From assembly GCA_965220385.1 (NCBI GenBank), contig OZ244825.1, forward strand, positions 777,142 through 841,141: a stretch of 64,000 bases of DNA. Reading direction: 5' to 3'. This DNA is from Candidatus Poribacteria bacterium. Lineage in GTDB: Bacteria; Poribacteria; WGA-4E; PCPOR2b. Made by a program: the position numbers and the translations under genes. The notes below the pieces were generated by a model that was given only the letters and a program-made list of their open reading frames with translations, searched no databases and was not told where the DNA came from. Position 1 is the stretch's first letter. Each line of letters begins with the position of its first letter. Positions 1-64,000 of the stretch are shown here, one piece after another.

Positions 1-768
1 CACCCACGCCTCAAACCTATGGGTCGTAGCGGACAGCACCAGATCCGCCTTGTCCAGCAGGGATTTGCGCCGCTCTGGAGAAAGTAGCATGTCCCATGCT
101 CCTGTCCGCGAATGCGCCGCCACTATGATGACGTCTCTGCTCCCTTTTTCGATTCCTTCAAGCGTGCCCATCATCCACACACGGCTGCTCTCTGGGAACG
201 CCACCGCATCATCCATAGGCTGATCTGAGAAGTGCATCTGGATCAGATGGACGGTGTAATCGCGGACCGGAATTTGCGCATAGTATTCTGAGCTGTTAGG
301 ACGGATAATGCTCGCGTGGGCTTCCAGCTTCACGAGATCGAGTATCGGCGCGCCTTCGCCGTAATCGGACTGTCTGTGGGTCGGGCTGTAGTATTCGTTC
401 TCACCGTCCGCGACGTTGGGGTAGAAGTGTTCACGCCACCAAGGCTCGGATTGCAGCCAAGGGATAAAGGTATTCTCGAAGCGATGTTTCACGTGGTCGC
501 CTAAACCTACCACAAAGGCGGGATTTCCCTCCTTCATCCAAGCGGTCATTCGAGCAAATTCCACACTACTGAGCGGCGAGTCCCCCTTGTGATCACTCAT
601 GAGGGCAAAGTGTAGATCTGCTATTCGGTCTAAATCCGCGATGGACGCAACGCCGGGTAGTCCATTCCCAACAGCCTCCTGTGGGTTAGCGCTCTCGGTA
701 TCTGTTATCTGTGAAGTCGCCCAAATCAGAAGGGTCAAGACAAGAAGCTGCCCCAGTCTGTCCTTCAT
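1..768 (-). CDS. Calcineurin-like metallophosphoesterase, 3' end outside the window; secreted (N-terminal signal peptide MKDRLGQLLVLTLLIWA)
   Basis: Manual reverse-complement translation from the ATG at 768 gives MKDRLGQLLVLTLLIWATSQ...GLGDHVKHRFENTFIPWLQSEPWWREHFYPNVADGENEYY with the GDH(V/X) phosphoesterase motif. The frame stays open to position 1; it is absent from the ORF track because it has no stop inside the window. Confidence 0.55.
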   Translation of the reverse strand, partial: MKDRLGQLLVLTLLIWATSQITDTESANPQEAVGNGLPGVASIADLDRIADLHFALMSDHKGDSPLSSVEFARMTAWMKEGNPAFVVGLGDHVKHRFENTFIPWLQSEPWWREHFYPNVADGENEYYSPTHRQSDYGEGAPILDLVKLEAHASIIRPNSSEYYAQIPVRDYTVHLIQMHFSDQPMDDAVAFPESSRVWMMGTLEGIEKGSRDVIIVAAHSRTGAWDMLLSPERRKSLLDKADLVLSATTHRFEAWV

Positions 769-786
769 CGTTGCTAATCCTCACTC

Positions 787-2046
787 TTACGCTTCCCAAA
801 TGGGCCAATCGGTTTCTTGGAGCCGCTTCCAGAGGCTATCGAATCGCTCACTTCCATCGTCCTCCCATTCGTCCAATCTGACACCGGGCGCGAAAGATTC
901 GTCTACCCCCTGCTTCATCAATCGTTCCGCCTGTTGTAGGCTTTGGTAATAGTGTTTCAAGCCGCCGGGGAGTGTGACGACGGAGATATGTCGAAGCCAC
1001 TCCGGCGCGGGCGTCTCGGAATAACGGCTGACAGCATTTTCATCCAATTCTACCCCCAACCCCGGTCCCTCTGGAACTCTCATAAATCCCCGCTGAACCG
1101 TATGCCCGTCCACAATCAGGTCATCTTCGTAGGTGTGGCTTGCCGTTACGCCCGGCAGCGTCGCTGTCGGCATCACCGCTCCCAAATGACAGGCGAACGC
1201 TGCGGTTATACCCGTCCCGACGTACTGTAACAGGATTGGGGTGTTCGCAGCGGCAAACGCCCAACTTGCTGCCAACGCACCCTTAATCGTTTCATGGCTG
1301 CACAGCGCACCATCGAAATCGCCTGCGCGAAGACCGACCCAAGGACCTGAGGGTTGACGCGATGCGCCCTCTTGGACAACACCGACACCGTGTAGGTAGA
1401 ACGGGATGCGGATCTCTTGATGCAGCCGCCGCCACCCTTCAACATCGTATGCGAAGATTGGCTCTTCAACACCCTTCACGATCGGAATCTTCTCCAGCTC
1501 TCGAAGGATGGGTAAGGCTTTCTCTACGTTGGTCAAGGCGCCGTTAAAATCAAACTCGACACGAAAGTCCGGCGGTGCAACCTCCTGCATTGCCTGCGAC
1601 TGTTCGACGATATCATAAAATGCTCTGGCTTTGCATTTGAGTCCACGATATCCGCGTTCAGCCGCGACCTGCACTTCAGCGGCGCTGTCTTCGGGCGACA
1701 TTGAGGGCATCCACCAACCCATCGACACCCACTGACGTACCTGCTGCCCCATCAACTTCCATGCCGGCAAGCCCAGATGTTTGCCCATCAGGTCATAGCA
1801 CGCCATGTCGAGGTTGAACCGCCCCTTCCCCATGACATGGTCGAACGGATTCGTGCCGATGTATGCGTCCAAGAGTTCCTGCTCGAAAACGGGACCGGGA
1901 TTCTCTCCCAGTCCAATCAAGCCGGTATCCGTATGGAATTTATAGACCGTTACCTGTTCGTTCAGTCCAAAATGGTAATATTGCTTGCGAATGCGTTCTT
2001 CGTAGGGGACCCGCAGGAGGATCGGTTCAATCGCGGTGATTTTCAT
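787..2046 (-). CDS. Enolase-superfamily enzyme (mandelate racemase/muconate lactonizing enzyme family, probably a sugar-acid dehydratase)
   Basis: 441 aa ORF; probable true start MKITAIEPILLRVPYEE. The N-terminal capping domain plus TIM-barrel pattern (KITAIEP...GLGE...) is typical of MR/MLE-family proteins. Confidence 0.7.
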   Translation of the reverse strand: MKITAIEPILLRVPYEERIRKQYYHFGLNEQVTVYKFHTDTGLIGLGENPGPVFEQELLDAYIGTNPFDHVMGKGRFNLDMACYDLMGKHLGLPAWKLMGQQVRQWVSMGWWMPSMSPEDSAAEVQVAAERGYRGLKCKARAFYDIVEQSQAMQEVAPPDFRVEFDFNGALTNVEKALPILRELEKIPIVKGVEEPIFAYDVEGWRRLHQEIRIPFYLHGVGVVQEGASRQPSGPWVGLRAGDFDGALCSHETIKGALAASWAFAAANTPILLQYVGTGITAAFACHLGAVMPTATLPGVTASHTYEDDLIVDGHTVQRGFMRVPEGPGLGVELDENAVSRYSETPAPEWLRHISVVTLPGGLKHYYQSLQQAERLMKQGVDESFAPGVRLDEWEDDGSERFDSLWKRLQETDWPIWEA

Positions 2047-2269
2047 AGGAGGTGTCCTTTCGTGGTGGGTTATCAACTCGCTCATGATAGCACAGATCTT
2101 GCTCTCAGACAATAGAAAGCGATAGGAATAACAAGCAGTACGTAGTGCGTAAGCAAGACATTTCTACGATATGACAGCGGTTGCGTAGATAATTCCTTAC
2201 GTATTACGTGTTACCCTTCCGAATATCGAGATAATCTATTTGAGGCACACGCGAGAAGGATATTGCAGC

Positions 2270-3019
2270 CTACCCAAACTGTTCTATCAAGAGTTGCGTA
2301 ATGGGATTGGGACGGCTGTAATAGTTCTGTGTGGCGTCGTCTTTACCTTCCCACAAACGGCGCGGAAAAATCGTGTGATTGCTGAGATATCGGTCTGTGG
2401 TACGACCACAGTAAATGTGAACGGTACGGCGTTCAGAGGTGGTCTGTCGGACATTCCCGGCGTGGAAGGTTGACGCGTTGAAGAGGATCGCTGTGCCGGC
2501 GGGACCGACGAGGTGCTGTGCCGCGCTGAGGTCATAAGCCTCAAGCGGGAATAATTCTGTGGATTGCGCGGTGCCGGGCAGGACGCTAAAGGTGTGCGTT
2601 GTGTCGTCTACATCCGTCAGATAAAATACCACCGATAGATAGCGCGTATAATATGGAAGTTCGGCATCCGCCCTATTCTCACGATTCGCATCGCGGTGCC
2701 AGCGGCATTCGGTATCGCCATCGGGGTTCGGCGCACGGAGCATCACCGAGTGCTCCTCTGCACAGATATCTTCTCCCATGATAGCGTTCATCAACGGCAG
2801 CAACGTCGGTGGGCGCATGGTCACGTCCATCTCCGGGCAGGCGAGTAGGGCGTGGACGTTCTGGCAACGTCCGCTCTGTCCACGGTCTATCCACATCACC
2901 GGATTCTCGACGAGGTCCCGATCTATCGCCTCATTGATAGATTGAACCTCCTCAATAGAAAGGGCATTGGGTACGACAAGATAACCGTTTTCCTTGAAAA
3001 ATTTTAACTGTTCTTTCAT
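2270..3019 (-). CDS. Phytanoyl-CoA dioxygenase (PhyH) family Fe(II)/2-oxoglutarate oxygenase
   Basis: 249 aa; N-terminus MKEQLKFFKENGYLVVPNALS is typical of the PhyH family, and the WHRD...H motif is present. Confidence 0.7.
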   Translation of the reverse strand: MKEQLKFFKENGYLVVPNALSIEEVQSINEAIDRDLVENPVMWIDRGQSGRCQNVHALLACPEMDVTMRPPTLLPLMNAIMGEDICAEEHSVMLRAPNPDGDTECRWHRDANRENRADAELPYYTRYLSVVFYLTDVDDTTHTFSVLPGTAQSTELFPLEAYDLSAAQHLVGPAGTAILFNASTFHAGNVRQTTSERRTVHIYCGRTTDRYLSNHTIFPRRLWEGKDDATQNYYSRPNPITQLLIEQFG

Positions 3020-3265
3020 TAGGTCTTTCCTCGCAATGTGTTAGGGGAGGCTAATTATATTGAGAATTATAGGAACGAGAAGGTGGATAGTCAAGCATAA
3101 AGGTCGAAATTCAGATTCTTGTTTTTGGATAGATGTGCTATAATTGAAACATAAATCTTTGCATCGTCAGGTCAAATTTTCTTGGTGAGACTTGGCCGGG
3201 ATTGCGTGATACTATGCTTGATGTATCTTAAGTTCTATTTGCCAAAATCGAAATCGGGGGATAGC

Positions 3266-4108
3266 ATGAATATCGTAGAACTCCTCAAACTCAGAGGATT
3301 GGATACGAAGAAATCAACTAAGATGATAAGACACACAGACCACGGCGATTATCTTATTAGTGAGATGACCAAAAAGGAATTAGAGATCTATCAACGATGC
3401 CAAGATAAAGGAGCTTTTAAGGGCCTGGATTATGTTGTTTCTTTTCGTGGACTTGAGCGGACGAAAGCAAAGTTCATCGGTGTGTATAAAGTCACAGATG
3501 AAAAACCGTTAACGCCTAGATTTTGCCCCAAGAACTATCGTTTTCGTAAAATCTTTGAAGGAGGTGGTTCTTTCTACGAATTGGAGAAAGTTTCTGGTTT
3601 TGAGGACTTGGAGGGCCGGGTTATTATCGAATGGGGGCAAGGAATGCAATGGGCTCAATGGCTTAGTAATGAGAAAGAGGTGTTTGAGATTCGACCTCCC
3701 GGTGCTGCCCAACCCTTTCCGGACTATCTGGACTTAATTCTGGAGTTTGATAGAATGCGCAAAATGGTTGATAACCCGGATTCTTGGCGAGAGTGGCACA
3801 CCATGTTATCAGTGGTTGCAGGGGTGTATCTGATAGTCGACACGAAAACAGGTAAACCATATGTTGGTTTAGCGCTTGGGGAAGATGGCATCATAGGCAG
3901 ATGGGCGCAATACGCTAAAAACGGTCATGGAGACAATGAAGGACTTAAGAAGCTATTGTGCAATCATGGCAGTACCTATGCTAATAACTTTTCTTTTAGT
4001 ATACTCGAGACACTTCCTAAAAACTGGACTGATCAGAAAATGAGAGAACGTGAAAAGGTATGGAAAGATAAACTGCGTTCAAGAGAATTTGGACTAAACC
4101 TGAATTGA
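3266..4108 (+). CDS. GIY-YIG nuclease-domain protein (C-terminal GIY-YIG, N-terminal domain of unknown function)
   Basis: C-terminal GVYLIVDTKTGKPYVGLA...R...E...N matches the GIY-YIG core. Start MNIVELLK is preceded by a GGGGGAT Shine-Dalgarno. Local GC is about 38% against about 55% for the surrounding sequence. Confidence 0.6.
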   Translation: MNIVELLKLRGLDTKKSTKMIRHTDHGDYLISEMTKKELEIYQRCQDKGAFKGLDYVVSFRGLERTKAKFIGVYKVTDEKPLTPRFCPKNYRFRKIFEGGGSFYELEKVSGFEDLEGRVIIEWGQGMQWAQWLSNEKEVFEIRPPGAAQPFPDYLDLILEFDRMRKMVDNPDSWREWHTMLSVVAGVYLIVDTKTGKPYVGLALGEDGIIGRWAQYAKNGHGDNEGLKKLLCNHGSTYANNFSFSILETLPKNWTDQKMREREKVWKDKLRSREFGLNLN

Positions 4109-4153
4109 TAACAACCTGTAAAATCACGCAAAAACCAATAGGAAAAAGATAAA

Positions 4154-4375
4154 ATGGCTAAATATTTCGCATCTGCTATAGACAAACCGGGGCTTAAACC
4201 TTACGAAATCGCACAATCTTCTGTAGGTCGATTTTCCAAAATCGACGTTTCTGGGTCGAGGTATGTATCTCAATCTATGCCGTTCCGAGGACTCCGACGA
4301 ATCGTTCCGAGGGTCGACATATGCGAGGCGAAAACTCTCGGGACCGAGTACATAAATCGAACCCTTTTCAAATAA
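4154..4375 (+). pseudogene. Duplicated 5' fragment of the downstream gene (first 19 codons MAKYFASAIDKPGLKPYEI identical), then diverges
   Basis: Nucleotides 4154-4210 are an exact 57 bp direct repeat of 4522-4578. Confidence 0.35.
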
Positions 4376-4521
4376 ATGTCAACATGCCCTAAGCATATTA
4401 CTTGGAATCCTATTCGCAGCCGCAGGACAGTGTAGTCGGTATATGGAATACGTGAAGCGTGAATCTTCAAAAAGCGTGAATCTTCAAATCAACCAATGAA
4501 CTAATGGACTCATACACTAAT

Positions 4522-4836
4522 ATGGCTAAATATTTCGCATCTGCTATAGACAAACCGGGGCTTAAACCTTACGAAATCTCACGGACGCTGCGCGGGCAGC
4601 TTCACTACTTCACCGAAGGTGCCAGCGCCCACCAATGGGAACATAGCGGCGATCCAAATGCGTTTTTCTTTCCGCTCGACCTGACCACCGAACTGTTTGA
4701 CGAAGGCGTGTTCTACGTGACCTCCCCGTTGGACGATCAGAACCAAGCCGAAATTGAGATCACGGAAGAACAGGAAGACTTTTTGGAATGGCTCATCTCG
4801 AATGAAGTTGAGCAGGTAAAGGTTTCGGAAGTGTAA
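4522..4836 (+). CDS. Hypothetical acidic protein
   Basis: ORF begins MAKYFASAIDKPGLKPYEISRTLRGQLHYFTEG...; I recognise no domain. Confidence 0.45.
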   Translation: MAKYFASAIDKPGLKPYEISRTLRGQLHYFTEGASAHQWEHSGDPNAFFFPLDLTTELFDEGVFYVTSPLDDQNQAEIEITEEQEDFLEWLISNEVEQVKVSEV

Positions 4837-4892
4837 CGTGATGCGTAAATTGGTTCATTAATGAGCAAATGAACCAAGGACAGGAGTTTCAG

Positions 4893-5723
4893 ATGACCGT
4901 CACCCCAAACAGTATTAATCAGATGCAAGTAGTCCCTACCGGCGGCTCCCTTGGGGCGGAAATCCAGGGGCTAAACCTTGTGCATCCCTTGCCCGAAGAC
5001 ACGGTTCAGGGGCTACACCACGCGCTGCTATCGCACGCTGTCCTACTCTTTCGTGGACAGCAGATTAGCGACGAGGACCAAGTACGGTTCACCAACTACT
5101 TCGGTCAGGCGGTCGAGCATGTCCGCAAGCAGATGCCGCGCCCAGTCAAAGAGATCTTCTTCGTCTCCAATGTCGAAAAGGACGGTCAACCCATAGGCGC
5201 ACTCGGCAACGACGAGATCCCCTTCCACTCCGATCTATCATATCTGCGGAAACCCGGAACGCTCTCCATAATCTACGCGGTCGAACTTCCTTCCACCGGC
5301 GGTGCCACGCAGTGGTGCAACTGCTACGCTGCCTATGAGGCACTTGATCCCGACCTCAAGGCACGGCTCAAAGGGATGCGCGCTGTCCATCGCCATCACG
5401 TCGAAAGCCAGAACCCCCCAGAACTGATTGACCATCCGGTTGTTTGTACCCACCCCGAAACCGGGCGCAAAGCGCTCTACGTCGGTCCCCACCTGACTCG
5501 ACATATCGTCGGCGTTAGCGAATCGGAGAGCCGTGCGCTGCTTGGAACACTCTTCGATCATATGTCGCAGGAACGGTTTGTCTGGACGCACGATTGGAAA
5601 ATTGGTGACCTGATTATATGGGACAACCGCTGTACCATGCATCGGCGAGCAGGGTTCCCACCGGATGAGCGACGAATAATGAAACGGACACAGATTTTCA
5701 ACGACGCAATCCCGTATGAGTAA
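4893..5723 (+). CDS. TauD/TfdA-family Fe(II)/alpha-ketoglutarate-dependent dioxygenase
   Basis: Contains IPFHSDLSY (HxD) and a downstream His; length and order match taurine dioxygenase-like enzymes. An AGGACAGGAG Shine-Dalgarno precedes the ATG at 4893. Confidence 0.75.
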   Translation: MTVTPNSINQMQVVPTGGSLGAEIQGLNLVHPLPEDTVQGLHHALLSHAVLLFRGQQISDEDQVRFTNYFGQAVEHVRKQMPRPVKEIFFVSNVEKDGQPIGALGNDEIPFHSDLSYLRKPGTLSIIYAVELPSTGGATQWCNCYAAYEALDPDLKARLKGMRAVHRHHVESQNPPELIDHPVVCTHPETGRKALYVGPHLTRHIVGVSESESRALLGTLFDHMSQERFVWTHDWKIGDLIIWDNRCTMHRRAGFPPDERRIMKRTQIFNDAIPYE

Positions 5724-5951
5724 GAATGAAACGTGATGCGTGAAACGTGAAGATCGGAAGATGACCCGTCCTAAAGTCGTAAACACATTCCGCTTCGCAA
5801 ATTAAGTGGGTCGTCGTATCGTGAACAAAGCTATGACCCGGTAGGTGCGGTTTCTAACCGCACCGAATCCCGACGAGTCGGAACAGGACATGAGGAGCAA
5901 AAGTGTCTATAAGTGGGTCGTCGTATCGTAAACAAAGGTAAGGAAGAGACA

Positions 5952-7688
5952 GTGAAAAACACTCGATTTCTGCTCTCTGCTCTGGTTGATTTTCCGGATG
6001 ACTGCAATCGTTTGGTCTTTACACCCGGCCTGGTAGAAAACCTGATAGATCGCCTCCACTGGATGGGCGTCCGTCGGGTGTACTGGAACTATTACCAAAA
6101 AGGGATGTGGGACAATTTCGCCGACAACTCGGACGCGACTCGCCAGACCCTTGCGAATTTGGGAGAACCCCTAACTGTTGGCTGCCGTCTGGCGCATGAG
6201 CGAGGGATGGAATTCTACGCCACCATCAAGCCCTACGAAACCGGCGCAAGTCACGCCAATCCCAAAGATAGCCCTGAGATGATGGCTGTGCCCGGCTTGC
6301 CATGTATCGGTGGGGTCTGCAAGGTTGATCCGTGGGTCATGGCGCATCCGGAGATGCGGGTGCGAGGACGCAGCGCGGACGTACCCATGGGACTGGAGAA
6401 CGTCCCAATTGAGCGCATCCAACTCCGCCAAAAAGACATGGCGCCCGTCCGTATCGCACCAGAAAACATCGAAATCTGGACGAGTGACGATAATAACGGC
6501 TACCGAAAGCAGGACCTGACCTTTGCGGTGACCGAATCTGTTGAAACCTGTCCACGGGATGTCTTTGAGCTTGACGGCGACCCAGTCACGTCCCAAGGGG
6601 AATCGGTGCGAGCCCTCAACCTGAGTGGACTGAATCTGCTCGATCCGTTTATTGCGATCACCACCAATTTTGAGGACAGAGATGGCAGCTTCCGCAATAC
6701 CGCGATGGAGATGGTGCGGGCATTTGGTCCCAGCGGTCAGCCGATACCGATTGTCGTCGCCAGTCACAAGGCGGTTTGGAGACCCGTACGAGACTTCCGC
6801 ACAGGTGACCTTGAGTACGATGCAGGACTCGGCGATGCCATCGTTTGTCTTGATGTTAACAACCAACCTGTAGTCCCATCAGATACGTCCGCGAGTGACT
6901 CCAACGACGGGGTGATTGCGGTCGCGAGGGGACGAAACGAGTATTTCTCCGGTTCGCTCTGTGAAGCGTATCCGGAGGTACAATCGTACTGGTTGGGTTG
7001 GGTCGGCGAGTGCATTGCGGCGGGTGTTGACGGATTGGACGTTCGCATCTCCTGCCATAGTAGCTGGACAAATACGCCGGAGATCTACGGTTTCAATGAA
7101 CCTGTGACGGGGGAGTACCAGCGGCGATACGGTATCAATCCGGACGTGGAACCGTACGACCCAGCGTTGGTCGGGGCATTGCGCGGCGAATTCTTCGATC
7201 AGTTCCTGCGCGCAACAAAGCGGCGCCTGTCCGCAGCCGGTAAACGGATGCAGGTTCATGCGGAGATGGAATCGTTCCGGTCCGACGCCTGTCAGGGGCG
7301 CTGGCGCACCCGTCCCGGCAACATCACGTTTAACTGGCGAAGTTGGCTACATACCGGGCTAGCGGACGAAGCCACACTATTTGGACGTGGTTGGATGCCC
7401 GACCAAATGCTCAACGACGCACTCACGTTGGAGATGCTGCGGGAAGCTGCTGATACCGATGTGCCCGTGCATTTGAGCAAAGCGGTCGGACATAGCCGCG
7501 ACGGACGGGTACACGCTGATCTGTTGGAGTATATCTACCGTTTCGGTGGACTCACCGGATACACGCTCTATGAGACCGCGGCGATGTATGATGGGCAGCA
7601 GCTTGGGGCTGACGGTCAGCTACAGTTCCACCCGGGGCTGTGCGAGGGGATACGTGACCGTGTTAGAACTTTGGGGCTCATAGATTAA
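5952..7688 (+). CDS. Hypothetical protein (possibly a glycoside-hydrolase-like TIM barrel)
   Basis: Long ORF with coding-like composition. GTG start after an AAGGAAG Shine-Dalgarno is preferred over the ATG at 5913, which lies inside an intergenic repeat. No confident family assignment. Confidence 0.45.
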   Translation: MKNTRFLLSALVDFPDDCNRLVFTPGLVENLIDRLHWMGVRRVYWNYYQKGMWDNFADNSDATRQTLANLGEPLTVGCRLAHERGMEFYATIKPYETGASHANPKDSPEMMAVPGLPCIGGVCKVDPWVMAHPEMRVRGRSADVPMGLENVPIERIQLRQKDMAPVRIAPENIEIWTSDDNNGYRKQDLTFAVTESVETCPRDVFELDGDPVTSQGESVRALNLSGLNLLDPFIAITTNFEDRDGSFRNTAMEMVRAFGPSGQPIPIVVASHKAVWRPVRDFRTGDLEYDAGLGDAIVCLDVNNQPVVPSDTSASDSNDGVIAVARGRNEYFSGSLCEAYPEVQSYWLGWVGECIAAGVDGLDVRISCHSSWTNTPEIYGFNEPVTGEYQRRYGINPDVEPYDPALVGALRGEFFDQFLRATKRRLSAAGKRMQVHAEMESFRSDACQGRWRTRPGNITFNWRSWLHTGLADEATLFGRGWMPDQMLNDALTLEMLREAADTDVPVHLSKAVGHSRDGRVHADLLEYIYRFGGLTGYTLYETAAMYDGQQLGADGQLQFHPGLCEGIRDRVRTLGLID

Positions 7689-7764
7689 GAAAGTCCTGAC
7701 CGTTCAGGCGCACTGATCGTATTGTCCTGAACAGCTAGAAGAAACTAATATAAATGGAGTGTAA

Positions 7765-8847
7765 ATGATGACCGATCAGAAATCAGCGGACTACCGTGCG
7801 GCGATTATCGGCTGCGGGAGTATCGCTAACAGCCACGCCTCCGGCTATAATCGGACCGAGGCGACCGCGCTGGTCGCGTGTGCAGACACGGTAGAAGCGA
7901 AAGCAGCAGGTTTCGCCGAGCGAAACGCTATTCCTAACTACTACGCCGATTACCGAGCAATGCTTGACGTTGAGAAACCTGACATCGTGAGCGTCTGCAC
8001 GTGGCACCCCCTTCACGCAGAGATGACAATCGCTGCCGCGGCACGGCAGCCGAAGGCTATCCTCTGCGAGAAGCCGATGGCGACCAACCTGGGCGAGGCT
8101 GAAGCGATGATGATTGCCTGCCAGCGGAATCAGGTTAAATTGGTGATCGGTTTCCAGCGTCGATTTCTTGGGGCATGGACGGAAGCGAAAAATCTGATTG
8201 CATCCGGCGCAGTTGGCAAACCGGAACGGATATCACATACCCGTCTGACCGGGCTGCTCAATGCGAGTAGCCACGGGTTTGACTGTATGCGTTATATTCT
8301 GGGCGATCCCAAGGTGGAATGGGTCTTTGGTCAGGTGGAGCGGAAGACCGATCGGTACGAACGCAGTGTGCGTAGCGAGGATTGCGTGGCGGGATTCTTC
8401 CTATTTGAGGGCGGTGTGCAGGCGAGTTTCCAGACAGACGTTGTCCCCGAAAACAAATGGGCGTTTGTGCAGGGGACGGATGGGCTGATCGATTTCGACG
8501 ATGGTTGGATCCGCTACTTCAACGCTGAGACGGCTGGTTGGAAGGACGTAGAGGTTGAGGAAGTGGATGCGGCTGCTGCTCAGGTGGGGGAGTTGGTTGA
8601 GTGGATCGAAGATCGCTGCGTCCATCGCAACGAAGCGGAAAATGGTTTGTGGACGATGCACATGATGATGGGTGCCTACGAATCTGCCCGCTGCCACGAG
8701 GTGGTCCGTTTACCGATGCAAACCCGAGCGAACCCGCTCGATCTGATGGTGGAATCTGGACAGTTGCCGGTGCAATACCCCGGACGCTACGATATTCGCA
8801 GTTTCTTACTTGAGGGCGAAGCGATGAATCTGGAAGAGACTGAGTGA
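7765..8847 (+). CDS. Gfo/Idh/MocA-family NAD(P)-dependent oxidoreductase
   Basis: N-terminal Rossmann AIIGCGSIANSHA and the EKP motif (ILCEKPMA). Confidence 0.8.
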   Translation: MMTDQKSADYRAAIIGCGSIANSHASGYNRTEATALVACADTVEAKAAGFAERNAIPNYYADYRAMLDVEKPDIVSVCTWHPLHAEMTIAAAARQPKAILCEKPMATNLGEAEAMMIACQRNQVKLVIGFQRRFLGAWTEAKNLIASGAVGKPERISHTRLTGLLNASSHGFDCMRYILGDPKVEWVFGQVERKTDRYERSVRSEDCVAGFFLFEGGVQASFQTDVVPENKWAFVQGTDGLIDFDDGWIRYFNAETAGWKDVEVEEVDAAAAQVGELVEWIEDRCVHRNEAENGLWTMHMMMGAYESARCHEVVRLPMQTRANPLDLMVESGQLPVQYPGRYDIRSFLLEGEAMNLEETE

Positions 8848-8959
8848 CGAGGGAGCGGGAAAGTCCTTTGTTCATTATTCGCAGTTTCTTACTTGAGGGC
8901 GAAGCGATGAATCTGGAAGAGACTGAGTGACGAGGGAGCGGGAAAGTCCTTTGTTCATT
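8794..8959. repeat. 83 bp direct tandem duplication (two copies) covering the last 18 codons plus stop and downstream flank of the Gfo/Idh/MocA gene
   Basis: 8794-8876 and 8877-8959 are near-identical (ATTCGCAGTTTCTTACTTGAGGGCGAAGCGATGAATCTGGAAGAGACTGAGTGA...). Confidence 0.8.
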
Positions 8960-9281
8960 GGTGCATTAATGAGCTATAGTGAATTCTAAAAATAAATAGA
9001 CACCTTCGCTCCTCGGTTTCGATCCCGCCTGCCTGCTCTCGGCTTGTCGGAGTCCCCATGTATCGGGGATCCTATCGGGGGATTTATCGGAACCGGTAGA
9101 TGCGGTTTCCAACCGCACCGGTTTGGAATGTCTCATTAATTCTACGGTCCACTATAAATCGGTTTCTGTTGCACAATTTTTTAGCATGGCGATTCTTTTT
9201 TATTTGTGTAGGTTAGTGTGGATTGACGGGGGAATGAAACGGGGAACGTGACGCGTGAGATAGACTAAAGAGGGGTGTTTT

Positions 9282-10160
9282 ATGCACATTATGCGGTCTT
9301 GGATGTTTGTACCGGGACATCAGCAAAGGATGATTGATAAAGCCTACGAACTAAAACTGGATGTAGCGATGTTCGATCTGGAGGACGGGGTGCCGCCCGG
9401 CGAAAAGAATACCGCCCGCGCCATGATGGCGGAAACCCTTGCCCGTCCGTCTGATAGAATGCTCCGTTTTGTGCGTATCCACCCCATCGGAAGCAAGGAG
9501 ATAGAGTCGGATCTATCTGCCGTAATTCGTCCCGGTCTGGACGGACTCACGTTGACGAAGGTGAATTGCCCCGATGGTGTGTCCCAAGTCAGCGCGATTC
9601 TGGATGAGCGAGAGGAGATAGCTGGACTCCAACCGGGGAGTGTTCGTTTGCTCGCCACGATTGAGAGTGCTCGCGGGTTGATTCAGGCACCCGCGATCGC
9701 AGCATCCAGCCCCAGACTTGTCGGGCTGATGTTCGGTGCCGAAGATTTCGCGATGGATCTGGGGCTGTTCAACGTCCGCCAAGGCGAAGCGGGAGATTTC
9801 CTGTACGCCCGCTCTGCACTCGTCGTCGCTGCCGCCAGCGAACGGTTACAAGCGATAGATCGGGTCTATCTCGACATTCGGAATCCCGACGGATTGGAAA
9901 AAGACACACGGTTTGCCCGTGACCTCGGGTTCACCGGCAAAGCCTTAATTCACCCCGCCCAGATTGAGGTCGTAGAAAAAGTTTTCCATCCAACCGATGC
10001 GGAGGTTGAGTATGCTCGACGTGTGGTGGAAGCCTTTGAGGCGGCGGAAGCGGAAGGCGCCGGTGCGGTTGCTGTCGACGGTCAGATGGTCGATCTGCCT
10101 GTGGTGGAGCGTGCCCGGCGTGCCCTGCAGCTTGTATCTGAAAATCCCTCGGATAAATGA
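9282..10160 (+). CDS. HpcH/HpaI aldolase / citrate lyase beta-subunit (CitE)-like (citryl/malyl-CoA lyase family)
   Basis: N-terminus MRSWMFVPGH...LDVAMFDLEDGV is diagnostic of the CitE/HpcH fold. Confidence 0.7.
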   Translation: MHIMRSWMFVPGHQQRMIDKAYELKLDVAMFDLEDGVPPGEKNTARAMMAETLARPSDRMLRFVRIHPIGSKEIESDLSAVIRPGLDGLTLTKVNCPDGVSQVSAILDEREEIAGLQPGSVRLLATIESARGLIQAPAIAASSPRLVGLMFGAEDFAMDLGLFNVRQGEAGDFLYARSALVVAAASERLQAIDRVYLDIRNPDGLEKDTRFARDLGFTGKALIHPAQIEVVEKVFHPTDAEVEYARRVVEAFEAAEAEGAGAVAVDGQMVDLPVVERARRALQLVSENPSDK

Positions 10161-10166
10161 TTGTCA

Positions 10167-10560
10167 AAACGTAATACGTAAAGAAGATGTAACGCAAGGG
10201 GGCAAGGCCGCAAAGGAAAAAAGAGAGCGAAAAGAGAGAAGGCGGGAAAACGAGAAAACGAGAACGGAGGCATTTAGCCCCGGCGGGGCGGCATGTTTGT
10301 AGAATGTGGTATCACCCCACTAACAAAAGCCCCAGCGGGGCGACATGTGATACCGTAAAACGTAATACGTAAAGAAGATGTAACGCAAGGACGCAAAGAA
10401 AAAAAGAGAGCGAAAAGAGAGAAGGCGGGAAAACGAGAAAACGGGAACGGAAGCATTTAGCCCCAGCGGGGTGACATGTTTATAGAATGTGGTATCACCC
10501 CACTAACAAAAGCCCCGGCGGGGCGACATGTGTGTTTTCGCTCCAGCAGGACGATATGTC
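10167..10560. repeat. Two tandem copies (about 200 bp period) of a composite intergenic repeat: purine-rich tract plus MITE-like palindromic unit TTTAGCCCCGGCGGGGCGGCATGTTTGTAGAATGTGGTATCACCCCACTAACAAAAGCCCCAGCGGGGCGACATGTG
   Basis: 10167-10366 and 10367-10560 are nearly identical. The inner unit recurs at 36870-36905, 37048-37130 and 50068-50150. Confidence 0.85.
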
Positions 10561-10622
10561 CAATCTCGTACAGGTAGCGCCGGTATCTCCACTGTCGAAA
10601 CAAAAATAAAGGAGGAATACTC

Positions 10623-12047
10623 ATGAAGATCCCAAGAGACGATAAGGTTCGTATGCTTAGATTTGCCGTACAGTTTTTGCCAGCGATGATACCTCTTTTT
10701 TTCTCCTTGTATTTCTGGAAAAAGGGGTGGACTGAGCCTGTCATAACCTTTATGTTGCTAAGTATTGGACTGATATTATTAGGGGGCTTTCTGATTCTAG
10801 TCAAGAGGATCATAGGCAACGATAGGTATTTTGTGGTTATAGGTGGCGCTCTGCTTATTCTGATAGGGTTGTATTGCTGGATAGGCAGCGGTAATATCTA
10901 TACGAGCATATTTGCTGTATTGGTCGGTATGGCTGTAATATTAGGGGAGATGTTAAAAGAAAAGCGGTGGCAGATTAGTATCACTGTTGCATTAGTGCTC
11001 GCTGTAGGCACTATCATCTATCTGGAAGAAACCAGTGAAGATAAAGGACATGCTGTCGACAGCGAGGGGGGCGTACAGCAGGAGGTCGTGGATAAAGCAT
11101 CGGCACCCAGCGATGTTCCAAGCGGTGAACCCGCAGTTTCGGCTACATCCGAACAGTCGATGACTGATATGATGAATCGGTTCTTAACTCCTGAGCAACG
11201 TGAAAATCCAACATTCCAGAAAGTAATGAAGGTTATGGAGTCCGATTCATTTCAGAAGCAGATGCAGGAACAAGATCTGCGGACACCGCAAGAATTTATT
11301 GACCTCATGGCAGCACATGGATTAACGGAGTTTGCAGAGATAGATTATGATAAAATCATGGCTGATGCCTATGCCCTTTCCGCACAACAATACGCTACCG
11401 CAAACCCCGGTAAAGACCCCGCGGACGACGATGAGGTAATGGCAAAACGAATCGGAGAAAGCCTGAAGACCGCCGATCCTGTATATGGCATAATGGAAAT
11501 TATGCAGGATCGCGAGATTGCTCTGTGGATGAGTGCCCGTTTCAAAGGGGACCAAGCTGCGATGAGTGAGTGGTTGATGCCGGTGATGAAAGGCGCCGTA
11601 TCGGCTGACTCTGCAAATTCGTCGTCCGCACCAATGGATTTTGAATTCCCCGACGGGTTTTTGTCCGATAGCCCTCCTGACGAACCCACAGAGCAGCTCC
11701 CTTTCGTAGAATCGGAACCCTTACTATCTGACCCCAGCCCGACATCAACGCGGAAAGAGCCTTCCATCCCCGACACCGAAAAGAGTTCCGCAGCAGCACC
11801 AACGGTTGAACCGGAAAAGATTCTCACTGAACTGTCTCCAGAACCGCCTGCACTCCCTACGGACGAGGAACTTGAAACGGCGTTAAGGGAACGATTTTCG
11901 CCTGAGCGTTTCGAGCGGGCAATGACAACGTTGGAGCGGTATGGACCGGAAGAGGGACTTCGCCGCCTTCGAGAGGCTGATCCGGAAATCGCCAAGCAGA
12001 TGGAACGGCGCCGCAGTAGAGAAGGTGGAGAGCAGGATTCCCGATGA
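10623..12047 (+). CDS. Polytopic membrane protein with a long acidic disordered C-terminal region ending in a conserved EEGLRRLREADPE motif
   Basis: N-terminal hydrophobic helices; the C-terminal RYGPEEGLRRLREADPEIAKQ matches the C-terminus of the 13418 protein (YGTEEGLRRLRVSDPDAARQ). Confidence 0.5.
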   Translation: MKIPRDDKVRMLRFAVQFLPAMIPLFFSLYFWKKGWTEPVITFMLLSIGLILLGGFLILVKRIIGNDRYFVVIGGALLILIGLYCWIGSGNIYTSIFAVLVGMAVILGEMLKEKRWQISITVALVLAVGTIIYLEETSEDKGHAVDSEGGVQQEVVDKASAPSDVPSGEPAVSATSEQSMTDMMNRFLTPEQRENPTFQKVMKVMESDSFQKQMQEQDLRTPQEFIDLMAAHGLTEFAEIDYDKIMADAYALSAQQYATANPGKDPADDDEVMAKRIGESLKTADPVYGIMEIMQDREIALWMSARFKGDQAAMSEWLMPVMKGAVSADSANSSSAPMDFEFPDGFLSDSPPDEPTEQLPFVESEPLLSDPSPTSTRKEPSIPDTEKSSAAAPTVEPEKILTELSPEPPALPTDEELETALRERFSPERFERAMTTLERYGPEEGLRRLREADPEIAKQMERRRSREGGEQDSR

Positions 12048-12068
12048 AAGGGAGAAGGAGATTCAGTT

Positions 12069-12446
12069 ATGCCATTTGGAGAAAAGGTGCGCGAGTATAT
12101 CCTCAGGAACGTCGGGAAGTTGGGGATCGGTTGTGGGATAGGGATGATTTTGATGGGAGCGTATATTCTGATAATAGCGAGCAATGCAGGCAGGGGGTCT
12201 ATCTTTCATCCGGGCGCGGGCTATGTCCTACTGGGTATAAGTTTCATCACCATGAATCTCTTAGAGTGGAAGCCGTTGCTGATGCTTACCTGCACTGTGG
12301 TTGCGCTTGGACTCGCGCTGTTGCTACTCGTATTCAAGCCCGGAGATGAAACCGCTGAGCGCGCGGCGGTTGTGCAGCAGGAGGCTGTGGAAGCAGCGTC
12401 AAAGCCCAATGGAGTGCTAGATGACGCGGCGTCTCTTACGCGGTAG
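12069..12446 (+). CDS. Small integral membrane protein (3 predicted TM helices)
   Basis: An AAGGAG Shine-Dalgarno precedes the ATG; hydrophobic segments; stop lies in the conserved ...TR-TAG-GG context that precedes U element 1. Confidence 0.4.
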   Translation: MPFGEKVREYILRNVGKLGIGCGIGMILMGAYILIIASNAGRGSIFHPGAGYVLLGISFITMNLLEWKPLLMLTCTVVALGLALLLLVFKPGDETAERAAVVQQEAVEAASKPNGVLDDAASLTR

Positions 12447-12454
12447 GGAGAGCA

Positions 12455-12620
12455 TCTTCAATCAATACAGCTAGCGGTATCATACTCTTGTTTACGGGCA
12501 TAATATCGCTTTTTTGTGCTCACAAAACGCCACCCTTCGATTGCCTATGATGTGAGTCGGTTAAAACGATTCAAAACCTCCGCATCTTTTTCGTGGAATA
12601 TGGTAAATCAATAAGGGACT
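12455..12620 (+). promoter_or_regulatory. U element copy 1: hairpin/T-run terminator followed by a conserved about 100 bp module ending in an extended -10-like TGGTAAAT (degenerate copy)
   Basis: Aligns to the copies at 14436, 18122 and 20062: AGCGGTATCATAC...ATGATACCGCTTTTTTTGTGCTCAC...CAAAACCTCCCCATCTTTTTATCGGAATATGGTATAATCACGCA. Confidence 0.6.
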
Positions 12621-12667
12621 ATGTGTGCTTCGTACGGTTTTTTAGGGAACAGCGCCGTGTGCGATAA

Positions 12668-12820
12668 TGTTAGTAAAAGTTACTAACATTAGTAACATTT
12701 GCTAGCAATAGTTACTAATAACCGAGTTATTTCCTTCAACGACTTTTTAGACATTTCGCGCTTGAAGCCTGATGCCCACTGGGTTTGTGCGATTTTCGTT
12801 TCTTTTGGCATGTTAATTGC
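12668..12820 (+). promoter_or_regulatory. Sigma-54 promoter unit 1: UAS of TTAGTAA/TTACTAA palindromes (12668-12720) plus -24/-12 element TGGCATGTTAATTGCT (12805-12820)
   Basis: GG and GC spaced exactly as in the TGGCAC-N5-TTGC consensus. UAS palindromes sit about 100 bp upstream, the classic enhancer-binding-protein geometry. The unit is repeated at 16371-16523 and 18313-18451. Confidence 0.7.
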
Positions 12821-12995
12821 TTCTTATGGGTCTGTGGTTGAACACTTCAACCGTAACGCGTAGCGGAAAAGCATAGATTTTCAATGATTAGCTTATTCTC
12901 AAAGTGGGTGTGCTAAGACATTTTGTGAAGTTGAAAATCTTTCCTTTCTGGCCAGAATGCTAAACGCATTCTTAACAATTCAAAGGAAAAAGCAC

Positions 12996-13322
12996 ATGAA
13001 AAACTTAGGGGTTCTCTTCTGCGCCATTTCACTCGTCATGATGATCGGCCTAATGGTCGTATTTTTTACGGAACCCGCTGAAGCAGGAGCAGACGAGAAG
13101 ATAAGGGTAAAAAATGTTGTAAAATATTACGATGACTTTGACAATTACTGCCCTAACCTTTCATACACTAGAATCACCCTTGAACCAGTTGTATACAATG
13201 GATATGGTCACTACTATAACTACCATATAATGGGTAACTCGGGACACACTAGTCACAGTTATCAGATCGTGTCATGGGTCACCATTCATACAACTTTTAC
13301 CGTTGCTAGTTGTAATACTTAA
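12996..13322 (+). CDS. Small secreted/membrane-anchored protein (N-terminal signal/TM; Tyr/His/Asn-rich C-terminal half, 2 Cys)
   Basis: MKNLGVLFCAISLVMMIGLMVVFF signal-like N-terminus; first gene downstream of sigma-54 promoter 1. Confidence 0.45.
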   Translation: MKNLGVLFCAISLVMMIGLMVVFFTEPAEAGADEKIRVKNVVKYYDDFDNYCPNLSYTRITLEPVVYNGYGHYYNYHIMGNSGHTSHSYQIVSWVTIHTTFTVASCNT

Positions 13323-13417
13323 GCATCGTTAGAAAACTAGGCAGCCCAGCCTCTACTCGTGTCTCCGTAGGGGCTGGCAAAAAAACAGTTAAGCGATTCA
13401 GAAGGGACGGTATTTTG

Positions 13418-14422
13418 ATGCGAAAGGTTGTTCTATTGATCTCCGTGATAGTTATTCTAACAGCAGGCTGGATTTTCTACCTAAACCGGGAAAAAAAGAA
13501 CTTTATAGAGAATCTACCGCAATCCCCTGCGGTTGTTAACCAACCTATTAACAGTTCCTCTTCATCAGTAAATGAAAAGGAGGATTCTAGCTACTTTGTT
13601 GAAGTGGATGGGAAGAAATTCATTCCTGATGGCCGCCTGCATAAGACACTTCCACAGGAGCAGACCGCCTCCGCAGAAAAAACGTCTTCAGAAACGCCCA
13701 CTCCAGACGAGAAAGCAGATTTTGTGCGCGACCAATGGATTCAAATGTTTGGAGACATTCCACAGGTTCATGCCGCATCTGAGTACATGAGAAAAATATA
13801 CAAACGGGAACGTATGACAATTGATGAAGAGATTGCTGGCTTAGAAGCCTCACACTACCTATTTCCAGAGGGTGGGCATGGACTAATGTTGGCAATACGA
13901 AAGACTCAGAAAGCACAGGGGCTCGACGAGGACGACTTTGAGATCGTGTATGAGGAGGATTGGGAGAATGTAAGGCCTCCGCCGGGTTATAAGGAATATC
14001 ATTTTGGGAATGTACCTGAGCATCTCCGGTCCGATACCCCTGCACCTGATAGGATTTTTTCAGAAAGCATTGATGGAGATATAGACTTTCCTCCTGCTCG
14101 TTCTGAGGGGACTCCTGTAATGCCGGAACCTAAGACCTCAGTCACGTCTGACCATGTTCACCATGGAGATAGGCATGTACACGAACCGCCCACCCTCCAA
14201 CCGCCTGCACCGACAACTGCTAAAGGTGTTGAAGCGAACGGCTGGGAGGGGTTATCGTCTAAACAACGGGAGCAGGCGAAAGCGTTCTTTGACGAATATG
14301 GCACAGAGGAAGGGCTGCGGCGGTTGAGGGTGTCTGATCCTGACGCTGCGCGTCAATTTGGGCAGGAACGGCAGAAACCGCCTATCCCTTCCGAACCAAA
14401 TGATGAATCTTCTACGCAGTAG
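13418..14422 (+). CDS. Single-pass membrane-anchored protein with a disordered Pro/Glu-rich region and C-terminal EEGLRRLR...DP motif (paralogous at the C-terminus to the 10623 protein)
   Basis: N-terminal TM VVLLISVIVILTAGWIFYL; C-terminal FFDEYGTEEGLRRLRVSDPDAARQF. Confidence 0.5.
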   Translation: MRKVVLLISVIVILTAGWIFYLNREKKNFIENLPQSPAVVNQPINSSSSSVNEKEDSSYFVEVDGKKFIPDGRLHKTLPQEQTASAEKTSSETPTPDEKADFVRDQWIQMFGDIPQVHAASEYMRKIYKRERMTIDEEIAGLEASHYLFPEGGHGLMLAIRKTQKAQGLDEDDFEIVYEEDWENVRPPPGYKEYHFGNVPEHLRSDTPAPDRIFSESIDGDIDFPPARSEGTPVMPEPKTSVTSDHVHHGDRHVHEPPTLQPPAPTTAKGVEANGWEGLSSKQREQAKAFFDEYGTEEGLRRLRVSDPDAARQFGQERQKPPIPSEPNDESSTQ

Positions 14423-14435
14423 GGGCGGGCTTAAA

Positions 14436-14585
14436 TCCATACAACAGCGGTATCATACCCTGGTTCACGGGCATGATACCGCTTTTTTTGTGCTCACAGC
14501 GTGGTGTTAGGTAGCCGAAACGCCTCAAAACCTCCCCACCTTTTCATAGGAATATGGTATAATCACGCAGGTTATTATTTGAGAG
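14436..14585 (+). promoter_or_regulatory. U element copy 2 (terminator hairpin AGCGGTATCATACCC...GGCATGATACCGCTTTTTTT plus conserved module with TGGTATAAT)
   Basis: Best-conserved copy; perfect 11 bp stem followed by T7. Confidence 0.65.
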
Positions 14586-14881
14586 ATGTGCATAATGATT
14601 GCCCCGATGCTCCCCGATGCAGAGATCTGGACAGGAGTTACGGCATACGGCGTATGCCTACTACTATGGGCGGTGCACTGGGGTACGGGTTGAGCAAGAT
14701 ACTCAACCTACGGGTGTGGTATATTGTTGGGTTTCACTGTATCTATCTATAAGGGGTTGTCGAAAGGCGAAACCGCTATTGTGTTTGATATAGATTCGCT
14801 TTCAACCATTCAACCCAATCTACGTGACCGATAAATAGATTCAAACCGTTAAAACAGTATCATGATCTTGAGTTCCTGTGC

Positions 14882-15853
14882 CTACGAAATTCCCAACTTT
14901 TCCATCTTATAGCGGAAAGTGGAGTAAGGGATGCCGAGATTTTTTGCGGCTTGAGTGCGATTCCAATGGGTTTCTTCAAGTGCCTGTGTGATCTGATCGT
15001 GCTCGCTCTCGACTGCCGATTCGTCAGGTTGTGACGGCAGTTCTTCCAATGCCTCTCCTTGAATATCAAGATGCTCGATTCCTATCAACGAGATCTTGGG
15101 TGGACAGAGAACAGCGGTGCGCTCAACGATATTTCGCAGTTCACGGATGTTGCCGGGGTATTGATAATCCAGAAGGGACGATTTAGCCCCGTCTGAAAAG
15201 CCGTCGAAGCTGCGCCCTCTTCTGGCGGTGTATGCCGCTAGGAAATGGTCCACCAACGGCAGGATATCTTCTGTTCTTTCCCTAAGCGGTGTGAGGTGGA
15301 TAGGAAAGAGGTTGAGCCGATGGAATAGATCACTGCGGAACTGTCCAGATTTGACAAGTTGTGGCGGATCTCTGTTGAATGCACTGATAATATGTGCTTG
15401 AAAGGAGATCTCCTCGGTGCCGCCAAGCCGTCTCAGCGTCCGGGTGTCGAGAACCCGCAGCAACTTAGCTTGTATGTCGAGTGGGAGGTCAGCAATTTCA
15501 TCCAGCAGAAGCGTGCCGCTATCTGCTATCTCAAAGTAGCCGGGTTTATCCGTCGTTGCATCGGTGTATGCCCCTTTGACGTGGCCAAAGAGTTCGCTTT
15601 CGACCAACGACTCTGGCAATGCCGAACAGTTGACAGCGACAAACGGCTGCTCTTCCGAAGACCCTTGAAAATGAATTGCCCGTGCGACCACCTCTTTTCC
15701 TGTGCCCGTTTCGCCGGTGAGGAGAATCGTATCAACCTTTGCTGCGACCGCCTGCCGGATGCGTTCTCGTACCTCTTGCGTAGCTGAACTATCTCCCACA
15801 AGGAATCGGTTTTGTATCCGCGGATTGTGATAGCTCGTAGATCGATTATCCAT
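14882..15853 (-). CDS. Sigma-54-dependent transcriptional activator (bacterial enhancer-binding protein) with no N-terminal regulatory domain (PspF-like architecture: AAA+ domain plus C-terminal HTH)
   Basis: GETGTGKE Walker A, ESELFGHVKGAYTDA (GAFTGA-type sigma-54 contact loop), RELRN (sensor II) and C-terminal HTH NLGIPYSTFRYKMEKLGI. The AAA+ domain starts about 40 residues from the N-terminus, so no receiver/GAF/PAS domain. Start chosen at MDNRST after an AGAGGG Shine-Dalgarno. Confidence 0.8.
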   Translation of the reverse strand: MDNRSTSYHNPRIQNRFLVGDSSATQEVRERIRQAVAAKVDTILLTGETGTGKEVVARAIHFQGSSEEQPFVAVNCSALPESLVESELFGHVKGAYTDATTDKPGYFEIADSGTLLLDEIADLPLDIQAKLLRVLDTRTLRRLGGTEEISFQAHIISAFNRDPPQLVKSGQFRSDLFHRLNLFPIHLTPLRERTEDILPLVDHFLAAYTARRGRSFDGFSDGAKSSLLDYQYPGNIRELRNIVERTAVLCPPKISLIGIEHLDIQGEALEELPSQPDESAVESEHDQITQALEETHWNRTQAAKNLGIPYSTFRYKMEKLGIS

Positions 15854-15961
15854 TTGTCCCTCTCTTCTCGATAAACGCGGCTTGACTGTTTTATCCTCAA
15901 AAGAGTTGATGTATCGCATGGTCAGCTACTTTCGAGGTTCTCCACTGTTCCCATTTCCTTT

Positions 15962-16224
15962 CTATACTTAGTAAAGGATACAGGAGGACACAGACAGGGG
16001 GCAAATTTGTTTTCTTTAGTTTGAAACAAATAGTTTCAAGTTAAAAAAAATAAATTGATTCGTCTTAAAAAATAGTTCAAGCAGCTGCCGAATTTTTGTC
16101 AAGCATGGGCGAGGTGACCTCGCCCCTACAGTTGGCTGCGTAAGTTCTATACTCAAAAGGATACAAGAGGACGCAGACAGGATGCAAATTTAAAATCTTT
16201 AGAGTTAAACCAACAGTTTAACTC
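15962..16224. promoter_or_regulatory. Two copies (about 185 bp apart) of an about 80 bp element in the divergent promoter region of the bEBP gene, each carrying a perfect palindrome (TTGAAAC-N5-GTTTCAA; GAGTTAAAC-N5-GTTTAACTC)
   Basis: 15962-16040 and 16147-16224 align (CTATACT.A..AAGGATACA.GAGGAC.CAGACAGG..GCAAATTT...). A GGCGAGGTGACCTCGCC hairpin at 16108-16125 lies between them. Confidence 0.6.
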
Positions 16225-16370
16225 CTCCAAAAATAACTCGAATGGGGTGTGGGACACCCTGTGTTGAACGCTCGCTGAGGTCGACAAGGCGGTAGGATCC
16301 CATAAAATTTATCACAGGGAGTTCGCAGCGATGAAGGTCTTTGACTCCCTCTTGGGACTTATGCAGAAAA

Positions 16371-16523
16371 GTTAGCAATAGTTGCTAACATTAGCAATAG
16401 TTGCTAAGCAACAGTTGCTAATAATTGGGTTAACCGCTTCGGCGACTTTTTGCATATTTCGCCTTGAAAGCCTGATGTCCGCTGGGTTTGTGCGATTTTC
16501 GTTGCTTTTGGCATGATAATTGC
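16371..16523 (+). promoter_or_regulatory. Sigma-54 promoter unit 2: UAS TTAGCAATAGTTGCTAACATTAGCAATAGTTGCTAAGCAACAGTTGCTAA (16371-16430) plus -24/-12 TGGCATGATAATTGC (16509-16523)
   Basis: Consensus spacing exact; three TTAGCAA-N3-TTGCTAA palindromes about 90-140 bp upstream. Confidence 0.75.
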
Positions 16524-16656
16524 CCCTTATGAGTTTGTGGTTGAACCTTTCAACCATGATAAAGGATTTTCGATAGGTAGCGATTTGAATTATGAGTACA
16601 CAAGCATTGTATTGTGCAAATCGTAACACCACACACTTAATGAGAGGAGAGATACG

Positions 16657-17421
16657 ATGAAAACCATATTTGACGTGCTTCGTCACCCGCTGGTTATCGG
16701 TGCACTCGTATTGAGCATCCTCATTGTGGTAGGTGTGTATTTCGGAAGCCATTGGTACTATGGTGATGTTGAACCAGTTGAAATGCCGGAGGTTTCTGCA
16801 CCTGCTCCGCCCCTGCCTAAAAATCTTTCCGTCTCTGAAGTTGATTTGAGTGGTCTGGATGGGGAATCATCCCCACCGCAAACGGAATCAGAGCCTACAG
16901 TTTCGTCTGTGGAAGGCGAGTCGGTCGATGATTTCTTGGCAGAGCTATCGGATGAGGAGATGGCTCTGTTGACAGCTGAGGTGGTGGAACCTCAACGGGT
17001 TTCTCCCTTTGGCTTTGGTCCATATCCCCAAGTACCTTCAGATTTTCCCGAAGATCCCATTTGGGAAGAAGATATGGAAGCAAATATCTCACAATTTGGC
17101 AGCGAAGCGATGAAGGAAGCAGAATTGATGGATCGGGTTTTAATTCAACTCTGGAATCAGGGACATCGTGCTACTTCTGCGTCAAAGCACAGTAACGGGC
17201 TCGTCTATCCATCATTTCCCAACACGGTCTTTGTCCGATGGGACTACATAGAGGAAGAAGATGGGACAATTACTAAATATGCAAGGAGAATATCTAGTGG
17301 TGCGGAGGTATCAGATAGTGACCTTAATGATTTAGGGGAAGGGATTATTCCGCCCGGCATAAAGGTGCTTGACTATGATTCAGATGGAATAAATCCCTAC
17401 ACTTTTTTGAATCTTAACTAA
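16657..17421 (+). CDS. Single-pass membrane-anchored protein, family A (N-terminal TM, Pro/Ser/Glu-rich linker, conserved about 140 aa C-terminal domain ending PYTFLNLN)
   Basis: 77% paralog of the 18587 protein; GAGGAGAG Shine-Dalgarno; no recognisable domain. Confidence 0.6.
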   Translation: MKTIFDVLRHPLVIGALVLSILIVVGVYFGSHWYYGDVEPVEMPEVSAPAPPLPKNLSVSEVDLSGLDGESSPPQTESEPTVSSVEGESVDDFLAELSDEEMALLTAEVVEPQRVSPFGFGPYPQVPSDFPEDPIWEEDMEANISQFGSEAMKEAELMDRVLIQLWNQGHRATSASKHSNGLVYPSFPNTVFVRWDYIEEEDGTITKYARRISSGAEVSDSDLNDLGEGIIPPGIKVLDYDSDGINPYTFLNLN

Positions 17422-17435
17422 TAAGGAGAAATAAG

Positions 17436-17804
17436 ATGCGTAAACATTTTTTGGGTGTCTTGATAATCTGCTTTTTGTCTGTTTTTTCCGTGCTTTCTTT
17501 TGCAAAAAAATCCGGGCCGCTAACAGCTGAAGCTTCTATATACAAAAAACGAACACAGACAGTAGCCAAGGCGAAGGTTCAGGCGACAGTTGCAGCAAGG
17601 CATGGGGCGTGGGCAATATCCGCTGTCTCAGGGAATAACTCTGATGGCGATGCTGGACACTATCGATACGGACTATCTACCCAAGTTGTACACCCAAAAG
17701 ATTACACCTCACGCGCGTCAAATGCGAGGGCTAGCGCGTGGATTTCTGGACACGATCGGCATGGCAAGGCTTGGTTTGTACAAGATTCAAAACCTGACAA
17801 CTAG
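17436..17804 (+). CDS. Small secreted protein, family B (Sec signal peptide; mature about 95 aa with ...ASAWISGHDRHG... motif)
   Basis: MRKHFLGVLIICFLSVFSVLSFA signal peptide; TAAGGAG Shine-Dalgarno; homologous to the 19369 protein (shared NSDxD...TS.A.A.(A/S)WI(S/T)G(H/Y)(D/N)RH). Confidence 0.55.
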   Translation: MRKHFLGVLIICFLSVFSVLSFAKKSGPLTAEASIYKKRTQTVAKAKVQATVAARHGAWAISAVSGNNSDGDAGHYRYGLSTQVVHPKDYTSRASNARASAWISGHDRHGKAWFVQDSKPDN

Positions 17805-18121
17805 TATTTGGTGTTCGCAGACGTTTAACAGACCGGGGGTGTACCTTCAGATTTGAGGATATGCCCTCTTTTTTATGCTCCGTTTGCTCTAAACTTAATC
17901 AGCAGTTTTCCGAGGATACCAGCAATATCACGCGATAGCAGCATACCAGATTCTATAGCGCAATCTTCCGGACTGATTGAGCTAGGATTACTGCGCTACA
18001 GTCCGGGTATTTTCAGTTCACTAGAGACTCTAGCATAACGTGCTGGGTATTTGCGATTGGCGATCTGAAGGGGAACGACGCGAGTCGCTTGTTCATTCCG
18101 GTACGCAGTAGGGTAAACGTC

Positions 18122-18265
18122 TTCAATTAACACAACTAGCGGTATCATATCTTTTTTAGGGTTATGATACCGCTCTTTTGTGCTCACGGCGTGGCGTGAG
18201 TCAGCTAAAGCACCTCAAAACCTCCCCATCTTTTTATCGGAATACGGTATAATTACCAGGCTGCT
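18122..18265 (+). promoter_or_regulatory. U element copy 3
   Basis: AGCGGTATCATATC...GTTATGATACCGCTCTTTTGTGCTCACGGCGTGGCGTGAGTCAGCTAAAGCACCTCAAAACCTCCCCATCTTTTTATCGGAATACGGTATAAT. Confidence 0.65.
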
Positions 18266-18312
18266 ACTCGTGCTTCATGCGGCTTTCCAGAAACATCGGT
18301 GTGTGCAGAAAA

Positions 18313-18451
18313 GTTAGTAATTGTTGCTAACATTAGCAACAGTTGCTAATAATTGGGTTAACCGCTTCGGCGACTTTTTGCATATTTCGCCTTGAAAGCC
18401 TGATGTCCGCTGGGTTTGTGCGATTTTCGTTTCTTTTGGCATGTTAATTGC
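18313..18451 (+). promoter_or_regulatory. Sigma-54 promoter unit 3: UAS palindromes (18313-18350) plus -24/-12 TGGCATGTTAATTGC (18437-18451)
   Basis: About 95% identical to unit 2 over roughly 280 bp, including the long leader. Confidence 0.75.
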
Positions 18452-18586
18452 TTCTTATGAGTCTGTGGTTGAACCCTTCAACCATGATAAAGGATTTTCG
18501 ATAGGTAGCGATTTGAATTATAAGTACACAAGCACTGTACCGTGTAATTTCTAACACTGTACACTTAAATGAGAGGAGAGCGTACG

Positions 18587-19357
18587 ATGAAAACGGTACT
18601 TGACCTGCTTCGTCACCCGTTGGTTCTCGGTGCACTCGTATTGAGCATCCTCATTGTGGTTGGTGTGTATTTCGGAAGCCATTGGTACTATGGTGATGTT
18701 GAACCAGTTGAGATACCGGAGATCTCCGCTCCTACTCCCGCCCTGCCTAAAAAATCTGCCTCCTCTGAAGTTGATTTGAGTGGCTTACAAGGGGAATCAT
18801 TGACACTGGAAACGGAATCAACGCCTACAGCACCGTCTATGGCAGTCGAGTCGGTCGATGATTTCTTAGCAGAGCTATCGGCTGAAGAGAAAGTACTGTT
18901 GACGGCGGAAGTGGTGGAAGATACGCAGCCGGTTTCCCCATTCGGTTTTGGTCCATATCCCCAAGTACCTTTAGACTTTCCCAGAGATCCCATCTGGGAA
19001 GCAGTCGAGATGTACGAAAAAATCAATCAACATGGACGTGGTATGATGAAGGCAATAGAATTGATGGATCGGGTTGTAATAAAACTCTGGAATCAGGGGC
19101 ATAGAGCAAGCTCTGCGTCAATGAGTAAAGGACGCGTCTATCCGGGATTTCCCAACACGGTTTATGTCCGATGGAGTTACATTGAAGAACCAGATGGGAC
19201 AATTACTCGATATGCAGGACGAAAAACGAGTGGGCCGGACATCCCCGAAAGTGTCTTTGATGCTTTAAGTGAGGGGATTGTCCCACCCGGCATAACCGTA
19301 CTTGATCATGATGCTGATGGAATAGATCCTTACACTTTTTTGAATCTTAATCAATAA
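18587..19357 (+). CDS. Single-pass membrane-anchored protein, family A (paralog of the 16657 protein)
   Basis: MKTVLDLLRHPLVLGALVLSILIVVGVYFGSHWYYGDVEPVE... is near-identical at the N-terminus and conserved in the C-terminal domain. Confidence 0.6.
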   Translation: MKTVLDLLRHPLVLGALVLSILIVVGVYFGSHWYYGDVEPVEIPEISAPTPALPKKSASSEVDLSGLQGESLTLETESTPTAPSMAVESVDDFLAELSAEEKVLLTAEVVEDTQPVSPFGFGPYPQVPLDFPRDPIWEAVEMYEKINQHGRGMMKAIELMDRVVIKLWNQGHRASSASMSKGRVYPGFPNTVYVRWSYIEEPDGTITRYAGRKTSGPDIPESVFDALSEGIVPPGITVLDHDADGIDPYTFLNLNQ

Positions 19358-19368
19358 GGAGAAATAAA

Positions 19369-19767
19369 ATGCGTATACGTTTTTGGGTCGGTTCGATAAT
19401 CTGCCTTGGTTCAATAATCTGTCTTTTGGTTACTTTTTCCGTACTTACCTCGATAAGCCACGCGGCAGGTTGTGACGAGTCAGAGTGTGACGAAGGGGTC
19501 TGTGCTAGTGCGAGGATAAGTGGTGGGGCAGAGCTAAAAGCAAGAGGGGTCGTGCGTGCTCCGAACAACTGTTGGGGCGGCTGGGGGATAAACGTGCGCG
19601 CTGGAACTAACAGTGACAGCGATTCAGACTATTACACAGGTGGGACAAGGAACGATCTGGAGGTTAAGCAGCATACGAGCCAAGCGAAAGCAACCTCGTG
19701 GATTACTGGGTATAATAGGCATGACGAGTCTTATTATGCCAATGCCTGTGATGAGTCTGGTGGTTGA
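19369..19767 (+). CDS. Small secreted Cys-rich protein, family B (paralog of the 17436 protein)
   Basis: Signal peptide, 6 Cys, conserved ...ATSWITGYNRHDES... motif; identical TAAGGAGAAATAAAATG ribosome-binding-site context to the 17436 gene. Confidence 0.55.
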   Translation: MRIRFWVGSIICLGSIICLLVTFSVLTSISHAAGCDESECDEGVCASARISGGAELKARGVVRAPNNCWGGWGINVRAGTNSDSDSDYYTGGTRNDLEVKQHTSQAKATSWITGYNRHDESYYANACDESGG

Positions 19768-19892
19768 TTCATCTGCAAAGCACGGACTGTTGACATTTTG
19801 TGCTTGAGATTTGTATAGTAACAGCGATTTCGCCGGAGTAGGCTTGTTAGGTATTGCTTAACAAGTTCAAGTTTTTTACAAACCCATATCAT

Positions 19893-19950
19893 AAAAAACG
19901 GGATGGATACCGTATCGCCTATCTTGTGGTGTCCAACCCGTTTTTTGTGC
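19893..19950. terminator. Bidirectional rho-independent terminator hairpin (AAAAAACGGGATGGATACC...GGTGTCCAACCCGTTTTTT)
   Basis: 13-14 bp imperfect stem flanked by an A-run and a T-run, downstream of the 19369 gene. Confidence 0.55.
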
Positions 19951-20061
19951 CCAAGATCCGAAAAAACTTCATATTTCCCCTGTGGATGTTTCTTTACGTC
20001 CGGTGATGAAATATCTCTAGTTAAAAGGGAGTCTGCGCTCTTGACACAGTAGGGCTGTGTC

Positions 20062-20212
20062 CTAAATCAATACAACCCGCGGCATCATACTCTTTTTTCA
20101 GGGGATATGATACCGCTTTTTTTGTGCTCACAGCGTGGCGTGAGTCGGCTAAAGTGCTTCAAAACCTCCCCATCTTTTTATCGGAATATGGTATAATCAC
20201 GCAAGTTGTTAT
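20062..20212 (+). promoter_or_regulatory. U element copy 4, immediately upstream of the sucC-like gene
   Basis: CGCGGCATCATAC...GATATGATACCGCTTTTTTTGTGCTCACAGCGTGGCGTGAGTCGGCTAAAGTGCTTCAAAACCTCCCCATCTTTTTATCGGAATATGGTATAATCACGCA. Confidence 0.65.
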
Positions 20213-20230
20213 CTATCAGAAGGGAAAGCG

Positions 20231-21430
20231 ATGAGACTCCTCGAACATCAAAGCAAAAAATTACTCTCCAACTTCGGATTAGCTTTCACGGACTCGACGC
20301 TGGTTAACTCAATGGGTGAGGTGCGAGCAACCGTTGAGCGTGTCGGGCTGCCCGTTGTCCTGAAGGCGCAGACCCCTTTCGGTGGACGTGGGAACATCGG
20401 GGCGGTGAAGTTCGCGGAGACCGTGGATCAAGCCGTCATCGCGGCAAAGGCTTTGTTCGGGATGGACGTGCGCGGCACAATCGTTGACGTGGTTTCGATT
20501 GAACCGAGGCTAAACTACGAACGCGAGTTTTACGTTGGTATTACATGGGATACGGTCGCAAAGCTGCCGGTTGTACTATTGAGCCTCGCCGGTGGTGTGG
20601 ATGTTGAATCCTCCCAGAGCGATCAGGGCGCACGTCAGTCATTTGACCCGTGGACGGGACTCGCACCTTATGAGGCGAGAGGATTGGCCGCCAAAGTTGG
20701 ATTAACGGGAAAAACCTTCTTGGGAGTCGGGGATACTCTTACCAAGTTGTCGGGAGCGTTTCTCGCCTGCGATGCCGTCACGATGGAGATCAATCCGTTA
20801 GTCGTTATCGAGGACGAGACACTTATCGGGCTTGATGCGCGCCTAGAGATTGAGGACGAGGCGGTGTATCGGCAGCGGAAACGGTTGGAGCCGTTGGGCG
20901 AACTGACGGTGACCGCAGCGGGTCGTCCGCCCACGCCTCTGGAACTGGAGGCACAACGTATCGATGCAATAGACCATCGGGGCGTTGCCGGACGCGTGGT
21001 CGAATTTGACGGCGATCTCGCCCTCCTGATCGGTGGCGGCGGCGCAAGCCTGACCGTTTTCGACGCAATCAAAGCGCACGGCGGAAGTCCGGCGAACTAC
21101 TGCGAAGTAGGCGGAAACCCGACGGAGGAGAAGGTTGCTGCCATAACATCGCTCCTGCTATCAAAGCCGGGAGTGAAGGGGCTGGCAGTTATCATGAATG
21201 TGGTCAACAACACCCGTGCGGATGTCATCGCTCGCGGTGTCCTCATGGGGGTCGAGACCGCAGGAAGAAAACCCGCGGAGACAATCAGCCTCTTCCGTGT
21301 CCCCGGCAACTGGGAGGCGGAAGCGCGGGAGATCATGGAGGCAGCCGGCGTCGAAGTCTACGGACGCGAGGTGTCGTTAGATACGGCTGCCCGGTTGGCT
21401 GTTGAAAGGAATCGCGCCCATGCTGCTTGA
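20231..21430 (+). CDS. ADP-forming succinyl-CoA synthetase beta-subunit-like ATP-grasp protein (SucC/MtkA/CcsA family)
   Basis: N-terminus MRLLEHQSKKLLSNFGL...VVLKAQ...GGRG pattern matches SucC; translationally coupled to the alpha-like subunit. Confidence 0.7.
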   Translation: MRLLEHQSKKLLSNFGLAFTDSTLVNSMGEVRATVERVGLPVVLKAQTPFGGRGNIGAVKFAETVDQAVIAAKALFGMDVRGTIVDVVSIEPRLNYEREFYVGITWDTVAKLPVVLLSLAGGVDVESSQSDQGARQSFDPWTGLAPYEARGLAAKVGLTGKTFLGVGDTLTKLSGAFLACDAVTMEINPLVVIEDETLIGLDARLEIEDEAVYRQRKRLEPLGELTVTAAGRPPTPLELEAQRIDAIDHRGVAGRVVEFDGDLALLIGGGGASLTVFDAIKAHGGSPANYCEVGGNPTEEKVAAITSLLLSKPGVKGLAVIMNVVNNTRADVIARGVLMGVETAGRKPAETISLFRVPGNWEAEAREIMEAAGVEVYGREVSLDTAARLAVERNRAHAA

Positions 21431-22307
21431 CCCGAAGGGGGGTGTTCTCGTGCAGGGGATCACCGGCAGGGAAGCGAGCCGTATGGTCGAAGACTCGCTC
21501 GCCTACGGGAGTAACATCGTCGCCGGTGTAACACCCGGTAAGGGAGGACAGGGCGTCCACGGAGTGCCCGTCTACGACACAGTCGCAGCAGCGGTTGAGA
21601 AGCATCGCCCAACGATCAGCATTATCTCTGTTCCGCCTCCCGCCGTGCTTGATGCCGCCCTCGAATCCTTCTCCGCCGGTATGCAGCTCTGTCTGATTAT
21701 GACGGAGCGTGTCCCACAACTGGACACCAGTAAATTACTGATCGCCGCCCGCTGCACCGGTTGCACCGTCATCGGTCCCAATTCGTTGGGGCTGATCCGT
21801 CCGGGAATTGCGAAACTCGGCACCATCGGCGGTCGCGTGGATAATGTGCGACGTTCCTTTATGCCGGGCAAGGTCGCTGTGCTATCTCGCAGCGGTGGTA
21901 TGACCACCGAGATCGCCAGCTATCTGACCAGTCGTGGCGTGGGGCAGAGTATCGCTATCGGCGTGGGCGGGGATGCACTCATCGGCTCCAATTTCACGGA
22001 ACTGATTGAACGCCTTGAGGCGGATCCCGACACGGATGCTGTAGTTATCTATGGGGAGCCGGGCGGGGCTGCGGAGGAGCAGCTCGCAGCGCGAATGAAG
22101 CAAAAATCGTCCCGACTCCGAATAGTTGCCTTTCTGTCCGGCAGCTTCGTTGATGACCTCGAAGGTGTACGGTTCGGTCATGCCGGGGTGATCGTCGAAG
22201 GGGGACGCGGATCAGTTCGTGGGAAGGTGAAAGCCCTCCGTGAAGCCGGAATATTTGTAGCAGAGACGTTTGAGGACATTTTACACGGGCTTGAACCTGA
22301 TGCGTAG
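21420..22307 (+). CDS. Succinyl-CoA synthetase alpha-subunit-like CoA-binding protein (SucD family)
   Basis: VLVQGITGREAS...GVTPGKGG...IGPNSLGLIRPG motifs; ATG overlaps the upstream stop (ATGCTGCTTGA). Confidence 0.7.
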   Translation: MLLDPKGGVLVQGITGREASRMVEDSLAYGSNIVAGVTPGKGGQGVHGVPVYDTVAAAVEKHRPTISIISVPPPAVLDAALESFSAGMQLCLIMTERVPQLDTSKLLIAARCTGCTVIGPNSLGLIRPGIAKLGTIGGRVDNVRRSFMPGKVAVLSRSGGMTTEIASYLTSRGVGQSIAIGVGGDALIGSNFTELIERLEADPDTDAVVIYGEPGGAAEEQLAARMKQKSSRLRIVAFLSGSFVDDLEGVRFGHAGVIVEGGRGSVRGKVKALREAGIFVAETFEDILHGLEPDA

Positions 22308-22399
22308 GTTGGTTCATTGGTGCACCGGTTTATCAATCGCACCAATGAACTGTTGAACCAATGAACTTTTCTTTAATGAACGAATGAACGAGCGAACGA

Positions 22400-24682
22400 A
22401 TGAACTCTTGGTACAGTATTAAAGGACTGGTTCGGTATTTATCCGCCATCCTTCTATTTGCCCTGTTCATATATCTACCTGCTGCACATTCACAGCAATT
22501 TATAGCGAAGGACGGGGAAATTCGCGGGACGGTCTATGGTCAAGAGGCGAGCGAGCCGTTAGTGGACGCTACCGTCCGATTGGTCGAAAGCGACCGAGTG
22601 ACGCTGACCGATGATAAGGGTGGATTTCGATTCGAGGATCTGTCTCCCGGCGATTATACATTGGCTGTGATTGCCATCGGTTATCGTCTCCTTGAGGAGA
22701 ACAACGTCGCTATGGTGAAGTCGGGCGAGGTGACTGAGGTCGAGATTTATCTTGCCCCGGTCGATACGATCTTAGATGAGGTCGAGGTCAGATCGCGGTC
22801 CATACCGACGACCGTCGGTAGGCAGACCGTAGGCGTCATGGAGATTAAACGGATCCCCGGCAGCGCAGGGGACGCACTCCGAGCACTCCAGGCGTTGCCG
22901 GGGATCGGTGTCGCAAGTGATTTCGACGGTCAACTCTATATCCGCGGCGGTGCCCCCGACGACAACCGGTTTTACCTTGATCGTGCCCCTCTCTTTTATC
23001 CCTACCACTTTGGTGGCTTGGTCTCAACTATCAATTCAGAGGTGCTCAACCGGATTGATGTCTACGCCGGCGGATTCGGAGCGGAGTTTGGAGCGGACGC
23101 CCAAGCCGTAATAGACATCTATTCGCGGCGTGGCAGGGAAGATCGGATAGGCGGCAAATTTAACGTGAACCTCCTCTATTCCGAGGGGTTGGTTGAAGGA
23201 CCGATTGGAGGGCGCGGGTCCTGGTATCTCGCAGGGCGGCGAAGCTATGTCGACCTCTTCCTGATGGAGACTACCCAGATCACGGCGTTTCCGCGATTCT
23301 GGGACTATCAGGCGAAGGTCAGCTACGATCTCTCTGACAATCACCAATTCGACGTTAAGGCGTTCGCCGCGGGCGATGTCATGGGGTTTAAGTTGGGTTT
23401 AGAAGATGTTGATTATGATCCAACGCTCGCAGGAAGGTTCGACCTTGAAGGGCGATTTGGTGTGCAAGCCGCGGATCTCAGATCAACACTGACCGACCGC
23501 CTCACTTCGCATCTCTCCGTCTCGCGTGCGACTTTCTTACAAGCCTTTAGCTTCGGTCAAGGCCTTTTCCTGCGACTGGAGCCGATCCAGTACGAAGTCC
23601 GCGAGGACCTCGCCTACCGCTTGAATTCGCAACATCAGCTTGAATCGGGGCTGCTTGTTTCTACGGCGCAGTGGAACGGATCCGCCAACTTTCCTCGCCG
23701 CGCCGATGAAGGGGACCCGCAGGCGACCGAATCTCAATTCTTCACCTTTGCGGAAAAGATCTCTGTAGATTTTGCCGAACGGTTCAACGTCATTGAGGGG
23801 TATCTCCAGAATCGGTATGACCCGTTTGCGTTCTTATCGCTTACGTTAGGGCTGCGGCTGGACTATTTTAACCTTACCGATCGCGTCTCCGTGGGACCGC
23901 GGGGCAGCCTTCAATTCAATATACCGGGCGGTTCAGAGCTCCGCTTTGCCTACGGTAGATACGAGATTAGTCCTTATCCATGGCAAATTATCCCGGGATA
24001 CGGAAATCCGGAGGTGAAGGAGAATACGGCGACCCATTATATCCTGGAATTGGAACGGGAAATTAGCGCCCAAACACGGCTCAAGGTTGCCGGTTATCAG
24101 AAAGATTTTAGAGACCTAATTACCCGTGATCAGGTCGCGGGATACCTGAATCAAGGACAGGGCTACGCGCGTGGGATTGAAATTTCTCTCAAACATCGTG
24201 CCGGCGACCGATTCTTCGCTTGGGCGAACTACGGCTACTCTGTTTCTAAACGCGAAGACCGGCCCGGCGATCCAGAGCGACTCTATTCGTTTGATCAGCC
24301 CCACGTCGCAACGCTCACAGCAAGCTATCTGATCACACCGACATGGGAGATCGGTGCGAAGTGGCAGTATCGCTCCGGGCTGCCCTACACGCCGGTAGTC
24401 GGTCGGGAGATTCGACGCCATCCAGATACAGGTCGCCCCCGCTACAGTCCTCTCTTCGGCGAAACGAACACGGCGCGGGTACCGCCGTTCCACCGCTTGG
24501 ACATCCGTATCAGCAAGTCGTTCATCTATCAGCGTTGGCGATGGAGCATCTTCCTTGAGGTACTTAATGCATATAATCGCAAGAATGTGTTAGATGTTGA
24601 TTACAACAGAAGCTACACAGAGGAGCGATACCTCTACCAATTGCCCATAGTCCCGTATCCGGGGATAACGGTTGAGTTCTAA
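22400..24682 (+). CDS. TonB-dependent-receptor-like outer-membrane protein (CarboxypepD_reg domain, plug, beta-barrel; C-terminal Phe)
   Basis: Signal peptide; GTVYG...TVRLVESDRVTLTDDKGGFRFEDLSPGDYTLAV (CarbopepD_reg); RIPGSAGDALRALQALPGI plug; ends ...GITVEF. Confidence 0.7.
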   Translation: MNSWYSIKGLVRYLSAILLFALFIYLPAAHSQQFIAKDGEIRGTVYGQEASEPLVDATVRLVESDRVTLTDDKGGFRFEDLSPGDYTLAVIAIGYRLLEENNVAMVKSGEVTEVEIYLAPVDTILDEVEVRSRSIPTTVGRQTVGVMEIKRIPGSAGDALRALQALPGIGVASDFDGQLYIRGGAPDDNRFYLDRAPLFYPYHFGGLVSTINSEVLNRIDVYAGGFGAEFGADAQAVIDIYSRRGREDRIGGKFNVNLLYSEGLVEGPIGGRGSWYLAGRRSYVDLFLMETTQITAFPRFWDYQAKVSYDLSDNHQFDVKAFAAGDVMGFKLGLEDVDYDPTLAGRFDLEGRFGVQAADLRSTLTDRLTSHLSVSRATFLQAFSFGQGLFLRLEPIQYEVREDLAYRLNSQHQLESGLLVSTAQWNGSANFPRRADEGDPQATESQFFTFAEKISVDFAERFNVIEGYLQNRYDPFAFLSLTLGLRLDYFNLTDRVSVGPRGSLQFNIPGGSELRFAYGRYEISPYPWQIIPGYGNPEVKENTATHYILELEREISAQTRLKVAGYQKDFRDLITRDQVAGYLNQGQGYARGIEISLKHRAGDRFFAWANYGYSVSKREDRPGDPERLYSFDQPHVATLTASYLITPTWEIGAKWQYRSGLPYTPVVGREIRRHPDTGRPRYSPLFGETNTARVPPFHRLDIRISKSFIYQRWRWSIFLEVLNAYNRKNVLDVDYNRSYTEERYLYQLPIVPYPGITVEF

Positions 24683-24705
24683 TCCAAGACTGCCATTAGC
24701 GATTG

Positions 24706-26484
24706 CTATTTGAGAATAACCATCTTTCGAGTGCTGGAATAATCCCCTGCATGTAGCTGGTAAAAATAGATACCGCTCCCCACCGGCTCGCCTAACTGGT
24801 TGCGTCCGTCCCAATACGCCGCACGCGTCCGATCCATGTAATACCCCGCCACCTGATGCCCTAAATCCAATTGCCGGACCAACATGCCCTCGGTATCATA
24901 GATGGTAAGCGTTACCTCCGCAGCGTGAGCCAGTTGATACGGGATCCATGTCTCTGGATTGAAGGGGTTGGGGTAGTTCGCAAGTAAGGTAGTTTGGTCG
25001 GGACGGATCGCTTCCAAAATGTGCTTTAGGTTAAGGATACCCTCTTGAAAGGGAAGTGAGCCATCATCCACTGCGTGCGCCATATCTATCCAATTCTGAA
25101 TCGTCTCGGAATTGATGCCTGATAGGGGTTGCATTCCTACACCGGGGGCTAAGCCGTTTGAAGATTCACCTAAGCGTTGGGCAACTTGGATAAGGTCGAA
25201 AATATTGACCACCCCATCACTGTTGATATCAGCTTGCGGGTTGGATTGACCAAAGTTTTGAGCCACTACAATCAGATCGAAGATATTTATCTGTCCATCC
25301 CCGTTGACATCCCGCGAGTTGCCGACGGTAATTGAATTGACGACGATTCTGAAGGGAATTCGGCCTCCGCTCGGATCGCCCAACCTAACTCCGCGTAGCC
25401 TTAAATTTCCCTCCCCTACTGTCTTTGCTTCAAAGGTTATGGATAGCAAGGTTCCAGTTCCGCTGATGCCGCCTGCGCTGATACGTGCTAACGCGGAGCC
25501 GGTGATTTCGCCCGCGGTATTGTTGATGCTGCCCGCCTGAAAAAAGGTTTGTCCGTTGTTCTGGGAAAGAAAATCCCCTTCACTGACAGAGACGGCTTGG
25601 AGAACCGCAGGATCGAACGTAATATCGAGTTCCCAACCTGCTAAATTGGTAATGTCTTCGACCATGAGTCCGAGTGTAAATGTATCACCTACGTTTACTG
25701 AATCAGTTGTGGGAAAGAAAATTCTTGCCAAATTATCCTCTACAATCTTCGCATCCCCGATTAAGACGCCATGGTTCCCATGTCGGGATAGATCGTTGGC
25801 TGTCCCGTCATCGAAGTTCCAGTAACCGGCGAGCCCTGACTCATTTCCCTGAAGCACGGTATTCATTGTGGCTTGGATCTCCGCTTCCGTGCGAACAAAA
25901 TTCCAGAGTCGTACTTCGTCAATCAGACCATCGAAAAAATTCCGAGCACTTGGCCGACGACCGCCAATTTTGAAGTAGTTATGCTCGTCATAAACGTCCC
26001 CAATTTCCCCTGTGCCGACGCTTGAAAACACCAGCACCCCGTTGGCAAAGAGTTGAAAGGTCTGCGTCTCCTCTGAATAGGTGAATGCGAGATGTGCCCA
26101 TGTGCCCTCGGGAACGACATATTCGGTGTTAACCCAATCCCATCCCGGATTCTCGTTGCTAACGGCGAACCGAATACTGCCATCCTCAAATCGCCCGAGT
26201 TCATATTCACCCTCCTTATTGACGATAATTCCTCCGTTCGTTCGGGTATCACCCTGGCCCGAACCTGGACCTAACGGATGGATCCAAGTTTCAATGGTTA
26301 GTGTAAGGGGCATGACCAAGGATTGTGCGTGTTCAACGCGGACTTCGTCGCCTTCACCATCCAGACTCAATACAGAACCGATCCCTGCGGCAAGGCTCAA
26401 GTTGAAACTTCCACAAAAGAGGAAGAGAAGAATTGACACCCACAGGCTATGTTTCAGGAAATTACGAACCGCGTATCTTTTCAT
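24706..26484 (-). CDS. Secreted multidomain protein: LamG/ConA-like, cohesin-like and two dockerin-type repeats, with a T9SS C-terminal sorting domain
   Basis: DEVRLWNFVRTEAEI...YWNFDDG (LamG); DVNGDGQINIFDLIVVAQNFG and DINSDGVVNIFDLIQVAQRLG (dockerin repeats); C-terminal YPNPFNPETWIPY...TRKMVILK. Confidence 0.7.
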   Translation of the reverse strand: MKRYAVRNFLKHSLWVSILLFLFCGSFNLSLAAGIGSVLSLDGEGDEVRVEHAQSLVMPLTLTIETWIHPLGPGSGQGDTRTNGGIIVNKEGEYELGRFEDGSIRFAVSNENPGWDWVNTEYVVPEGTWAHLAFTYSEETQTFQLFANGVLVFSSVGTGEIGDVYDEHNYFKIGGRRPSARNFFDGLIDEVRLWNFVRTEAEIQATMNTVLQGNESGLAGYWNFDDGTANDLSRHGNHGVLIGDAKIVEDNLARIFFPTTDSVNVGDTFTLGLMVEDITNLAGWELDITFDPAVLQAVSVSEGDFLSQNNGQTFFQAGSINNTAGEITGSALARISAGGISGTGTLLSITFEAKTVGEGNLRLRGVRLGDPSGGRIPFRIVVNSITVGNSRDVNGDGQINIFDLIVVAQNFGQSNPQADINSDGVVNIFDLIQVAQRLGESSNGLAPGVGMQPLSGINSETIQNWIDMAHAVDDGSLPFQEGILNLKHILEAIRPDQTTLLANYPNPFNPETWIPYQLAHAAEVTLTIYDTEGMLVRQLDLGHQVAGYYMDRTRAAYWDGRNQLGEPVGSGIYFYQLHAGDYSSTRKMVILK

Positions 26485-26520
26485 GAATCTTGACTCCTTA
26501 AAATTTAGGCTAAAGGTGAA

Positions 26521-28356
26521 TTATTTCAGAATTACCATCTTTCGTGTGAAGGAATAATCGTCTGTGCGCAGCTGATAGAAATAGACCCCACTCCCCACCG
26601 GCTCGCCTAAATGGTTGCGGCCGTCCCAATACGCCGCTCGTGCCCTATCTGTGTAATACCCCGCCTGCTGATACCCTAAATCTAATTCACGCACCAATAC
26701 CCCTTGAGTGTCATAAATGGTAAGCGTCACATCGGCAGCATGAGCGAGTTGATACGGAATCCATGTCTCTGGATTAAACGGGTTTGGATAGTTGTGCAGC
26801 AATGCCGTCTCCGCCGGTATTTCATACGCGACCAGCGCTGGCAACTGAATAAGTCCGTGCCTTACATCTTCAGCGGTTACTGTATATTGGAGTGGCTCTA
26901 CACCAACTAACGGATTTGAAGATTGAGCAGAGATTTCAAGGATATCTCCGATCATAGCCGCTCGCCCCCTCTCTAAATCAACGTCCGTGAGTTGATAGCC
27001 TATCCCATCCGAGCCCCAATTATCTGTGTGAGGGCGGTGTGCGCCTCTTGCTACAGTGGTGACCGTTCTGCCGGTTGCGCGGTTCTTCACAGTGAGCCGG
27101 AAGCTTGTTGTGTTCAACCCCCTTCCGCTACCAGCAACCGAACCTCTCAACGCCAAAATAGGTGTCATATCGTCCACTTGGATACCCTTCAACGATACCG
27201 GCGGTGCGCCACCCACTTCTGGCAAGTTGCTCCATGCATCGCCGGAGGTTTTAACCTCCTCGCTCTGTAGAGCGTTCAGGATAAAGGCTTGCCCCCCGGA
27301 GATCTCTATATCTCCAGGATCTCCCGCCCGTCCAACTAACTTGAACTCCCCGCCATCGGTGAGGATTATTACAGGGACATTGCCCCCAATCCCATCGAGC
27401 GTAAATAGATCGCTCACACGCGCTATTCCCGGCTCTTTCAACGGCAGACCCACAACGTTGAGACCCCGGTTTAAGGTTATGGTACTCATCCCGTCTGTTC
27501 CTAACGCACTCCCTCGCAGACGAAGCGACAGCACCGGTTCTTTCAAATTGACCATAACCCCTTTCTCGTCAGTCAATCTCGCGTTCGCGGGACCATCTCT
27601 GTCGACAGCACCGAAGTAGCTGCGCCATTCCTGTGTTTGGGAGTCATAGGTGATGAGGTAAGTGACTTTTGACGCGCCACCGAGTGCGTCGTACAGATCG
27701 CTGATAGATTCGATAGTCCGTGCCACTCCACCAACGGCATTCACCTTCAGCGGCACATGGATCAAACTGATACCTTCCGGTATCGACAGTTTGAATTCCG
27801 CATCACTTGCCGAGGCAGCGGTTGAAGTGATAGTCGCCCCTGTAATCGAAGCGATTTTAATTTCCTGTGCCGTTCGACTCCCAATCACAACACGCTCAAA
27901 TCCGATCATCGTTTCTGTTTCGGCTAATACCTTGAACCTTGCTACGGCGAGGGTCCCATCACCATCTCCCGCCCCGGTCATAGCGAACGCAGCGTATCTC
28001 ACTGAACCGTCCCCAACTACAGCCGGTATCGTATATACATCGGACACGGGGTAGTCTGGATCACTTACAGACTCCAGTTCGGTTGGGGGGAACATAAGTG
28101 TGCCCTCATCGCCAGCGAGATAGTCCGCATTTTCAATACTTATAAATTCCAGTTCAGTTGGACTAAAGGTGAGTGTGAAATCATAGCCAGCGACGTTAGA
28201 TCCGCCAGTGATATTAATGGAAAATTCAACTTCATCACCCACCGCGGGCATATTTGAGCTGGGCTCGGCTGAGATGTCCACTTGTGCGAATCCTGTTGAT
28301 GCAACCGAGAGCCATATCAAAGGTAATAAACTAAAACGAAAGAGTTGCTTGCTCAT
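26521..28356 (-). CDS. Secreted protein with a cohesin-like N-terminal domain, an about 400 aa module shared with the 41783 protein, and a T9SS C-terminal sorting domain
   Basis: Signal peptide MSKQLFRFSLLPLIWLSVASTGFAQ; the C-terminal 80 aa is near-identical to that of the 24706 protein. Confidence 0.7.
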   Translation of the reverse strand: MSKQLFRFSLLPLIWLSVASTGFAQVDISAEPSSNMPAVGDEVEFSINITGGSNVAGYDFTLTFSPTELEFISIENADYLAGDEGTLMFPPTELESVSDPDYPVSDVYTIPAVVGDGSVRYAAFAMTGAGDGDGTLAVARFKVLAETETMIGFERVVIGSRTAQEIKIASITGATITSTAASASDAEFKLSIPEGISLIHVPLKVNAVGGVARTIESISDLYDALGGASKVTYLITYDSQTQEWRSYFGAVDRDGPANARLTDEKGVMVNLKEPVLSLRLRGSALGTDGMSTITLNRGLNVVGLPLKEPGIARVSDLFTLDGIGGNVPVIILTDGGEFKLVGRAGDPGDIEISGGQAFILNALQSEEVKTSGDAWSNLPEVGGAPPVSLKGIQVDDMTPILALRGSVAGSGRGLNTTSFRLTVKNRATGRTVTTVARGAHRPHTDNWGSDGIGYQLTDVDLERGRAAMIGDILEISAQSSNPLVGVEPLQYTVTAEDVRHGLIQLPALVAYEIPAETALLHNYPNPFNPETWIPYQLAHAADVTLTIYDTQGVLVRELDLGYQQAGYYTDRARAAYWDGRNHLGEPVGSGVYFYQLRTDDYSFTRKMVILK

Positions 28357-28413
28357 GATTTTGCTTCCTTTACAGTTTAGAGTGAGATAGTCATGCAATT
28401 CATCAAAAGTGAT

Positions 28414-29340
28414 TCAAAATGCCTTCAGCTGCACCACAGTTTCCGCGTCAAGATCGCCTATCTCAACCACAGATAGATTCTCCCTTACTTCATCCACAGT
28501 CTTCATTCCTATAACCGCAGCGCTGATCCGTGGTTCTGATAACACAAACTGCACCGCCAACCGCCGCAATGCCACAAGGTCGTTATCCACGTACTCGCGC
28601 ACCTGCTCAAGCCGATTCAATACCAAATTTCGCCGTGCCTCTGTCCAGTCCCACGCCCATAAAAGCCCCTTCTCCACCCGCTCAAGCACCAGTTCCAGTG
28701 GAAGCGACAGAAAGCCTTGATAAAACACACCGCCCATCACTACCCCGACATTGTGAGCCACCGCTTGTGGTAGGAGCGCTTCTGCCGCGCTCCAATCCAA
28801 TAGATTAAAACGGTTGAAGCTGAGGGCGACATCGAGTTCTCCTGTCTCTACTGCTGCAGTTACCTCGGCGAGCCGACCGCTCACCCCTATGAATCGTACC
28901 CGCCCCTCCCGCTGTAGTTGTCGCAAGCCGTCCACCATTCCGCTGGGGCGGAGAATCTTCTCAACTGCGGCTGCACCTTCGCCAAGGTGTTGGATATCGT
29001 GTGCCAGCACCACATCTACGTGGGAACGCCGCAACGCCGCCAAGCTCTCTTCAACACCCGCAATTGTGCCTGCTGCCGTTGGGTTTTGGCGGGGAGAAAT
29101 TTTCGTGCAAACGATACAATCACCTGTGTAATCTGCCAGTGCCTTCCCGATGATATCTTCGCTCGGACCATAGTGGCGTGACGTGTCGATATAGTTGACA
29201 CCAGCTTCGAGCGCGGTGTGGATCGCAGCAATAGCGTCCCCCTCATCGAAAGGACCGTGACTGGTGCCTGCGTAGACTGCCCCGCCCAATCCGATTTCCG
29301 ATACCTCAAGTCCTGTCCGCCCTAACGTCCTATAGCGCAT
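28414..29340 (-). CDS. Aldo/keto reductase
   Basis: MRYRTLGRTGLEVSEIGLG...YIDTS..YG N-terminal AKR signature. Confidence 0.8.
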   Translation of the reverse strand: MRYRTLGRTGLEVSEIGLGGAVYAGTSHGPFDEGDAIAAIHTALEAGVNYIDTSRHYGPSEDIIGKALADYTGDCIVCTKISPRQNPTAAGTIAGVEESLAALRRSHVDVVLAHDIQHLGEGAAAVEKILRPSGMVDGLRQLQREGRVRFIGVSGRLAEVTAAVETGELDVALSFNRFNLLDWSAAEALLPQAVAHNVGVVMGGVFYQGFLSLPLELVLERVEKGLLWAWDWTEARRNLVLNRLEQVREYVDNDLVALRRLAVQFVLSEPRISAAVIGMKTVDEVRENLSVVEIGDLDAETVVQLKAF

Positions 29341-29421
29341 TGAGTTATCTCCTCTGTTTTGGGAGGGTTATCTGTTTAAGAAACCGGGTTTTTGAAATAA
29401 CTCGGTGTCTCTAAGGTGTGC

Positions 29422-30456
29422 TTACCGGATAAACACACCAGCTCGCGCAGCGATGTCAATTGCCTTGCGCGCATCTATCACCCGCGGTCCATTAAGATTC
29501 AACCGCACACGAGCAGTGGCACCCTGGCGCAGTTCAATTTCGCGTTCACCGTCAAGCGCAAGCACACACGGCTGTTGATGTTTGACAATAACCATTTCCT
29601 CCACGTCCAAAGGTCGACATTCCGCCAAACTGACCTCGCTCAGGAGACCGGGGGCGATGGTAGCGAGCACGCGCTGCCCTTCCGAGCCCAGGCGGAGATA
29701 CAAACCCTGCTCCGGAGAATCCAACCGAATCTGAGCGTGAGCACCGATCGACGACAGTCCGATACTGCCCGGTTCGACGCGAGTCAAAAAGAGTTCGTTG
29801 ATTTTTGATGCATCCCAGATAGCACGAGAAGCGACAAATCGTTCATTATAGACAGCCACATCTACCAGCGCGATGTCATCAGGCGTTTCGCTGTTAACGG
29901 AATCTTTCCCCCGATCGTTCTCGTCAGGTTTCTCGCAAAAGATGTCCAAACGGGGTGCCCGTTGCACCGCCGCATCTGCTTCGCCGCACATCACTAACCC
30001 CGCAGCCATTCCCGCGACTGTACCCTCCAGCATCGTCGGAAAAACGTTGTTAGTCCCCGTGGAGATGGGCATGAGAGGCACATCGCCACACCCTTTGGCT
30101 ACCGCGCGGTTGGTGCCATCCCCACCCAACGTGATGATGCAGCCCACTCCCTCCGTTGCCATGAGCGCAGCCGCCTGCGTCGAGTCGCGTTGGCTGAAGG
30201 TTTTGAGCATAGGGAGGATTTTAACATCGAGCCCTATCTGTAGCCCATCAAGTGCCTTGTGTCCGATGCTAAACGAGTCGGGCATCACAAACACCCGCTT
30301 AGCGCCTACCGCTTCGAGCCCCATCAATACACGGCGCACGATGTTGACCTTTTCATCATTGTTGAACACCGCGCCATGGGCAACAAGTCGGCGAATGTCT
30401 CTACCTGATGCTGGGTTTGCGATAATGCCGACGCTATTTGTGCTATCTATTCGCAT
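29422..30456 (-). CDS. ATP-NAD kinase / diacylglycerol-kinase-like protein (GGDGT motif)
   Basis: IITLGGDGTN plus NP..G at the N-terminus. Start choice between 30456 (ATG) and 30495 (GTG) is uncertain. Confidence 0.55.
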   Translation of the reverse strand: MRIDSTNSVGIIANPASGRDIRRLVAHGAVFNNDEKVNIVRRVLMGLEAVGAKRVFVMPDSFSIGHKALDGLQIGLDVKILPMLKTFSQRDSTQAAALMATEGVGCIITLGGDGTNRAVAKGCGDVPLMPISTGTNNVFPTMLEGTVAGMAAGLVMCGEADAAVQRAPRLDIFCEKPDENDRGKDSVNSETPDDIALVDVAVYNERFVASRAIWDASKINELFLTRVEPGSIGLSSIGAHAQIRLDSPEQGLYLRLGSEGQRVLATIAPGLLSEVSLAECRPLDVEEMVIVKHQQPCVLALDGEREIELRQGATARVRLNLNGPRVIDARKAIDIAARAGVFIR

Positions 30457-30719
30457 ATTGGATAACTCGATGGAAACGTGATCTTCACCGATCACAACGT
30501 TGGGTGTTGTTTCTTGGGGTTAGGGATGGGAGAATAACCGTATCGGAAGATTATAGCATAATCTCTTTCTATTTTCTGCCTATTTTTTCGTTCGACCTGT
30601 TTCTGAACTTTTTCGTTTAATTTCTAAGGCAACCGTGCTACAATTTTGATCGTTGTTGGGGCGCGTCGGTTCATGTGCAGCTCCCTTTATCTGTGCGTTC
30701 CCACTCAGGAGATGGAACC

Positions 30720-31847
30720 ATGACACTGTCCGTATGGCAGGATGTACCTGAACCCATTCAGGCGGAACACGACGATGTCGTGATCGGTGCCGGCATTGTG
30801 GGCGCTTATACTGCGACCCTGCTTTGTGAACGAGGACGCGATGTTGCGCTCGTCGATGCCCGTTTTCCAGCCGCTGGAGCGTCTGGTCGAAACGCGGGGT
30901 TCGTATTAACATCACAACGCGAACCGTATCCAGTGCTTATTGAGCAGGTGGGCCGCGAAGCTGCCCGCGAAATCATGGACATGGTGCGCGAAAATGTGAT
31001 CCGGATGCGCTCGTTGGCGAACCACTTCGCCGTCCCGCTTGAGGATGGTGCAGCACATCTCGCGGAGACCCACGCCGAAGCCCGTGAATTGGAACGCTGG
31101 GCGCGTGCCCTTGAAGCCGACAGCGCGACGGTAGACTTTTCCTACAGCGATCCCTACGGGTCATCAGGCTACATCGCGACCATGCAGATCGAAAACGATT
31201 TCATGGTGCAGCCTGCACGATTGACCGAAGCGATCGCCGCCTCCGCTGGTGCCACACTCTATGACCACAATGAGGTATATGCCATTGAATCGGCGGGTGA
31301 ATCCCTCCTTGTCCACGGGCGCCGGGCGCATATTCGGTGTCGTAAAATCTATGTCGCCACCAACGGCTACGGATGCGATCTGCACCCATACCTGCGACGT
31401 ATTGTCCGACCCGTGCGGGGACAGATAACGGTGACGACACCGGTCGAACCTTTAATCAGTATTGCGGGTATTACCGAGAACCACTATTTCCGCCAATTCC
31501 CCGACGGACGGCTCTTCATCGGAGGCGCGCGAGCGTTCTTCGAAGCACAGGAGTACACCGCCGAAGATGCCATAACGCCAGATCTACACGTGAACCTTGT
31601 AAACTATCTACGGTTGTGGTTTCCGGGCGTCGATTTTGACGTTGAACGTCAATGGGCGGGTATCCACGGCTTTACACCCGACCGCCGTGTGGCTGTTGGG
31701 TCTTTCCCAAATGAAAAGCGCGTTGTCTTTGCTGTGGGATTCAGCGGTTACGGCAACTCAATTGGCCTTGTCGCTGCCGAGCGCATGGTAGCGTTAGCGT
31801 TGGATGGACGGGACCCCGGTCCCCTCTCTGCCGCCCGCTTTGCCTAA
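30720..31847 (+). CDS. FAD-dependent oxidoreductase (DAO family)
   Basis: VVIGAGIVGAYTA dinucleotide-binding motif; a GGAG Shine-Dalgarno precedes the ATG at 30720. Confidence 0.75.
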   Translation: MTLSVWQDVPEPIQAEHDDVVIGAGIVGAYTATLLCERGRDVALVDARFPAAGASGRNAGFVLTSQREPYPVLIEQVGREAAREIMDMVRENVIRMRSLANHFAVPLEDGAAHLAETHAEARELERWARALEADSATVDFSYSDPYGSSGYIATMQIENDFMVQPARLTEAIAASAGATLYDHNEVYAIESAGESLLVHGRRAHIRCRKIYVATNGYGCDLHPYLRRIVRPVRGQITVTTPVEPLISIAGITENHYFRQFPDGRLFIGGARAFFEAQEYTAEDAITPDLHVNLVNYLRLWFPGVDFDVERQWAGIHGFTPDRRVAVGSFPNEKRVVFAVGFSGYGNSIGLVAAERMVALALDGRDPGPLSAARFA

Positions 31848-32156
31848 TGCCGCTGCACTTTGCTTTATTATGGTGAATTAGGGAAATAAGTGGACATTTA
31901 CCAATCCTCCGACACTCGTGCAGTGTCCCAAGTCCCCCTGACAAGGGGGATTTAGGGGGTTGGCTGTGTATTGAAAGTGTCTAAGTAATTGTAAAATCTA
32001 CCATAAAACACCGATTCAATCGTCGTTTCTGAGTGCCGCTCGCAGTGGATTGGCAAACCCACTCCACAGATTCAGGTGTACACGCCTACCATTTGCGACT
32101 TCCGCTATACTGCAAGAGCGGTTAAATTGTCGTTTCTATTGAGATTCCAGGAGGAA

Positions 32157-33914
32157 ATGCTGGTGCAAACCCCAGACCGAGTCGATCCAATCACATTTGA
32201 AGTTATCCGCAACGCGCTGTTGGAAGCAACCGAGGAAATGACAATCGCGCTGCGGCGTAGCGCGTATTCAACCAACATCAAGACCCGTGCGGACTTCTCC
32301 TGTGCCTTTTTCGATCGCGAGCTGCGGTTGGTGGTGCAATCCTTCGGTCAGCCCACTCACTTGGGATCATTGGTCGAATTAGTCCCGAAAGCTATTATCG
32401 ACTACGGGGTCGAAAACATCGGACCGGGCGATACCCTCTTGGTCAACGACCCGTATGGAGGCGGTGGCCACCTCAACGACATCACCCTCATTACCCCTGT
32501 CTACTACAACGATGAGCCGTTCGGTTATGTCGCCAATGTCGCCCATCATGTCGATGTAGGTGGCGGTGCACCGGCAAGTGTCGGCGCGTTCCGTGAGGTC
32601 TATCAAGAAGGAGTCATCATCCCGCCCGTAAAATTAGTGCAGGCAGGAGAAATGCGATCCGATATCTTTCGACTGGTGCTGTCGCAGATTCGGTCGAAAC
32701 GCGAAACGGGCGGCGACTTTCGGGCACAGGTGGCGGCAAACACCACCGGGATGCGTCGGTTGCGTGCAATTATGGATCGGATGGGAGCGGAAACCTTCGC
32801 GTTCTATATCGACGAGCTGATCGCTTATGCCGAGAGACGCACCCGTGCAGAGGTTGCCAAGCTGCCGCACGGTGTCTATACCGCCGACGGTTACGTTGAC
32901 ACCGATGGCTTTACCGATGAACCGGTACACCTCGTGGCGAAGATGGTGGTCGACGAGGACGGTATGTTCTTTGATCTGACCGGCTGCGACCCGCAGCGAC
33001 GGGCGCCGGTGAACTCCACCTACGCCCAGACCTTCTCCGGCTGTGCGTATGTCCTCAAGTGCCTAATCGATCCCGATATACCGACCAATGCGGGTTTCTA
33101 CGGGTTCGTGCGGATGCTCGCTCCCGAAGGGACGGTGGCAAATAGTACGCCGCCCGCCCCGGTCGTGGGTGGCTGGGAGACGCAGACCCGGTTGATCGAT
33201 GTGATGTTCAAGGCGCTATCGCCGGTGATGCCGGAGCGGGTGCCAGCCGGTACGAAAGCCATGATGTGTCACGCCGGGTTCGGTGGAGCAGACCCGCGCA
33301 CAGGAGAATATTACTGTTTTCTGGAGACGATGGCTGGCGGGTTTGGCGGGCGGATTGCCAGCGACGGTCCCGACGCCGTACAGACGCACGGGCAGAACAC
33401 CGAGAATGCTCCCATTGAGGAGACCGAAACAAACTATCCTGTACGCATCACGCGTTACGAGTTAGTGAACGATTCAGATGGTGCGGGCAAGCATCGCGGC
33501 GGGTTAGGGCTACGTCGTGATTACGAATTTCTCGACCATGAACCCTCCTTCACTATCTTGGCAGATCGTGACCGTTGGGGACCCTGGGGATTGTTCGGCG
33601 GGCAGCCGGGCCTCAAGGCAAGTTACATCCTAAACCCTGACACGGAGCCTGTCGAACTCAGTTCCAAAGTGACCGTCCAACTTCAACCGGGAGAAATAAT
33701 GAGCTACCGTACCTGCGGCGGCGGGGGATACGGTCCGCCCGAAGAACGCGATCCGGATATGGTGTGCCGCGACGTGCGCGACGGTAAGGTGAGTCTTGAG
33801 CGGGCGAGAGAGGTTTATAAGGTTGTGGTTGATACCCAGTCGTGGACGGTGGCTGAGGCAGAGACAGAGCGGTTGCGCGCCAGCGGAGCGGAGGATTCTG
33901 ATAATGAGTCTTAA
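32157..33914 (+). CDS. Hydantoinase B / 5-oxoprolinase-family protein (HyuB), paralog 1
   Basis: TFEVIRNALLEATEEMTIALRRSAYSTNIKTRADFSCA is the canonical HyuB N-terminus; an AGGAGG Shine-Dalgarno precedes the ATG. Confidence 0.8.
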   Translation: MLVQTPDRVDPITFEVIRNALLEATEEMTIALRRSAYSTNIKTRADFSCAFFDRELRLVVQSFGQPTHLGSLVELVPKAIIDYGVENIGPGDTLLVNDPYGGGGHLNDITLITPVYYNDEPFGYVANVAHHVDVGGGAPASVGAFREVYQEGVIIPPVKLVQAGEMRSDIFRLVLSQIRSKRETGGDFRAQVAANTTGMRRLRAIMDRMGAETFAFYIDELIAYAERRTRAEVAKLPHGVYTADGYVDTDGFTDEPVHLVAKMVVDEDGMFFDLTGCDPQRRAPVNSTYAQTFSGCAYVLKCLIDPDIPTNAGFYGFVRMLAPEGTVANSTPPAPVVGGWETQTRLIDVMFKALSPVMPERVPAGTKAMMCHAGFGGADPRTGEYYCFLETMAGGFGGRIASDGPDAVQTHGQNTENAPIEETETNYPVRITRYELVNDSDGAGKHRGGLGLRRDYEFLDHEPSFTILADRDRWGPWGLFGGQPGLKASYILNPDTEPVELSSKVTVQLQPGEIMSYRTCGGGGYGPPEERDPDMVCRDVRDGKVSLERAREVYKVVVDTQSWTVAEAETERLRASGAEDSDNES

Positions 33915-34644
33915 ACATGGCGATGGCTGGAATATACCAGCGGACAACCCCTTTTATCCACGGCTACCAGCGGTCTATCGGAATGTGCGGTTTCAGTTTA
34001 TCTTCTTCCATGCCGATCCAATCGCTGTCCAAGGCTTTCTTCCAGAGCCTCTGGAAGCTGCAGAGGACGGTTTGTGCGTGGCTTCGGGGTTGGAGGTGCC
34101 GTTCTGCACAAACTATGGACCCTTCCAAGAATCTTTTATTGTGATGAAATGCCGTTTCAGGGATCAGACCGGATTTTATTGCTCCCACGTTTTTCATGAC
34201 GGTCCGGCGGGTATCGCTGCAGGCAGGGAAATTTACGGGACGCCGAAGGTGTACGCGGGGCTGAAGGTAACGCAGGCGGATCGGTGCATGGTTACGCAGA
34301 CATCGCTCGGGGGTGTGCCGGTATTGAATCTCAGTTCCAGCATGGAAACCGCCGTCTCCCACGATGCGATGCCCTCTCTGACCCCGGCTTGGCGATTGAA
34401 GGTTATTCCACGAGCGGACGGTCCGGGACCCGCGATCAAACAGTTAGTCGATTGCAGCGAAACGACTCAGGATTTAGAGGTGCACTTCACCGCAAAGGGG
34501 CAAGGCAGGATCATTCTGGGCGCTTCCCCGTTGTGTGATCTCACCCCTCTCGCGCCGTTAGAATACGGAGATGCCTACTACATGGAGAGCAGCTACTCCG
34601 AGGGATATGCACAGATCGTCTACGACTATTTGAGGGACGAGTAA
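33904..34644 (+). CDS. Acetoacetate decarboxylase (ADC)-family protein
   Basis: About 246 aa; start MSLKHGDGW overlaps the HyuB stop by 11 nt; ADC-like fold assignment by sequence pattern only. Confidence 0.5.
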   Translation: MSLKHGDGWNIPADNPFYPRLPAVYRNVRFQFIFFHADPIAVQGFLPEPLEAAEDGLCVASGLEVPFCTNYGPFQESFIVMKCRFRDQTGFYCSHVFHDGPAGIAAGREIYGTPKVYAGLKVTQADRCMVTQTSLGGVPVLNLSSSMETAVSHDAMPSLTPAWRLKVIPRADGPGPAIKQLVDCSETTQDLEVHFTAKGQGRIILGASPLCDLTPLAPLEYGDAYYMESSYSEGYAQIVYDYLRDE

Positions 34645-34657
34645 CGGGGAGAGACAG

Positions 34658-35503
34658 ATGGCGAAGGTCAAATCAGAAGCAGCCGCCGACGCTTCGGAGA
34701 CGAAAGAACGATATACACTAGGGTATTCGCCGCAAACGATCCAGCAGCTTCAGAGACGCACCGCAGCGAACGAGGCGGGGTTTCTCCTTCCCCACCTGAG
34801 TGCTGGTATGCGTCTCTTAGATTGCGGTTGTGGTCCCGGTAGCATTACCGCTGGATTGGCGGAAGCTGTCGCGCCCGGTCAAGCCGTGGGAGTTGATATT
34901 GAACCCAATCAGTATAGGTCCGCGTGGTTGCAGGCGGCTAAAGCCACAGGAATCAACCTCCACTTTGGATGCGCCGATGTCTATCGTCTCCCTTTTTCTG
35001 ATAGCTCATTTGATGCGGCGTTTCTGCACAATGTGTTGAGCCATCTTCGGCAGCCCCTTAATATTCTCAAGGGGATATACCGGCTTTTGCGCCCGGGCGG
35101 TGTGATCGGTATCAGCCATCCCGATTTTAGTGGACGACTCATCAGTCCTTCGGATCTACTGCTGGATAGAGACCACGAACTTTATTGGCGATTGGTTGAA
35201 CATAACGGTGGCAACCCTGCTATCGGTAAACACCAACGCACTCTGCTGCACGACGCCGGATTTGTTCGAGTTGAAGCGGTTGCAAAGTATTCAACCGTTG
35301 GGGCGCAAGGTGGAGTGCGGAGGCGTGGTGGACTCGGTGGGCGGATGGATAGCGGATCGGCTATCGCGCAACAGATGATCGATTTGGGTTGGACAGATCG
35401 CGCTGAATTGGAGCGGATAACCATCGCTTGGCGAAAATGGAGCGAGCATCCCGGCGCGTTTATGGCAAATGCTACCGTTACAGCGGTGGGTTGGAAGGAA
35501 TAG
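34658..35503 (+). CDS. Class I SAM-dependent methyltransferase
   Basis: LLDCGCGPGSIT motif I; GGGGAGAGACAG Shine-Dalgarno. Confidence 0.75.
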   Translation: MAKVKSEAAADASETKERYTLGYSPQTIQQLQRRTAANEAGFLLPHLSAGMRLLDCGCGPGSITAGLAEAVAPGQAVGVDIEPNQYRSAWLQAAKATGINLHFGCADVYRLPFSDSSFDAAFLHNVLSHLRQPLNILKGIYRLLRPGGVIGISHPDFSGRLISPSDLLLDRDHELYWRLVEHNGGNPAIGKHQRTLLHDAGFVRVEAVAKYSTVGAQGGVRRRGGLGGRMDSGSAIAQQMIDLGWTDRAELERITIAWRKWSEHPGAFMANATVTAVGWKE

Positions 35504-35532
35504 GTTGGATTAACATTGGTTGAGGCGAACAG

Positions 35533-36258
35533 ATGGGAAACAAGCTAAGAATTGGTATCCTCTACCCCCTCTACTCTGCGGAGGACGATTATCCACGGCT
35601 TGCTGCTGCGTTACAACCGCCGGTTGAGGTACGGGTAATTCATACCGATAGCCCAAATCTGCATCGGATCGACGAGAGCCTTATCACCGGCAGTCGGGAA
35701 TACCTGCTGGCGGGTGCGGAGGAGCTACGTCCCCACAATGTGGCTGCCTGCCTATGGGCGTGCACAAGTGCGAGTTTTGCGTTTGGTGTTGAGGGGGCGC
35801 AACGTCAAGCGCAGGACCTGGTGGATGCACTCGGTGTACCGGCATCAAGCACATCGTTGGCGTTTCTCACTGCCAGCAAAGCGCTCGGACTGAAGCGGGT
35901 TGCCGTCGCTGCCACATACCCCGAAGAACTATCAAACGCTTTCCGTGCTTTCTTGGAAACAGGTGGGGTTGAAGTGGTGCACATGGGATGTCTCGGCGTC
36001 TGGACAGGTGACGAGGTCGCTCTGATTGAACGCGAGGAGGTATTACGCTTTGCACGTGCCAACGACCATCCCGATGCCGAAGCGGTTCTCATCCCCGATA
36101 CCGCGTTGCATACCGTTGATTTTCTGCCGGAACTTGAAGCGGCGGTCGGCAAAACAGTGCTGACAGCGAACCAGGTAACGATGTGGGAAGCCTTGCGCCT
36201 AACGAATTGTTTAACACCGCAGTCCAATTTGGGACAATTGATGGCAGTGAAAGCGTGA
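35533..36258 (+). CDS. Asp/Glu/hydantoin racemase-family protein (maleate isomerase/arylmalonate decarboxylase-like)
   Basis: About 240 aa with paired Cys-containing half-sites (ACLWACTSASF ... TANQV). Confidence 0.6.
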   Translation: MGNKLRIGILYPLYSAEDDYPRLAAALQPPVEVRVIHTDSPNLHRIDESLITGSREYLLAGAEELRPHNVAACLWACTSASFAFGVEGAQRQAQDLVDALGVPASSTSLAFLTASKALGLKRVAVAATYPEELSNAFRAFLETGGVEVVHMGCLGVWTGDEVALIEREEVLRFARANDHPDAEAVLIPDTALHTVDFLPELEAAVGKTVLTANQVTMWEALRLTNCLTPQSNLGQLMAVKA

Positions 36259-36309
36259 TCAACAATTCCAAACTAGCACCAGACCTTATTAGAATCAAGG
36301 AGATCAAAA

Positions 36310-36794
36310 TGGATCGATATATTGAAGTGACTCTTAGAAAGCGTGGTGTGAGTTGTGTTGCGCGGATGCTTGACGACCTTGCCCCGAAGACCTGCGAGGC
36401 GGTGTGGAACGCGCTGCCACAGGAGAGCGATGCCTACCACGCCAAATACGCGAGCAACGAAGTTTATTGTCTTGTCCCGCCCTTTGCACCGAGCGAGATA
36501 GGTCTCGAAAATCCAACAATTATGCCGATCCCCGGCGATCTGCTCTACTTCTTCTTCCCGCCCGGCACCATTACCAGTCCAGCGGTGCGCGAGATTGCCT
36601 ATACTACCGGCATGGTAGACCTCGCGATTTTCTACGGACGCGATAATCTCATCTTCTCGCCCACGATGGGACCCGTCCCCGGTAACCGGTTCGCTGAGGT
36701 CACTGAGAATCTTGAAGAGATGGCGGAGGCATGTAACAGTATTTGGCGCGAGGGATTTGTCGGCGAACGATTAGCGTTTAACCGATTGGAGTAA
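36310..36794 (+). CDS. Hypothetical protein (possibly cyclophilin-like/DUF3830-type)
   Basis: An AAGGAG Shine-Dalgarno precedes the ATG; 161 aa; weak family guess only. Confidence 0.4.
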
Positions 36795-36837
36795 TGGATG
36801 CATTCGTTCAAAGTTTCCTTTAGCCCCAGTTGCTTTG

Positions 36838-47058: not shown

Positions 47059-48003
47059 CTACCTATGAACCCCTTTCTCCCAGTGTCGGACGAGCGGGTC
47101 AAGATCATCCCAGAAGGCTTCTGGAATCTCTAACTCAGCAGCCTTCACATTCTCTACCGCTTCCTCAGGGGTTCGAGCGCCCGGAATTGCTGTGGTCACC
47201 TGCGGGTGGCGGGTGGGCCACTGCAACGCTGCAGCGACGAGCGGAATCTCGTACTCTTGGCAAAGCCGTTGAATCTTGGACACATGATCCAAACACTCTT
47301 GGCTAAACTGTCGCCTTCCGTAGTCCCTCCCCGATATCGGTCCCGTCGCCAGCACGCCGACTTCAAGCGGTGTGGCACACGAGATCCCGATGTTATATTT
47401 CTCCGCAGCGGGCAGGATACGTTCAGCAGCTTCTTGGTTTAACAGACTCCACGCATCGGGGACAACCGCTGCGTCAAATTCGCCCGTCTCGATATAGGGT
47501 GTATTGGTCGGCGGATCGTTGGACGCCGAACCGATAAATCGCACCACCCCCTCGTTCTGAAGTCGACGCAACGCCCCTAACGCGCCATTTTTGCTCATCA
47601 CATCTTCCATCGGCACACCCATCGCATCGTGGATATAGACCAAATCAAGCTGCTCTAGCCCAAGCCGTTCAAGGCTCGCCTCCACGCTGCGTAAAGTACC
47701 GTCAAAAGAATGGTCTTTCCCCTCCCGATAGGCGCCCGTTTTGGTGACAACCGTGCATTTGGCAGCAAGATCTGCACGGCTCCTGAGTGCGTTGCCGACA
47801 ATCTTCTCAACAGCTGTACCCCCATAGAGCGGAGCGGTGTCGATCAGGTTGCAGCCCGCCTCAATGGCAGCGTGAACCGCCCGTGCCCCCATCTCTTCAT
47901 CTAAGTCTCGTGGCGGCTCCGACGGCTGACTGCCGATGTAGATGGTTCCCAGTCCGATGATAGTGACCTCAAGCCCTGTGCGTCCCAGAATTTTCGTTTT
48001 CAT
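47059..48003 (-). CDS. Aldo/keto reductase
   Basis: MKTKILGRTGLEVTIIGLG...; a GAGGT Shine-Dalgarno precedes the ATG at 48003. Confidence 0.8.
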   Translation of the reverse strand: MKTKILGRTGLEVTIIGLGTIYIGSQPSEPPRDLDEEMGARAVHAAIEAGCNLIDTAPLYGGTAVEKIVGNALRSRADLAAKCTVVTKTGAYREGKDHSFDGTLRSVEASLERLGLEQLDLVYIHDAMGVPMEDVMSKNGALGALRRLQNEGVVRFIGSASNDPPTNTPYIETGEFDAAVVPDAWSLLNQEAAERILPAAEKYNIGISCATPLEVGVLATGPISGRDYGRRQFSQECLDHVSKIQRLCQEYEIPLVAAALQWPTRHPQVTTAIPGARTPEEAVENVKAAELEIPEAFWDDLDPLVRHWEKGVHR

Positions 48004-48138
48004 GGCGACCTCGCTTGGTTGGTTCATTAGTTCATTGGTTTATTAGTTCATTCATGTACGATTGAACCAATGGAATTGTCTTCACGTTTCACGCCCGGCG
48101 TTGGTGTGCGTAAGATTTCGCTAGCGACATAAGTTATA

Positions 48139-48981
48139 CTATACGCTCTGTGCGAACTGGTCCAGGTGGTGTCGGGCGCGGTTAATCTCATCGGTCACCT
48201 CTGCGGTCGTATCGAGGATCGGGATCCCACGCGGAACGGGATGCATAAAGATCTCCGTCCATCCGGAGAAGTTAATCTTTTTTAACGCAGATAAAATCGG
48301 CGCAAAATCCAAAGTACCCCGCCCCGGCAGCTGCATCAATTCCTGTTCTTTTGGTAACTTCTCGTGGCAGCCCATGCCGTGTTGCCACGCATAGAATAGG
48401 GCTAACCCCGGTCCCAGATCCGTAATCAACTGCGCCACCAATTCGGCGTCGTCCGGCAGGTGGTAGGGCGCCAAAGCGATGCCGAGATGTGGGGAATCCG
48501 TGAACTCAATCAACCACCGCATTGAGTCCGGCGATTCAATCAATGCGCTGCTGTGGTTCTCAATGCTGATGGTGATGCCGTGCTGCTCGGCAGTTGCGAT
48601 GTGCGGCTTCAACCCTTCTGCGAACTCAGCGACCGCTGCACGTAACTCCTCACCCGCTAAGTCCTTAGGTCCCTTGCTGCCGGTCACAATTAAGGAAGCC
48701 CCAAAGTCTTCGCAAAAAGCCATCTCGTCCGCTAAGCCGAAAGGACCCAGATCGAAACGGGTTGATACGCCTAAACCCGCTCCGTGATCCGCAAGGAGCG
48801 CCGCAAAAGCTTCGTTCCCCATAGACTCGACCTGCTCCCGCTGATCGCCGTGGACACGCGGCCAAATATCGATTTTCTCACTCCCGATCTTCTCCACTTC
48901 CGGTACAATCTCGGCTAAGGAGGTAGTGCCGTACATGCACGAAGCGAGGATATAGTTTAATTCAAATGGTGTGTCACTCAT
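48139..48981 (-). CDS. Sugar phosphate isomerase/epimerase (xylose-isomerase-like TIM barrel)
   Basis: About 280 aa TIM-barrel pattern with conserved E/H metal ligands; translationally coupled to the upstream Gfo gene. Confidence 0.65.
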   Translation of the reverse strand: MSDTPFELNYILASCMYGTTSLAEIVPEVEKIGSEKIDIWPRVHGDQREQVESMGNEAFAALLADHGAGLGVSTRFDLGPFGLADEMAFCEDFGASLIVTGSKGPKDLAGEELRAAVAEFAEGLKPHIATAEQHGITISIENHSSALIESPDSMRWLIEFTDSPHLGIALAPYHLPDDAELVAQLITDLGPGLALFYAWQHGMGCHEKLPKEQELMQLPGRGTLDFAPILSALKKINFSGWTEIFMHPVPRGIPILDTTAEVTDEINRARHHLDQFAQSV

Positions 48982-50000
48982 AGCTTATCCACCTCCACAG
49001 ATTCTCCGCTTTTGCCAGACCGATATGCTGCCTCAATAATAGCCAAGACATGACGCCCTTCCGCAGGGGAGACCGGAACCTCTCCATCATTCTCAATCGC
49101 ATCCACAAAACGTCGCACCGCCACCGGCAACCCAAGCTCGTCCGGTCCTTCACTCTCCACCGGGGGATGCGCCCACTCTCCCGTCTCCTTGCGCCACACC
49201 GCCACCGGTGCCTCGCCGCCAAAGCGGATCTGCCCCTCAGTGCCCAAAATCTCATTTACACTGATTCCGCCTACCAGCGCCGACCAGCCAACCTGTATCG
49301 AAGTTGTTGCCCCGTTAGCGTGCTCAATCAGAACCAGCGCCGTATCTTCCACCTCGATATCCTGTACATGGCGACCGATCCGTGCATAGACCCTAACCGC
49401 CGGAGACCCGACATAATTGAGCGCGGTATAGACCTGGTGATAGCCGTTATCAATTAAAGGTCCGCCGCCGCCAGCTCTGGCTTCGGTGCGCCACTGCTGA
49501 GAGACACCTCTGCCCACCACGTGGGACCCACCGAAGCCTTCGGAACGCACCAGAAACACCGATCCGATTGCGCCCGCCTGTATCTGATCCATCGCCGCCC
49601 GGTGTGCCGCTGAGAAAAGCTGATTATGCCCGACCGTCATCTTGCGACCGGTGCGCTCTGACGCAGCGATCATCCGATCGACCTCCTCCAAGTTAGTAGC
49701 GATAGGTTTTTCGAGGAATACGTGAGCGCCCCGCTCCATCGCGGCAACCGCTTGAGGTTCGTGCAGATGGTGAGGGGTGCAGATATGCACCAAGTCCAGT
49801 TTTTCTTTGGCAAGCATCTCTTCCCAATTGGTATAAAGGTGCCCCGACGCAACCCCCAGTTTTCCGCCCATTAGGTCAAGGCGTTCTTGCGCGAGATCTG
49901 CCAGTGCGGTAACTGTTACGCGATCGTTCAACCTTGCTAGCATGGGTCCATGCCGCCGTTCCGTGATTCCGCCACAACCGATAATTCCTGCTCTCAACAT
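48978..50000 (-). CDS. Gfo/Idh/MocA-family oxidoreductase
   Basis: MLRAGIIGCGGITERRH...FLEKPIA. Confidence 0.8.
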   Translation of the reverse strand: MLRAGIIGCGGITERRHGPMLARLNDRVTVTALADLAQERLDLMGGKLGVASGHLYTNWEEMLAKEKLDLVHICTPHHLHEPQAVAAMERGAHVFLEKPIATNLEEVDRMIAASERTGRKMTVGHNQLFSAAHRAAMDQIQAGAIGSVFLVRSEGFGGSHVVGRGVSQQWRTEARAGGGGPLIDNGYHQVYTALNYVGSPAVRVYARIGRHVQDIEVEDTALVLIEHANGATTSIQVGWSALVGGISVNEILGTEGQIRFGGEAPVAVWRKETGEWAHPPVESEGPDELGLPVAVRRFVDAIENDGEVPVSPAEGRHVLAIIEAAYRSGKSGESVEVDKL

Positions 50001-50067
50001 AAATCGTCCTCCTCAGTGCGATTATAATAAATGTTATCCGTTCTGTCAATTGTCTTTATTGGTTCAT

Positions 50068-50150
50068 CGCTTCATTTAGCCCCAGTGGGGCGACATGTTT
50101 ATAGCACACGGATAAACAAATACCCTAAAGCCCCAGAGGGGCGACATGTG
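50068..50150. repeat. MITE-like repeat unit TTTAGCCCCAGTGGGGCGACATGTTTATAGCACACGGATAAACAAATACCCTAAAGCCCCAGAGGGGCGACATGTG
   Basis: Same family as 10263-10540 and 37048-37130. Confidence 0.8.
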
Positions 50151-50721
50151 TATCCGCAGGGCGGAACGCAAGAAGAATGGATGAACCAACTAATGAATCA
50201 ATGAACTCCCTGATACATCGGGATCCAAAGCGACTTGAACAATGTGGAAACAACTTTCTCATTAGCTAGGGTGTGTTGACATTTTGCTTTTGCTATCGCG
50301 AGAAACGCTCGAGTCACTGGAAAAGCTGCCAGAACCCGAGTTTTTTCTTCAAAACTCGGTTTCTTTTCTGGGGATTCTACGTCAGTGAACCAATGTATGG
50401 CTTTCTATTATCTGGTTACAATGAAATGTCAACAGAATCTAGCACCAAAGGTTAATACTCCGCTAGGACCAAAACAGGAATGACCAAAATTCCCATTTTT
50501 TCCTTCAAAACTACCGCTTGCAATTATATCGCCTGACAGTTATAATTCTACTCAATACGAAAATCCTGAAGACAGTAGATCCAACGAATGACTTTCTAAA
50601 ATCCCTCACTGTCTATGCCTACTATGCGGGTGAATGAATATTATCAGTCACACACAATTTTTAGTCCCTACCCAATTTTATAAATGAACCTCATACTTCC
50701 GAACGATACAGGAGAAGACAA

Positions 50722-51672
50722 ATGAAATATGTGGAGCTTGGCACAACCGGAGAGCAGGTATCCCTTGTCGCCTTGGGGTGCATGAGCCTAACACCCACCG
50801 CGAAGGAACGCAGCATCGCAACCGTCCATCGTGCCTATGAACTGGGCATCACTCTATACGATACCGCCGACATCTACGGCGACGGCGAATCCGAAAAAAT
50901 ACTCGGAGAAGCCCTCCGGGAGGGCAATATCCCACGTGAAAAGGTGATTATCGCCTCCAAATGCGCCGCCCTGCGGTACGAAAATGTATATACATGGAAT
51001 CTGTCCGGGGACTACATCAAGGAGTGCTGTGAGGGATCGCTCAAGCGTTTGGGGGTGGACTATATAGACCTCTATCAGCCGCACCGCATTGACTATCTCG
51101 CACACCCAGAGGAAACCGCCCGTGCACTGGAGGATCTGAAAGCAGAGGGGAAGATCCGGCATGTCGGTGTCAGCAACTATACGCCAGATGAGATCCGCGC
51201 CATCTCCGCTTATACCCGCGTAGAAGCACTCCAGACGCTATTTCACCTGCTAATCCAAGAACCTCTTGAGGTCGGTCTCGCCGCGGTCTGCTTGGAAAAG
51301 AAGATGAATATGCTCTGCTACAGTCCGCTTGCCGGCGGACTGCTCACGGGAAATAAACCGCTGCCGCACACCTTCGATCAGGGATTCGGCGATTGGCAGG
51401 AACAACGTGAACAAGGTGTCGTAGCGCAGGTAAAGATAGTCGCTGATCGATACGGCGTAACCCCGGGACAGATCGCTTTAGCATGGCTTATGGCACTACC
51501 CGGTGGTGTTATCCCACTCGTAGGCACCGGCAACCCCGACCACATTGCAGAAGGTGCGAAGGCTGCGGATATTACGCTGGAGCGTGACGATTGGTATGAA
51601 CTGACCGTCATTGGTCGCGGTCGTCGGATGCGGTGGCGGGGAAGACCCTATGTCTATTTAAAGGATCGGTAG
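50722..51672 (+). CDS. Aldo/keto reductase
   Basis: MKYVELGTTGEQVSLVALGCM...DTADIYG. Confidence 0.8.
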   Translation: MKYVELGTTGEQVSLVALGCMSLTPTAKERSIATVHRAYELGITLYDTADIYGDGESEKILGEALREGNIPREKVIIASKCAALRYENVYTWNLSGDYIKECCEGSLKRLGVDYIDLYQPHRIDYLAHPEETARALEDLKAEGKIRHVGVSNYTPDEIRAISAYTRVEALQTLFHLLIQEPLEVGLAAVCLEKKMNMLCYSPLAGGLLTGNKPLPHTFDQGFGDWQEQREQGVVAQVKIVADRYGVTPGQIALAWLMALPGGVIPLVGTGNPDHIAEGAKAADITLERDDWYELTVIGRGRRMRWRGRPYVYLKDR

Positions 51673-51776
51673 TATTGGTTCACTAGTTCATAAGCCCCCC
51701 TGACCAGGGGGATTTAGGGGGTTAAAACACACTCTCGCCGCGTGCCTGTAGTTCACTATTTTATTGAATTGGCGAA

Positions 51777-52654
51777 CCCCTGAAAGGAGATACACTGTGA
51801 TTGATTTTTCACGCTCCACGTTTACTTGGCATTCACTTCCATGGACGCCCGATCCCTACTATCGTTGGACAGGCGGTTTTGTGGGAGAGCCTGGTCAAGC
51901 GTATCATGTCCGATTCGGCCTTGAAGCCAGCTGCGAAGTACGAGACGAATCGAGCGGACATGTTAGAAAGATGTTTCTCGGGGCACCGTGTCGGAGCGAG
52001 TACACAATCGCGTCCCGAAACATGTTCCAGATTCCCAGTGGTGAGTGGCGTATGGCTTTCAGCGATGAATCGCAGTTAAGCATCGCGAGAAGACCGAGCA
52101 ACGAATCCGAGGAAGCCTCAACGAGAAAGCTCAGCGAGATCTATCAAAGTTATAAGGTTGATGTGCGTTCCCATGATAACTTTTCTGAGCTGACCGATAT
52201 AGGTGAGATCTGTGAAGCAACCCTGAACGGCGACCTACTAAACGCAAGGTCAACCTACCGCGATGCCGACCGCGGACTCTCGATCTCGGTCGAATATCCC
52301 GTAGATGTCATGAACCTCAATGTAGAGGATAAGCAGTTCCAAGTCTGTACCGGCCCCATCATGCTGCCCGACCTCCACACTTGGGACGGTAACGACGTTA
52401 AGCGGGTGTTTCAGGCGCAGGTCGCTATCTCCGCATTTGACTGGGTGGAATTCATCTTACTACGGGAGATCAACGCATCGGATGCGGATCGGGAATGGCT
52501 GGACAAGCCCCGCGGTCGAGATCGTCTGGAGCTGCGAGATCCGAATAATCCACCGCCCAACTATCCGCCCGCACGACCCCGTCCTACCGTTTATAATGAA
52601 GTCTGGGAATTTGAAGCCGCCAACGTTGTGTTACGAGCAACAAATCCAGTTTAA
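51777..52654 (+). CDS. Hypothetical protein
   Basis: GTG after an AGGAG Shine-Dalgarno; no recognisable domains; Pro-rich C-terminus. Confidence 0.35.
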
Positions 52655-52777
52655 TCCACTAATTCATTGTCAGTGGCGAACACAGGTCTGCATTCCCTTC
52701 AAGTCCCATAGGATAAGAAACCGAGTTTTTTCTTGAAAACTCGGTTTCTTTCTATGATGCACATACGGAAGAATCTT

Positions 52778-53830
52778 AAACATTTAGGAGTTACGCAGTT
52801 GAGGTGTAAATTGGTTTATTGAGATAATCCCGGACAGCATCTCTGATAATGGAGAGTTTAGCTTCAAACCAACTGATGCCTGTCAAAAACCGGTGTCGCT
52901 CCAAACGTAGAAATGCTCTCAATGCGAGACCGATATGGTTCCGTTGTGCCACCGCCTTGCGCGCAAAACACCTTTCAACGCCAACAAATTGCTTGATACC
53001 GCGATGATATTCTTCAATAGCCCAACCCAACTCAGCATATTTGAGTCGAAATAGTTCGTTCATTGAGAGATCACTTGTTGCCCAATATTCAATGTTGCCG
53101 TTTTTGGAAACGATCCTGAACACTTTAATCAATCCGTATCCCTTCAGATGAACGATAGTCCCTTTGTTGCTAATTGGTAACTGGCTGACCGGTTGATTGC
53201 CTTGTCTATTGAGGTTGACCTGTCGATTCGACTTCAATTGGGTCAACCAGTGCCATTGATACTTTTGAATCGTCTTTAGATTCTTCAAACTGCTGTACCA
53301 ACTGTCAAACACGACGCACTCTGGAGCAAACCCTCTGGCATCAGCGGTGGCAATCAGTGCTTGGAAGTGGTCATTTTTGGTCAAACCATCATGGGCTTTA
53401 TTATACAAGCGATAGTCGCAAGGAATGTGACTGTCACCATCGGTCCACATCAGTGTAATGAGGTTAATGCCTGATACCACTTGTTGGTGTTTGCCTGACC
53501 AGTGACGGGTGACAAGATCCATCTTCTGTGCATACGGTTTATCAAGCGTTGAGTCGTCTATGACTAAAACGCCTTGGGTTTTGTTGACACAAGGTGCTGC
53601 CTCACGCCACAACGATTCTGAATCAGCAGGCAGTCTATACAACAACCGATTCAATGAGTCATGGGCAGGTGGATTATCGTCTGAAGGCTGCACGCGGGCT
53701 GCCTCTGTGCAACTGTAGGTACTCGGGGTGGCTATCACAAAGTTGATGTAGTCATATTCGGTACATTTGGCTGGATTCATAAACACTATTATAACCTATT
53801 TGGATGCTCAACTGCGTAACTCCTAACATT
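52778..53830 (-). mobile_element. IS701-like insertion sequence (DDE transposase 52791..53786) bounded by inverted repeats TTAGGAGTTACGCAGTTG
   Basis: Transposase motifs VIDDS...VFDSWY...EEYHRGIKQ are typical of the IS701/IS4 superfamily. The left inverted repeat TTAGGAGTTACGCAGTTGAGG (52778-52798) matches the reverse complement of CAACTGCGTAACTCCTAA (53813-53830). Confidence 0.7.
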
Positions 53831-54079
53831 ATAGGACTTACGCACTTGAACACTCAAAATTTGTAGTTCGGTGATGAATCACCGCAGTACGCCATTTCCA
53901 ACGCCCGTTTCTTAATCCCGCCTGCCTGCTCTCGGCTTGTCGGAGTCCCGCCTGTCCCGATTTATCGGGGATTCATCGGGGATTTATCGGGGATTCATTG
54001 CGCGTCCGGACGGTCAATAAATCGCCCTACTACAAACTGAACTGCGTAACTCCTAACATTATTTCAACGTAAGAGGTAT

Positions 54080-55315
54080 TTGATGCACGCAGAAATTGTT
54101 ATGATTGGAACCGAACTCCTGCTCGGAGAGATTGTCGACACGAACGCTAACAGATTGGCACTCGCACTCCGAGATGTTGGGCTAGACCTATACTACAAAA
54201 CAACTGTCGGCGATAATCTTGACCGAATGACCGAGGTCCTCAACTTGGCGCTTGATCGGTCGGATGTCATCATCACCTCCGGCGGTATCGGTCCCACAGT
54301 GGACGACGTCACACGCCAAGCCGTTGCCAACGCAACCGGGCGTAGACTGGTCTACAGCACGGAATTGGAGGCTGAGATTGCCGCACGTTTCAACCGGTTT
54401 GGTCGACCAATGGCGGACAACAACAAACGTCAAGCCTACATCCCCGAAGGCGCAACGCCGCTGACAAATCCCGTGGGGACGGCGCCCTGCTATCTGAGCG
54501 AGGATGTGAACGGGCGGGGCTGTATCATTTCGCTGCCGGGTGTGCCGAGGGAGCTGGACCACATGATGGAGAACACCGTCATTCCGCTGCTGATCGAACG
54601 CATGGGTGGAATCAAGATCACGCGGGTTCGTGTGCTACGCACATGTGCCGTGGGAGAGAGTAATATTGATCGCGGAATCGGCGATCTGATGACGGAGGGC
54701 AATCCTACCGTAGGACTGGCAGCCCATATCGGTCAGACTGATGTGCGAATCACCGCAAAGGCGGATACGGAAGAAGAAGCCGATACGCTCGTCGCTGGAA
54801 TGGAAGAAAAACTCCGCGAACGGTTAGGGGTCGCCGTTTATGGTGTGGGCAAGGTAACGGTGGCGGAGGTCGTCGGCGAGCTTATGCAAGAAAAATCGCT
54901 CAGGATAGGCGTAGTCGATACACTCACCGGCGGTCAACTCGCACGAGATCTCGTTGAGTCCGGCTATGCTGACCTCGTTGTGACTGACCTTGCTCCGGCT
55001 AATTTAACGGAGGCGTCGAAACATTCGGACGCTGCTATCGCCGACCCCACGGATGTTGAAGAAGCGCGTTCCCTCGCTGTGTCCCTCGCTGAGGGTGTGA
55101 CACCCGCCGGCGGCATAGGACTTGCAATGATTGGACCCTATGAAGATTCGTCCACCTTTGTTGCCTTGAACGGACCGGGAGAAGCAGGTCTCTTTGAACG
55201 GGGGCGCAACTTTCAGGATACCGATCATATGCGTCGGTGGTTGGTTGTCCAATCCTTGGATTGGGTTCGCCGCACACTCTTGGGACAGATGAAGTCGCCG
55301 GTGGATTGGAATTAG
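54080..55315 (+). CDS. CinA-family competence/damage-inducible protein (MoCF-binding domain plus C-terminal CinA domain)
   Basis: MMHAEIVMIGTELLLGEIVDTNA...ITSGGIGPTVDD. Confidence 0.75.
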   Translation: MMHAEIVMIGTELLLGEIVDTNANRLALALRDVGLDLYYKTTVGDNLDRMTEVLNLALDRSDVIITSGGIGPTVDDVTRQAVANATGRRLVYSTELEAEIAARFNRFGRPMADNNKRQAYIPEGATPLTNPVGTAPCYLSEDVNGRGCIISLPGVPRELDHMMENTVIPLLIERMGGIKITRVRVLRTCAVGESNIDRGIGDLMTEGNPTVGLAAHIGQTDVRITAKADTEEEADTLVAGMEEKLRERLGVAVYGVGKVTVAEVVGELMQEKSLRIGVVDTLTGGQLARDLVESGYADLVVTDLAPANLTEASKHSDAAIADPTDVEEARSLAVSLAEGVTPAGGIGLAMIGPYEDSSTFVALNGPGEAGLFERGRNFQDTDHMRRWLVVQSLDWVRRTLLGQMKSPVDWN

Positions 55316-55334
55316 CCTACAGGAGGTAGAACTA

Positions 55335-55811
55335 ATGGCTAAACTTGACGGATTAACTCCCGCAAAACGGTTGTATCTTGAATATTGGACAGCATTCCGA
55401 GATCTTCTAGAAGAACGTAGCGGACTGATTAATCCCGTCAAACCTTCCGTGGAGAGAGAACTGCACTTTGGTATTGGTCGTACTGGGTTTCATATCACCG
55501 TTCTTGCTAGTGTTAGGAGTGAATGGATCTGTGTGCGTCTTGTACTGAATCATCAGGAAGCCAAAAGTCACTTTCATCTCTTGGAATGGGATAGGATAAA
55601 TATTGAAAAAGAGTTCGGTGCTAAATTGGAATGGGAGGAAAAACCTGGATTCAAAGAGAAGCACATAAGACGCTTTCTGTATGGCACCGATCTTAAAGAC
55701 CGACACGATTGGAACAGACAGCACTTGTGGCTATATCAGCAACTCGAAACCTTTTACAAAGTCTTCTCGCGGCGAGTTAAAGAACTTGACGCTAACGATT
55801 ATCACCCCTGA
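55335..55811 (+). CDS. DUF4268-domain protein (short, stand-alone)
   Basis: LYLEYWTAFRDLL...W..E.K......I pattern is shared with the C-terminal half of the next gene. Confidence 0.5.
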   Translation: MAKLDGLTPAKRLYLEYWTAFRDLLEERSGLINPVKPSVERELHFGIGRTGFHITVLASVRSEWICVRLVLNHQEAKSHFHLLEWDRINIEKEFGAKLEWEEKPGFKEKHIRRFLYGTDLKDRHDWNRQHLWLYQQLETFYKVFSRRVKELDANDYHP

Positions 55812-55858
55812 GACTAGCCGTATAGATGAATCGGCTCAGAATAAAGGAGATAGGATTG

Positions 55859-56842
55859 ATGGCAAAACTTGAACGTTTAACCAAAGTCCCTCTCAGGGAC
55901 TTTTGGGAAGGGGAGGCGAGTGATTTCACGCCTTGGTTGGCTGACGAGGAAAATATAAGCCTATTGGGTGAGACAATTGGTATTGAAATGGAAGTCGAGG
56001 CGCAGGAGAAAAATGTTGGTCCGTTCAGAGCGGATATTCTGTGTAAGGATACAGTGACAGACAGTTCGGTGCTCATTGAAAATCAGCTTGAGCGGACAAA
56101 TCACACCCATCTCGGTCAATTGTTAACCTATGCCGCTGGGTTGGAAGCTGTAACAGTGGTATGGATCGCGGAACACTTTACCGAGGAGCATCGTGCTGCA
56201 CTCGACTGGCTCAACGAGATTACGGATGAAGGGTTTAGCTTCTTCGGGCTGGAGATTCAACTGTGGCGAATTAATGATTCACCGATGGCACCGAAGTTTA
56301 ACGTGGTCTCACATCCTAACAGTTGGCAGAAAACTGTTACGAGAATATCGCGAGGTGAATTAAGCACCACAAATCAGTTGTATCTCGAATACTGGACGAA
56401 GCTACGAAATCTTCTAGAACAACGTGACGGCGTGATTAACCCCAGAGAACCTCGGACTGCGAACTGGCTAGGTGTTAGCATTGGTCGCTCAAAGTTTCTG
56501 CTCGCTGCTTCTGCTAGCATGAGAGACAAATGGATCTGTGTGAGCCTTACGCTTAGAGGCCCCGATGCAAAACCTCACTTCCAGCTCTTGAAAAGGGAAA
56601 AGGCAGATATCGAAGAAGAGATTGGTGACAAGCTGGAGTGGGATGAAAAGGACGATTGGGAGCGAAGCGAAATAAGTCTCTCTTTTCCGAAGGAAATCGA
56701 TCTCGAAGACCGCGGAGACTGGAATAGACAGCACCAATGGCTCTGTGAGAAACTTGAAACCTTTCATCAGGTTTTCTCGCGGCGGGTTAAAGAGCTTGAT
56801 GCCAGCGATTATCTCCCCGAAGAGGACGAGACCGACGAATAA
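55859..56842 (+). CDS. PD-(D/E)xK nuclease-like N-terminal domain fused to a C-terminal DUF4268 domain
   Basis: N-terminus ...EMEVEAQEK...FRADILCKD...VLIENQLE (E...D...ExQ-type restriction-endonuclease-fold motif); C-terminal half is about 45% identical to the 55335 protein. Confidence 0.5.
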   Translation: MAKLERLTKVPLRDFWEGEASDFTPWLADEENISLLGETIGIEMEVEAQEKNVGPFRADILCKDTVTDSSVLIENQLERTNHTHLGQLLTYAAGLEAVTVVWIAEHFTEEHRAALDWLNEITDEGFSFFGLEIQLWRINDSPMAPKFNVVSHPNSWQKTVTRISRGELSTTNQLYLEYWTKLRNLLEQRDGVINPREPRTANWLGVSIGRSKFLLAASASMRDKWICVSLTLRGPDAKPHFQLLKREKADIEEEIGDKLEWDEKDDWERSEISLSFPKEIDLEDRGDWNRQHQWLCEKLETFHQVFSRRVKELDASDYLPEEDETDE

Positions 56843-56863
56843 ACCAAAAAACATTGGCCATAA

Positions 56864-58507
56864 ATGGAAAATGGAATCGATACCGCCGCAGCCTCCGAAG
56901 ACCAACAGCGAGTCACCCGATCTGCCGGGATCGTCAGTATCGCCGTCATGGCGTCGCGGCTGCTTGGGTTGGTCCGTGAGAAGGTGATCGCCTACTACTT
57001 TGCCGCCGGCGTCGGCGGTGATGCGTTCTATGCCGCGTTCCGAATCCCAAACCTGATGCGGGATCTATTCGGCGAAGGTGCGTTGAGCAAGGCGTTTGTC
57101 ACAACCTTTACGGCGACCGAATTGGAGGACGGCGAAGAAGCCGCTTGGCGCTTGGCGAACCGGGTGTTCAACGCCAGTTTCCTCCTGCTAACACTGATAA
57201 CGGTCATTGGGATTTTCGCTGCCCCCGCTATTGTCGATCTAATATTCACCGGCAAGGGGTTCCAAGAGGTGCCGCTCGATCCGTCAGAACATTCCGGCTT
57301 CGATTCCAAGCGCGATCTGACCGTCTACCTGACGCGGATCATGTTTCCGTACCTGATACTGGTTTCGCTGGCAGCGGTCACGATGGGGCTTCTCAACAGC
57401 AAGGGCAAATTCGGGCTGCCCGCCTCCGCCTCCTCTTTTTTCAACGTGGGTTCGTTAATCGTCGGGGTGTGGGGTTACTATATCGGGCCAAGCCTTGACC
57501 TACACCGAACAACGGGGATGGCGGTTGGCGTAGTCGTTGGAGGCGCGTTGCAGTTCCTGATCCAAGTGCCGTCAGCACGGCGTGTCGGATTCCGCTATCA
57601 GCCCCTTCTCAGCTTTCGTGACGAACGGGTGCGACAGGTGATGCGTCTTATCGGACCGGCGATCCTTGGGGTTGCCGCGTTGCAGATAAACGTGCTGGTC
57701 AACTCAATCTTCGCATCGGAGGGCGGGGGCTGGCTGACCTGGATTAATCGTGCCTTTCGGCTCATGCACCTACCGATCGGTGTCTTCGGTGTTGCAATCT
57801 CCACCGTTGCCCTGCCGAACCTTGCGAAATTGGTCGCAGAGGGAAACATGGAGGAGTTCCGCCGCGCTTTTTCGTATGCGCTGCGTCTGACCTTTCTGCT
57901 CACGGTGCCTGCATCGATTGGGTTGATGGTGCTCGCGGAACCGATCTGTCGTCTCATCTTTGAGGGCGGACAAGCGAGTCCTCTGGACACGCAACAGACG
58001 GCGGGCGCCCTGTTCTACTACGCCTTCGGTCTCTGCGGTTTTTCGGCAGTCAAAATCGCGACGGACGGATTTTATACCTTCAACGACACGCGCACTCCTG
58101 CTATAATTAGCCTGTGCACCGTTGGACTCAATATCACCCTGAACTACCTCTTTATCTATCGGCTCGGCTTCGACCACCGATCCCTTGCACTATCAACCGC
58201 CTGCACAATTACGCTGAATTTCCTTGCGCTGCTGTTTCTTCTGCGCGGAAGGGCAGGCGGATTGGGATTAGCTAGCATCTGGCTATTACTAATTAAACTC
58301 GCACTTGCTTCTGCTGTTATGGGGTGCGCCTGCTGGTGGAGCTACACACAGATTGAGGGATGGCTGGGTGTCGAAAGCATTGTCGCTCGGCTCATCGGTG
58401 TGTTTGTCCCGATCGGGTTGGGCGTAGCGGTTTTGGTCGCGGGCGCCAAGTTGATGCGGATCCGAGAGCTGGATCAACTGCTAAGCGCAATCGCTCGACG
58501 GCTGTAA
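56864..58507 (+). CDS. murJ: Lipid II flippase MurJ
   Basis: About 14 TM helices; N-terminal ...SRLLGLVREKVIAYYFAAGVGGDAFYAAFRIPNLMRDLFGEGALS... is highly characteristic of MurJ/MviN. Confidence 0.85.
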   Translation: MENGIDTAAASEDQQRVTRSAGIVSIAVMASRLLGLVREKVIAYYFAAGVGGDAFYAAFRIPNLMRDLFGEGALSKAFVTTFTATELEDGEEAAWRLANRVFNASFLLLTLITVIGIFAAPAIVDLIFTGKGFQEVPLDPSEHSGFDSKRDLTVYLTRIMFPYLILVSLAAVTMGLLNSKGKFGLPASASSFFNVGSLIVGVWGYYIGPSLDLHRTTGMAVGVVVGGALQFLIQVPSARRVGFRYQPLLSFRDERVRQVMRLIGPAILGVAALQINVLVNSIFASEGGGWLTWINRAFRLMHLPIGVFGVAISTVALPNLAKLVAEGNMEEFRRAFSYALRLTFLLTVPASIGLMVLAEPICRLIFEGGQASPLDTQQTAGALFYYAFGLCGFSAVKIATDGFYTFNDTRTPAIISLCTVGLNITLNYLFIYRLGFDHRSLALSTACTITLNFLALLFLLRGRAGGLGLASIWLLLIKLALASAVMGCACWWSYTQIEGWLGVESIVARLIGVFVPIGLGVAVLVAGAKLMRIRELDQLLSAIARRL

Positions 58508-58669
58508 TAGTCCACTGCTTCATTGAATGGGAGGACTGGACATTGCGCTCCTCTGGAGCGAGAGATGGACGCACCGCCGTCTGGTTCACTGATGCACTTG
58601 TTCATGGTTGTGATTAATGAGCTTTTGAACTAATGAACCCGATCTGTTCAACGGTTACGGCCTACACCC

Positions 58670-59443
58670 CTATTTGGGTTGATAATTTTCGTGGTGCACA
58701 ACCGTCGATGAGGACAAACGGACGGATTTACCACTCGGCGCGTCAAGGTAGCCGAGCCGCAGCAACGTAATGATCTCGTGGGACTCTGGGATATTGAAGG
58801 ATTCTTGGATTCTTTTTCGATCATCCTGACTTTCCAGCGGTGCACTGACAAACTGTGTGCCGATTTCGAGTGCTGTGGCTGTTAGGAGTAGGTTCTCTAC
58901 GGCAGCGCCCATGCCCAGCCACATCCACCGATCCCCGCCTTCGCCGGGCGGGCGTCTGGTACCGTCCATCAGGACGAGGATGAGCAGCGGCGAACTACGG
59001 ACCAGCTCGGAGATTTCTTTGGCCGGCACCTTGCCTGCGCCCAGATGTCCCAGAATACTGAGATGTTTCGCATGTTTCAGAAGTGGCTTGAGTTTAGTCG
59101 GATCTTTACGGAACATTGGCGGGAGATCAACATGATCGGTCAGCAGCACGCCGTCGCGGCGTTCTTCCCACTCCGCTTCTGTCAGACGCATCCAGCGGCT
59201 ATTGTCATCCAGAAAAGTACTGTCTTTGAATTGATCAACAACACTCTTCGCTGTCAACTCCGCAAGGGCGTTTTTCCCTACGTCTTCACGAATAACGAGG
59301 AACTCCCATGGCTGTGTGTTGAATGGGGAGGGCGCCCACTGCGCCGCTTGGATGAGTTGGTCAAGGTGTTCCTCAGAAATTGCGTCTTTGCGAAAGTCGC
59401 CGCGATGGGTGCGGCGTTGGGCGATAGCATCGAAAAGGTCCAT
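58670..59443 (-). CDS. Nitroreductase-family protein
   Basis: MDLFDAIAQRRTHRGDF...P..N.QPWEF N-terminal nitroreductase signature. Confidence 0.6.
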   Translation of the reverse strand: MDLFDAIAQRRTHRGDFRKDAISEEHLDQLIQAAQWAPSPFNTQPWEFLVIREDVGKNALAELTAKSVVDQFKDSTFLDDNSRWMRLTEAEWEERRDGVLLTDHVDLPPMFRKDPTKLKPLLKHAKHLSILGHLGAGKVPAKEISELVRSSPLLILVLMDGTRRPPGEGGDRWMWLGMGAAVENLLLTATALEIGTQFVSAPLESQDDRKRIQESFNIPESHEIITLLRLGYLDAPSGKSVRLSSSTVVHHENYQPK

Positions 59444-59530
59444 AGGGATCTCCTAACACAAGGCGTAATATATCAGCGTAGCTGCGGATCCAACCCTTTA
59501 CGTTCCACGCTTCACATGTAAGGAAAGAAA

Positions 59531-60760
59531 ATGGCACAACAAACAGACGTTTTAATCGTTGGCGGTGGTATTTGGGGACTGAGCACCGCCTATCACTTAG
59601 CCAAATCAGGACAGAAGGATGTGCTCGTTCTTGAGCGCAACGAGGAAATCGCGGTCGAGACGACACCACAAGCTGCAGGACTCGTCGGTCAAATTCGGTC
59701 CTCCGCTACCATGCTGAATGCGATCCGATACGCGCTCGAACTGTTCTCCCAGTTTCCAAACGAAACCGGACATGATACAGGTCTGCGCCAGACCGGGAGT
59801 TTGATGGTCGCGCTCACGCCAGAACGGATGGAAGCCTACGGGCGTCAAATTGAGCGATCCCACCGAAACGGGATCGAAGCGAACTTTGTCTCCCACGCCG
59901 AGATGACTCGCCTCGCTCCCGCGCTGGATGTCAGCAAGGTTGAGGGTGGATATTTCGTCCCCAACGATGGATACGTCGATCCGCAACAATGCGCTCGTGC
60001 CTATGCCGCTGCCGCAAGGGATTTGGGCGTCCAAATCCAATTGAATACGCCGGTAACAGGATTCCGACAGCGCAATGGGGAGATTCTCGGTGTTGAGACC
60101 GAAAACGGTTTAATCGAGTCAAATCAACTCGTGATCACCGCTGGACCGTGGGGTGCTATGCTCGCCAAGAAACTTGGCGCAACCACGGCAGCACAACCGA
60201 TTCGCCATCAACGCGTCCGCACAGTGGCAAGTCCCGGAATCCCCGACCACCATCCTGCTGTACGTGTCACCGATGTCAGCTGCTATCTGAGACCCGACAA
60301 AGACGGTTACCTCTACGGGTTCTTTGAACCAACACCGGTCAGCATTGATCTGGAAGCGATGCCATCCAACTTCAGGACAGGGGATATTGAACCGCCTGTG
60401 AAGGTCATGGCGGAAGCGCAGAGACGGCTTGTTCCAACCTTCCCGATCCTGAAAGACCTTGAGATTGCCGAGTATCGACGCGGGATGACCACATTTGCGC
60501 CGGACGGCGCCTACCTGATTGGTCCCGTGCCGGGTATTGATCGACTCTACTTAGCCACCGGTTGCGCCGCGCTGGGAATCGCCGGTTCCGCAGCGGTCGG
60601 TCGATGGCTTACGAACTGGATCATCAACGGAAGCCCCGGCGAAGATCTGGGTATGTTCTCCCACCAACGGTTCGGCGCCCAAGCTGCTGATCAGGACTGG
60701 TTGCGTCGAGAGAGTGAACAGTTCTACGCAAACTACTACGGTATCCGCGCCGACGAATGA
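59531..60760 (+). CDS. FAD-dependent oxidoreductase (DAO family)
   Basis: DVLIVGGGIWGLSTAYHLA dinucleotide-binding motif. Confidence 0.75.
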   Translation: MAQQTDVLIVGGGIWGLSTAYHLAKSGQKDVLVLERNEEIAVETTPQAAGLVGQIRSSATMLNAIRYALELFSQFPNETGHDTGLRQTGSLMVALTPERMEAYGRQIERSHRNGIEANFVSHAEMTRLAPALDVSKVEGGYFVPNDGYVDPQQCARAYAAAARDLGVQIQLNTPVTGFRQRNGEILGVETENGLIESNQLVITAGPWGAMLAKKLGATTAAQPIRHQRVRTVASPGIPDHHPAVRVTDVSCYLRPDKDGYLYGFFEPTPVSIDLEAMPSNFRTGDIEPPVKVMAEAQRRLVPTFPILKDLEIAEYRRGMTTFAPDGAYLIGPVPGIDRLYLATGCAALGIAGSAAVGRWLTNWIINGSPGEDLGMFSHQRFGAQAADQDWLRRESEQFYANYYGIRADE

Positions 60761-60823
60761 AACGCGAAGACGAGAAAGCCGCATTGAACTATTGAATCCT
60801 TGAACTCAATAAAAAGGTCAGCG

Positions 60824-61705
60824 ATGACAGAACGTGAAGACAATATAGACGATACAAATCCTACCCCTGAACCTATTGGACGACAGCGGGCGATACGGGT
60901 TGACGTGCCCACAAACCTAAATAATATTCGCGTTATCCTGTTTGAACCACGTGAACCGGGCAACATCGGATCTGCAGCGCGGGCGCTCAAGGGAATGGGA
61001 CTCTCCCAACTATACCTCGTCAATCCTGTCCCATTTCTTGACGCTAAACCGACATGGTACATGGCGCACGGCGCAACGGACGTTATTGAGAACTGCTGCG
61101 TTGTGGATACGCTGGAGGAGGCTCTCGAAGGAATTCAGTTTCTCGTCGGCACCACCCATCGGCGACGCGACCCAAGACTGCCACCCTCTGTCTCAGCGAG
61201 AGAAGCTGCACAGGAGATTGCTGCTGTTTCACAGGGTCAGGGGGTGGGGCTGCTATTTGGGCGTGAGGATTTTGGACTATCCACCTCCCAAATCAGCCAC
61301 TGCCAGTTGATAGCGAGCGTACCCATGGCCTCGAAAAATCCCTCTCTGAATTTAGCGCAGGCGGTACAGGTCTTCGCCTACGAAGTCTTTCTTGCAAGCG
61401 CAGGTGACATCCCGCCGCCGGAGTTGGAGTATGCAGACGTCAACGAGATCGAAGCGTTTTACGGTCGTATCACGGCCCTGTTACAACGGATCGGTGTTAC
61501 ACCATACAATCACGATTGGGAAACCTATCTGAAATCGTTGCGGCGTGTGTTTTCGCGGACACGGCTGGAAGAGCGAGACATCGCCACCCTGGATATGATC
61601 TTCTCAACGACGCTCCGCTACATCACCCGGCTCAACCGCCAACTTGAAGACAGGTCAGACACTCCTCCCACCGACCTCTCAGACGAGGACGATCTCAACA
61701 CTTGA
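60824..61705 (+). CDS. SpoU/TrmH-class tRNA 2'-O-methyltransferase (TrmJ-like)
   Basis: IRVILFEPREPGNIGSAARALKGMGL (SPOUT motif I) and the downstream ...LLFGRED...SHCQLIASVP... region. Confidence 0.65.
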   Translation: MTEREDNIDDTNPTPEPIGRQRAIRVDVPTNLNNIRVILFEPREPGNIGSAARALKGMGLSQLYLVNPVPFLDAKPTWYMAHGATDVIENCCVVDTLEEALEGIQFLVGTTHRRRDPRLPPSVSAREAAQEIAAVSQGQGVGLLFGREDFGLSTSQISHCQLIASVPMASKNPSLNLAQAVQVFAYEVFLASAGDIPPPELEYADVNEIEAFYGRITALLQRIGVTPYNHDWETYLKSLRRVFSRTRLEERDIATLDMIFSTTLRYITRLNRQLEDRSDTPPTDLSDEDDLNT

Positions 61706-62003
61706 CCTTAATCTCATCGTCCTCAACAATCACTTCGTAACATCTAACGCGCAGCCGCTCGTCCGTGTAGCAACGTCCATTTGTAATATCATAAGCGTAA
61801 CTGTGTACCGGGCAGACCACCGCGCCGTTCCTAACCCGTCCCCTGCCAAGAGGGCCCCGCGCGTGTGCGCAGGTGTTGTCTAAGGCGTAGAAATTCTCGT
61901 TGTCAACGTTGAAAACCGCAATCCGTTTCCCGTTCACGGTGAACGCCTTGCCCCGTCCCTCCCGAATATCTGACGTTTTCGCAACCGTCTCATAAGACGA
62001 CAT
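61695..62003 (-). CDS. Rieske [2Fe-2S] domain protein (NirD-like small subunit)
   Basis: C.H...C..H ligands (CAHARGPL...CPVHSYAYD); about 102 aa from MSSYETVAKTSDIREG. Confidence 0.6.
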   Translation of the reverse strand: MSSYETVAKTSDIREGRGKAFTVNGKRIAVFNVDNENFYALDNTCAHARGPLGRGRVRNGAVVCPVHSYAYDITNGRCYTDERLRVRCYEVIVEDDEIKVKC

Positions 62004-62296
62004 AACAATCTCCTTTCTCCTTAGGTCATGTTCAGAAATGATGCAATAGAAACCGATTTTTTCTTGAAAACTCGGTTTCTCTCGGTGTGTTGCAATGTTT
62101 TTTTGGACCCCGTAGGTCAAGTTTCCTAGCCGGGCTACATCAATAAACAAATGGTTTTCACGTTGCACGTCCCGATATCCTTGTCTCCGATTTATTGGAA
62201 GCTTACGAGACCGAGGCTCCCGATTCTATGGGGGCATTACGTTTCACGCTTTCTTCTAGCATGAGCGTTCTTATCAACTCTTGATGCTTCGTTCGT

Positions 62297-63364
62297 TCAG
62301 CCCCGACGTTGGTCTAAGAACATTCGAAAAATATCTTCAAAGAGTCGCACATCGGTCAAGGTGTCCTCACCGGACGACCTGAACGGTGTGTCGTTCCGCA
62401 CATTTTCTATGAAATATTCCGCTTCCCGTCGGTACGCCCATGTCCAAGTCGGTTTCGGGATTGGGCGCGAGACCTCCTGCGTCTCTCCGGCTCGATAAAT
62501 CTCTACCTCCGCGGGGGTATTTTTCAGCAGCAGCGGTGGTGCCCATGTATGCACCCAACCGTCCTCAAAATAAATTTGCGTGTGCTCATCCCACCGATAG
62601 TGCGAAACCCTACCCGTTTCAAGCGTTACCCGCACACCCGCCATGTCGAAGATGACAATCCCGCTGTAACCGTTATTGTCAAGGTCGACGTGTTTGACCT
62701 GCACCTGATCCTTGGCATCCAAAAACCAACGCAGCAAGTTGATATTATGGGTGTACTGCTGCAGGTAACCCAAGTAAGGGCGTACCCATTCTGACGGCAA
62801 CCATTCGGGGGTTTCTGCGGGCGCAGCTGGCTTTGCGACATCGCTCGTTACCATTGGTGTGTCCAGATTACAGATCCATTCCCCACAAAAACCGTGATTC
62901 CTCACGTAGGTCATCCCCCCCAATTCACCGGTCGCTCGAAACTCGTCCACCTTAGACCTTACCAGTTCGTTGCCGGCGTCGTACCGTTTCATGTAGCCGA
63001 CCATCAGTTTCGTGCCAGCGGTTTTCCCAGCAGCGACAATCGACTCCGCCTGCTGAACTGAGACCGCCATCGGCTTCTCCATAAAGACCTGTTTTCCCGC
63101 ACTAAGAAGGTCTTTCGCAATCTCTCCCTGCAACGCGAAATCAGCGGACACCGCAACGGCTTCAATTTCTGGGTCGGCTGCAAGTTCGGTGTGGTCCGTG
63201 TAAAGCCGAGGGATTCCCCATCGCTGCTGCACTTGCTGACCCAGTTCGGTGCGGACCTCTGCCAACGCAACGAGTTTGCAGTTGGGAAGGCTGGTAAAGT
63301 TCGGGATATGCACCTTCTGCGCCATGAAGCCGCAGCCGACATAGCCTAATTTAATCGGGTCCAT
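62297..63364 (-). CDS. Gfo/Idh/MocA-family oxidoreductase
   Basis: MDPIKLGYVGCGFMAQKVHIPNF...FMEKPMA. Confidence 0.8.
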   Translation of the reverse strand: MDPIKLGYVGCGFMAQKVHIPNFTSLPNCKLVALAEVRTELGQQVQQRWGIPRLYTDHTELAADPEIEAVAVSADFALQGEIAKDLLSAGKQVFMEKPMAVSVQQAESIVAAGKTAGTKLMVGYMKRYDAGNELVRSKVDEFRATGELGGMTYVRNHGFCGEWICNLDTPMVTSDVAKPAAPAETPEWLPSEWVRPYLGYLQQYTHNINLLRWFLDAKDQVQVKHVDLDNNGYSGIVIFDMAGVRVTLETGRVSHYRWDEHTQIYFEDGWVHTWAPPLLLKNTPAEVEIYRAGETQEVSRPIPKPTWTWAYRREAEYFIENVRNDTPFRSSGEDTLTDVRLFEDIFRMFLDQRRG

Positions 63365-63497
63365 TCGTTCTGTCTTTTCCTCAACTGAAATATTGGCGAA
63401 TCTCCAAAAAAATCACGGATGATTTCGTGTGGATTTGCGTAGATTCGTGGACGTATGTTGATCTCTTAAAGGCTTATCTGTCGGTGCAGTAGCCTTT

Positions 63498-64000
63498 TTA
63501 TATAGGTCTCATTGCCATGCCTCTTTTGGCTTTTGAAATTAGTCCAATCGTCAGGAAATTTGCCGCTAATCCCCAGACACCGGCGTGGATGCCCAGCGGT
63601 TTCGTTGCGACCCCCATGCCAGCAAGGTTGGCGAACATGATCCCTAACGCAACGCAGGTGCCGACAAGCAACCCCGACAGAACAGCATCGGTGCGGAGCG
63701 ATTTCAGGTGGACACCGAGGAAGATGGCGGGTGCGACTTGGCAAAGTAGCTCCAGTTTAATTTCTGTCAGCCTCCAGAGCGTCTGCGGGAGCTGAATCGC
63801 CAGAAAAACCAACACCGCCATAAGGCCCCACGAGAAAACTTTTCCTGTAACGGTCAGGTGATGCTGAGAAACATCGGGACGCATCCGTTTATACAGATCT
63901 TGCGTAAAAACGGAGGAGACCGCAAGCAACGCGGAGTCGACGGTGGACATAATCGCAGCGACAGCGGCAGAAAGAAAGAGGATAAGCAGGATTCGGATGC
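63498..64000 (-). CDS. Sodium:solute symporter (SSS)-family transporter, C-terminal part (5' end outside the window)
   Basis: Hydrophobic TM segments; frame is open to the window edge; composition resembles the SSS family. Confidence 0.45.
   Translation of the reverse strand, partial: IRILLILFLSAAVAAIMSTVDSALLAVSSVFTQDLYKRMRPDVSQHHLTVTGKVFSWGLMAVLVFLAIQLPQTLWRLTEIKLELLCQVAPAIFLGVHLKSLRTDAVLSGLLVGTCVALGIMFANLAGMGVATKPLGIHAGVWGLAANFLTIGLISKAKRGMAMRPI

Follow-up and report, generated by a model that had tools for sequence, protein, structure and literature searches.

Small Sec-exported proteins and their conserved membrane-anchored partners in putative sigma-54-regulated cassettes of Candidatus Poribacteria

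Introduction

The Poribacteria are an uncultivated candidate phylum and, to our knowledge, no role is known for most of the genes specific to this lineage. The stretch of Candidatus Poribacteria DNA analysed here (64,000 nucleotides of contig OZ244825.1; hereafter the window) contains two short genes, each lying directly behind a longer gene, and the longer genes resemble one another far more closely than do the short ones. A reading made from the sequence alone had seen in this the mark of secreted effectors or bacteriocins and their targets. The question that the locus raises is therefore what the small proteins are, how the two halves of each gene pair came to differ so much in divergence, and what such a pair might do in the cell envelope.

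Results

The small secreted proteins

The first small gene (17436..17804, + strand) encodes a Cys-free, 122 aa precursor that is ~99 aa long when mature, with a pI of 10.1 and a predicted all-beta, eight-strand meander. The second (19369..19767, + strand) encodes a 132 aa precursor of ~100 aa when mature, with a pI of 4.7 and five conserved mature Cys. The sequence-only reading had held that both ORFs exist and are related, and this was borne out: the ORF coordinates were confirmed, the products are 32% identical over 112 aa (BLASTP, E = 1e-13), and in profile searches the subfamily of each was retrieved by the profile of the other. The shared motifs (NSDGDAGHY / NSDSDSDYY plus TSRASNARASAWISGHDRHG / TSQAKATSWITGYNRHD) are present in the alignment, and the ribosome-binding sites said to match are indeed near-identical (TAAGGAGAAATAAGATG at 17422-17438, TAAGGAGAAATAAAATG at 19355-19371). 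Judged by these comparisons, the two ORFs are genuine, distantly related paralogues in one family of small, putatively Sec-exported proteins.

The signal peptides of both have an n-h-c layout with small residues at -3/-1, and agree with the features of type I signal peptides, being MRKHF-LGVLIICFLSVFSVL-SFA↓K in the 17436 product and MRIRF-...-SHA↓A in the 19369 product, where the arrow is a predicted cleavage site. In other members of the family the signal peptide ends in AIS↓D/E. A lipoprotein reading of the small proteins was rejected, as there is no conserved lipobox ([LVI][ASTVI][GAS]C) and the Cys-free type has none at all; the residues up to the first mature Cys vary in Cys-type orthologues (AAGC, GEGC, AADC, ATDC and GSGC). 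The 19369 protein had been credited with six Cys and a likely three disulfides. The precursor in fact has seven. Two of these belong to the signal peptide, which leaves the mature protein, as predicted, with five (positions 35, 40, 45, 68 and 127), all of them kept in orthologues; five mature Cys exclude three intramolecular disulfides. Across the family the pI of the mature proteins runs from 4.2 to 11.

Of five AF2 models computed for the small protein, only one was confident (pLDDT 84.9, pTM 0.73) and the other four had a pLDDT of 40-45. The confident model consists of a short N-terminal strand followed by seven strands of 6-10 residues arranged as consecutive hairpins. The structural check proposed from the sequence gave an all-beta model whose best Foldseek TM-scores (0.40-0.45) were to generic Ig-like domains, with no binding or inhibitor family identified. 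On this model the mature proteins, of ~100 aa, are predicted to be all-beta, Ig-like sandwiches.

The partner proteins

In front of each small gene lies a gene for a membrane-anchored protein, whose stop codon precedes the start of the small gene by 11-14 nt in both cassettes. Partner B (254 aa, 16657..17421, + strand) has an N-in membrane anchor that an acidic, Pro-rich linker connects to a conserved alpha/beta domain on the periplasmic side with the sequence SPFGFGPYP. Partner C (256 aa, 18587..19357, + strand) matches the partner-family profile; its start was placed not at 18569 but at 18587, the position preceded by a ribosome-binding site and the one that agrees in length with the database homologue P0046 (256 aa). 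The identity of the two partners, earlier put at 77%, is 71% by BLASTP (182/256) and 72% by global alignment. AF2 (mean pLDDT 74) gave a membrane helix at residues 11-35, disorder at residues 41-91 and a C-terminal domain with a score of ~90. The linker is ~55 aa long, and the periplasmic domain (~140 aa) is always acidic and contains an invariant SPFGFGPYP..P motif. The partner is thus modelled as a conserved bitopic inner-membrane protein composed of an anchor, a linker and a periplasmic domain.

Conservation of the partner depends upon the scale at which it is viewed. Within the close subfamily, the short cytoplasmic tail and the membrane helix are nearly invariant and are the most conserved parts, whereas phylum-wide the conserved residues are confined to the periplasmic motif and domain. 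The idea that partners converge on one membrane hub via an invariant helix was therefore discarded. In layout, with an anchor at the N-terminus and an extended, Pro/Glu-rich linker leading to a globular domain at the C-terminus, the partner is reminiscent of TonB and TolA, and its PYP motif and a VxVxW..DG..SSG-like stretch add to the resemblance. However, homology to TonB was rejected at an hhalign probability of 0.2% (E. coli TonB), no TonB_C or TolA match was found in Pfam for 76 partner-family members, Foldseek retrieved neither TonB nor TolA (best E = 1.0), and the cassettes have no ExbBD or TolQR genes.

Distribution within the Poribacteria

The small family is represented by 24 sequences among 1.84 billion proteins, with 17 close homologues, and as judged from sequence searches it is restricted to Poribacteria. 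The partner family is larger (~200 clusters, 232 genomic relatives), and every named record is from Candidatus Poribacteria, in genome bins derived from sponges, corals and free-living communities. A member of the small family lies behind every partner in eight related loci (L001-L008). The cassettes frequently occur in tandem arrays, up to five or more, and there are many per genome. Across the phylum, 79 of the 94 ORFs downstream of a partner have a signal-peptide-like N-terminus, and BLAST groups these into at least 28 clusters, which upholds the earlier view of the small protein as the variable component. The broader proposal of a small Sec-exported family beside a conserved anchored partner is likewise supported by the predicted signal peptides and the pairing with the partner.

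A strand motif, G-x-[WY]-x-phi-x-small-x-phi, was found in 18 of 41 downstream proteins from outside the small family, compared with 2.2 of 41 after shuffling and 3.6% of background ORFs. The possibility that all downstream proteins form one provable superfamily was set aside, because an iterated HMM search stops at 48 ORFs and hhalign among the downstream-protein clusters is weak (probability <50% for most), leaving the motif enrichment as the one line in its favour.

Promoters and the adjacent activator

Three cassettes (A, B and C) lie in the window, and the DNA in front of them suggests that each is driven from its own sigma-54 promoter, with upstream sites for predicted binding by the activator encoded alongside. 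The element TGGCAT-N5-TTGC begins at 12806, 16509 and 18437, each time ~150 nt 5′ of a start codon. The (-24/-12) promoter of cassette A (12806..12821, + strand, TGGCATGTTAATTGCT) aligns with the promoter regions of the other two, and a strict sigma-54 pattern matched exactly here and in cassette C (18437..18452, + strand), two matches against 0.14 expected. That of cassette B (16509..16523, + strand, TGGCATGATAATTGC), 149 nt before the start codon, was found by reading and alignment. Upstream of each promoter by 100-140 bp are two to three copies of a 17-bp palindrome, TTAGYAA-N3-TTRCTAA, namely three at cassette A (12670..12718, + strand), three at cassette B (16372..16421, + strand) and two at cassette C (18314..18349, + strand). 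All eight matches to this palindrome in the window are located at the three cassette promoters, where 0.01 would be expected.

The candidate activator is encoded between the cassettes on the opposite strand (14882..15919, - strand). It is a 345 aa sigma-54 enhancer-binding protein of PspF-like architecture, with AAA+ and HTH domains (Pfam Sigma54_activat, 3.7e-62; AAA_lid_14, 1.1e-20; HTH_8, 9.9e-14) that span residues 40-342, and has no receiver or sensor domain. Orthologues occupy the same position in loci L001, L002, L004, L009, L012 and L015. Elsewhere in the Poribacteria, 20 of 96 partner genes have a sigma-54 promoter in front of them (background ~0.014 per 400 nt). Of 86 sequences searched (85 loci and the window), 20 have an activator homologue no more than 8 kb away. 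Moreover, in loci L006 and L013 a sigma-54 promoter is followed by genes for an ECF sigma factor and a zf-HC2 anti-sigma factor (90 aa, no membrane segment) heading a five-cassette array, the anti-sigma gene being directly followed by a partner gene. A structured 5′ leader or known RNA was rejected, Rfam giving nothing at gathering thresholds and the leader fold having a z of -0.96. A tRNA search found no tRNAs.

Cassette A shares this putative regulon with different products. Its small signal-peptide protein (12996..13322, + strand), rich in Tyr, His and Asn, had been assigned to a slot analogous to that of the small family. The analogy stands with respect to position, the promoter being of the same type, and fails with respect to homology (BLASTP E = 0.73, no HMM match). 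Whether started at 12957 or 12996, this protein was rejected as a family member, having no BLAST or HMM similarity and no strand motif. Similarly, the 335 aa membrane-anchored protein that follows (13415..14422, + strand) has no match to the partner HMM and is not of the partner family; its C-terminal domain is common to the product of 10623-12047 (E = 5e-10). All products of the island are membrane-anchored or exported.

Mosaic structure of the cassettes

Between promoter and terminator, cassettes B and C have no genes other than those for the partner and the small protein. Cassette B is bounded by a terminator hairpin with a ~100-nt conserved unit (18120..18253, + strand; repeat families D4, D6 and D7), also evident in the identity profile. 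Repeat comparison revealed further copies of this unit at 12455-12605 and 14428-14559, and the last copy (20060..20212, + strand) is directly 5′ of a flanking ATP-grasp (sucC/ATP-citrate-lyase-like) gene. When cassettes B and C are compared, nucleotide identity drops in a step at ~17470, from 75-100% to 35-45%, and recovers at ~18140. The divergent core of cassette B (17470..18110, + strand; 35-45% identity to cassette C) takes in the mature small protein and the 3′ UTR. The cassette is thus a three-part mosaic, with a conserved front section (regulatory DNA, partner gene, ribosome-binding site and signal-peptide start), an anciently diverged core and a conserved terminator unit. As the drop is stepwise, the two halves of the cassette have different histories, in which either modules would have been exchanged or the flanks would have undergone gene conversion. 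In a related genome the order of the cassettes is swapped.

The contrast between small proteins at 30% and partners at 77% identity had been attributed to diversifying selection. Given the stepwise drop and the synonymous differences, it is not evidence of such selection following a duplication, nor simply the outcome of fast evolution after one. At codons for identical amino acids, 59-75% differ synonymously between the small genes (85% at four-fold sites, i.e. saturated), and 22% between the partners, which is the same as between orthologues. In the dN/dS comparison that had been recommended, values for orthologous small genes were 0.25-1.1, higher than those for partners (0.18-0.28), and mostly <1 overall. 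By pairwise Nei-Gojobori estimates, which are noisy at ~50 codons, the predicted loops of the Cys type exceed 1 in 10 of 15 pairs and the predicted strands of small proteins lie at 0.15-0.9. Distances between partners and between small proteins are moderately correlated (Mantel r = 0.46) and discordant in both directions.

Comparison with known families

The proteins were also compared with described families. Searches of Pfam, NCBIfam, PADLOC and PHROGs gave no match for the small or partner families among the eight island proteins, nor for 76 partner homologues, and PDB sequence profiles gave none even at E<=10. A match to a housekeeping periplasmic family, which the sequence-only reading had named as counting against it, was likewise not found in Pfam, NCBIfam or PDB. 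The best single-domain Foldseek matches of the small protein were CsgH 2n59 (E = 6.4e-3, TM 0.40/0.45) and CsgC 2xsk. The small protein is similar to CsgC/CsgH, ApaG-like and Ig-like periplasmic inhibitors in its size, Sec export and predicted all-beta sandwich. However, such TM-scores denote generic fold resemblance, there is no similarity to CsgC/CsgH in sequence and there are no curli genes here. A full-text literature search found no account of the partner/small-protein module. On these searches both families and the cassette design are new, and the function could yet prove to be of a known kind.

Discussion

In this module a secreted component that is among the most variable found in these genomes stands beside a conserved anchor, and variability, module exchange and inducible expression together usually mark the interface of a cell with competitors, viruses or a host. 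The reading that we prefer, at a probability of roughly one in three, is that the two proteins form a complex in the periplasm, tethered to the membrane, in which the recognition subunit can be exchanged. An extracytoplasmic or envelope signal would activate the enhancer-binding protein, and the partner and small protein would be co-produced and both reach the periplasm. There the periplasmic domain of the partner, which is conserved, would be the docking site for the small subunit, probably contacted by the C-terminal hairpin W-I-[ST]-G-x-[DN]-x-x-[GD]-x-[YF], the only conserved element on the surface of that subunit. The loops and the charge of the small subunit, both variable, would confer specificity for changeable extracytoplasmic molecules, the candidates including the periplasm-acting toxins of competitors, lytic enzymes, and phage or host proteins. 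Old paralogy, and the swapping of modules between flanks that stay conserved, may keep up the diversity, added to by loops that evolve fast in some subtypes. Against such a complex, the pI range of the small proteins (4.2-11) set beside an always-acidic partner domain leaves no simple conserved electrostatic fit, partner and small-protein distances are only moderately correlated, one AF2 model in five was confident, and the fold matches point to no binding or inhibitor family. Moreover, the variability of the small proteins could be explained by relaxed constraint, without any conflict-driven role. A tethered recognition complex would be a new type of extracytoplasmic diversity system; should the recognition idea be wrong, an uncultured phylum would still have gained two new families of proteins and a clean sigma-54 regulon.

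Relaxed constraint is central to a competing explanation that we regard as doubtful, namely an envelope-stress or maintenance regulon akin to Psp, with periplasmic structural or chaperone-like products that vary by weak constraint and not through an arms race. There is a likeness to the Psp response, as an activator in which AAA+ and HTH are the sole domains and a sensor is missing adjoins sigma-54 promoters with upstream palindromic sites, as PspF adjoins pspA, and the products include small membrane-anchored and periplasmic proteins; indeed, every island product is anchored or exported. The ECF sigma and anti-sigma factors that head arrays in other genomes fit this explanation, as does the predominance of dN/dS below 1, and the conserved Pro and aromatic residues of the partner domain could bind cell-wall polymers. 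However, the eight island proteins have no PspA_IM30, PspB or PspC match (Pfam, NCBIfam), and no PspA, PspB, PspC or chaperone domain was found in them or in the neighbours in L003/L004. The window also differs in having several paralogous cassettes in place of one operon, with product families that have no known relatives. Furthermore, the many anciently diverged subtypes kept as orthologous lineages across genomes argue for selection on diversity, as do the Cys-type loops with a dN/dS >=1.

A raised dN/dS, most marked in those Cys-type loops, also speaks for a bacteriocin or antagonistic effector for which the partner serves as immunity protein, receptor or export helper, a function close to the one first suggested for these genes and one that we think unlikely. 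Disulfide-containing small proteins with signal peptides, conditional expression through alternative sigma factors, and tightly coupled pairs in which displacement occurs between conserved flanks, as in orphan toxin/immunity modules, are all in keeping with it. The architecture, and the architecture only, recalls the CDI cdiA-CT/cdiI, Rhs and T6SS arrays, which share the tightly coupled tandem pairs, a fixed junction at which conserved sequence abruptly gives way to unrelated sequence, and the exchange of variable modules. The Poribacteria cassettes differ from those loci in that toxin domains, immunity domains and a large delivery protein are all missing, each cassette has its own predicted sigma-54 promoter, and one gene of the pair is variable while the conserved one is membrane-anchored. 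Bacteriocin family models gave no Pfam or NCBIfam match at E<=1 and no PDB sequence match. Defence and phage models (PADLOC/PHROG) gave none beyond a chance-level Zot-like match (E = 0.05). Lactococcin 972 is comparable as a small, Sec-exported product that is beta-rich, as the small proteins are predicted to be; the cassettes differ in having no Pfam match to it and no immunity ABC transporter, and belong to a diderm host with many paralogues per genome. Poribacteria are diderms, in which a Sec signal alone would deliver a protein to the periplasm, and the cassettes contain no outer-membrane export, lysis or immunity-transporter genes. Moreover, partners are 72-79% identical between cassettes in which the small proteins are ~30% identical, the supposed immunity protein being the conserved component and the pattern the reverse of the usual toxin-immunity co-variation. 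The number of cassettes per genome, with five or more in tandem, is a further argument against an effector.

The recurrent linkage to sensor-less regulators (the sigma-54 activator, and the zf-HC2 anti-sigma factor in L006 and L013) raises a further idea, improbable in our view, that the cassettes are autoregulated signalling modules. The small protein, as the variable part, would serve in the periplasm as co-sensor or ligand adaptor, and the partner would pass its binding state on to the regulator next door. For such a relay speak the cytoplasmic tail and the membrane helix, which within the close subfamily are the most conserved parts of the partner. However, that tail has only ~10 residues, phylum-wide it is the periplasmic domain alone and not the tail or helix that is conserved, and most cassettes have no adjacent regulator, with 66 of the 86 sequences lacking an activator homologue within 8 kb. 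Just as improbably, the small proteins might be exported through Sec to the cell surface as adhesion components for attachment to host, particles or matrix, diversified by host or phage, for which the predicted Ig-like fold, the variable loops and charge, and the occurrence in sponge-, coral- and free-living-derived bins speak; against this, there is no conserved lipobox, the cassettes have no sorting signal, outer-membrane beta-signal or usher/secretin genes, and the partner is anchored in the inner membrane.

Lastly, the tethered recognition complex can be extended from the window to the phylum, a step about which we are sceptical. The cassettes would then form a phylum-wide, multi-copy repertoire in which a conserved stalk protein of the inner membrane presents exchangeable, fast-evolving Ig-like subunits to the periplasm, with new specificities gained by module swap and expression switched by sigma-54 or ECF factors. 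Were this true, it would amount to innate extracytoplasmic recognition or neutralisation directed at competitors' toxins, phage and host factors, and built from two protein folds without described relatives. The small size of the proteins, together with a defined promoter, palindromes and activator, makes direct testing in a heterologous host possible.

Two cassettes of an anchored and an exported protein

Each of the two cassettes couples a gene for a membrane-anchored partner to a downstream gene for a small exported protein. Cassette B comprises a partner gene at 16657-17421 (+, 254 aa) and a small gene at 17436-17804 (+, 122 aa), and cassette C a partner gene at 18587-19357 (+, 256 aa) and a small gene at 19369-19767 (+, 132 aa). 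An ORF listing starts the second partner at 18569; the ribosome-binding site and database homologues favour 18587. The two small products are homologous (32% identity over 112 residues, E=1e-13), share the motifs quoted in the sequence-only reading and, as stated there, follow ribosome-binding sites of the form TAAGGAGAAATAA(G/A)ATG. Both have predicted classical signal peptides, and the predicted mature proteins are ~10.6 kDa each, but their charge is very different, with a pI of 10.1 for 17436 versus 4.7 for 19369. The partners are 71% identical rather than the 77% claimed earlier. The 19369 protein had been credited with six cysteines and likely three disulfides; its precursor has seven, of which two belong to the signal peptide and the other five, in the mature part, are conserved, and therefore three intramolecular disulfides are impossible. 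The small signal-peptide product of cassette A (12957/12996) had been placed in the analogous slot of that cassette; sequence and profile comparison detected no relationship.

The 19369 signal peptide contains a six-residue tandem duplication (GSIICL GSIICL, 19390-19425), which is also present in the database homologues P0011 and P0013 and at locus L009, and is missing from other Cys-type orthologues. The exact 132-aa product is not in a 15-billion-protein collection that holds neighbours from the same 6.35-Mb contig; the gene is probably uncalled, or called with a different start, in public annotation.

Distribution and pairing across Poribacteria

Among 5.8 billion clustered proteins, 10 relatives were found for 17436 and 7 for 19369, and a profile of both subtypes recruited 24 representatives from 1.84 billion proteins. 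Orthologous subtypes can be distinguished among them (Cys-free, five-Cys, two-Cys and others), each kept between genomes. The partner family is larger (198 clusters, one named Candidatus Poribacteria by NCBI). Scanning a single genome for each prokaryotic species returned 232 partner relatives, usually from several loci per genome; all named records were Poribacteria, among them complete chromosomes of 5-7 Mb and bins derived from sponges, corals and free-living sources.

At the eight loci recruited via small-protein or close partner homologues (L001-L008), every partner has a family member next downstream, with five cassettes in tandem at L006. In a wider set, 94 ORFs were called downstream, with starts within ~130 nt of partner genes, and 79 of these have a hydrophobic, signal-peptide-like N-terminus. 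Requiring such an N-terminus and a length of <=300 aa, and removing partner homologues, left 73. An iterated HMM assigned 32 to the family, 30 of them in a single BLAST cluster; the remaining 43 of the 73 spread over 27 further BLAST clusters, mostly singletons, and profile-profile comparison backs a remote relationship for just a few of the clusters. In 18 of 41 non-family proteins, the strand motif G-x-[WY]-x-phi-x-small-x-phi is present at the corresponding position (2.2/41 in shuffles; 3.6% of background ORFs). The signal-peptide counts, the scatter of clusters and the strand motif together point to a general rule for the phylum: downstream of a conserved anchored protein comes a small exported one whose sequence varies strongly.

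Arrays of 4-8 partner homologues occur in distant Poribacteria (L029 1674-10316, L033 7071-16714, L046, L051 and L065), and in some of them each small gene has two partner paralogues. Exported proteins downstream in these arrays are 90-260 aa and BLAST-unrelated.

Origin of the diversity

Between orthologues, synonymous divergence of partner and small genes is equal (for instance, differences at identical-amino-acid codons of 16% vs 10% and 23% vs 20%). Pairwise, non-site-model dN/dS on these short sequences ranges over 0.18-0.28 in partner genes and 0.25-1.1 in small genes. By predicted structure, strands of the Cys-free type have values of 0.15-0.19 and its loops 0.44-0.78; for the Cys type the corresponding values are ~0.1-0.9 and ~0.4-3.3. 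In the Cys-type loops dN/dS exceeds 1 in 10/15 pairs. The diversifying selection proposed from the sequence, acting after duplication, does not by itself explain the contrast of 30% against 71% identity, since synonymous differences affect 22% of identical-amino-acid codons between the two window partners, as between orthologues, but 59-75% between the small genes, and 85% of four-fold sites, which is saturation.

Nucleotide identity between cassettes B and C changes in steps. It is 75-100% across the upstream sites, partner, ribosome-binding site and first dozen signal-peptide codons, falls to 35-45% from ~17470 to ~18110, and rises again to 78-91% within a terminator unit of ~150 nt. This unit consists of a hairpin (GCGGTATCAT...ATGATACCGC) with a T-run, then a conserved stretch ending GGTATAAT. 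Four copies (12455-12605, 14428-14559, 18120-18253 and 20060-20212) each close a unit of the island. The last is immediately 5' of the flanking ATP-grasp gene, so the unit appears to be the terminator/promoter region of this gene, carried along whenever a cassette was duplicated. Cassette order also varies, being Cys-free then Cys-type in the window (16407-20212) and the reverse in two closely related genomes (L001, 7018-10841, and L003). Partner and small-protein distances correlate only moderately (r=0.46), with discordance both ways. Taken together, the synonymous mismatch, stepwise identity, reversed order and discordant distances show the cassettes to be mosaics, in which an old, maintained set of small-protein modules lies between flanks subject either to homogenisation or to module exchange. 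Island content differs between the window genome and relatives, with IS DDE_Tnp_1 insertions and different extra genes.

Regulation

The three window units starting at 12957/12996, 16657 and 18587 have a ~230-nt promoter region in common, with a -24/-12 element (TGGCAT-N5-TTGC) in each; that at 16509-16523 was identified by reading the sequence directly and the others by pattern search. Two or three copies per promoter of the palindrome TTAGYAA-N3-TTRCTAA lie 100-140 bp upstream, and all 8 matches are at these promoters (0.01 expected). Between the units lies a gene for a 345-aa sigma-54 activator (14882-15919, -) with AAA+ and HTH domains only, a PspF-like architecture that lacks a sensor. 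Elsewhere in Poribacteria, sigma-54 promoters precede 20/96 partner genes. Of 86 sequences searched, 85 loci and the window, 20 have an activator homologue <=8 kb away. At L006 (8949-16583, the same as L010) and L013 (7079-10301) a sigma-54 promoter lies upstream of an ECF sigma factor gene. This gene, followed by one for a 90-aa zf-HC2 anti-sigma domain protein that lacks a membrane segment, heads a tandem array of five partner/small cassettes, suggesting a possible sigma-54 to ECF-sigma cascade. The promoters, palindromes and activator/ECF linkage indicate that the cassettes are likely to be expressed only under certain conditions, through alternative sigma factors.

The canonical sigma-54-contacting loop is GAFTGA; the activator has GAYTDA (FGHVKGAYTDATT) at the expected place, and its true start may be internal Met 23. 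ORFs of ~1000 aa with an ECF-sigma-like region lie a few kb from partner genes in distant Poribacteria (L040 2419-5595, L043 4607-7390, L073 3321-6410, L076 13351-16332 and L079 2592-5480).

Predicted structures and possible function

AlphaFold2 on a shallow alignment of 18 small-protein sequences gave one confident model out of five (pLDDT 84.9, pTM 0.73; the others 40-45). It is all-beta, with consecutive hairpins of seven 6-10-residue strands after a short N-terminal strand. Foldseek returned no PDB or BFVD match at E<=1e-3; the nearest single domains were generic Ig-like sandwiches such as CsgH and CsgC (TM 0.40-0.45). The partner model (76 sequences, mean pLDDT 74) places a membrane helix at residues 11-35 and a disordered, acidic and Pro-rich linker at 41-91; these are followed by a confidently modelled alpha/beta domain, for which Foldseek gave no structural match (best E=1.0). 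From the positive charges before the helix and acidic residues after it, we infer that the C-terminal domain is periplasmic. Phylum-wide conservation is confined to the periplasmic part (S116-P-x-G-F-G-P-Y-P, P127, P131, W136, E156, L157, R160, K164, L165, W166, G169, Y184, P185, G203 and a C-terminal GI-PY-FL-L). An apparent resemblance of the partner to TonB failed when tested.

None of the proteins matched Pfam, NCBIfam, PADLOC, PHROGs or PDB sequences, and full-text literature searches found nothing on them. We conclude with high confidence that this is a Poribacteria-specific, sigma-54-controlled family of two-gene cassettes encoding two uncharacterised protein families, of which the small exported one is variable. 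As neither the proteins nor the cassette design fits a described family or system, the families and the architecture both appear to be new.

Our preferred functional reading, to which we give a low confidence of roughly 0.35, is that the two proteins form a complex in the periplasm, tethered to the membrane. In it, the partner's conserved domain would bind the conserved hairpin of the small subunit, whose variable loops would recognise or neutralise extracytoplasmic ligands liable to change. An envelope-stress regulon of Psp type, its components under weak constraint, is an unlikely reading. Somewhat less likely still is that the small protein is an exported effector or bacteriocin and the partner its immunity or helper protein; neither toxin, immunity nor export features were found, and the partner is the conserved member, both of which weaken this reading. 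A co-sensor passing a signal to adjacent regulators and surface or adhesion proteins are both improbable.

Other features of the island

The membrane-anchored products of 10623-12047 and 13415-14422 have a common C-terminal domain (motif YG(P/T)EEGLRRLR..DP, BLASTP E=5e-10) with zero matches in Pfam. Each pairs with a small hydrophobic or exported protein, encoded at 12069-12446 and 12957-13322, respectively. Direct-repeat pairs at 10166-10532 (94% identity) and 15973-16219 (80%) both have a period of 183 nt, and the former carries minus-strand sites that resemble GC-rich hairpin/T-run terminators.

Follow-up and report, generated by a model that had tools for sequence, protein, structure and literature searches.

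The window analysed here (the whole 64,000-nucleotide stretch of contig OZ244825.1 from a Candidatus Poribacteria bacterium, a sponge symbiont) carries two adjacent ORFs, as reported in an earlier note on this DNA. ORF A (24706-26484, minus strand) encodes 592 aa: signal peptide, LamG domain, cohesin module, dockerin, helical hairpin and C-terminal sorting domain (CTD) (ORF list; Pfam, NCBIfam). ORF B (26521..28356, minus strand) encodes 611 aa from the ATG at 28356: signal peptide, cohesin module, X module and CTD. Its open frame reaches a TTG at 28398 (26521-28398); the ATG is the likely start. The two genes were previously described as convergent; they are in tandem, both on the minus strand and 36 bp apart. 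No terminator-like site was found in the interval between ORF B and ORF A, and the two genes are probably co-transcribed. The gene convergent with ORF A is TonB-dependent receptor-like (22400..24682, plus strand; CarboxypepD_reg and Plug, Pfam) and lies tail-to-tail with it across a 23-bp gap, as the earlier note had it. This gene recurs as a syntenic neighbour in loci L001, L004, L164 and L165. The syntenic slot of ORF B is identical in L001, L164 and L165, and the B-A pair is kept in L165, where ORF B and its ortholog share only 70% identity. The adjacency of A and B is not universal (L164, L004, L002, L003).

The signal peptides are of Sec type by inspection. That of ORF A (26389..26484, minus strand; aa 1-32, MKRYAVRNFLKHSLWVSILLFLFCGSFNLSLA/AG, read from sequence) ends in ...NLSLA/AG, that of ORF B in ...STGFA/QV. 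In the AF2 model of ORF A (mean pLDDT 79), the N-terminal helix 5-23 has a low pLDDT. The LamG / concanavalin-like lectin domain (25873..26361, minus strand; aa 42-204) matches Pfam Laminin_G_3 (1.4e-28, 100.4 bits); its fold was confirmed with AF2 and Foldseek, which matched the PAPP-A LamG domain, pentraxins and 4dqa. The cohesin module of ORF A (25321..25728, minus strand; aa 253-388) scores 48.4 bits against a Pfam Cohesin cut-off of 24.1. Its top structural match is 2xdh, a non-cellulosomal cohesin of A. fulgidus (Foldseek, TM 0.79 on target), and phmmer relates it to the ScaB cohesin 3l8q.

The dockerin of ORF A (25171..25311, minus strand; aa 392-438) consists of two F-hand repeats that bind calcium, DVNGDGQINIFD and DINSDGVVNIFD; a helix comes after each of them (AF2: 401-409, 428-435). 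It scores 31.9 bits with Dockerin_1 (Pfam; cut-off 22.9) and matches the dockerin 2y3n_B (PDB, 1.1e-7). Across 100 homologs, both repeats keep D1, N3, D5 and D12 at 95-100% conservation, and the repeats are near-symmetric; this retention of the calcium ligands indicates a dockerin under selection. The presence of both cohesin and dockerin on one protein would give ORF A an adaptor-like role. Between dockerin and CTD lies a conserved two-helix segment (25006..25110, minus strand; aa 459-493) modelled as helices 459-471 and 477-493 (AF2, pLDDT 81-88). Of the 120 highest-ranking ORF A homologs, ~111 have this segment, for which there is no Pfam match; W465, G475, S476, F479, L486 and L490 are invariant in the homolog alignment. 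The architecture of ORF A as a whole is common to homologs at 60-93% identity.

The cohesin module of ORF B (27856..28245, minus strand; aa 38-167 of the 611-aa protein) scores 34.5 bits with Pfam Cohesin (cut-off 24.1). Foldseek matched it to type I and type II cohesins (1g1k, 1ohz, 3l8q) from a model of low to moderate confidence in this region; the model of the whole protein is of low confidence (AF2, pLDDT 61). The X module (26812..27807, minus strand; aa 184-515) is a beta-rich segment of ~330 aa with two sub-domains (AF2, pLDDT 65-88). It has no Pfam family in ORF B or ORF C, no NCBIfam family in ORF B and no confident Foldseek match in ORF B. It matches 558 representative proteins at E<=1e-3 (248 at E<=1e-30) and always lies immediately N-terminal to a CTD. 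Full-length orthologs of ORF B (60-92% identity) are found in many Poribacteria MAGs. ORF B is a conserved protein and putative single-cohesin anchor whose Coh-X-CTD orthologs are near-universal in Poribacteria.

Both proteins end in a T9SS type A-like CTD (ORF A: 24709..24984, minus strand, aa 501-592; ORF B: 26524..26799, minus strand, aa 520-611), modelled in ORF A as a beta-sandwich (AF2, pLDDT 84-94). The two CTDs had been called identical; protein identity between them is 84% and DNA identity 81%. The strings quoted in the earlier note (DVNGDGQINIFDLI, DINSDGVVNIFDLI, YPNPFNPETWIPYQLAHAA, TRKMVILK) are all found in the sequence. The CTD is the best-conserved region of both families, with NYPNPFNPETWIPY invariant across aligned homologs, a conservation that points to selection on the CTD. 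The CTD-coding motif occurs three times in the window (0.01 expected by chance). The third CTD protein, ORF C (41744..45250, plus strand; ~1155-1168 aa; motif search, translation, Pfam), combines an M12/reprolysin-like metallopeptidase (HELGH), LRR, Big_1, an X module (~43997-44959, plus strand) and a C-terminal CTD (44972-45247, plus strand) (Pfam, module HMMs). ORF B and ORF C are 58% identical over a 481-residue alignment spanning X module and CTD (BLASTP).

The CTD of both proteins exceeds the cut-off of TIGR04183, T9SS type A sorting domain (29.1 bits for ORF A and 38.6 for ORF B; cut-off 23), and Por_Secre_tail is matched in ORF B (Pfam, 28.0 bits; cut-off 27). The cohesin, dockerin, LamG and CTD assignments of the earlier note are thus borne out by curated thresholds (Pfam, NCBIfam), with backing from fold comparison. 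An unlikely reading is that the CTD is here an Ig-like (FlgD_ig-type) domain serving another export or anchoring system or another surface role, in a phylum devoid of T9SS. It would account for the higher score of PF13860 FlgD_ig than of PF18962 on both proteins (FlgD_ig on ORF A: 34.1 bits, Pfam), ORF A being under the PF18962 cut-off. No T9SS core gene was found within the 64-kb window, and HMMs of PorV, SprA, PorL and GldM had no match in ~0.94 Mb of sampled Poribacteria loci, which cover little of any one genome, were not drawn at random and were searched for SprA, PorL and GldM without positive control; the same search matched PorV-like genes near CTD genes in five non-Poribacteria loci. 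In published abstracts T9SS is restricted to Bacteroidota or to the FCB group, outside which Poribacteria are placed (NCBI taxonomy), and no searchable paper ties Poribacteria to T9SS machinery. The small sample tempers the machinery result, and three features of the domain argue for a sorting signal: the TIGR04183 scores in both proteins, its constant place at the extreme C-terminus of signal-peptide-bearing proteins (exactly C-terminal in 206/223) and its next relatives. The latter, at 40-52% identity, are themselves CTDs, mostly from FCB-group lineages (including Bacteroidota, Ignavibacteria, Calditrichia, Marinimicrobia and Cloacimonadota).

ORF A and ORF B belong to a phylum-wide Poribacteria kit, apparently undescribed so far. 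Hundreds of proteins, ORF A among them, have variable binding modules (LamG, LRR, others) followed by a Coh-Doc-CTD tail; such tails are found in ~110 of the best 120 ORF A homologs. Cohesin and dockerin commonly share a protein in Poribacteria. In the best 120 homologs the linker between them is only 0-7 aa, a length at which the adjacent modules might pair in cis or form a rigid stalk. Doc-CTD tails are also found on WD40, LRR and VWA proteins. Anchors made of cohesins and a CTD carry one to five cohesins (P0149, three; P0340, five). Other proteins end in a dockerin and have neither CTD nor cohesin (LRR with GHL15-like; WD40). As judged from these domain orders, the anchor-and-passenger logic of cellulosomes holds at the family level in Poribacteria.

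The cassette always lies directly before the CTD, at a near-constant dockerin-to-CTD spacing of 107-124 aa, and other CTD proteins have the X module in this place, as though cassette and X module were stalks that can replace each other. Together with the short linker, this is what would be expected if cohesin and dockerin bound each other within one polypeptide, or formed a calcium-stabilised rigid spacer, raising an N-terminal binder off the membrane with no intermolecular scaffold. This explanation is nevertheless improbable: it leaves aside the dockerin-only proteins that have neither cohesin nor CTD and the cohesin-only anchors, and proteins with three to five cohesins have one dockerin or none. 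Such unequal numbers make sense only with pairing in trans; moreover, a linker of 0-7 residues would probably be too short for a dockerin to fold back and reach the binding surface of the cohesin beside it.

The displayed modules are mainly LamG, LRR, WD40, VWA and Ig-like. A few peptidases also occur, as does a hypothetical GH-like domain. The earlier note proposed a cellulosome-like scaffold; the architecture (anchors, dockerin-only proteins, dual-module proteins) agrees with this proposal and the function does not. The term is limited to architecture because the cargo consists mainly of binders and canonical GH families and CBMs were not found. A true cellulosome for polysaccharide breakdown, with ORF B as anchoring scaffoldin and dockerin-bearing glycoside hydrolases as subunits, is accordingly very unlikely. 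Scaffoldin-like multi-cohesin proteins do occur, M36 and M12-like peptidases bear such tails, and the hypothetical glycosyl hydrolase domain GHL15 is found on dockerin-terminated proteins. The matches to GHL15 are however weak to moderate (24-46 bits; cut-off 27), and members of this family are not known to have a demonstrated enzyme activity. No canonical GH, PL, CE or CBM Pfam domain is present in ORF A, ORF B or ~240 homologs among the matches listed, where LRR, WD40, LamG, VWA and Ig-like binders dominate. A similar cellulosome inference has been published for Cloacimonadota (PMC8542988).

The preferred reading, given a probability of about 0.6, is a modular cell-surface display system found throughout the phylum, of which ORF A and ORF B would be two co-directional components that pair in trans into a surface mesh. 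The data themselves establish domain identities, conserved calcium ligands and CTD motifs, family architectures and synteny; export route, surface anchoring, choice of cohesin-dockerin partners and biological role are what we infer. Both proteins would be exported by Sec, as their signal peptides indicate, and the CTD would direct them across the outer membrane and anchor them there. ORF B would act as an anchoring 'mini-scaffoldin' presenting one cohesin at the tip of the ~330-aa beta-rich stalk formed by its X module. ORF A would present its LamG lectin-like head, followed by cohesin and calcium-binding two-repeat dockerin; having both modules, it could be docked and dock others. Cohesin-dockerin pairing in trans would join such proteins mutually and to ORF B-like anchors, and would capture secreted dockerin-terminated proteins without CTD. 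The outcome would be a mesh of non-covalently joined proteins at the surface of the symbiont, displaying mostly eukaryote-like binding modules (LamG, LRR, WD40, VWA, Ig-like) and a few hydrolases. Such a mesh would probably serve contact with the sponge matrix, glycans or cells: rather than degrading cellulose, the kit probably joins binding proteins into a coat around the cell.

Clostridial cellulosomes (C. thermocellum CipA / OlpB / SdbA) share with this family the cohesin and the two-repeat calcium-binding dockerin (same Pfam models), the set of cohesin anchors, cohesin-dockerin adaptors and dockerin-terminated passengers, and the multi-cohesin scaffoldins. They are anchored through SLH domains or sortase, whereas the proteins of Poribacteria, a Gram-negative (diderm) candidate phylum, would be anchored through a T9SS type-A-like CTD. 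Their cargo consists of GH or CBM modules, that of Poribacteria mostly of LamG, LRR, WD40 and VWA. Unlike in Clostridia, the Poribacteria cohesin adjoins the dockerin, and each of the two window proteins has a single cohesin. Non-cellulosomal uses of these modules are also known. Archaeoglobus fulgidus AF2375/2376 (PDB 2xdh) has the fold closest to the ORF A cohesin, and the ORF A dockerin region also matches 2jnk/2ozn, from the Clostridium perfringens GH84 toxin complexes (PDB 2ozn, 2jnk, 2w1n). These are isolated genes or small sets and none has a T9SS-type CTD, whereas the Poribacteria family is phylum-wide, with hundreds of CTD-bearing proteins. Peer et al. (2009, cited in PMC8542988) reportedly found that cohesin and dockerin may share one polypeptide and assemble non-cellulase proteins.

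In Bacteroidota, T9SS type A cargo (gingipains of P. gingivalis, enzymes of F. johnsoniae and C. hutchinsonii, multi-modular cellulases of Ca. Paraporphyromonas, PMC5831590) likewise combines a signal peptide, modular passengers and a beta-sandwich CTD of ~90 aa (TIGR04183). The Poribacteria CTD is a longer 'NYPNPFNPETWIPY' variant with a Coh-Doc or X-module cassette in front of it. For these Bacteroidota the T9SS machinery has been demonstrated; it was not found in the window or the ~0.94 Mb sampled here. Cohesin-dockerin pairs outside Firmicutes, including a predicted CTD-bearing scaffoldin, already have precedents (PMC8542988). The closest is the cellulosome-like complex predicted by bioinformatic inference in Ca. 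Stygibacter (Cloacimonadota; Williams et al. 2021, PMC8542988), in which a cohesin scaffoldin is surface-attached via a conserved CTD (T9SS review cited therein) and dockerins are borne by secreted proteins (GH18, GH57, peptidases). That scaffoldin is a single giant of 3,755 aa with tandem cohesins and CBM2/CBM3. The Poribacteria system is instead spread over many proteins, in a phylum classified outside the FCB group; most of its dockerin proteins have their own CTD, often also their own cohesin, and eukaryote-like repeats dominate its cargo.

Many eukaryote-like repeat proteins of Candidatus Poribacteria share a C-terminal kit, which consists of a cohesin and/or a dockerin and a T9SS-type sorting domain (CTD). 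Two adjacent genes of the window carry it. ORF B (28356 to 26521, 611 aa counted from the ATG; the open frame reaches a TTG at 28398) and ORF A (26484 to 24706, 592 aa) are both encoded by the minus strand; they are in tandem and not convergent, as the earlier note had described them. Given the shared strand, the gap of 36 bp and the lack of a terminator-like site between them, the two genes are probably transcribed together. A promoter and terminator scan at the locus gave a result not above chance. An aldo-keto reductase gene and a NAD-kinase-like gene lie upstream of the pair on the same strand.

A TonB-dependent receptor gene (22400-24682) is indeed found tail-to-tail with ORF A, as first noticed. 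Its product matches CarboxypepD_reg (48.8 bits) and Plug (33.9 bits, cut-off 23.9) in Pfam. NCBIfam gives partial matches to TonB-receptor barrels, and the ortholog at L164, a homologous locus in a related genome, has a TonB_dep_Rec_b-barrel domain. The predicted organization, Plug followed by a C-terminal beta-barrel, is that of a TonB-dependent receptor. No evidence of a functional tie between this receptor and the ORF A/ORF B pair was found; the receptor is a syntenic flank. Beside it, 20231-22307 (+) encodes an ATP-grasp and citrate-binding subunit and a CoA-ligase subunit, a pair that resembles ATP-citrate lyase, citryl-CoA synthetase or succinyl-CoA ligase and that stays beside the receptor in L164 and L165 (another homologous locus). 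A CitE-like lyase is encoded 10 kb upstream of these subunits (9282-10160, +).

Other features of the window are as follows. The ~12 to 20 kb stretch has a G+C content of 44-50%, against 51-57% on either side. Five sizeable ORFs match no Pfam or NCBIfam family: four in or close to the low-G+C area (10623-12047, 13415-14422, 16657-17421 and 18569-19357) and one further upstream (5913-7688). A sigma-54 activator is encoded at 14882-15919 (-) and an IS701-family transposase at 52791-53786 (-; NF049921, 397 bits). The C-terminal part of the ORF 3182-4108 (+) is a weak match to group I intron endonucleases (TIGR01453, 30.8 bits, below the cut-off of 56).

The cohesin, dockerin, LamG and T9SS-type CTD calls made from the sequence alone are supported by curated families. 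In ORF A, Pfam recognizes Laminin_G_3 (residues 42-204, 1.4e-28), Cohesin (PF00963, residues 259-358, 48.4 bits, cut-off 24.1) and Dockerin_1 (PF00404, residues 392-438, 31.9 bits, cut-off 22.9); NCBIfam recognizes TIGR04183, the T9SS type A sorting domain (residues 504-590, 29.1 bits, cut-off 23). ORF B likewise scores above threshold for Cohesin (34.5 bits, cut-off 24.1) and TIGR04183 (38.6 bits, cut-off 23). Inspection of the sequences also bears out the Sec-type signal peptides proposed for both proteins: the N-termini of ORF A, ORF B and ORF C (a third protein with this CTD) have a basic n-region, a hydrophobic core and an AxA-like cleavage site. The two CTDs are not identical, as had been stated; they share 84% identity at the protein level and 81% at the DNA level.

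In the AlphaFold model of ORF A (mean pLDDT 79), the LamG and cohesin parts each form a sandwich, the dockerin contributes two helices, and a two-helix hairpin is followed by the C-terminal beta-sandwich. The Foldseek matches of the LamG part are PAPP-A and pentraxins. The best match of the cohesin is 2xdh, a non-cellulosomal cohesin of Archaeoglobus fulgidus (TM 0.79), followed by clostridial cohesins; 6kgc_A and 4dh2_A are among the matches. The cohesin region (pLDDT about 74-93) fits the nine-stranded beta-sandwich (jelly-roll) of solved cohesins. The model of ORF B has low confidence (pLDDT 61), and the cohesin is the sole part of it recognized by Foldseek; because of this weaker model, its matches to 1g1k, 1ohz and 3l8q are poorer (TM 0.5-0.63). 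A phmmer search of PDB sequences retrieves ScaB cohesins and a dockerin of B. cellulosolvens; the dockerin chain 2y3n_B is hit at 1.1e-7.

The ORF A dockerin has two loops of the duplicated calcium-binding type, DVNGDGQINIFD and DINSDGVVNIFD, each followed by a helix (401-409 and 428-435 in the AF2 model). With a score above threshold and two calcium loops with helices, this domain has the features of a type I dockerin, as judged from sequence and model. Among 100 homologs, D1, N3, D5 and D12 are 95-100% conserved in both loops, and both repeats have nearly the same consensus, V-N-I-[LF]-D-L-I-x-V-A-Q-x-L-G. Such internal repeat symmetry is a feature of dockerins with a dual binding mode. The conserved calcium-ligand positions, the repeat symmetry and the conservation of the CTD may be read as signs of functional modules. 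A two-helix hairpin (25006-25110, -; consensus TIQxWIDMAHAADDGSxAFQxGIANLxxLL) lies between the dockerin and the CTD. It has six invariant residues, is found in nearly all cohesin-dockerin-CTD tails and matches no known family.

In ORF B, the cohesin and the CTD are separated by about 330 residues, the X module (26812-27807, -), for which no Pfam or NCBIfam family matches. A second copy (about 43997-44959, +) is found in ORF C (41744-45250, +; about 1160 aa), which carries a reprolysin/M12-like metallopeptidase (HELGH), about 8 LRRs, Big_1, the X module and a CTD that shares 64-66% identity with the CTDs of ORF A and ORF B. Across a 481-residue alignment spanning the X module and the CTD, ORF C is 58% identical to ORF B. 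A HMMER scan of 1.84 billion representative proteins gave 558 relatives of the module (248 with E<=1e-30); among the top 150 proteins, of about 400 to 4437 aa, it nearly always lies just before the CTD. The module is predicted to be beta-rich and has only loose Foldseek matches, to arrays of Ig-like domains. It looks like an alternative pre-CTD "stalk", used in place of the cohesin-dockerin-hairpin cassette. ORF C is followed by a BNR/sialidase-like gene (45319-46953).

ORF B is a conserved ortholog, and ORF A belongs to a far more variable family. Over 100 cluster representatives of ORF B (585-611 aa, 60-92% identity over the full length) have the same cohesin-X-CTD architecture, none with a dockerin. 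About 110 of the best 120 homologs of ORF A end in cohesin(s), dockerin, helical hairpin and CTD, with a near-constant spacing (107-124 aa from dockerin to CTD; cohesin-to-dockerin linker of 0-7 aa), and their N-termini vary (LamG, LRR, Big_1, beta-propellers, NPCBM). The syntenic slot of ORF B is hydantoinase ... DAO / NADK-like / AKR / ORF B / ... / TonB receptor / succinyl-CoA-ligase-like. The B-A pair is also found in L165, where the ORF B ortholog shares just 70% identity. In L164, unrelated genes follow ORF B, and a LamG-cohesin-dockerin-CTD homolog (L002) lies on the same chromosome at a distance of about 1.9 Mb; in the homologous locus L004, the slot contains ORF A, a 1383-aa LRR-...-cohesin-dockerin-CTD protein and a two-cohesin protein. 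Since its contents differ between genomes, the slot can be described as a variable island for genes of this kind, most often occupied by ORF B. A phylum-wide conserved ORF A-ORF B operon was considered and rejected: the adjacency holds in L001 and L165 and fails in L164, L004, L002 and L003, all homologous loci of related genomes.

In both the ORF A and the ORF B family, conservation is highest in the CTD; NYPNPFNPETWIPY is invariant among the aligned homologs. The CTD motif lies 89 aa from the protein end in 206 of 223 family members, in which the domain is exactly C-terminal. The CTD of ORF A folds as a beta-sandwich in the AF2 model (pLDDT 84-94), and CHU_C, the type B model, stays below its cut-off on these domains. 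With a terminal TIGR04183 domain and a Sec signal peptide, ORF A and ORF B carry the sequence features of T9SS type A cargo and are candidates for this class. The CTD-coding motif is found 3 times in 64 kb (0.01 expected by chance), and a CTD alignment scan with one genome per species yielded no fewer than 592 CTD-coding stretches. Almost all of the top 36 loci belong to Candidatus Poribacteria MAGs, many of which are closed chromosomes (4-6.8 Mb). CTDs of the next rank (40-52% identical) derive mostly from lineages of the FCB group: Bacteroidota, Ignavibacteria, Calditrichia, KSB1, Marinimicrobia, Zixibacteria, Latescibacteria, Cloacimonadota and Gemmatimonadota. NCBI names the homologs of ORF A and ORF B as proteins of Candidatus Poribacteria (e.g. 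P0052, P0189), a phylum placed outside the FCB group in NCBI taxonomy, and one Poribacteria homolog already bears the label "T9SS type A sorting domain-containing protein".

Passages in recent papers describe T9SS as restricted to Bacteroidota or to the FCB group, and no paper that connects Poribacteria with T9SS machinery was found in the searchable literature. No T9SS component was found among the ~40/43 large ORFs of the window scanned with Pfam or NCBIfam. HMMs of PorV, SprA, PorL and GldM, built from published sequences (FASTA supplement, PMC7323717), were searched against all ORFs of 166 records (2.13 Mb, of which about 0.94 Mb is from Poribacteria). None matched in the Poribacteria loci, a small and biased sample centred on cargo genes in which the lack of a match is not evidence of absence; those of SprA, PorL and GldM matched in none of the 166 records and thus have no positive control. 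In about 5 of ~110 non-Poribacteria loci fetched via the CTD (L046, L050, L064, L069 and L124: two Cytophagia, one Neomarinimicrobiota, another MAG and a metagenome contig), a PorV-like gene is located at most 10 kb from the CTD gene, versus 0 of ~55 Poribacteria loci. A comparison of eight unannotated neighbours of cargo genes with NCBIfam gave nothing relevant.

A survey of about 0.9 Mb of Poribacteria loci with module HMMs, checked with Pfam, found CTD genes in clusters of 2-5 per 20 kb. Dockerin-CTD tails are carried by double WD40 propellers, LRR + MG4 + Big_1 proteins and VWA + LDL-receptor-B proteins. Cohesin-CTD proteins devoid of dockerin also occur (e.g. cohesin + Spond_N + CTD). Dockerin-ended proteins devoid of CTD include LRR + GHL15-like + dockerin, WD40 + dockerin and a small dockerin protein. 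Six such proteins are encoded at L006:4499-6607, L012:3765-5009, L015:11402-12397, L024:2334-4235, L024:14774-17029 and L029:10340-11506; four carry GHL15 (hypothetical glycosyl hydrolase), two of these also with LRRs, and one has a WD40 propeller. They are candidate passengers for cohesin anchors. Scaffoldin-like homologs from other Poribacteria, with three to five cohesins in tandem, include P0149 (3 cohesins-X-CTD), P0340 (5 cohesins, 13 Big_1 and CTD, also PKD and MG2 domains), P0052 (3 cohesins-dockerin-CTD) and P0216 (LamG and 4 cohesins); three of the four have an X module, two of these with a CTD (P0149 and P0340). Outside Poribacteria, one cohesin-dockerin-CTD and one dockerin-CTD protein were found among 163 sampled CTD proteins. 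Two findings favour pairing in trans: cohesins and dockerins are present in unequal numbers, and dockerin-only passengers exist. This is the anchor/adaptor/passenger logic of cellulosomes.

The joint mechanism predicted from these data, with a probability of roughly 0.6, includes Sec export, CTD-dependent anchoring at the surface and calcium-dependent pairing of cohesins and dockerins in trans, which would give a surface mesh of binding proteins. The shared C-terminal kit provides a concrete, testable model for the export, anchoring and assembly of repeat proteins into such a mesh. Eukaryote-like repeat proteins are abundant in sponge symbionts and are thought to mediate host recognition or escape from phagocytosis. 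A broader proposal, tentative and rather unlikely, is that Poribacteria combine a T9SS-type C-terminal signal, read by a divergent T9SS or by unknown machinery, with a self-linking cohesin-dockerin code, and so build a non-covalent surface lattice that displays LRR, WD40, LamG and VWA proteins to the sponge host. If true, this lattice would represent a novel type of surface coat in bacteria and would answer a long-open question, the route by which the eukaryote-like proteins of sponge symbionts reach the host interface. The data raise the question of whether lineages beyond the FCB group have T9SS or another reader of this signal. They also provide numerous natural cohesin-dockerin pairs for use in protein engineering; these pairs may be orthogonal.

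The "cellulosome-like scaffold" of the earlier note is retained for its anchor/adaptor/passenger architecture and not for its function. In a strict cellulosome, a scaffoldin has multiple cohesins and a CBM, and dockerins are borne by carbohydrate-active enzymes; ORF A and ORF B each contain a single cohesin, and the passenger of ORF A is LamG. Pfam detected no canonical GH or CBM domain in the window genes or in the family proteins examined. The family-wide cargo (LRR, WD40, LamG, VWA, Ig-like and peptidase modules) consists mainly of binding modules; the exceptions are a few peptidases and, at other loci, one hypothetical GH-like domain (GHL15). The likeness to cellulosomes is thus partly supported for architecture, and the function is probably not cellulosome-like. 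Non-cellulosomal cohesins and dockerins reportedly occur in all three domains of life (Peer et al. 2009, cited in PMC8542988). In searchable literature, with subscription titles outside its coverage, no paper on cohesin-dockerin proteins in Poribacteria was found; a paper on Latescibacteria makes no mention of cohesins. A CTD-anchored cohesin scaffoldin with dockerin-bearing enzymes has been proposed for Ca. Stygibacter (Cloacimonadota; PMC8542988). New here are the adjacent cohesin-dockerin-hairpin-CTD cassette that serves as a general tail, the phylum-wide scale, a cargo dominated by binding repeats, the X module and a host phylum outside the FCB group; cohesin-dockerin biology is extended in this way to a large non-enzymatic system of a diderm candidate phylum.
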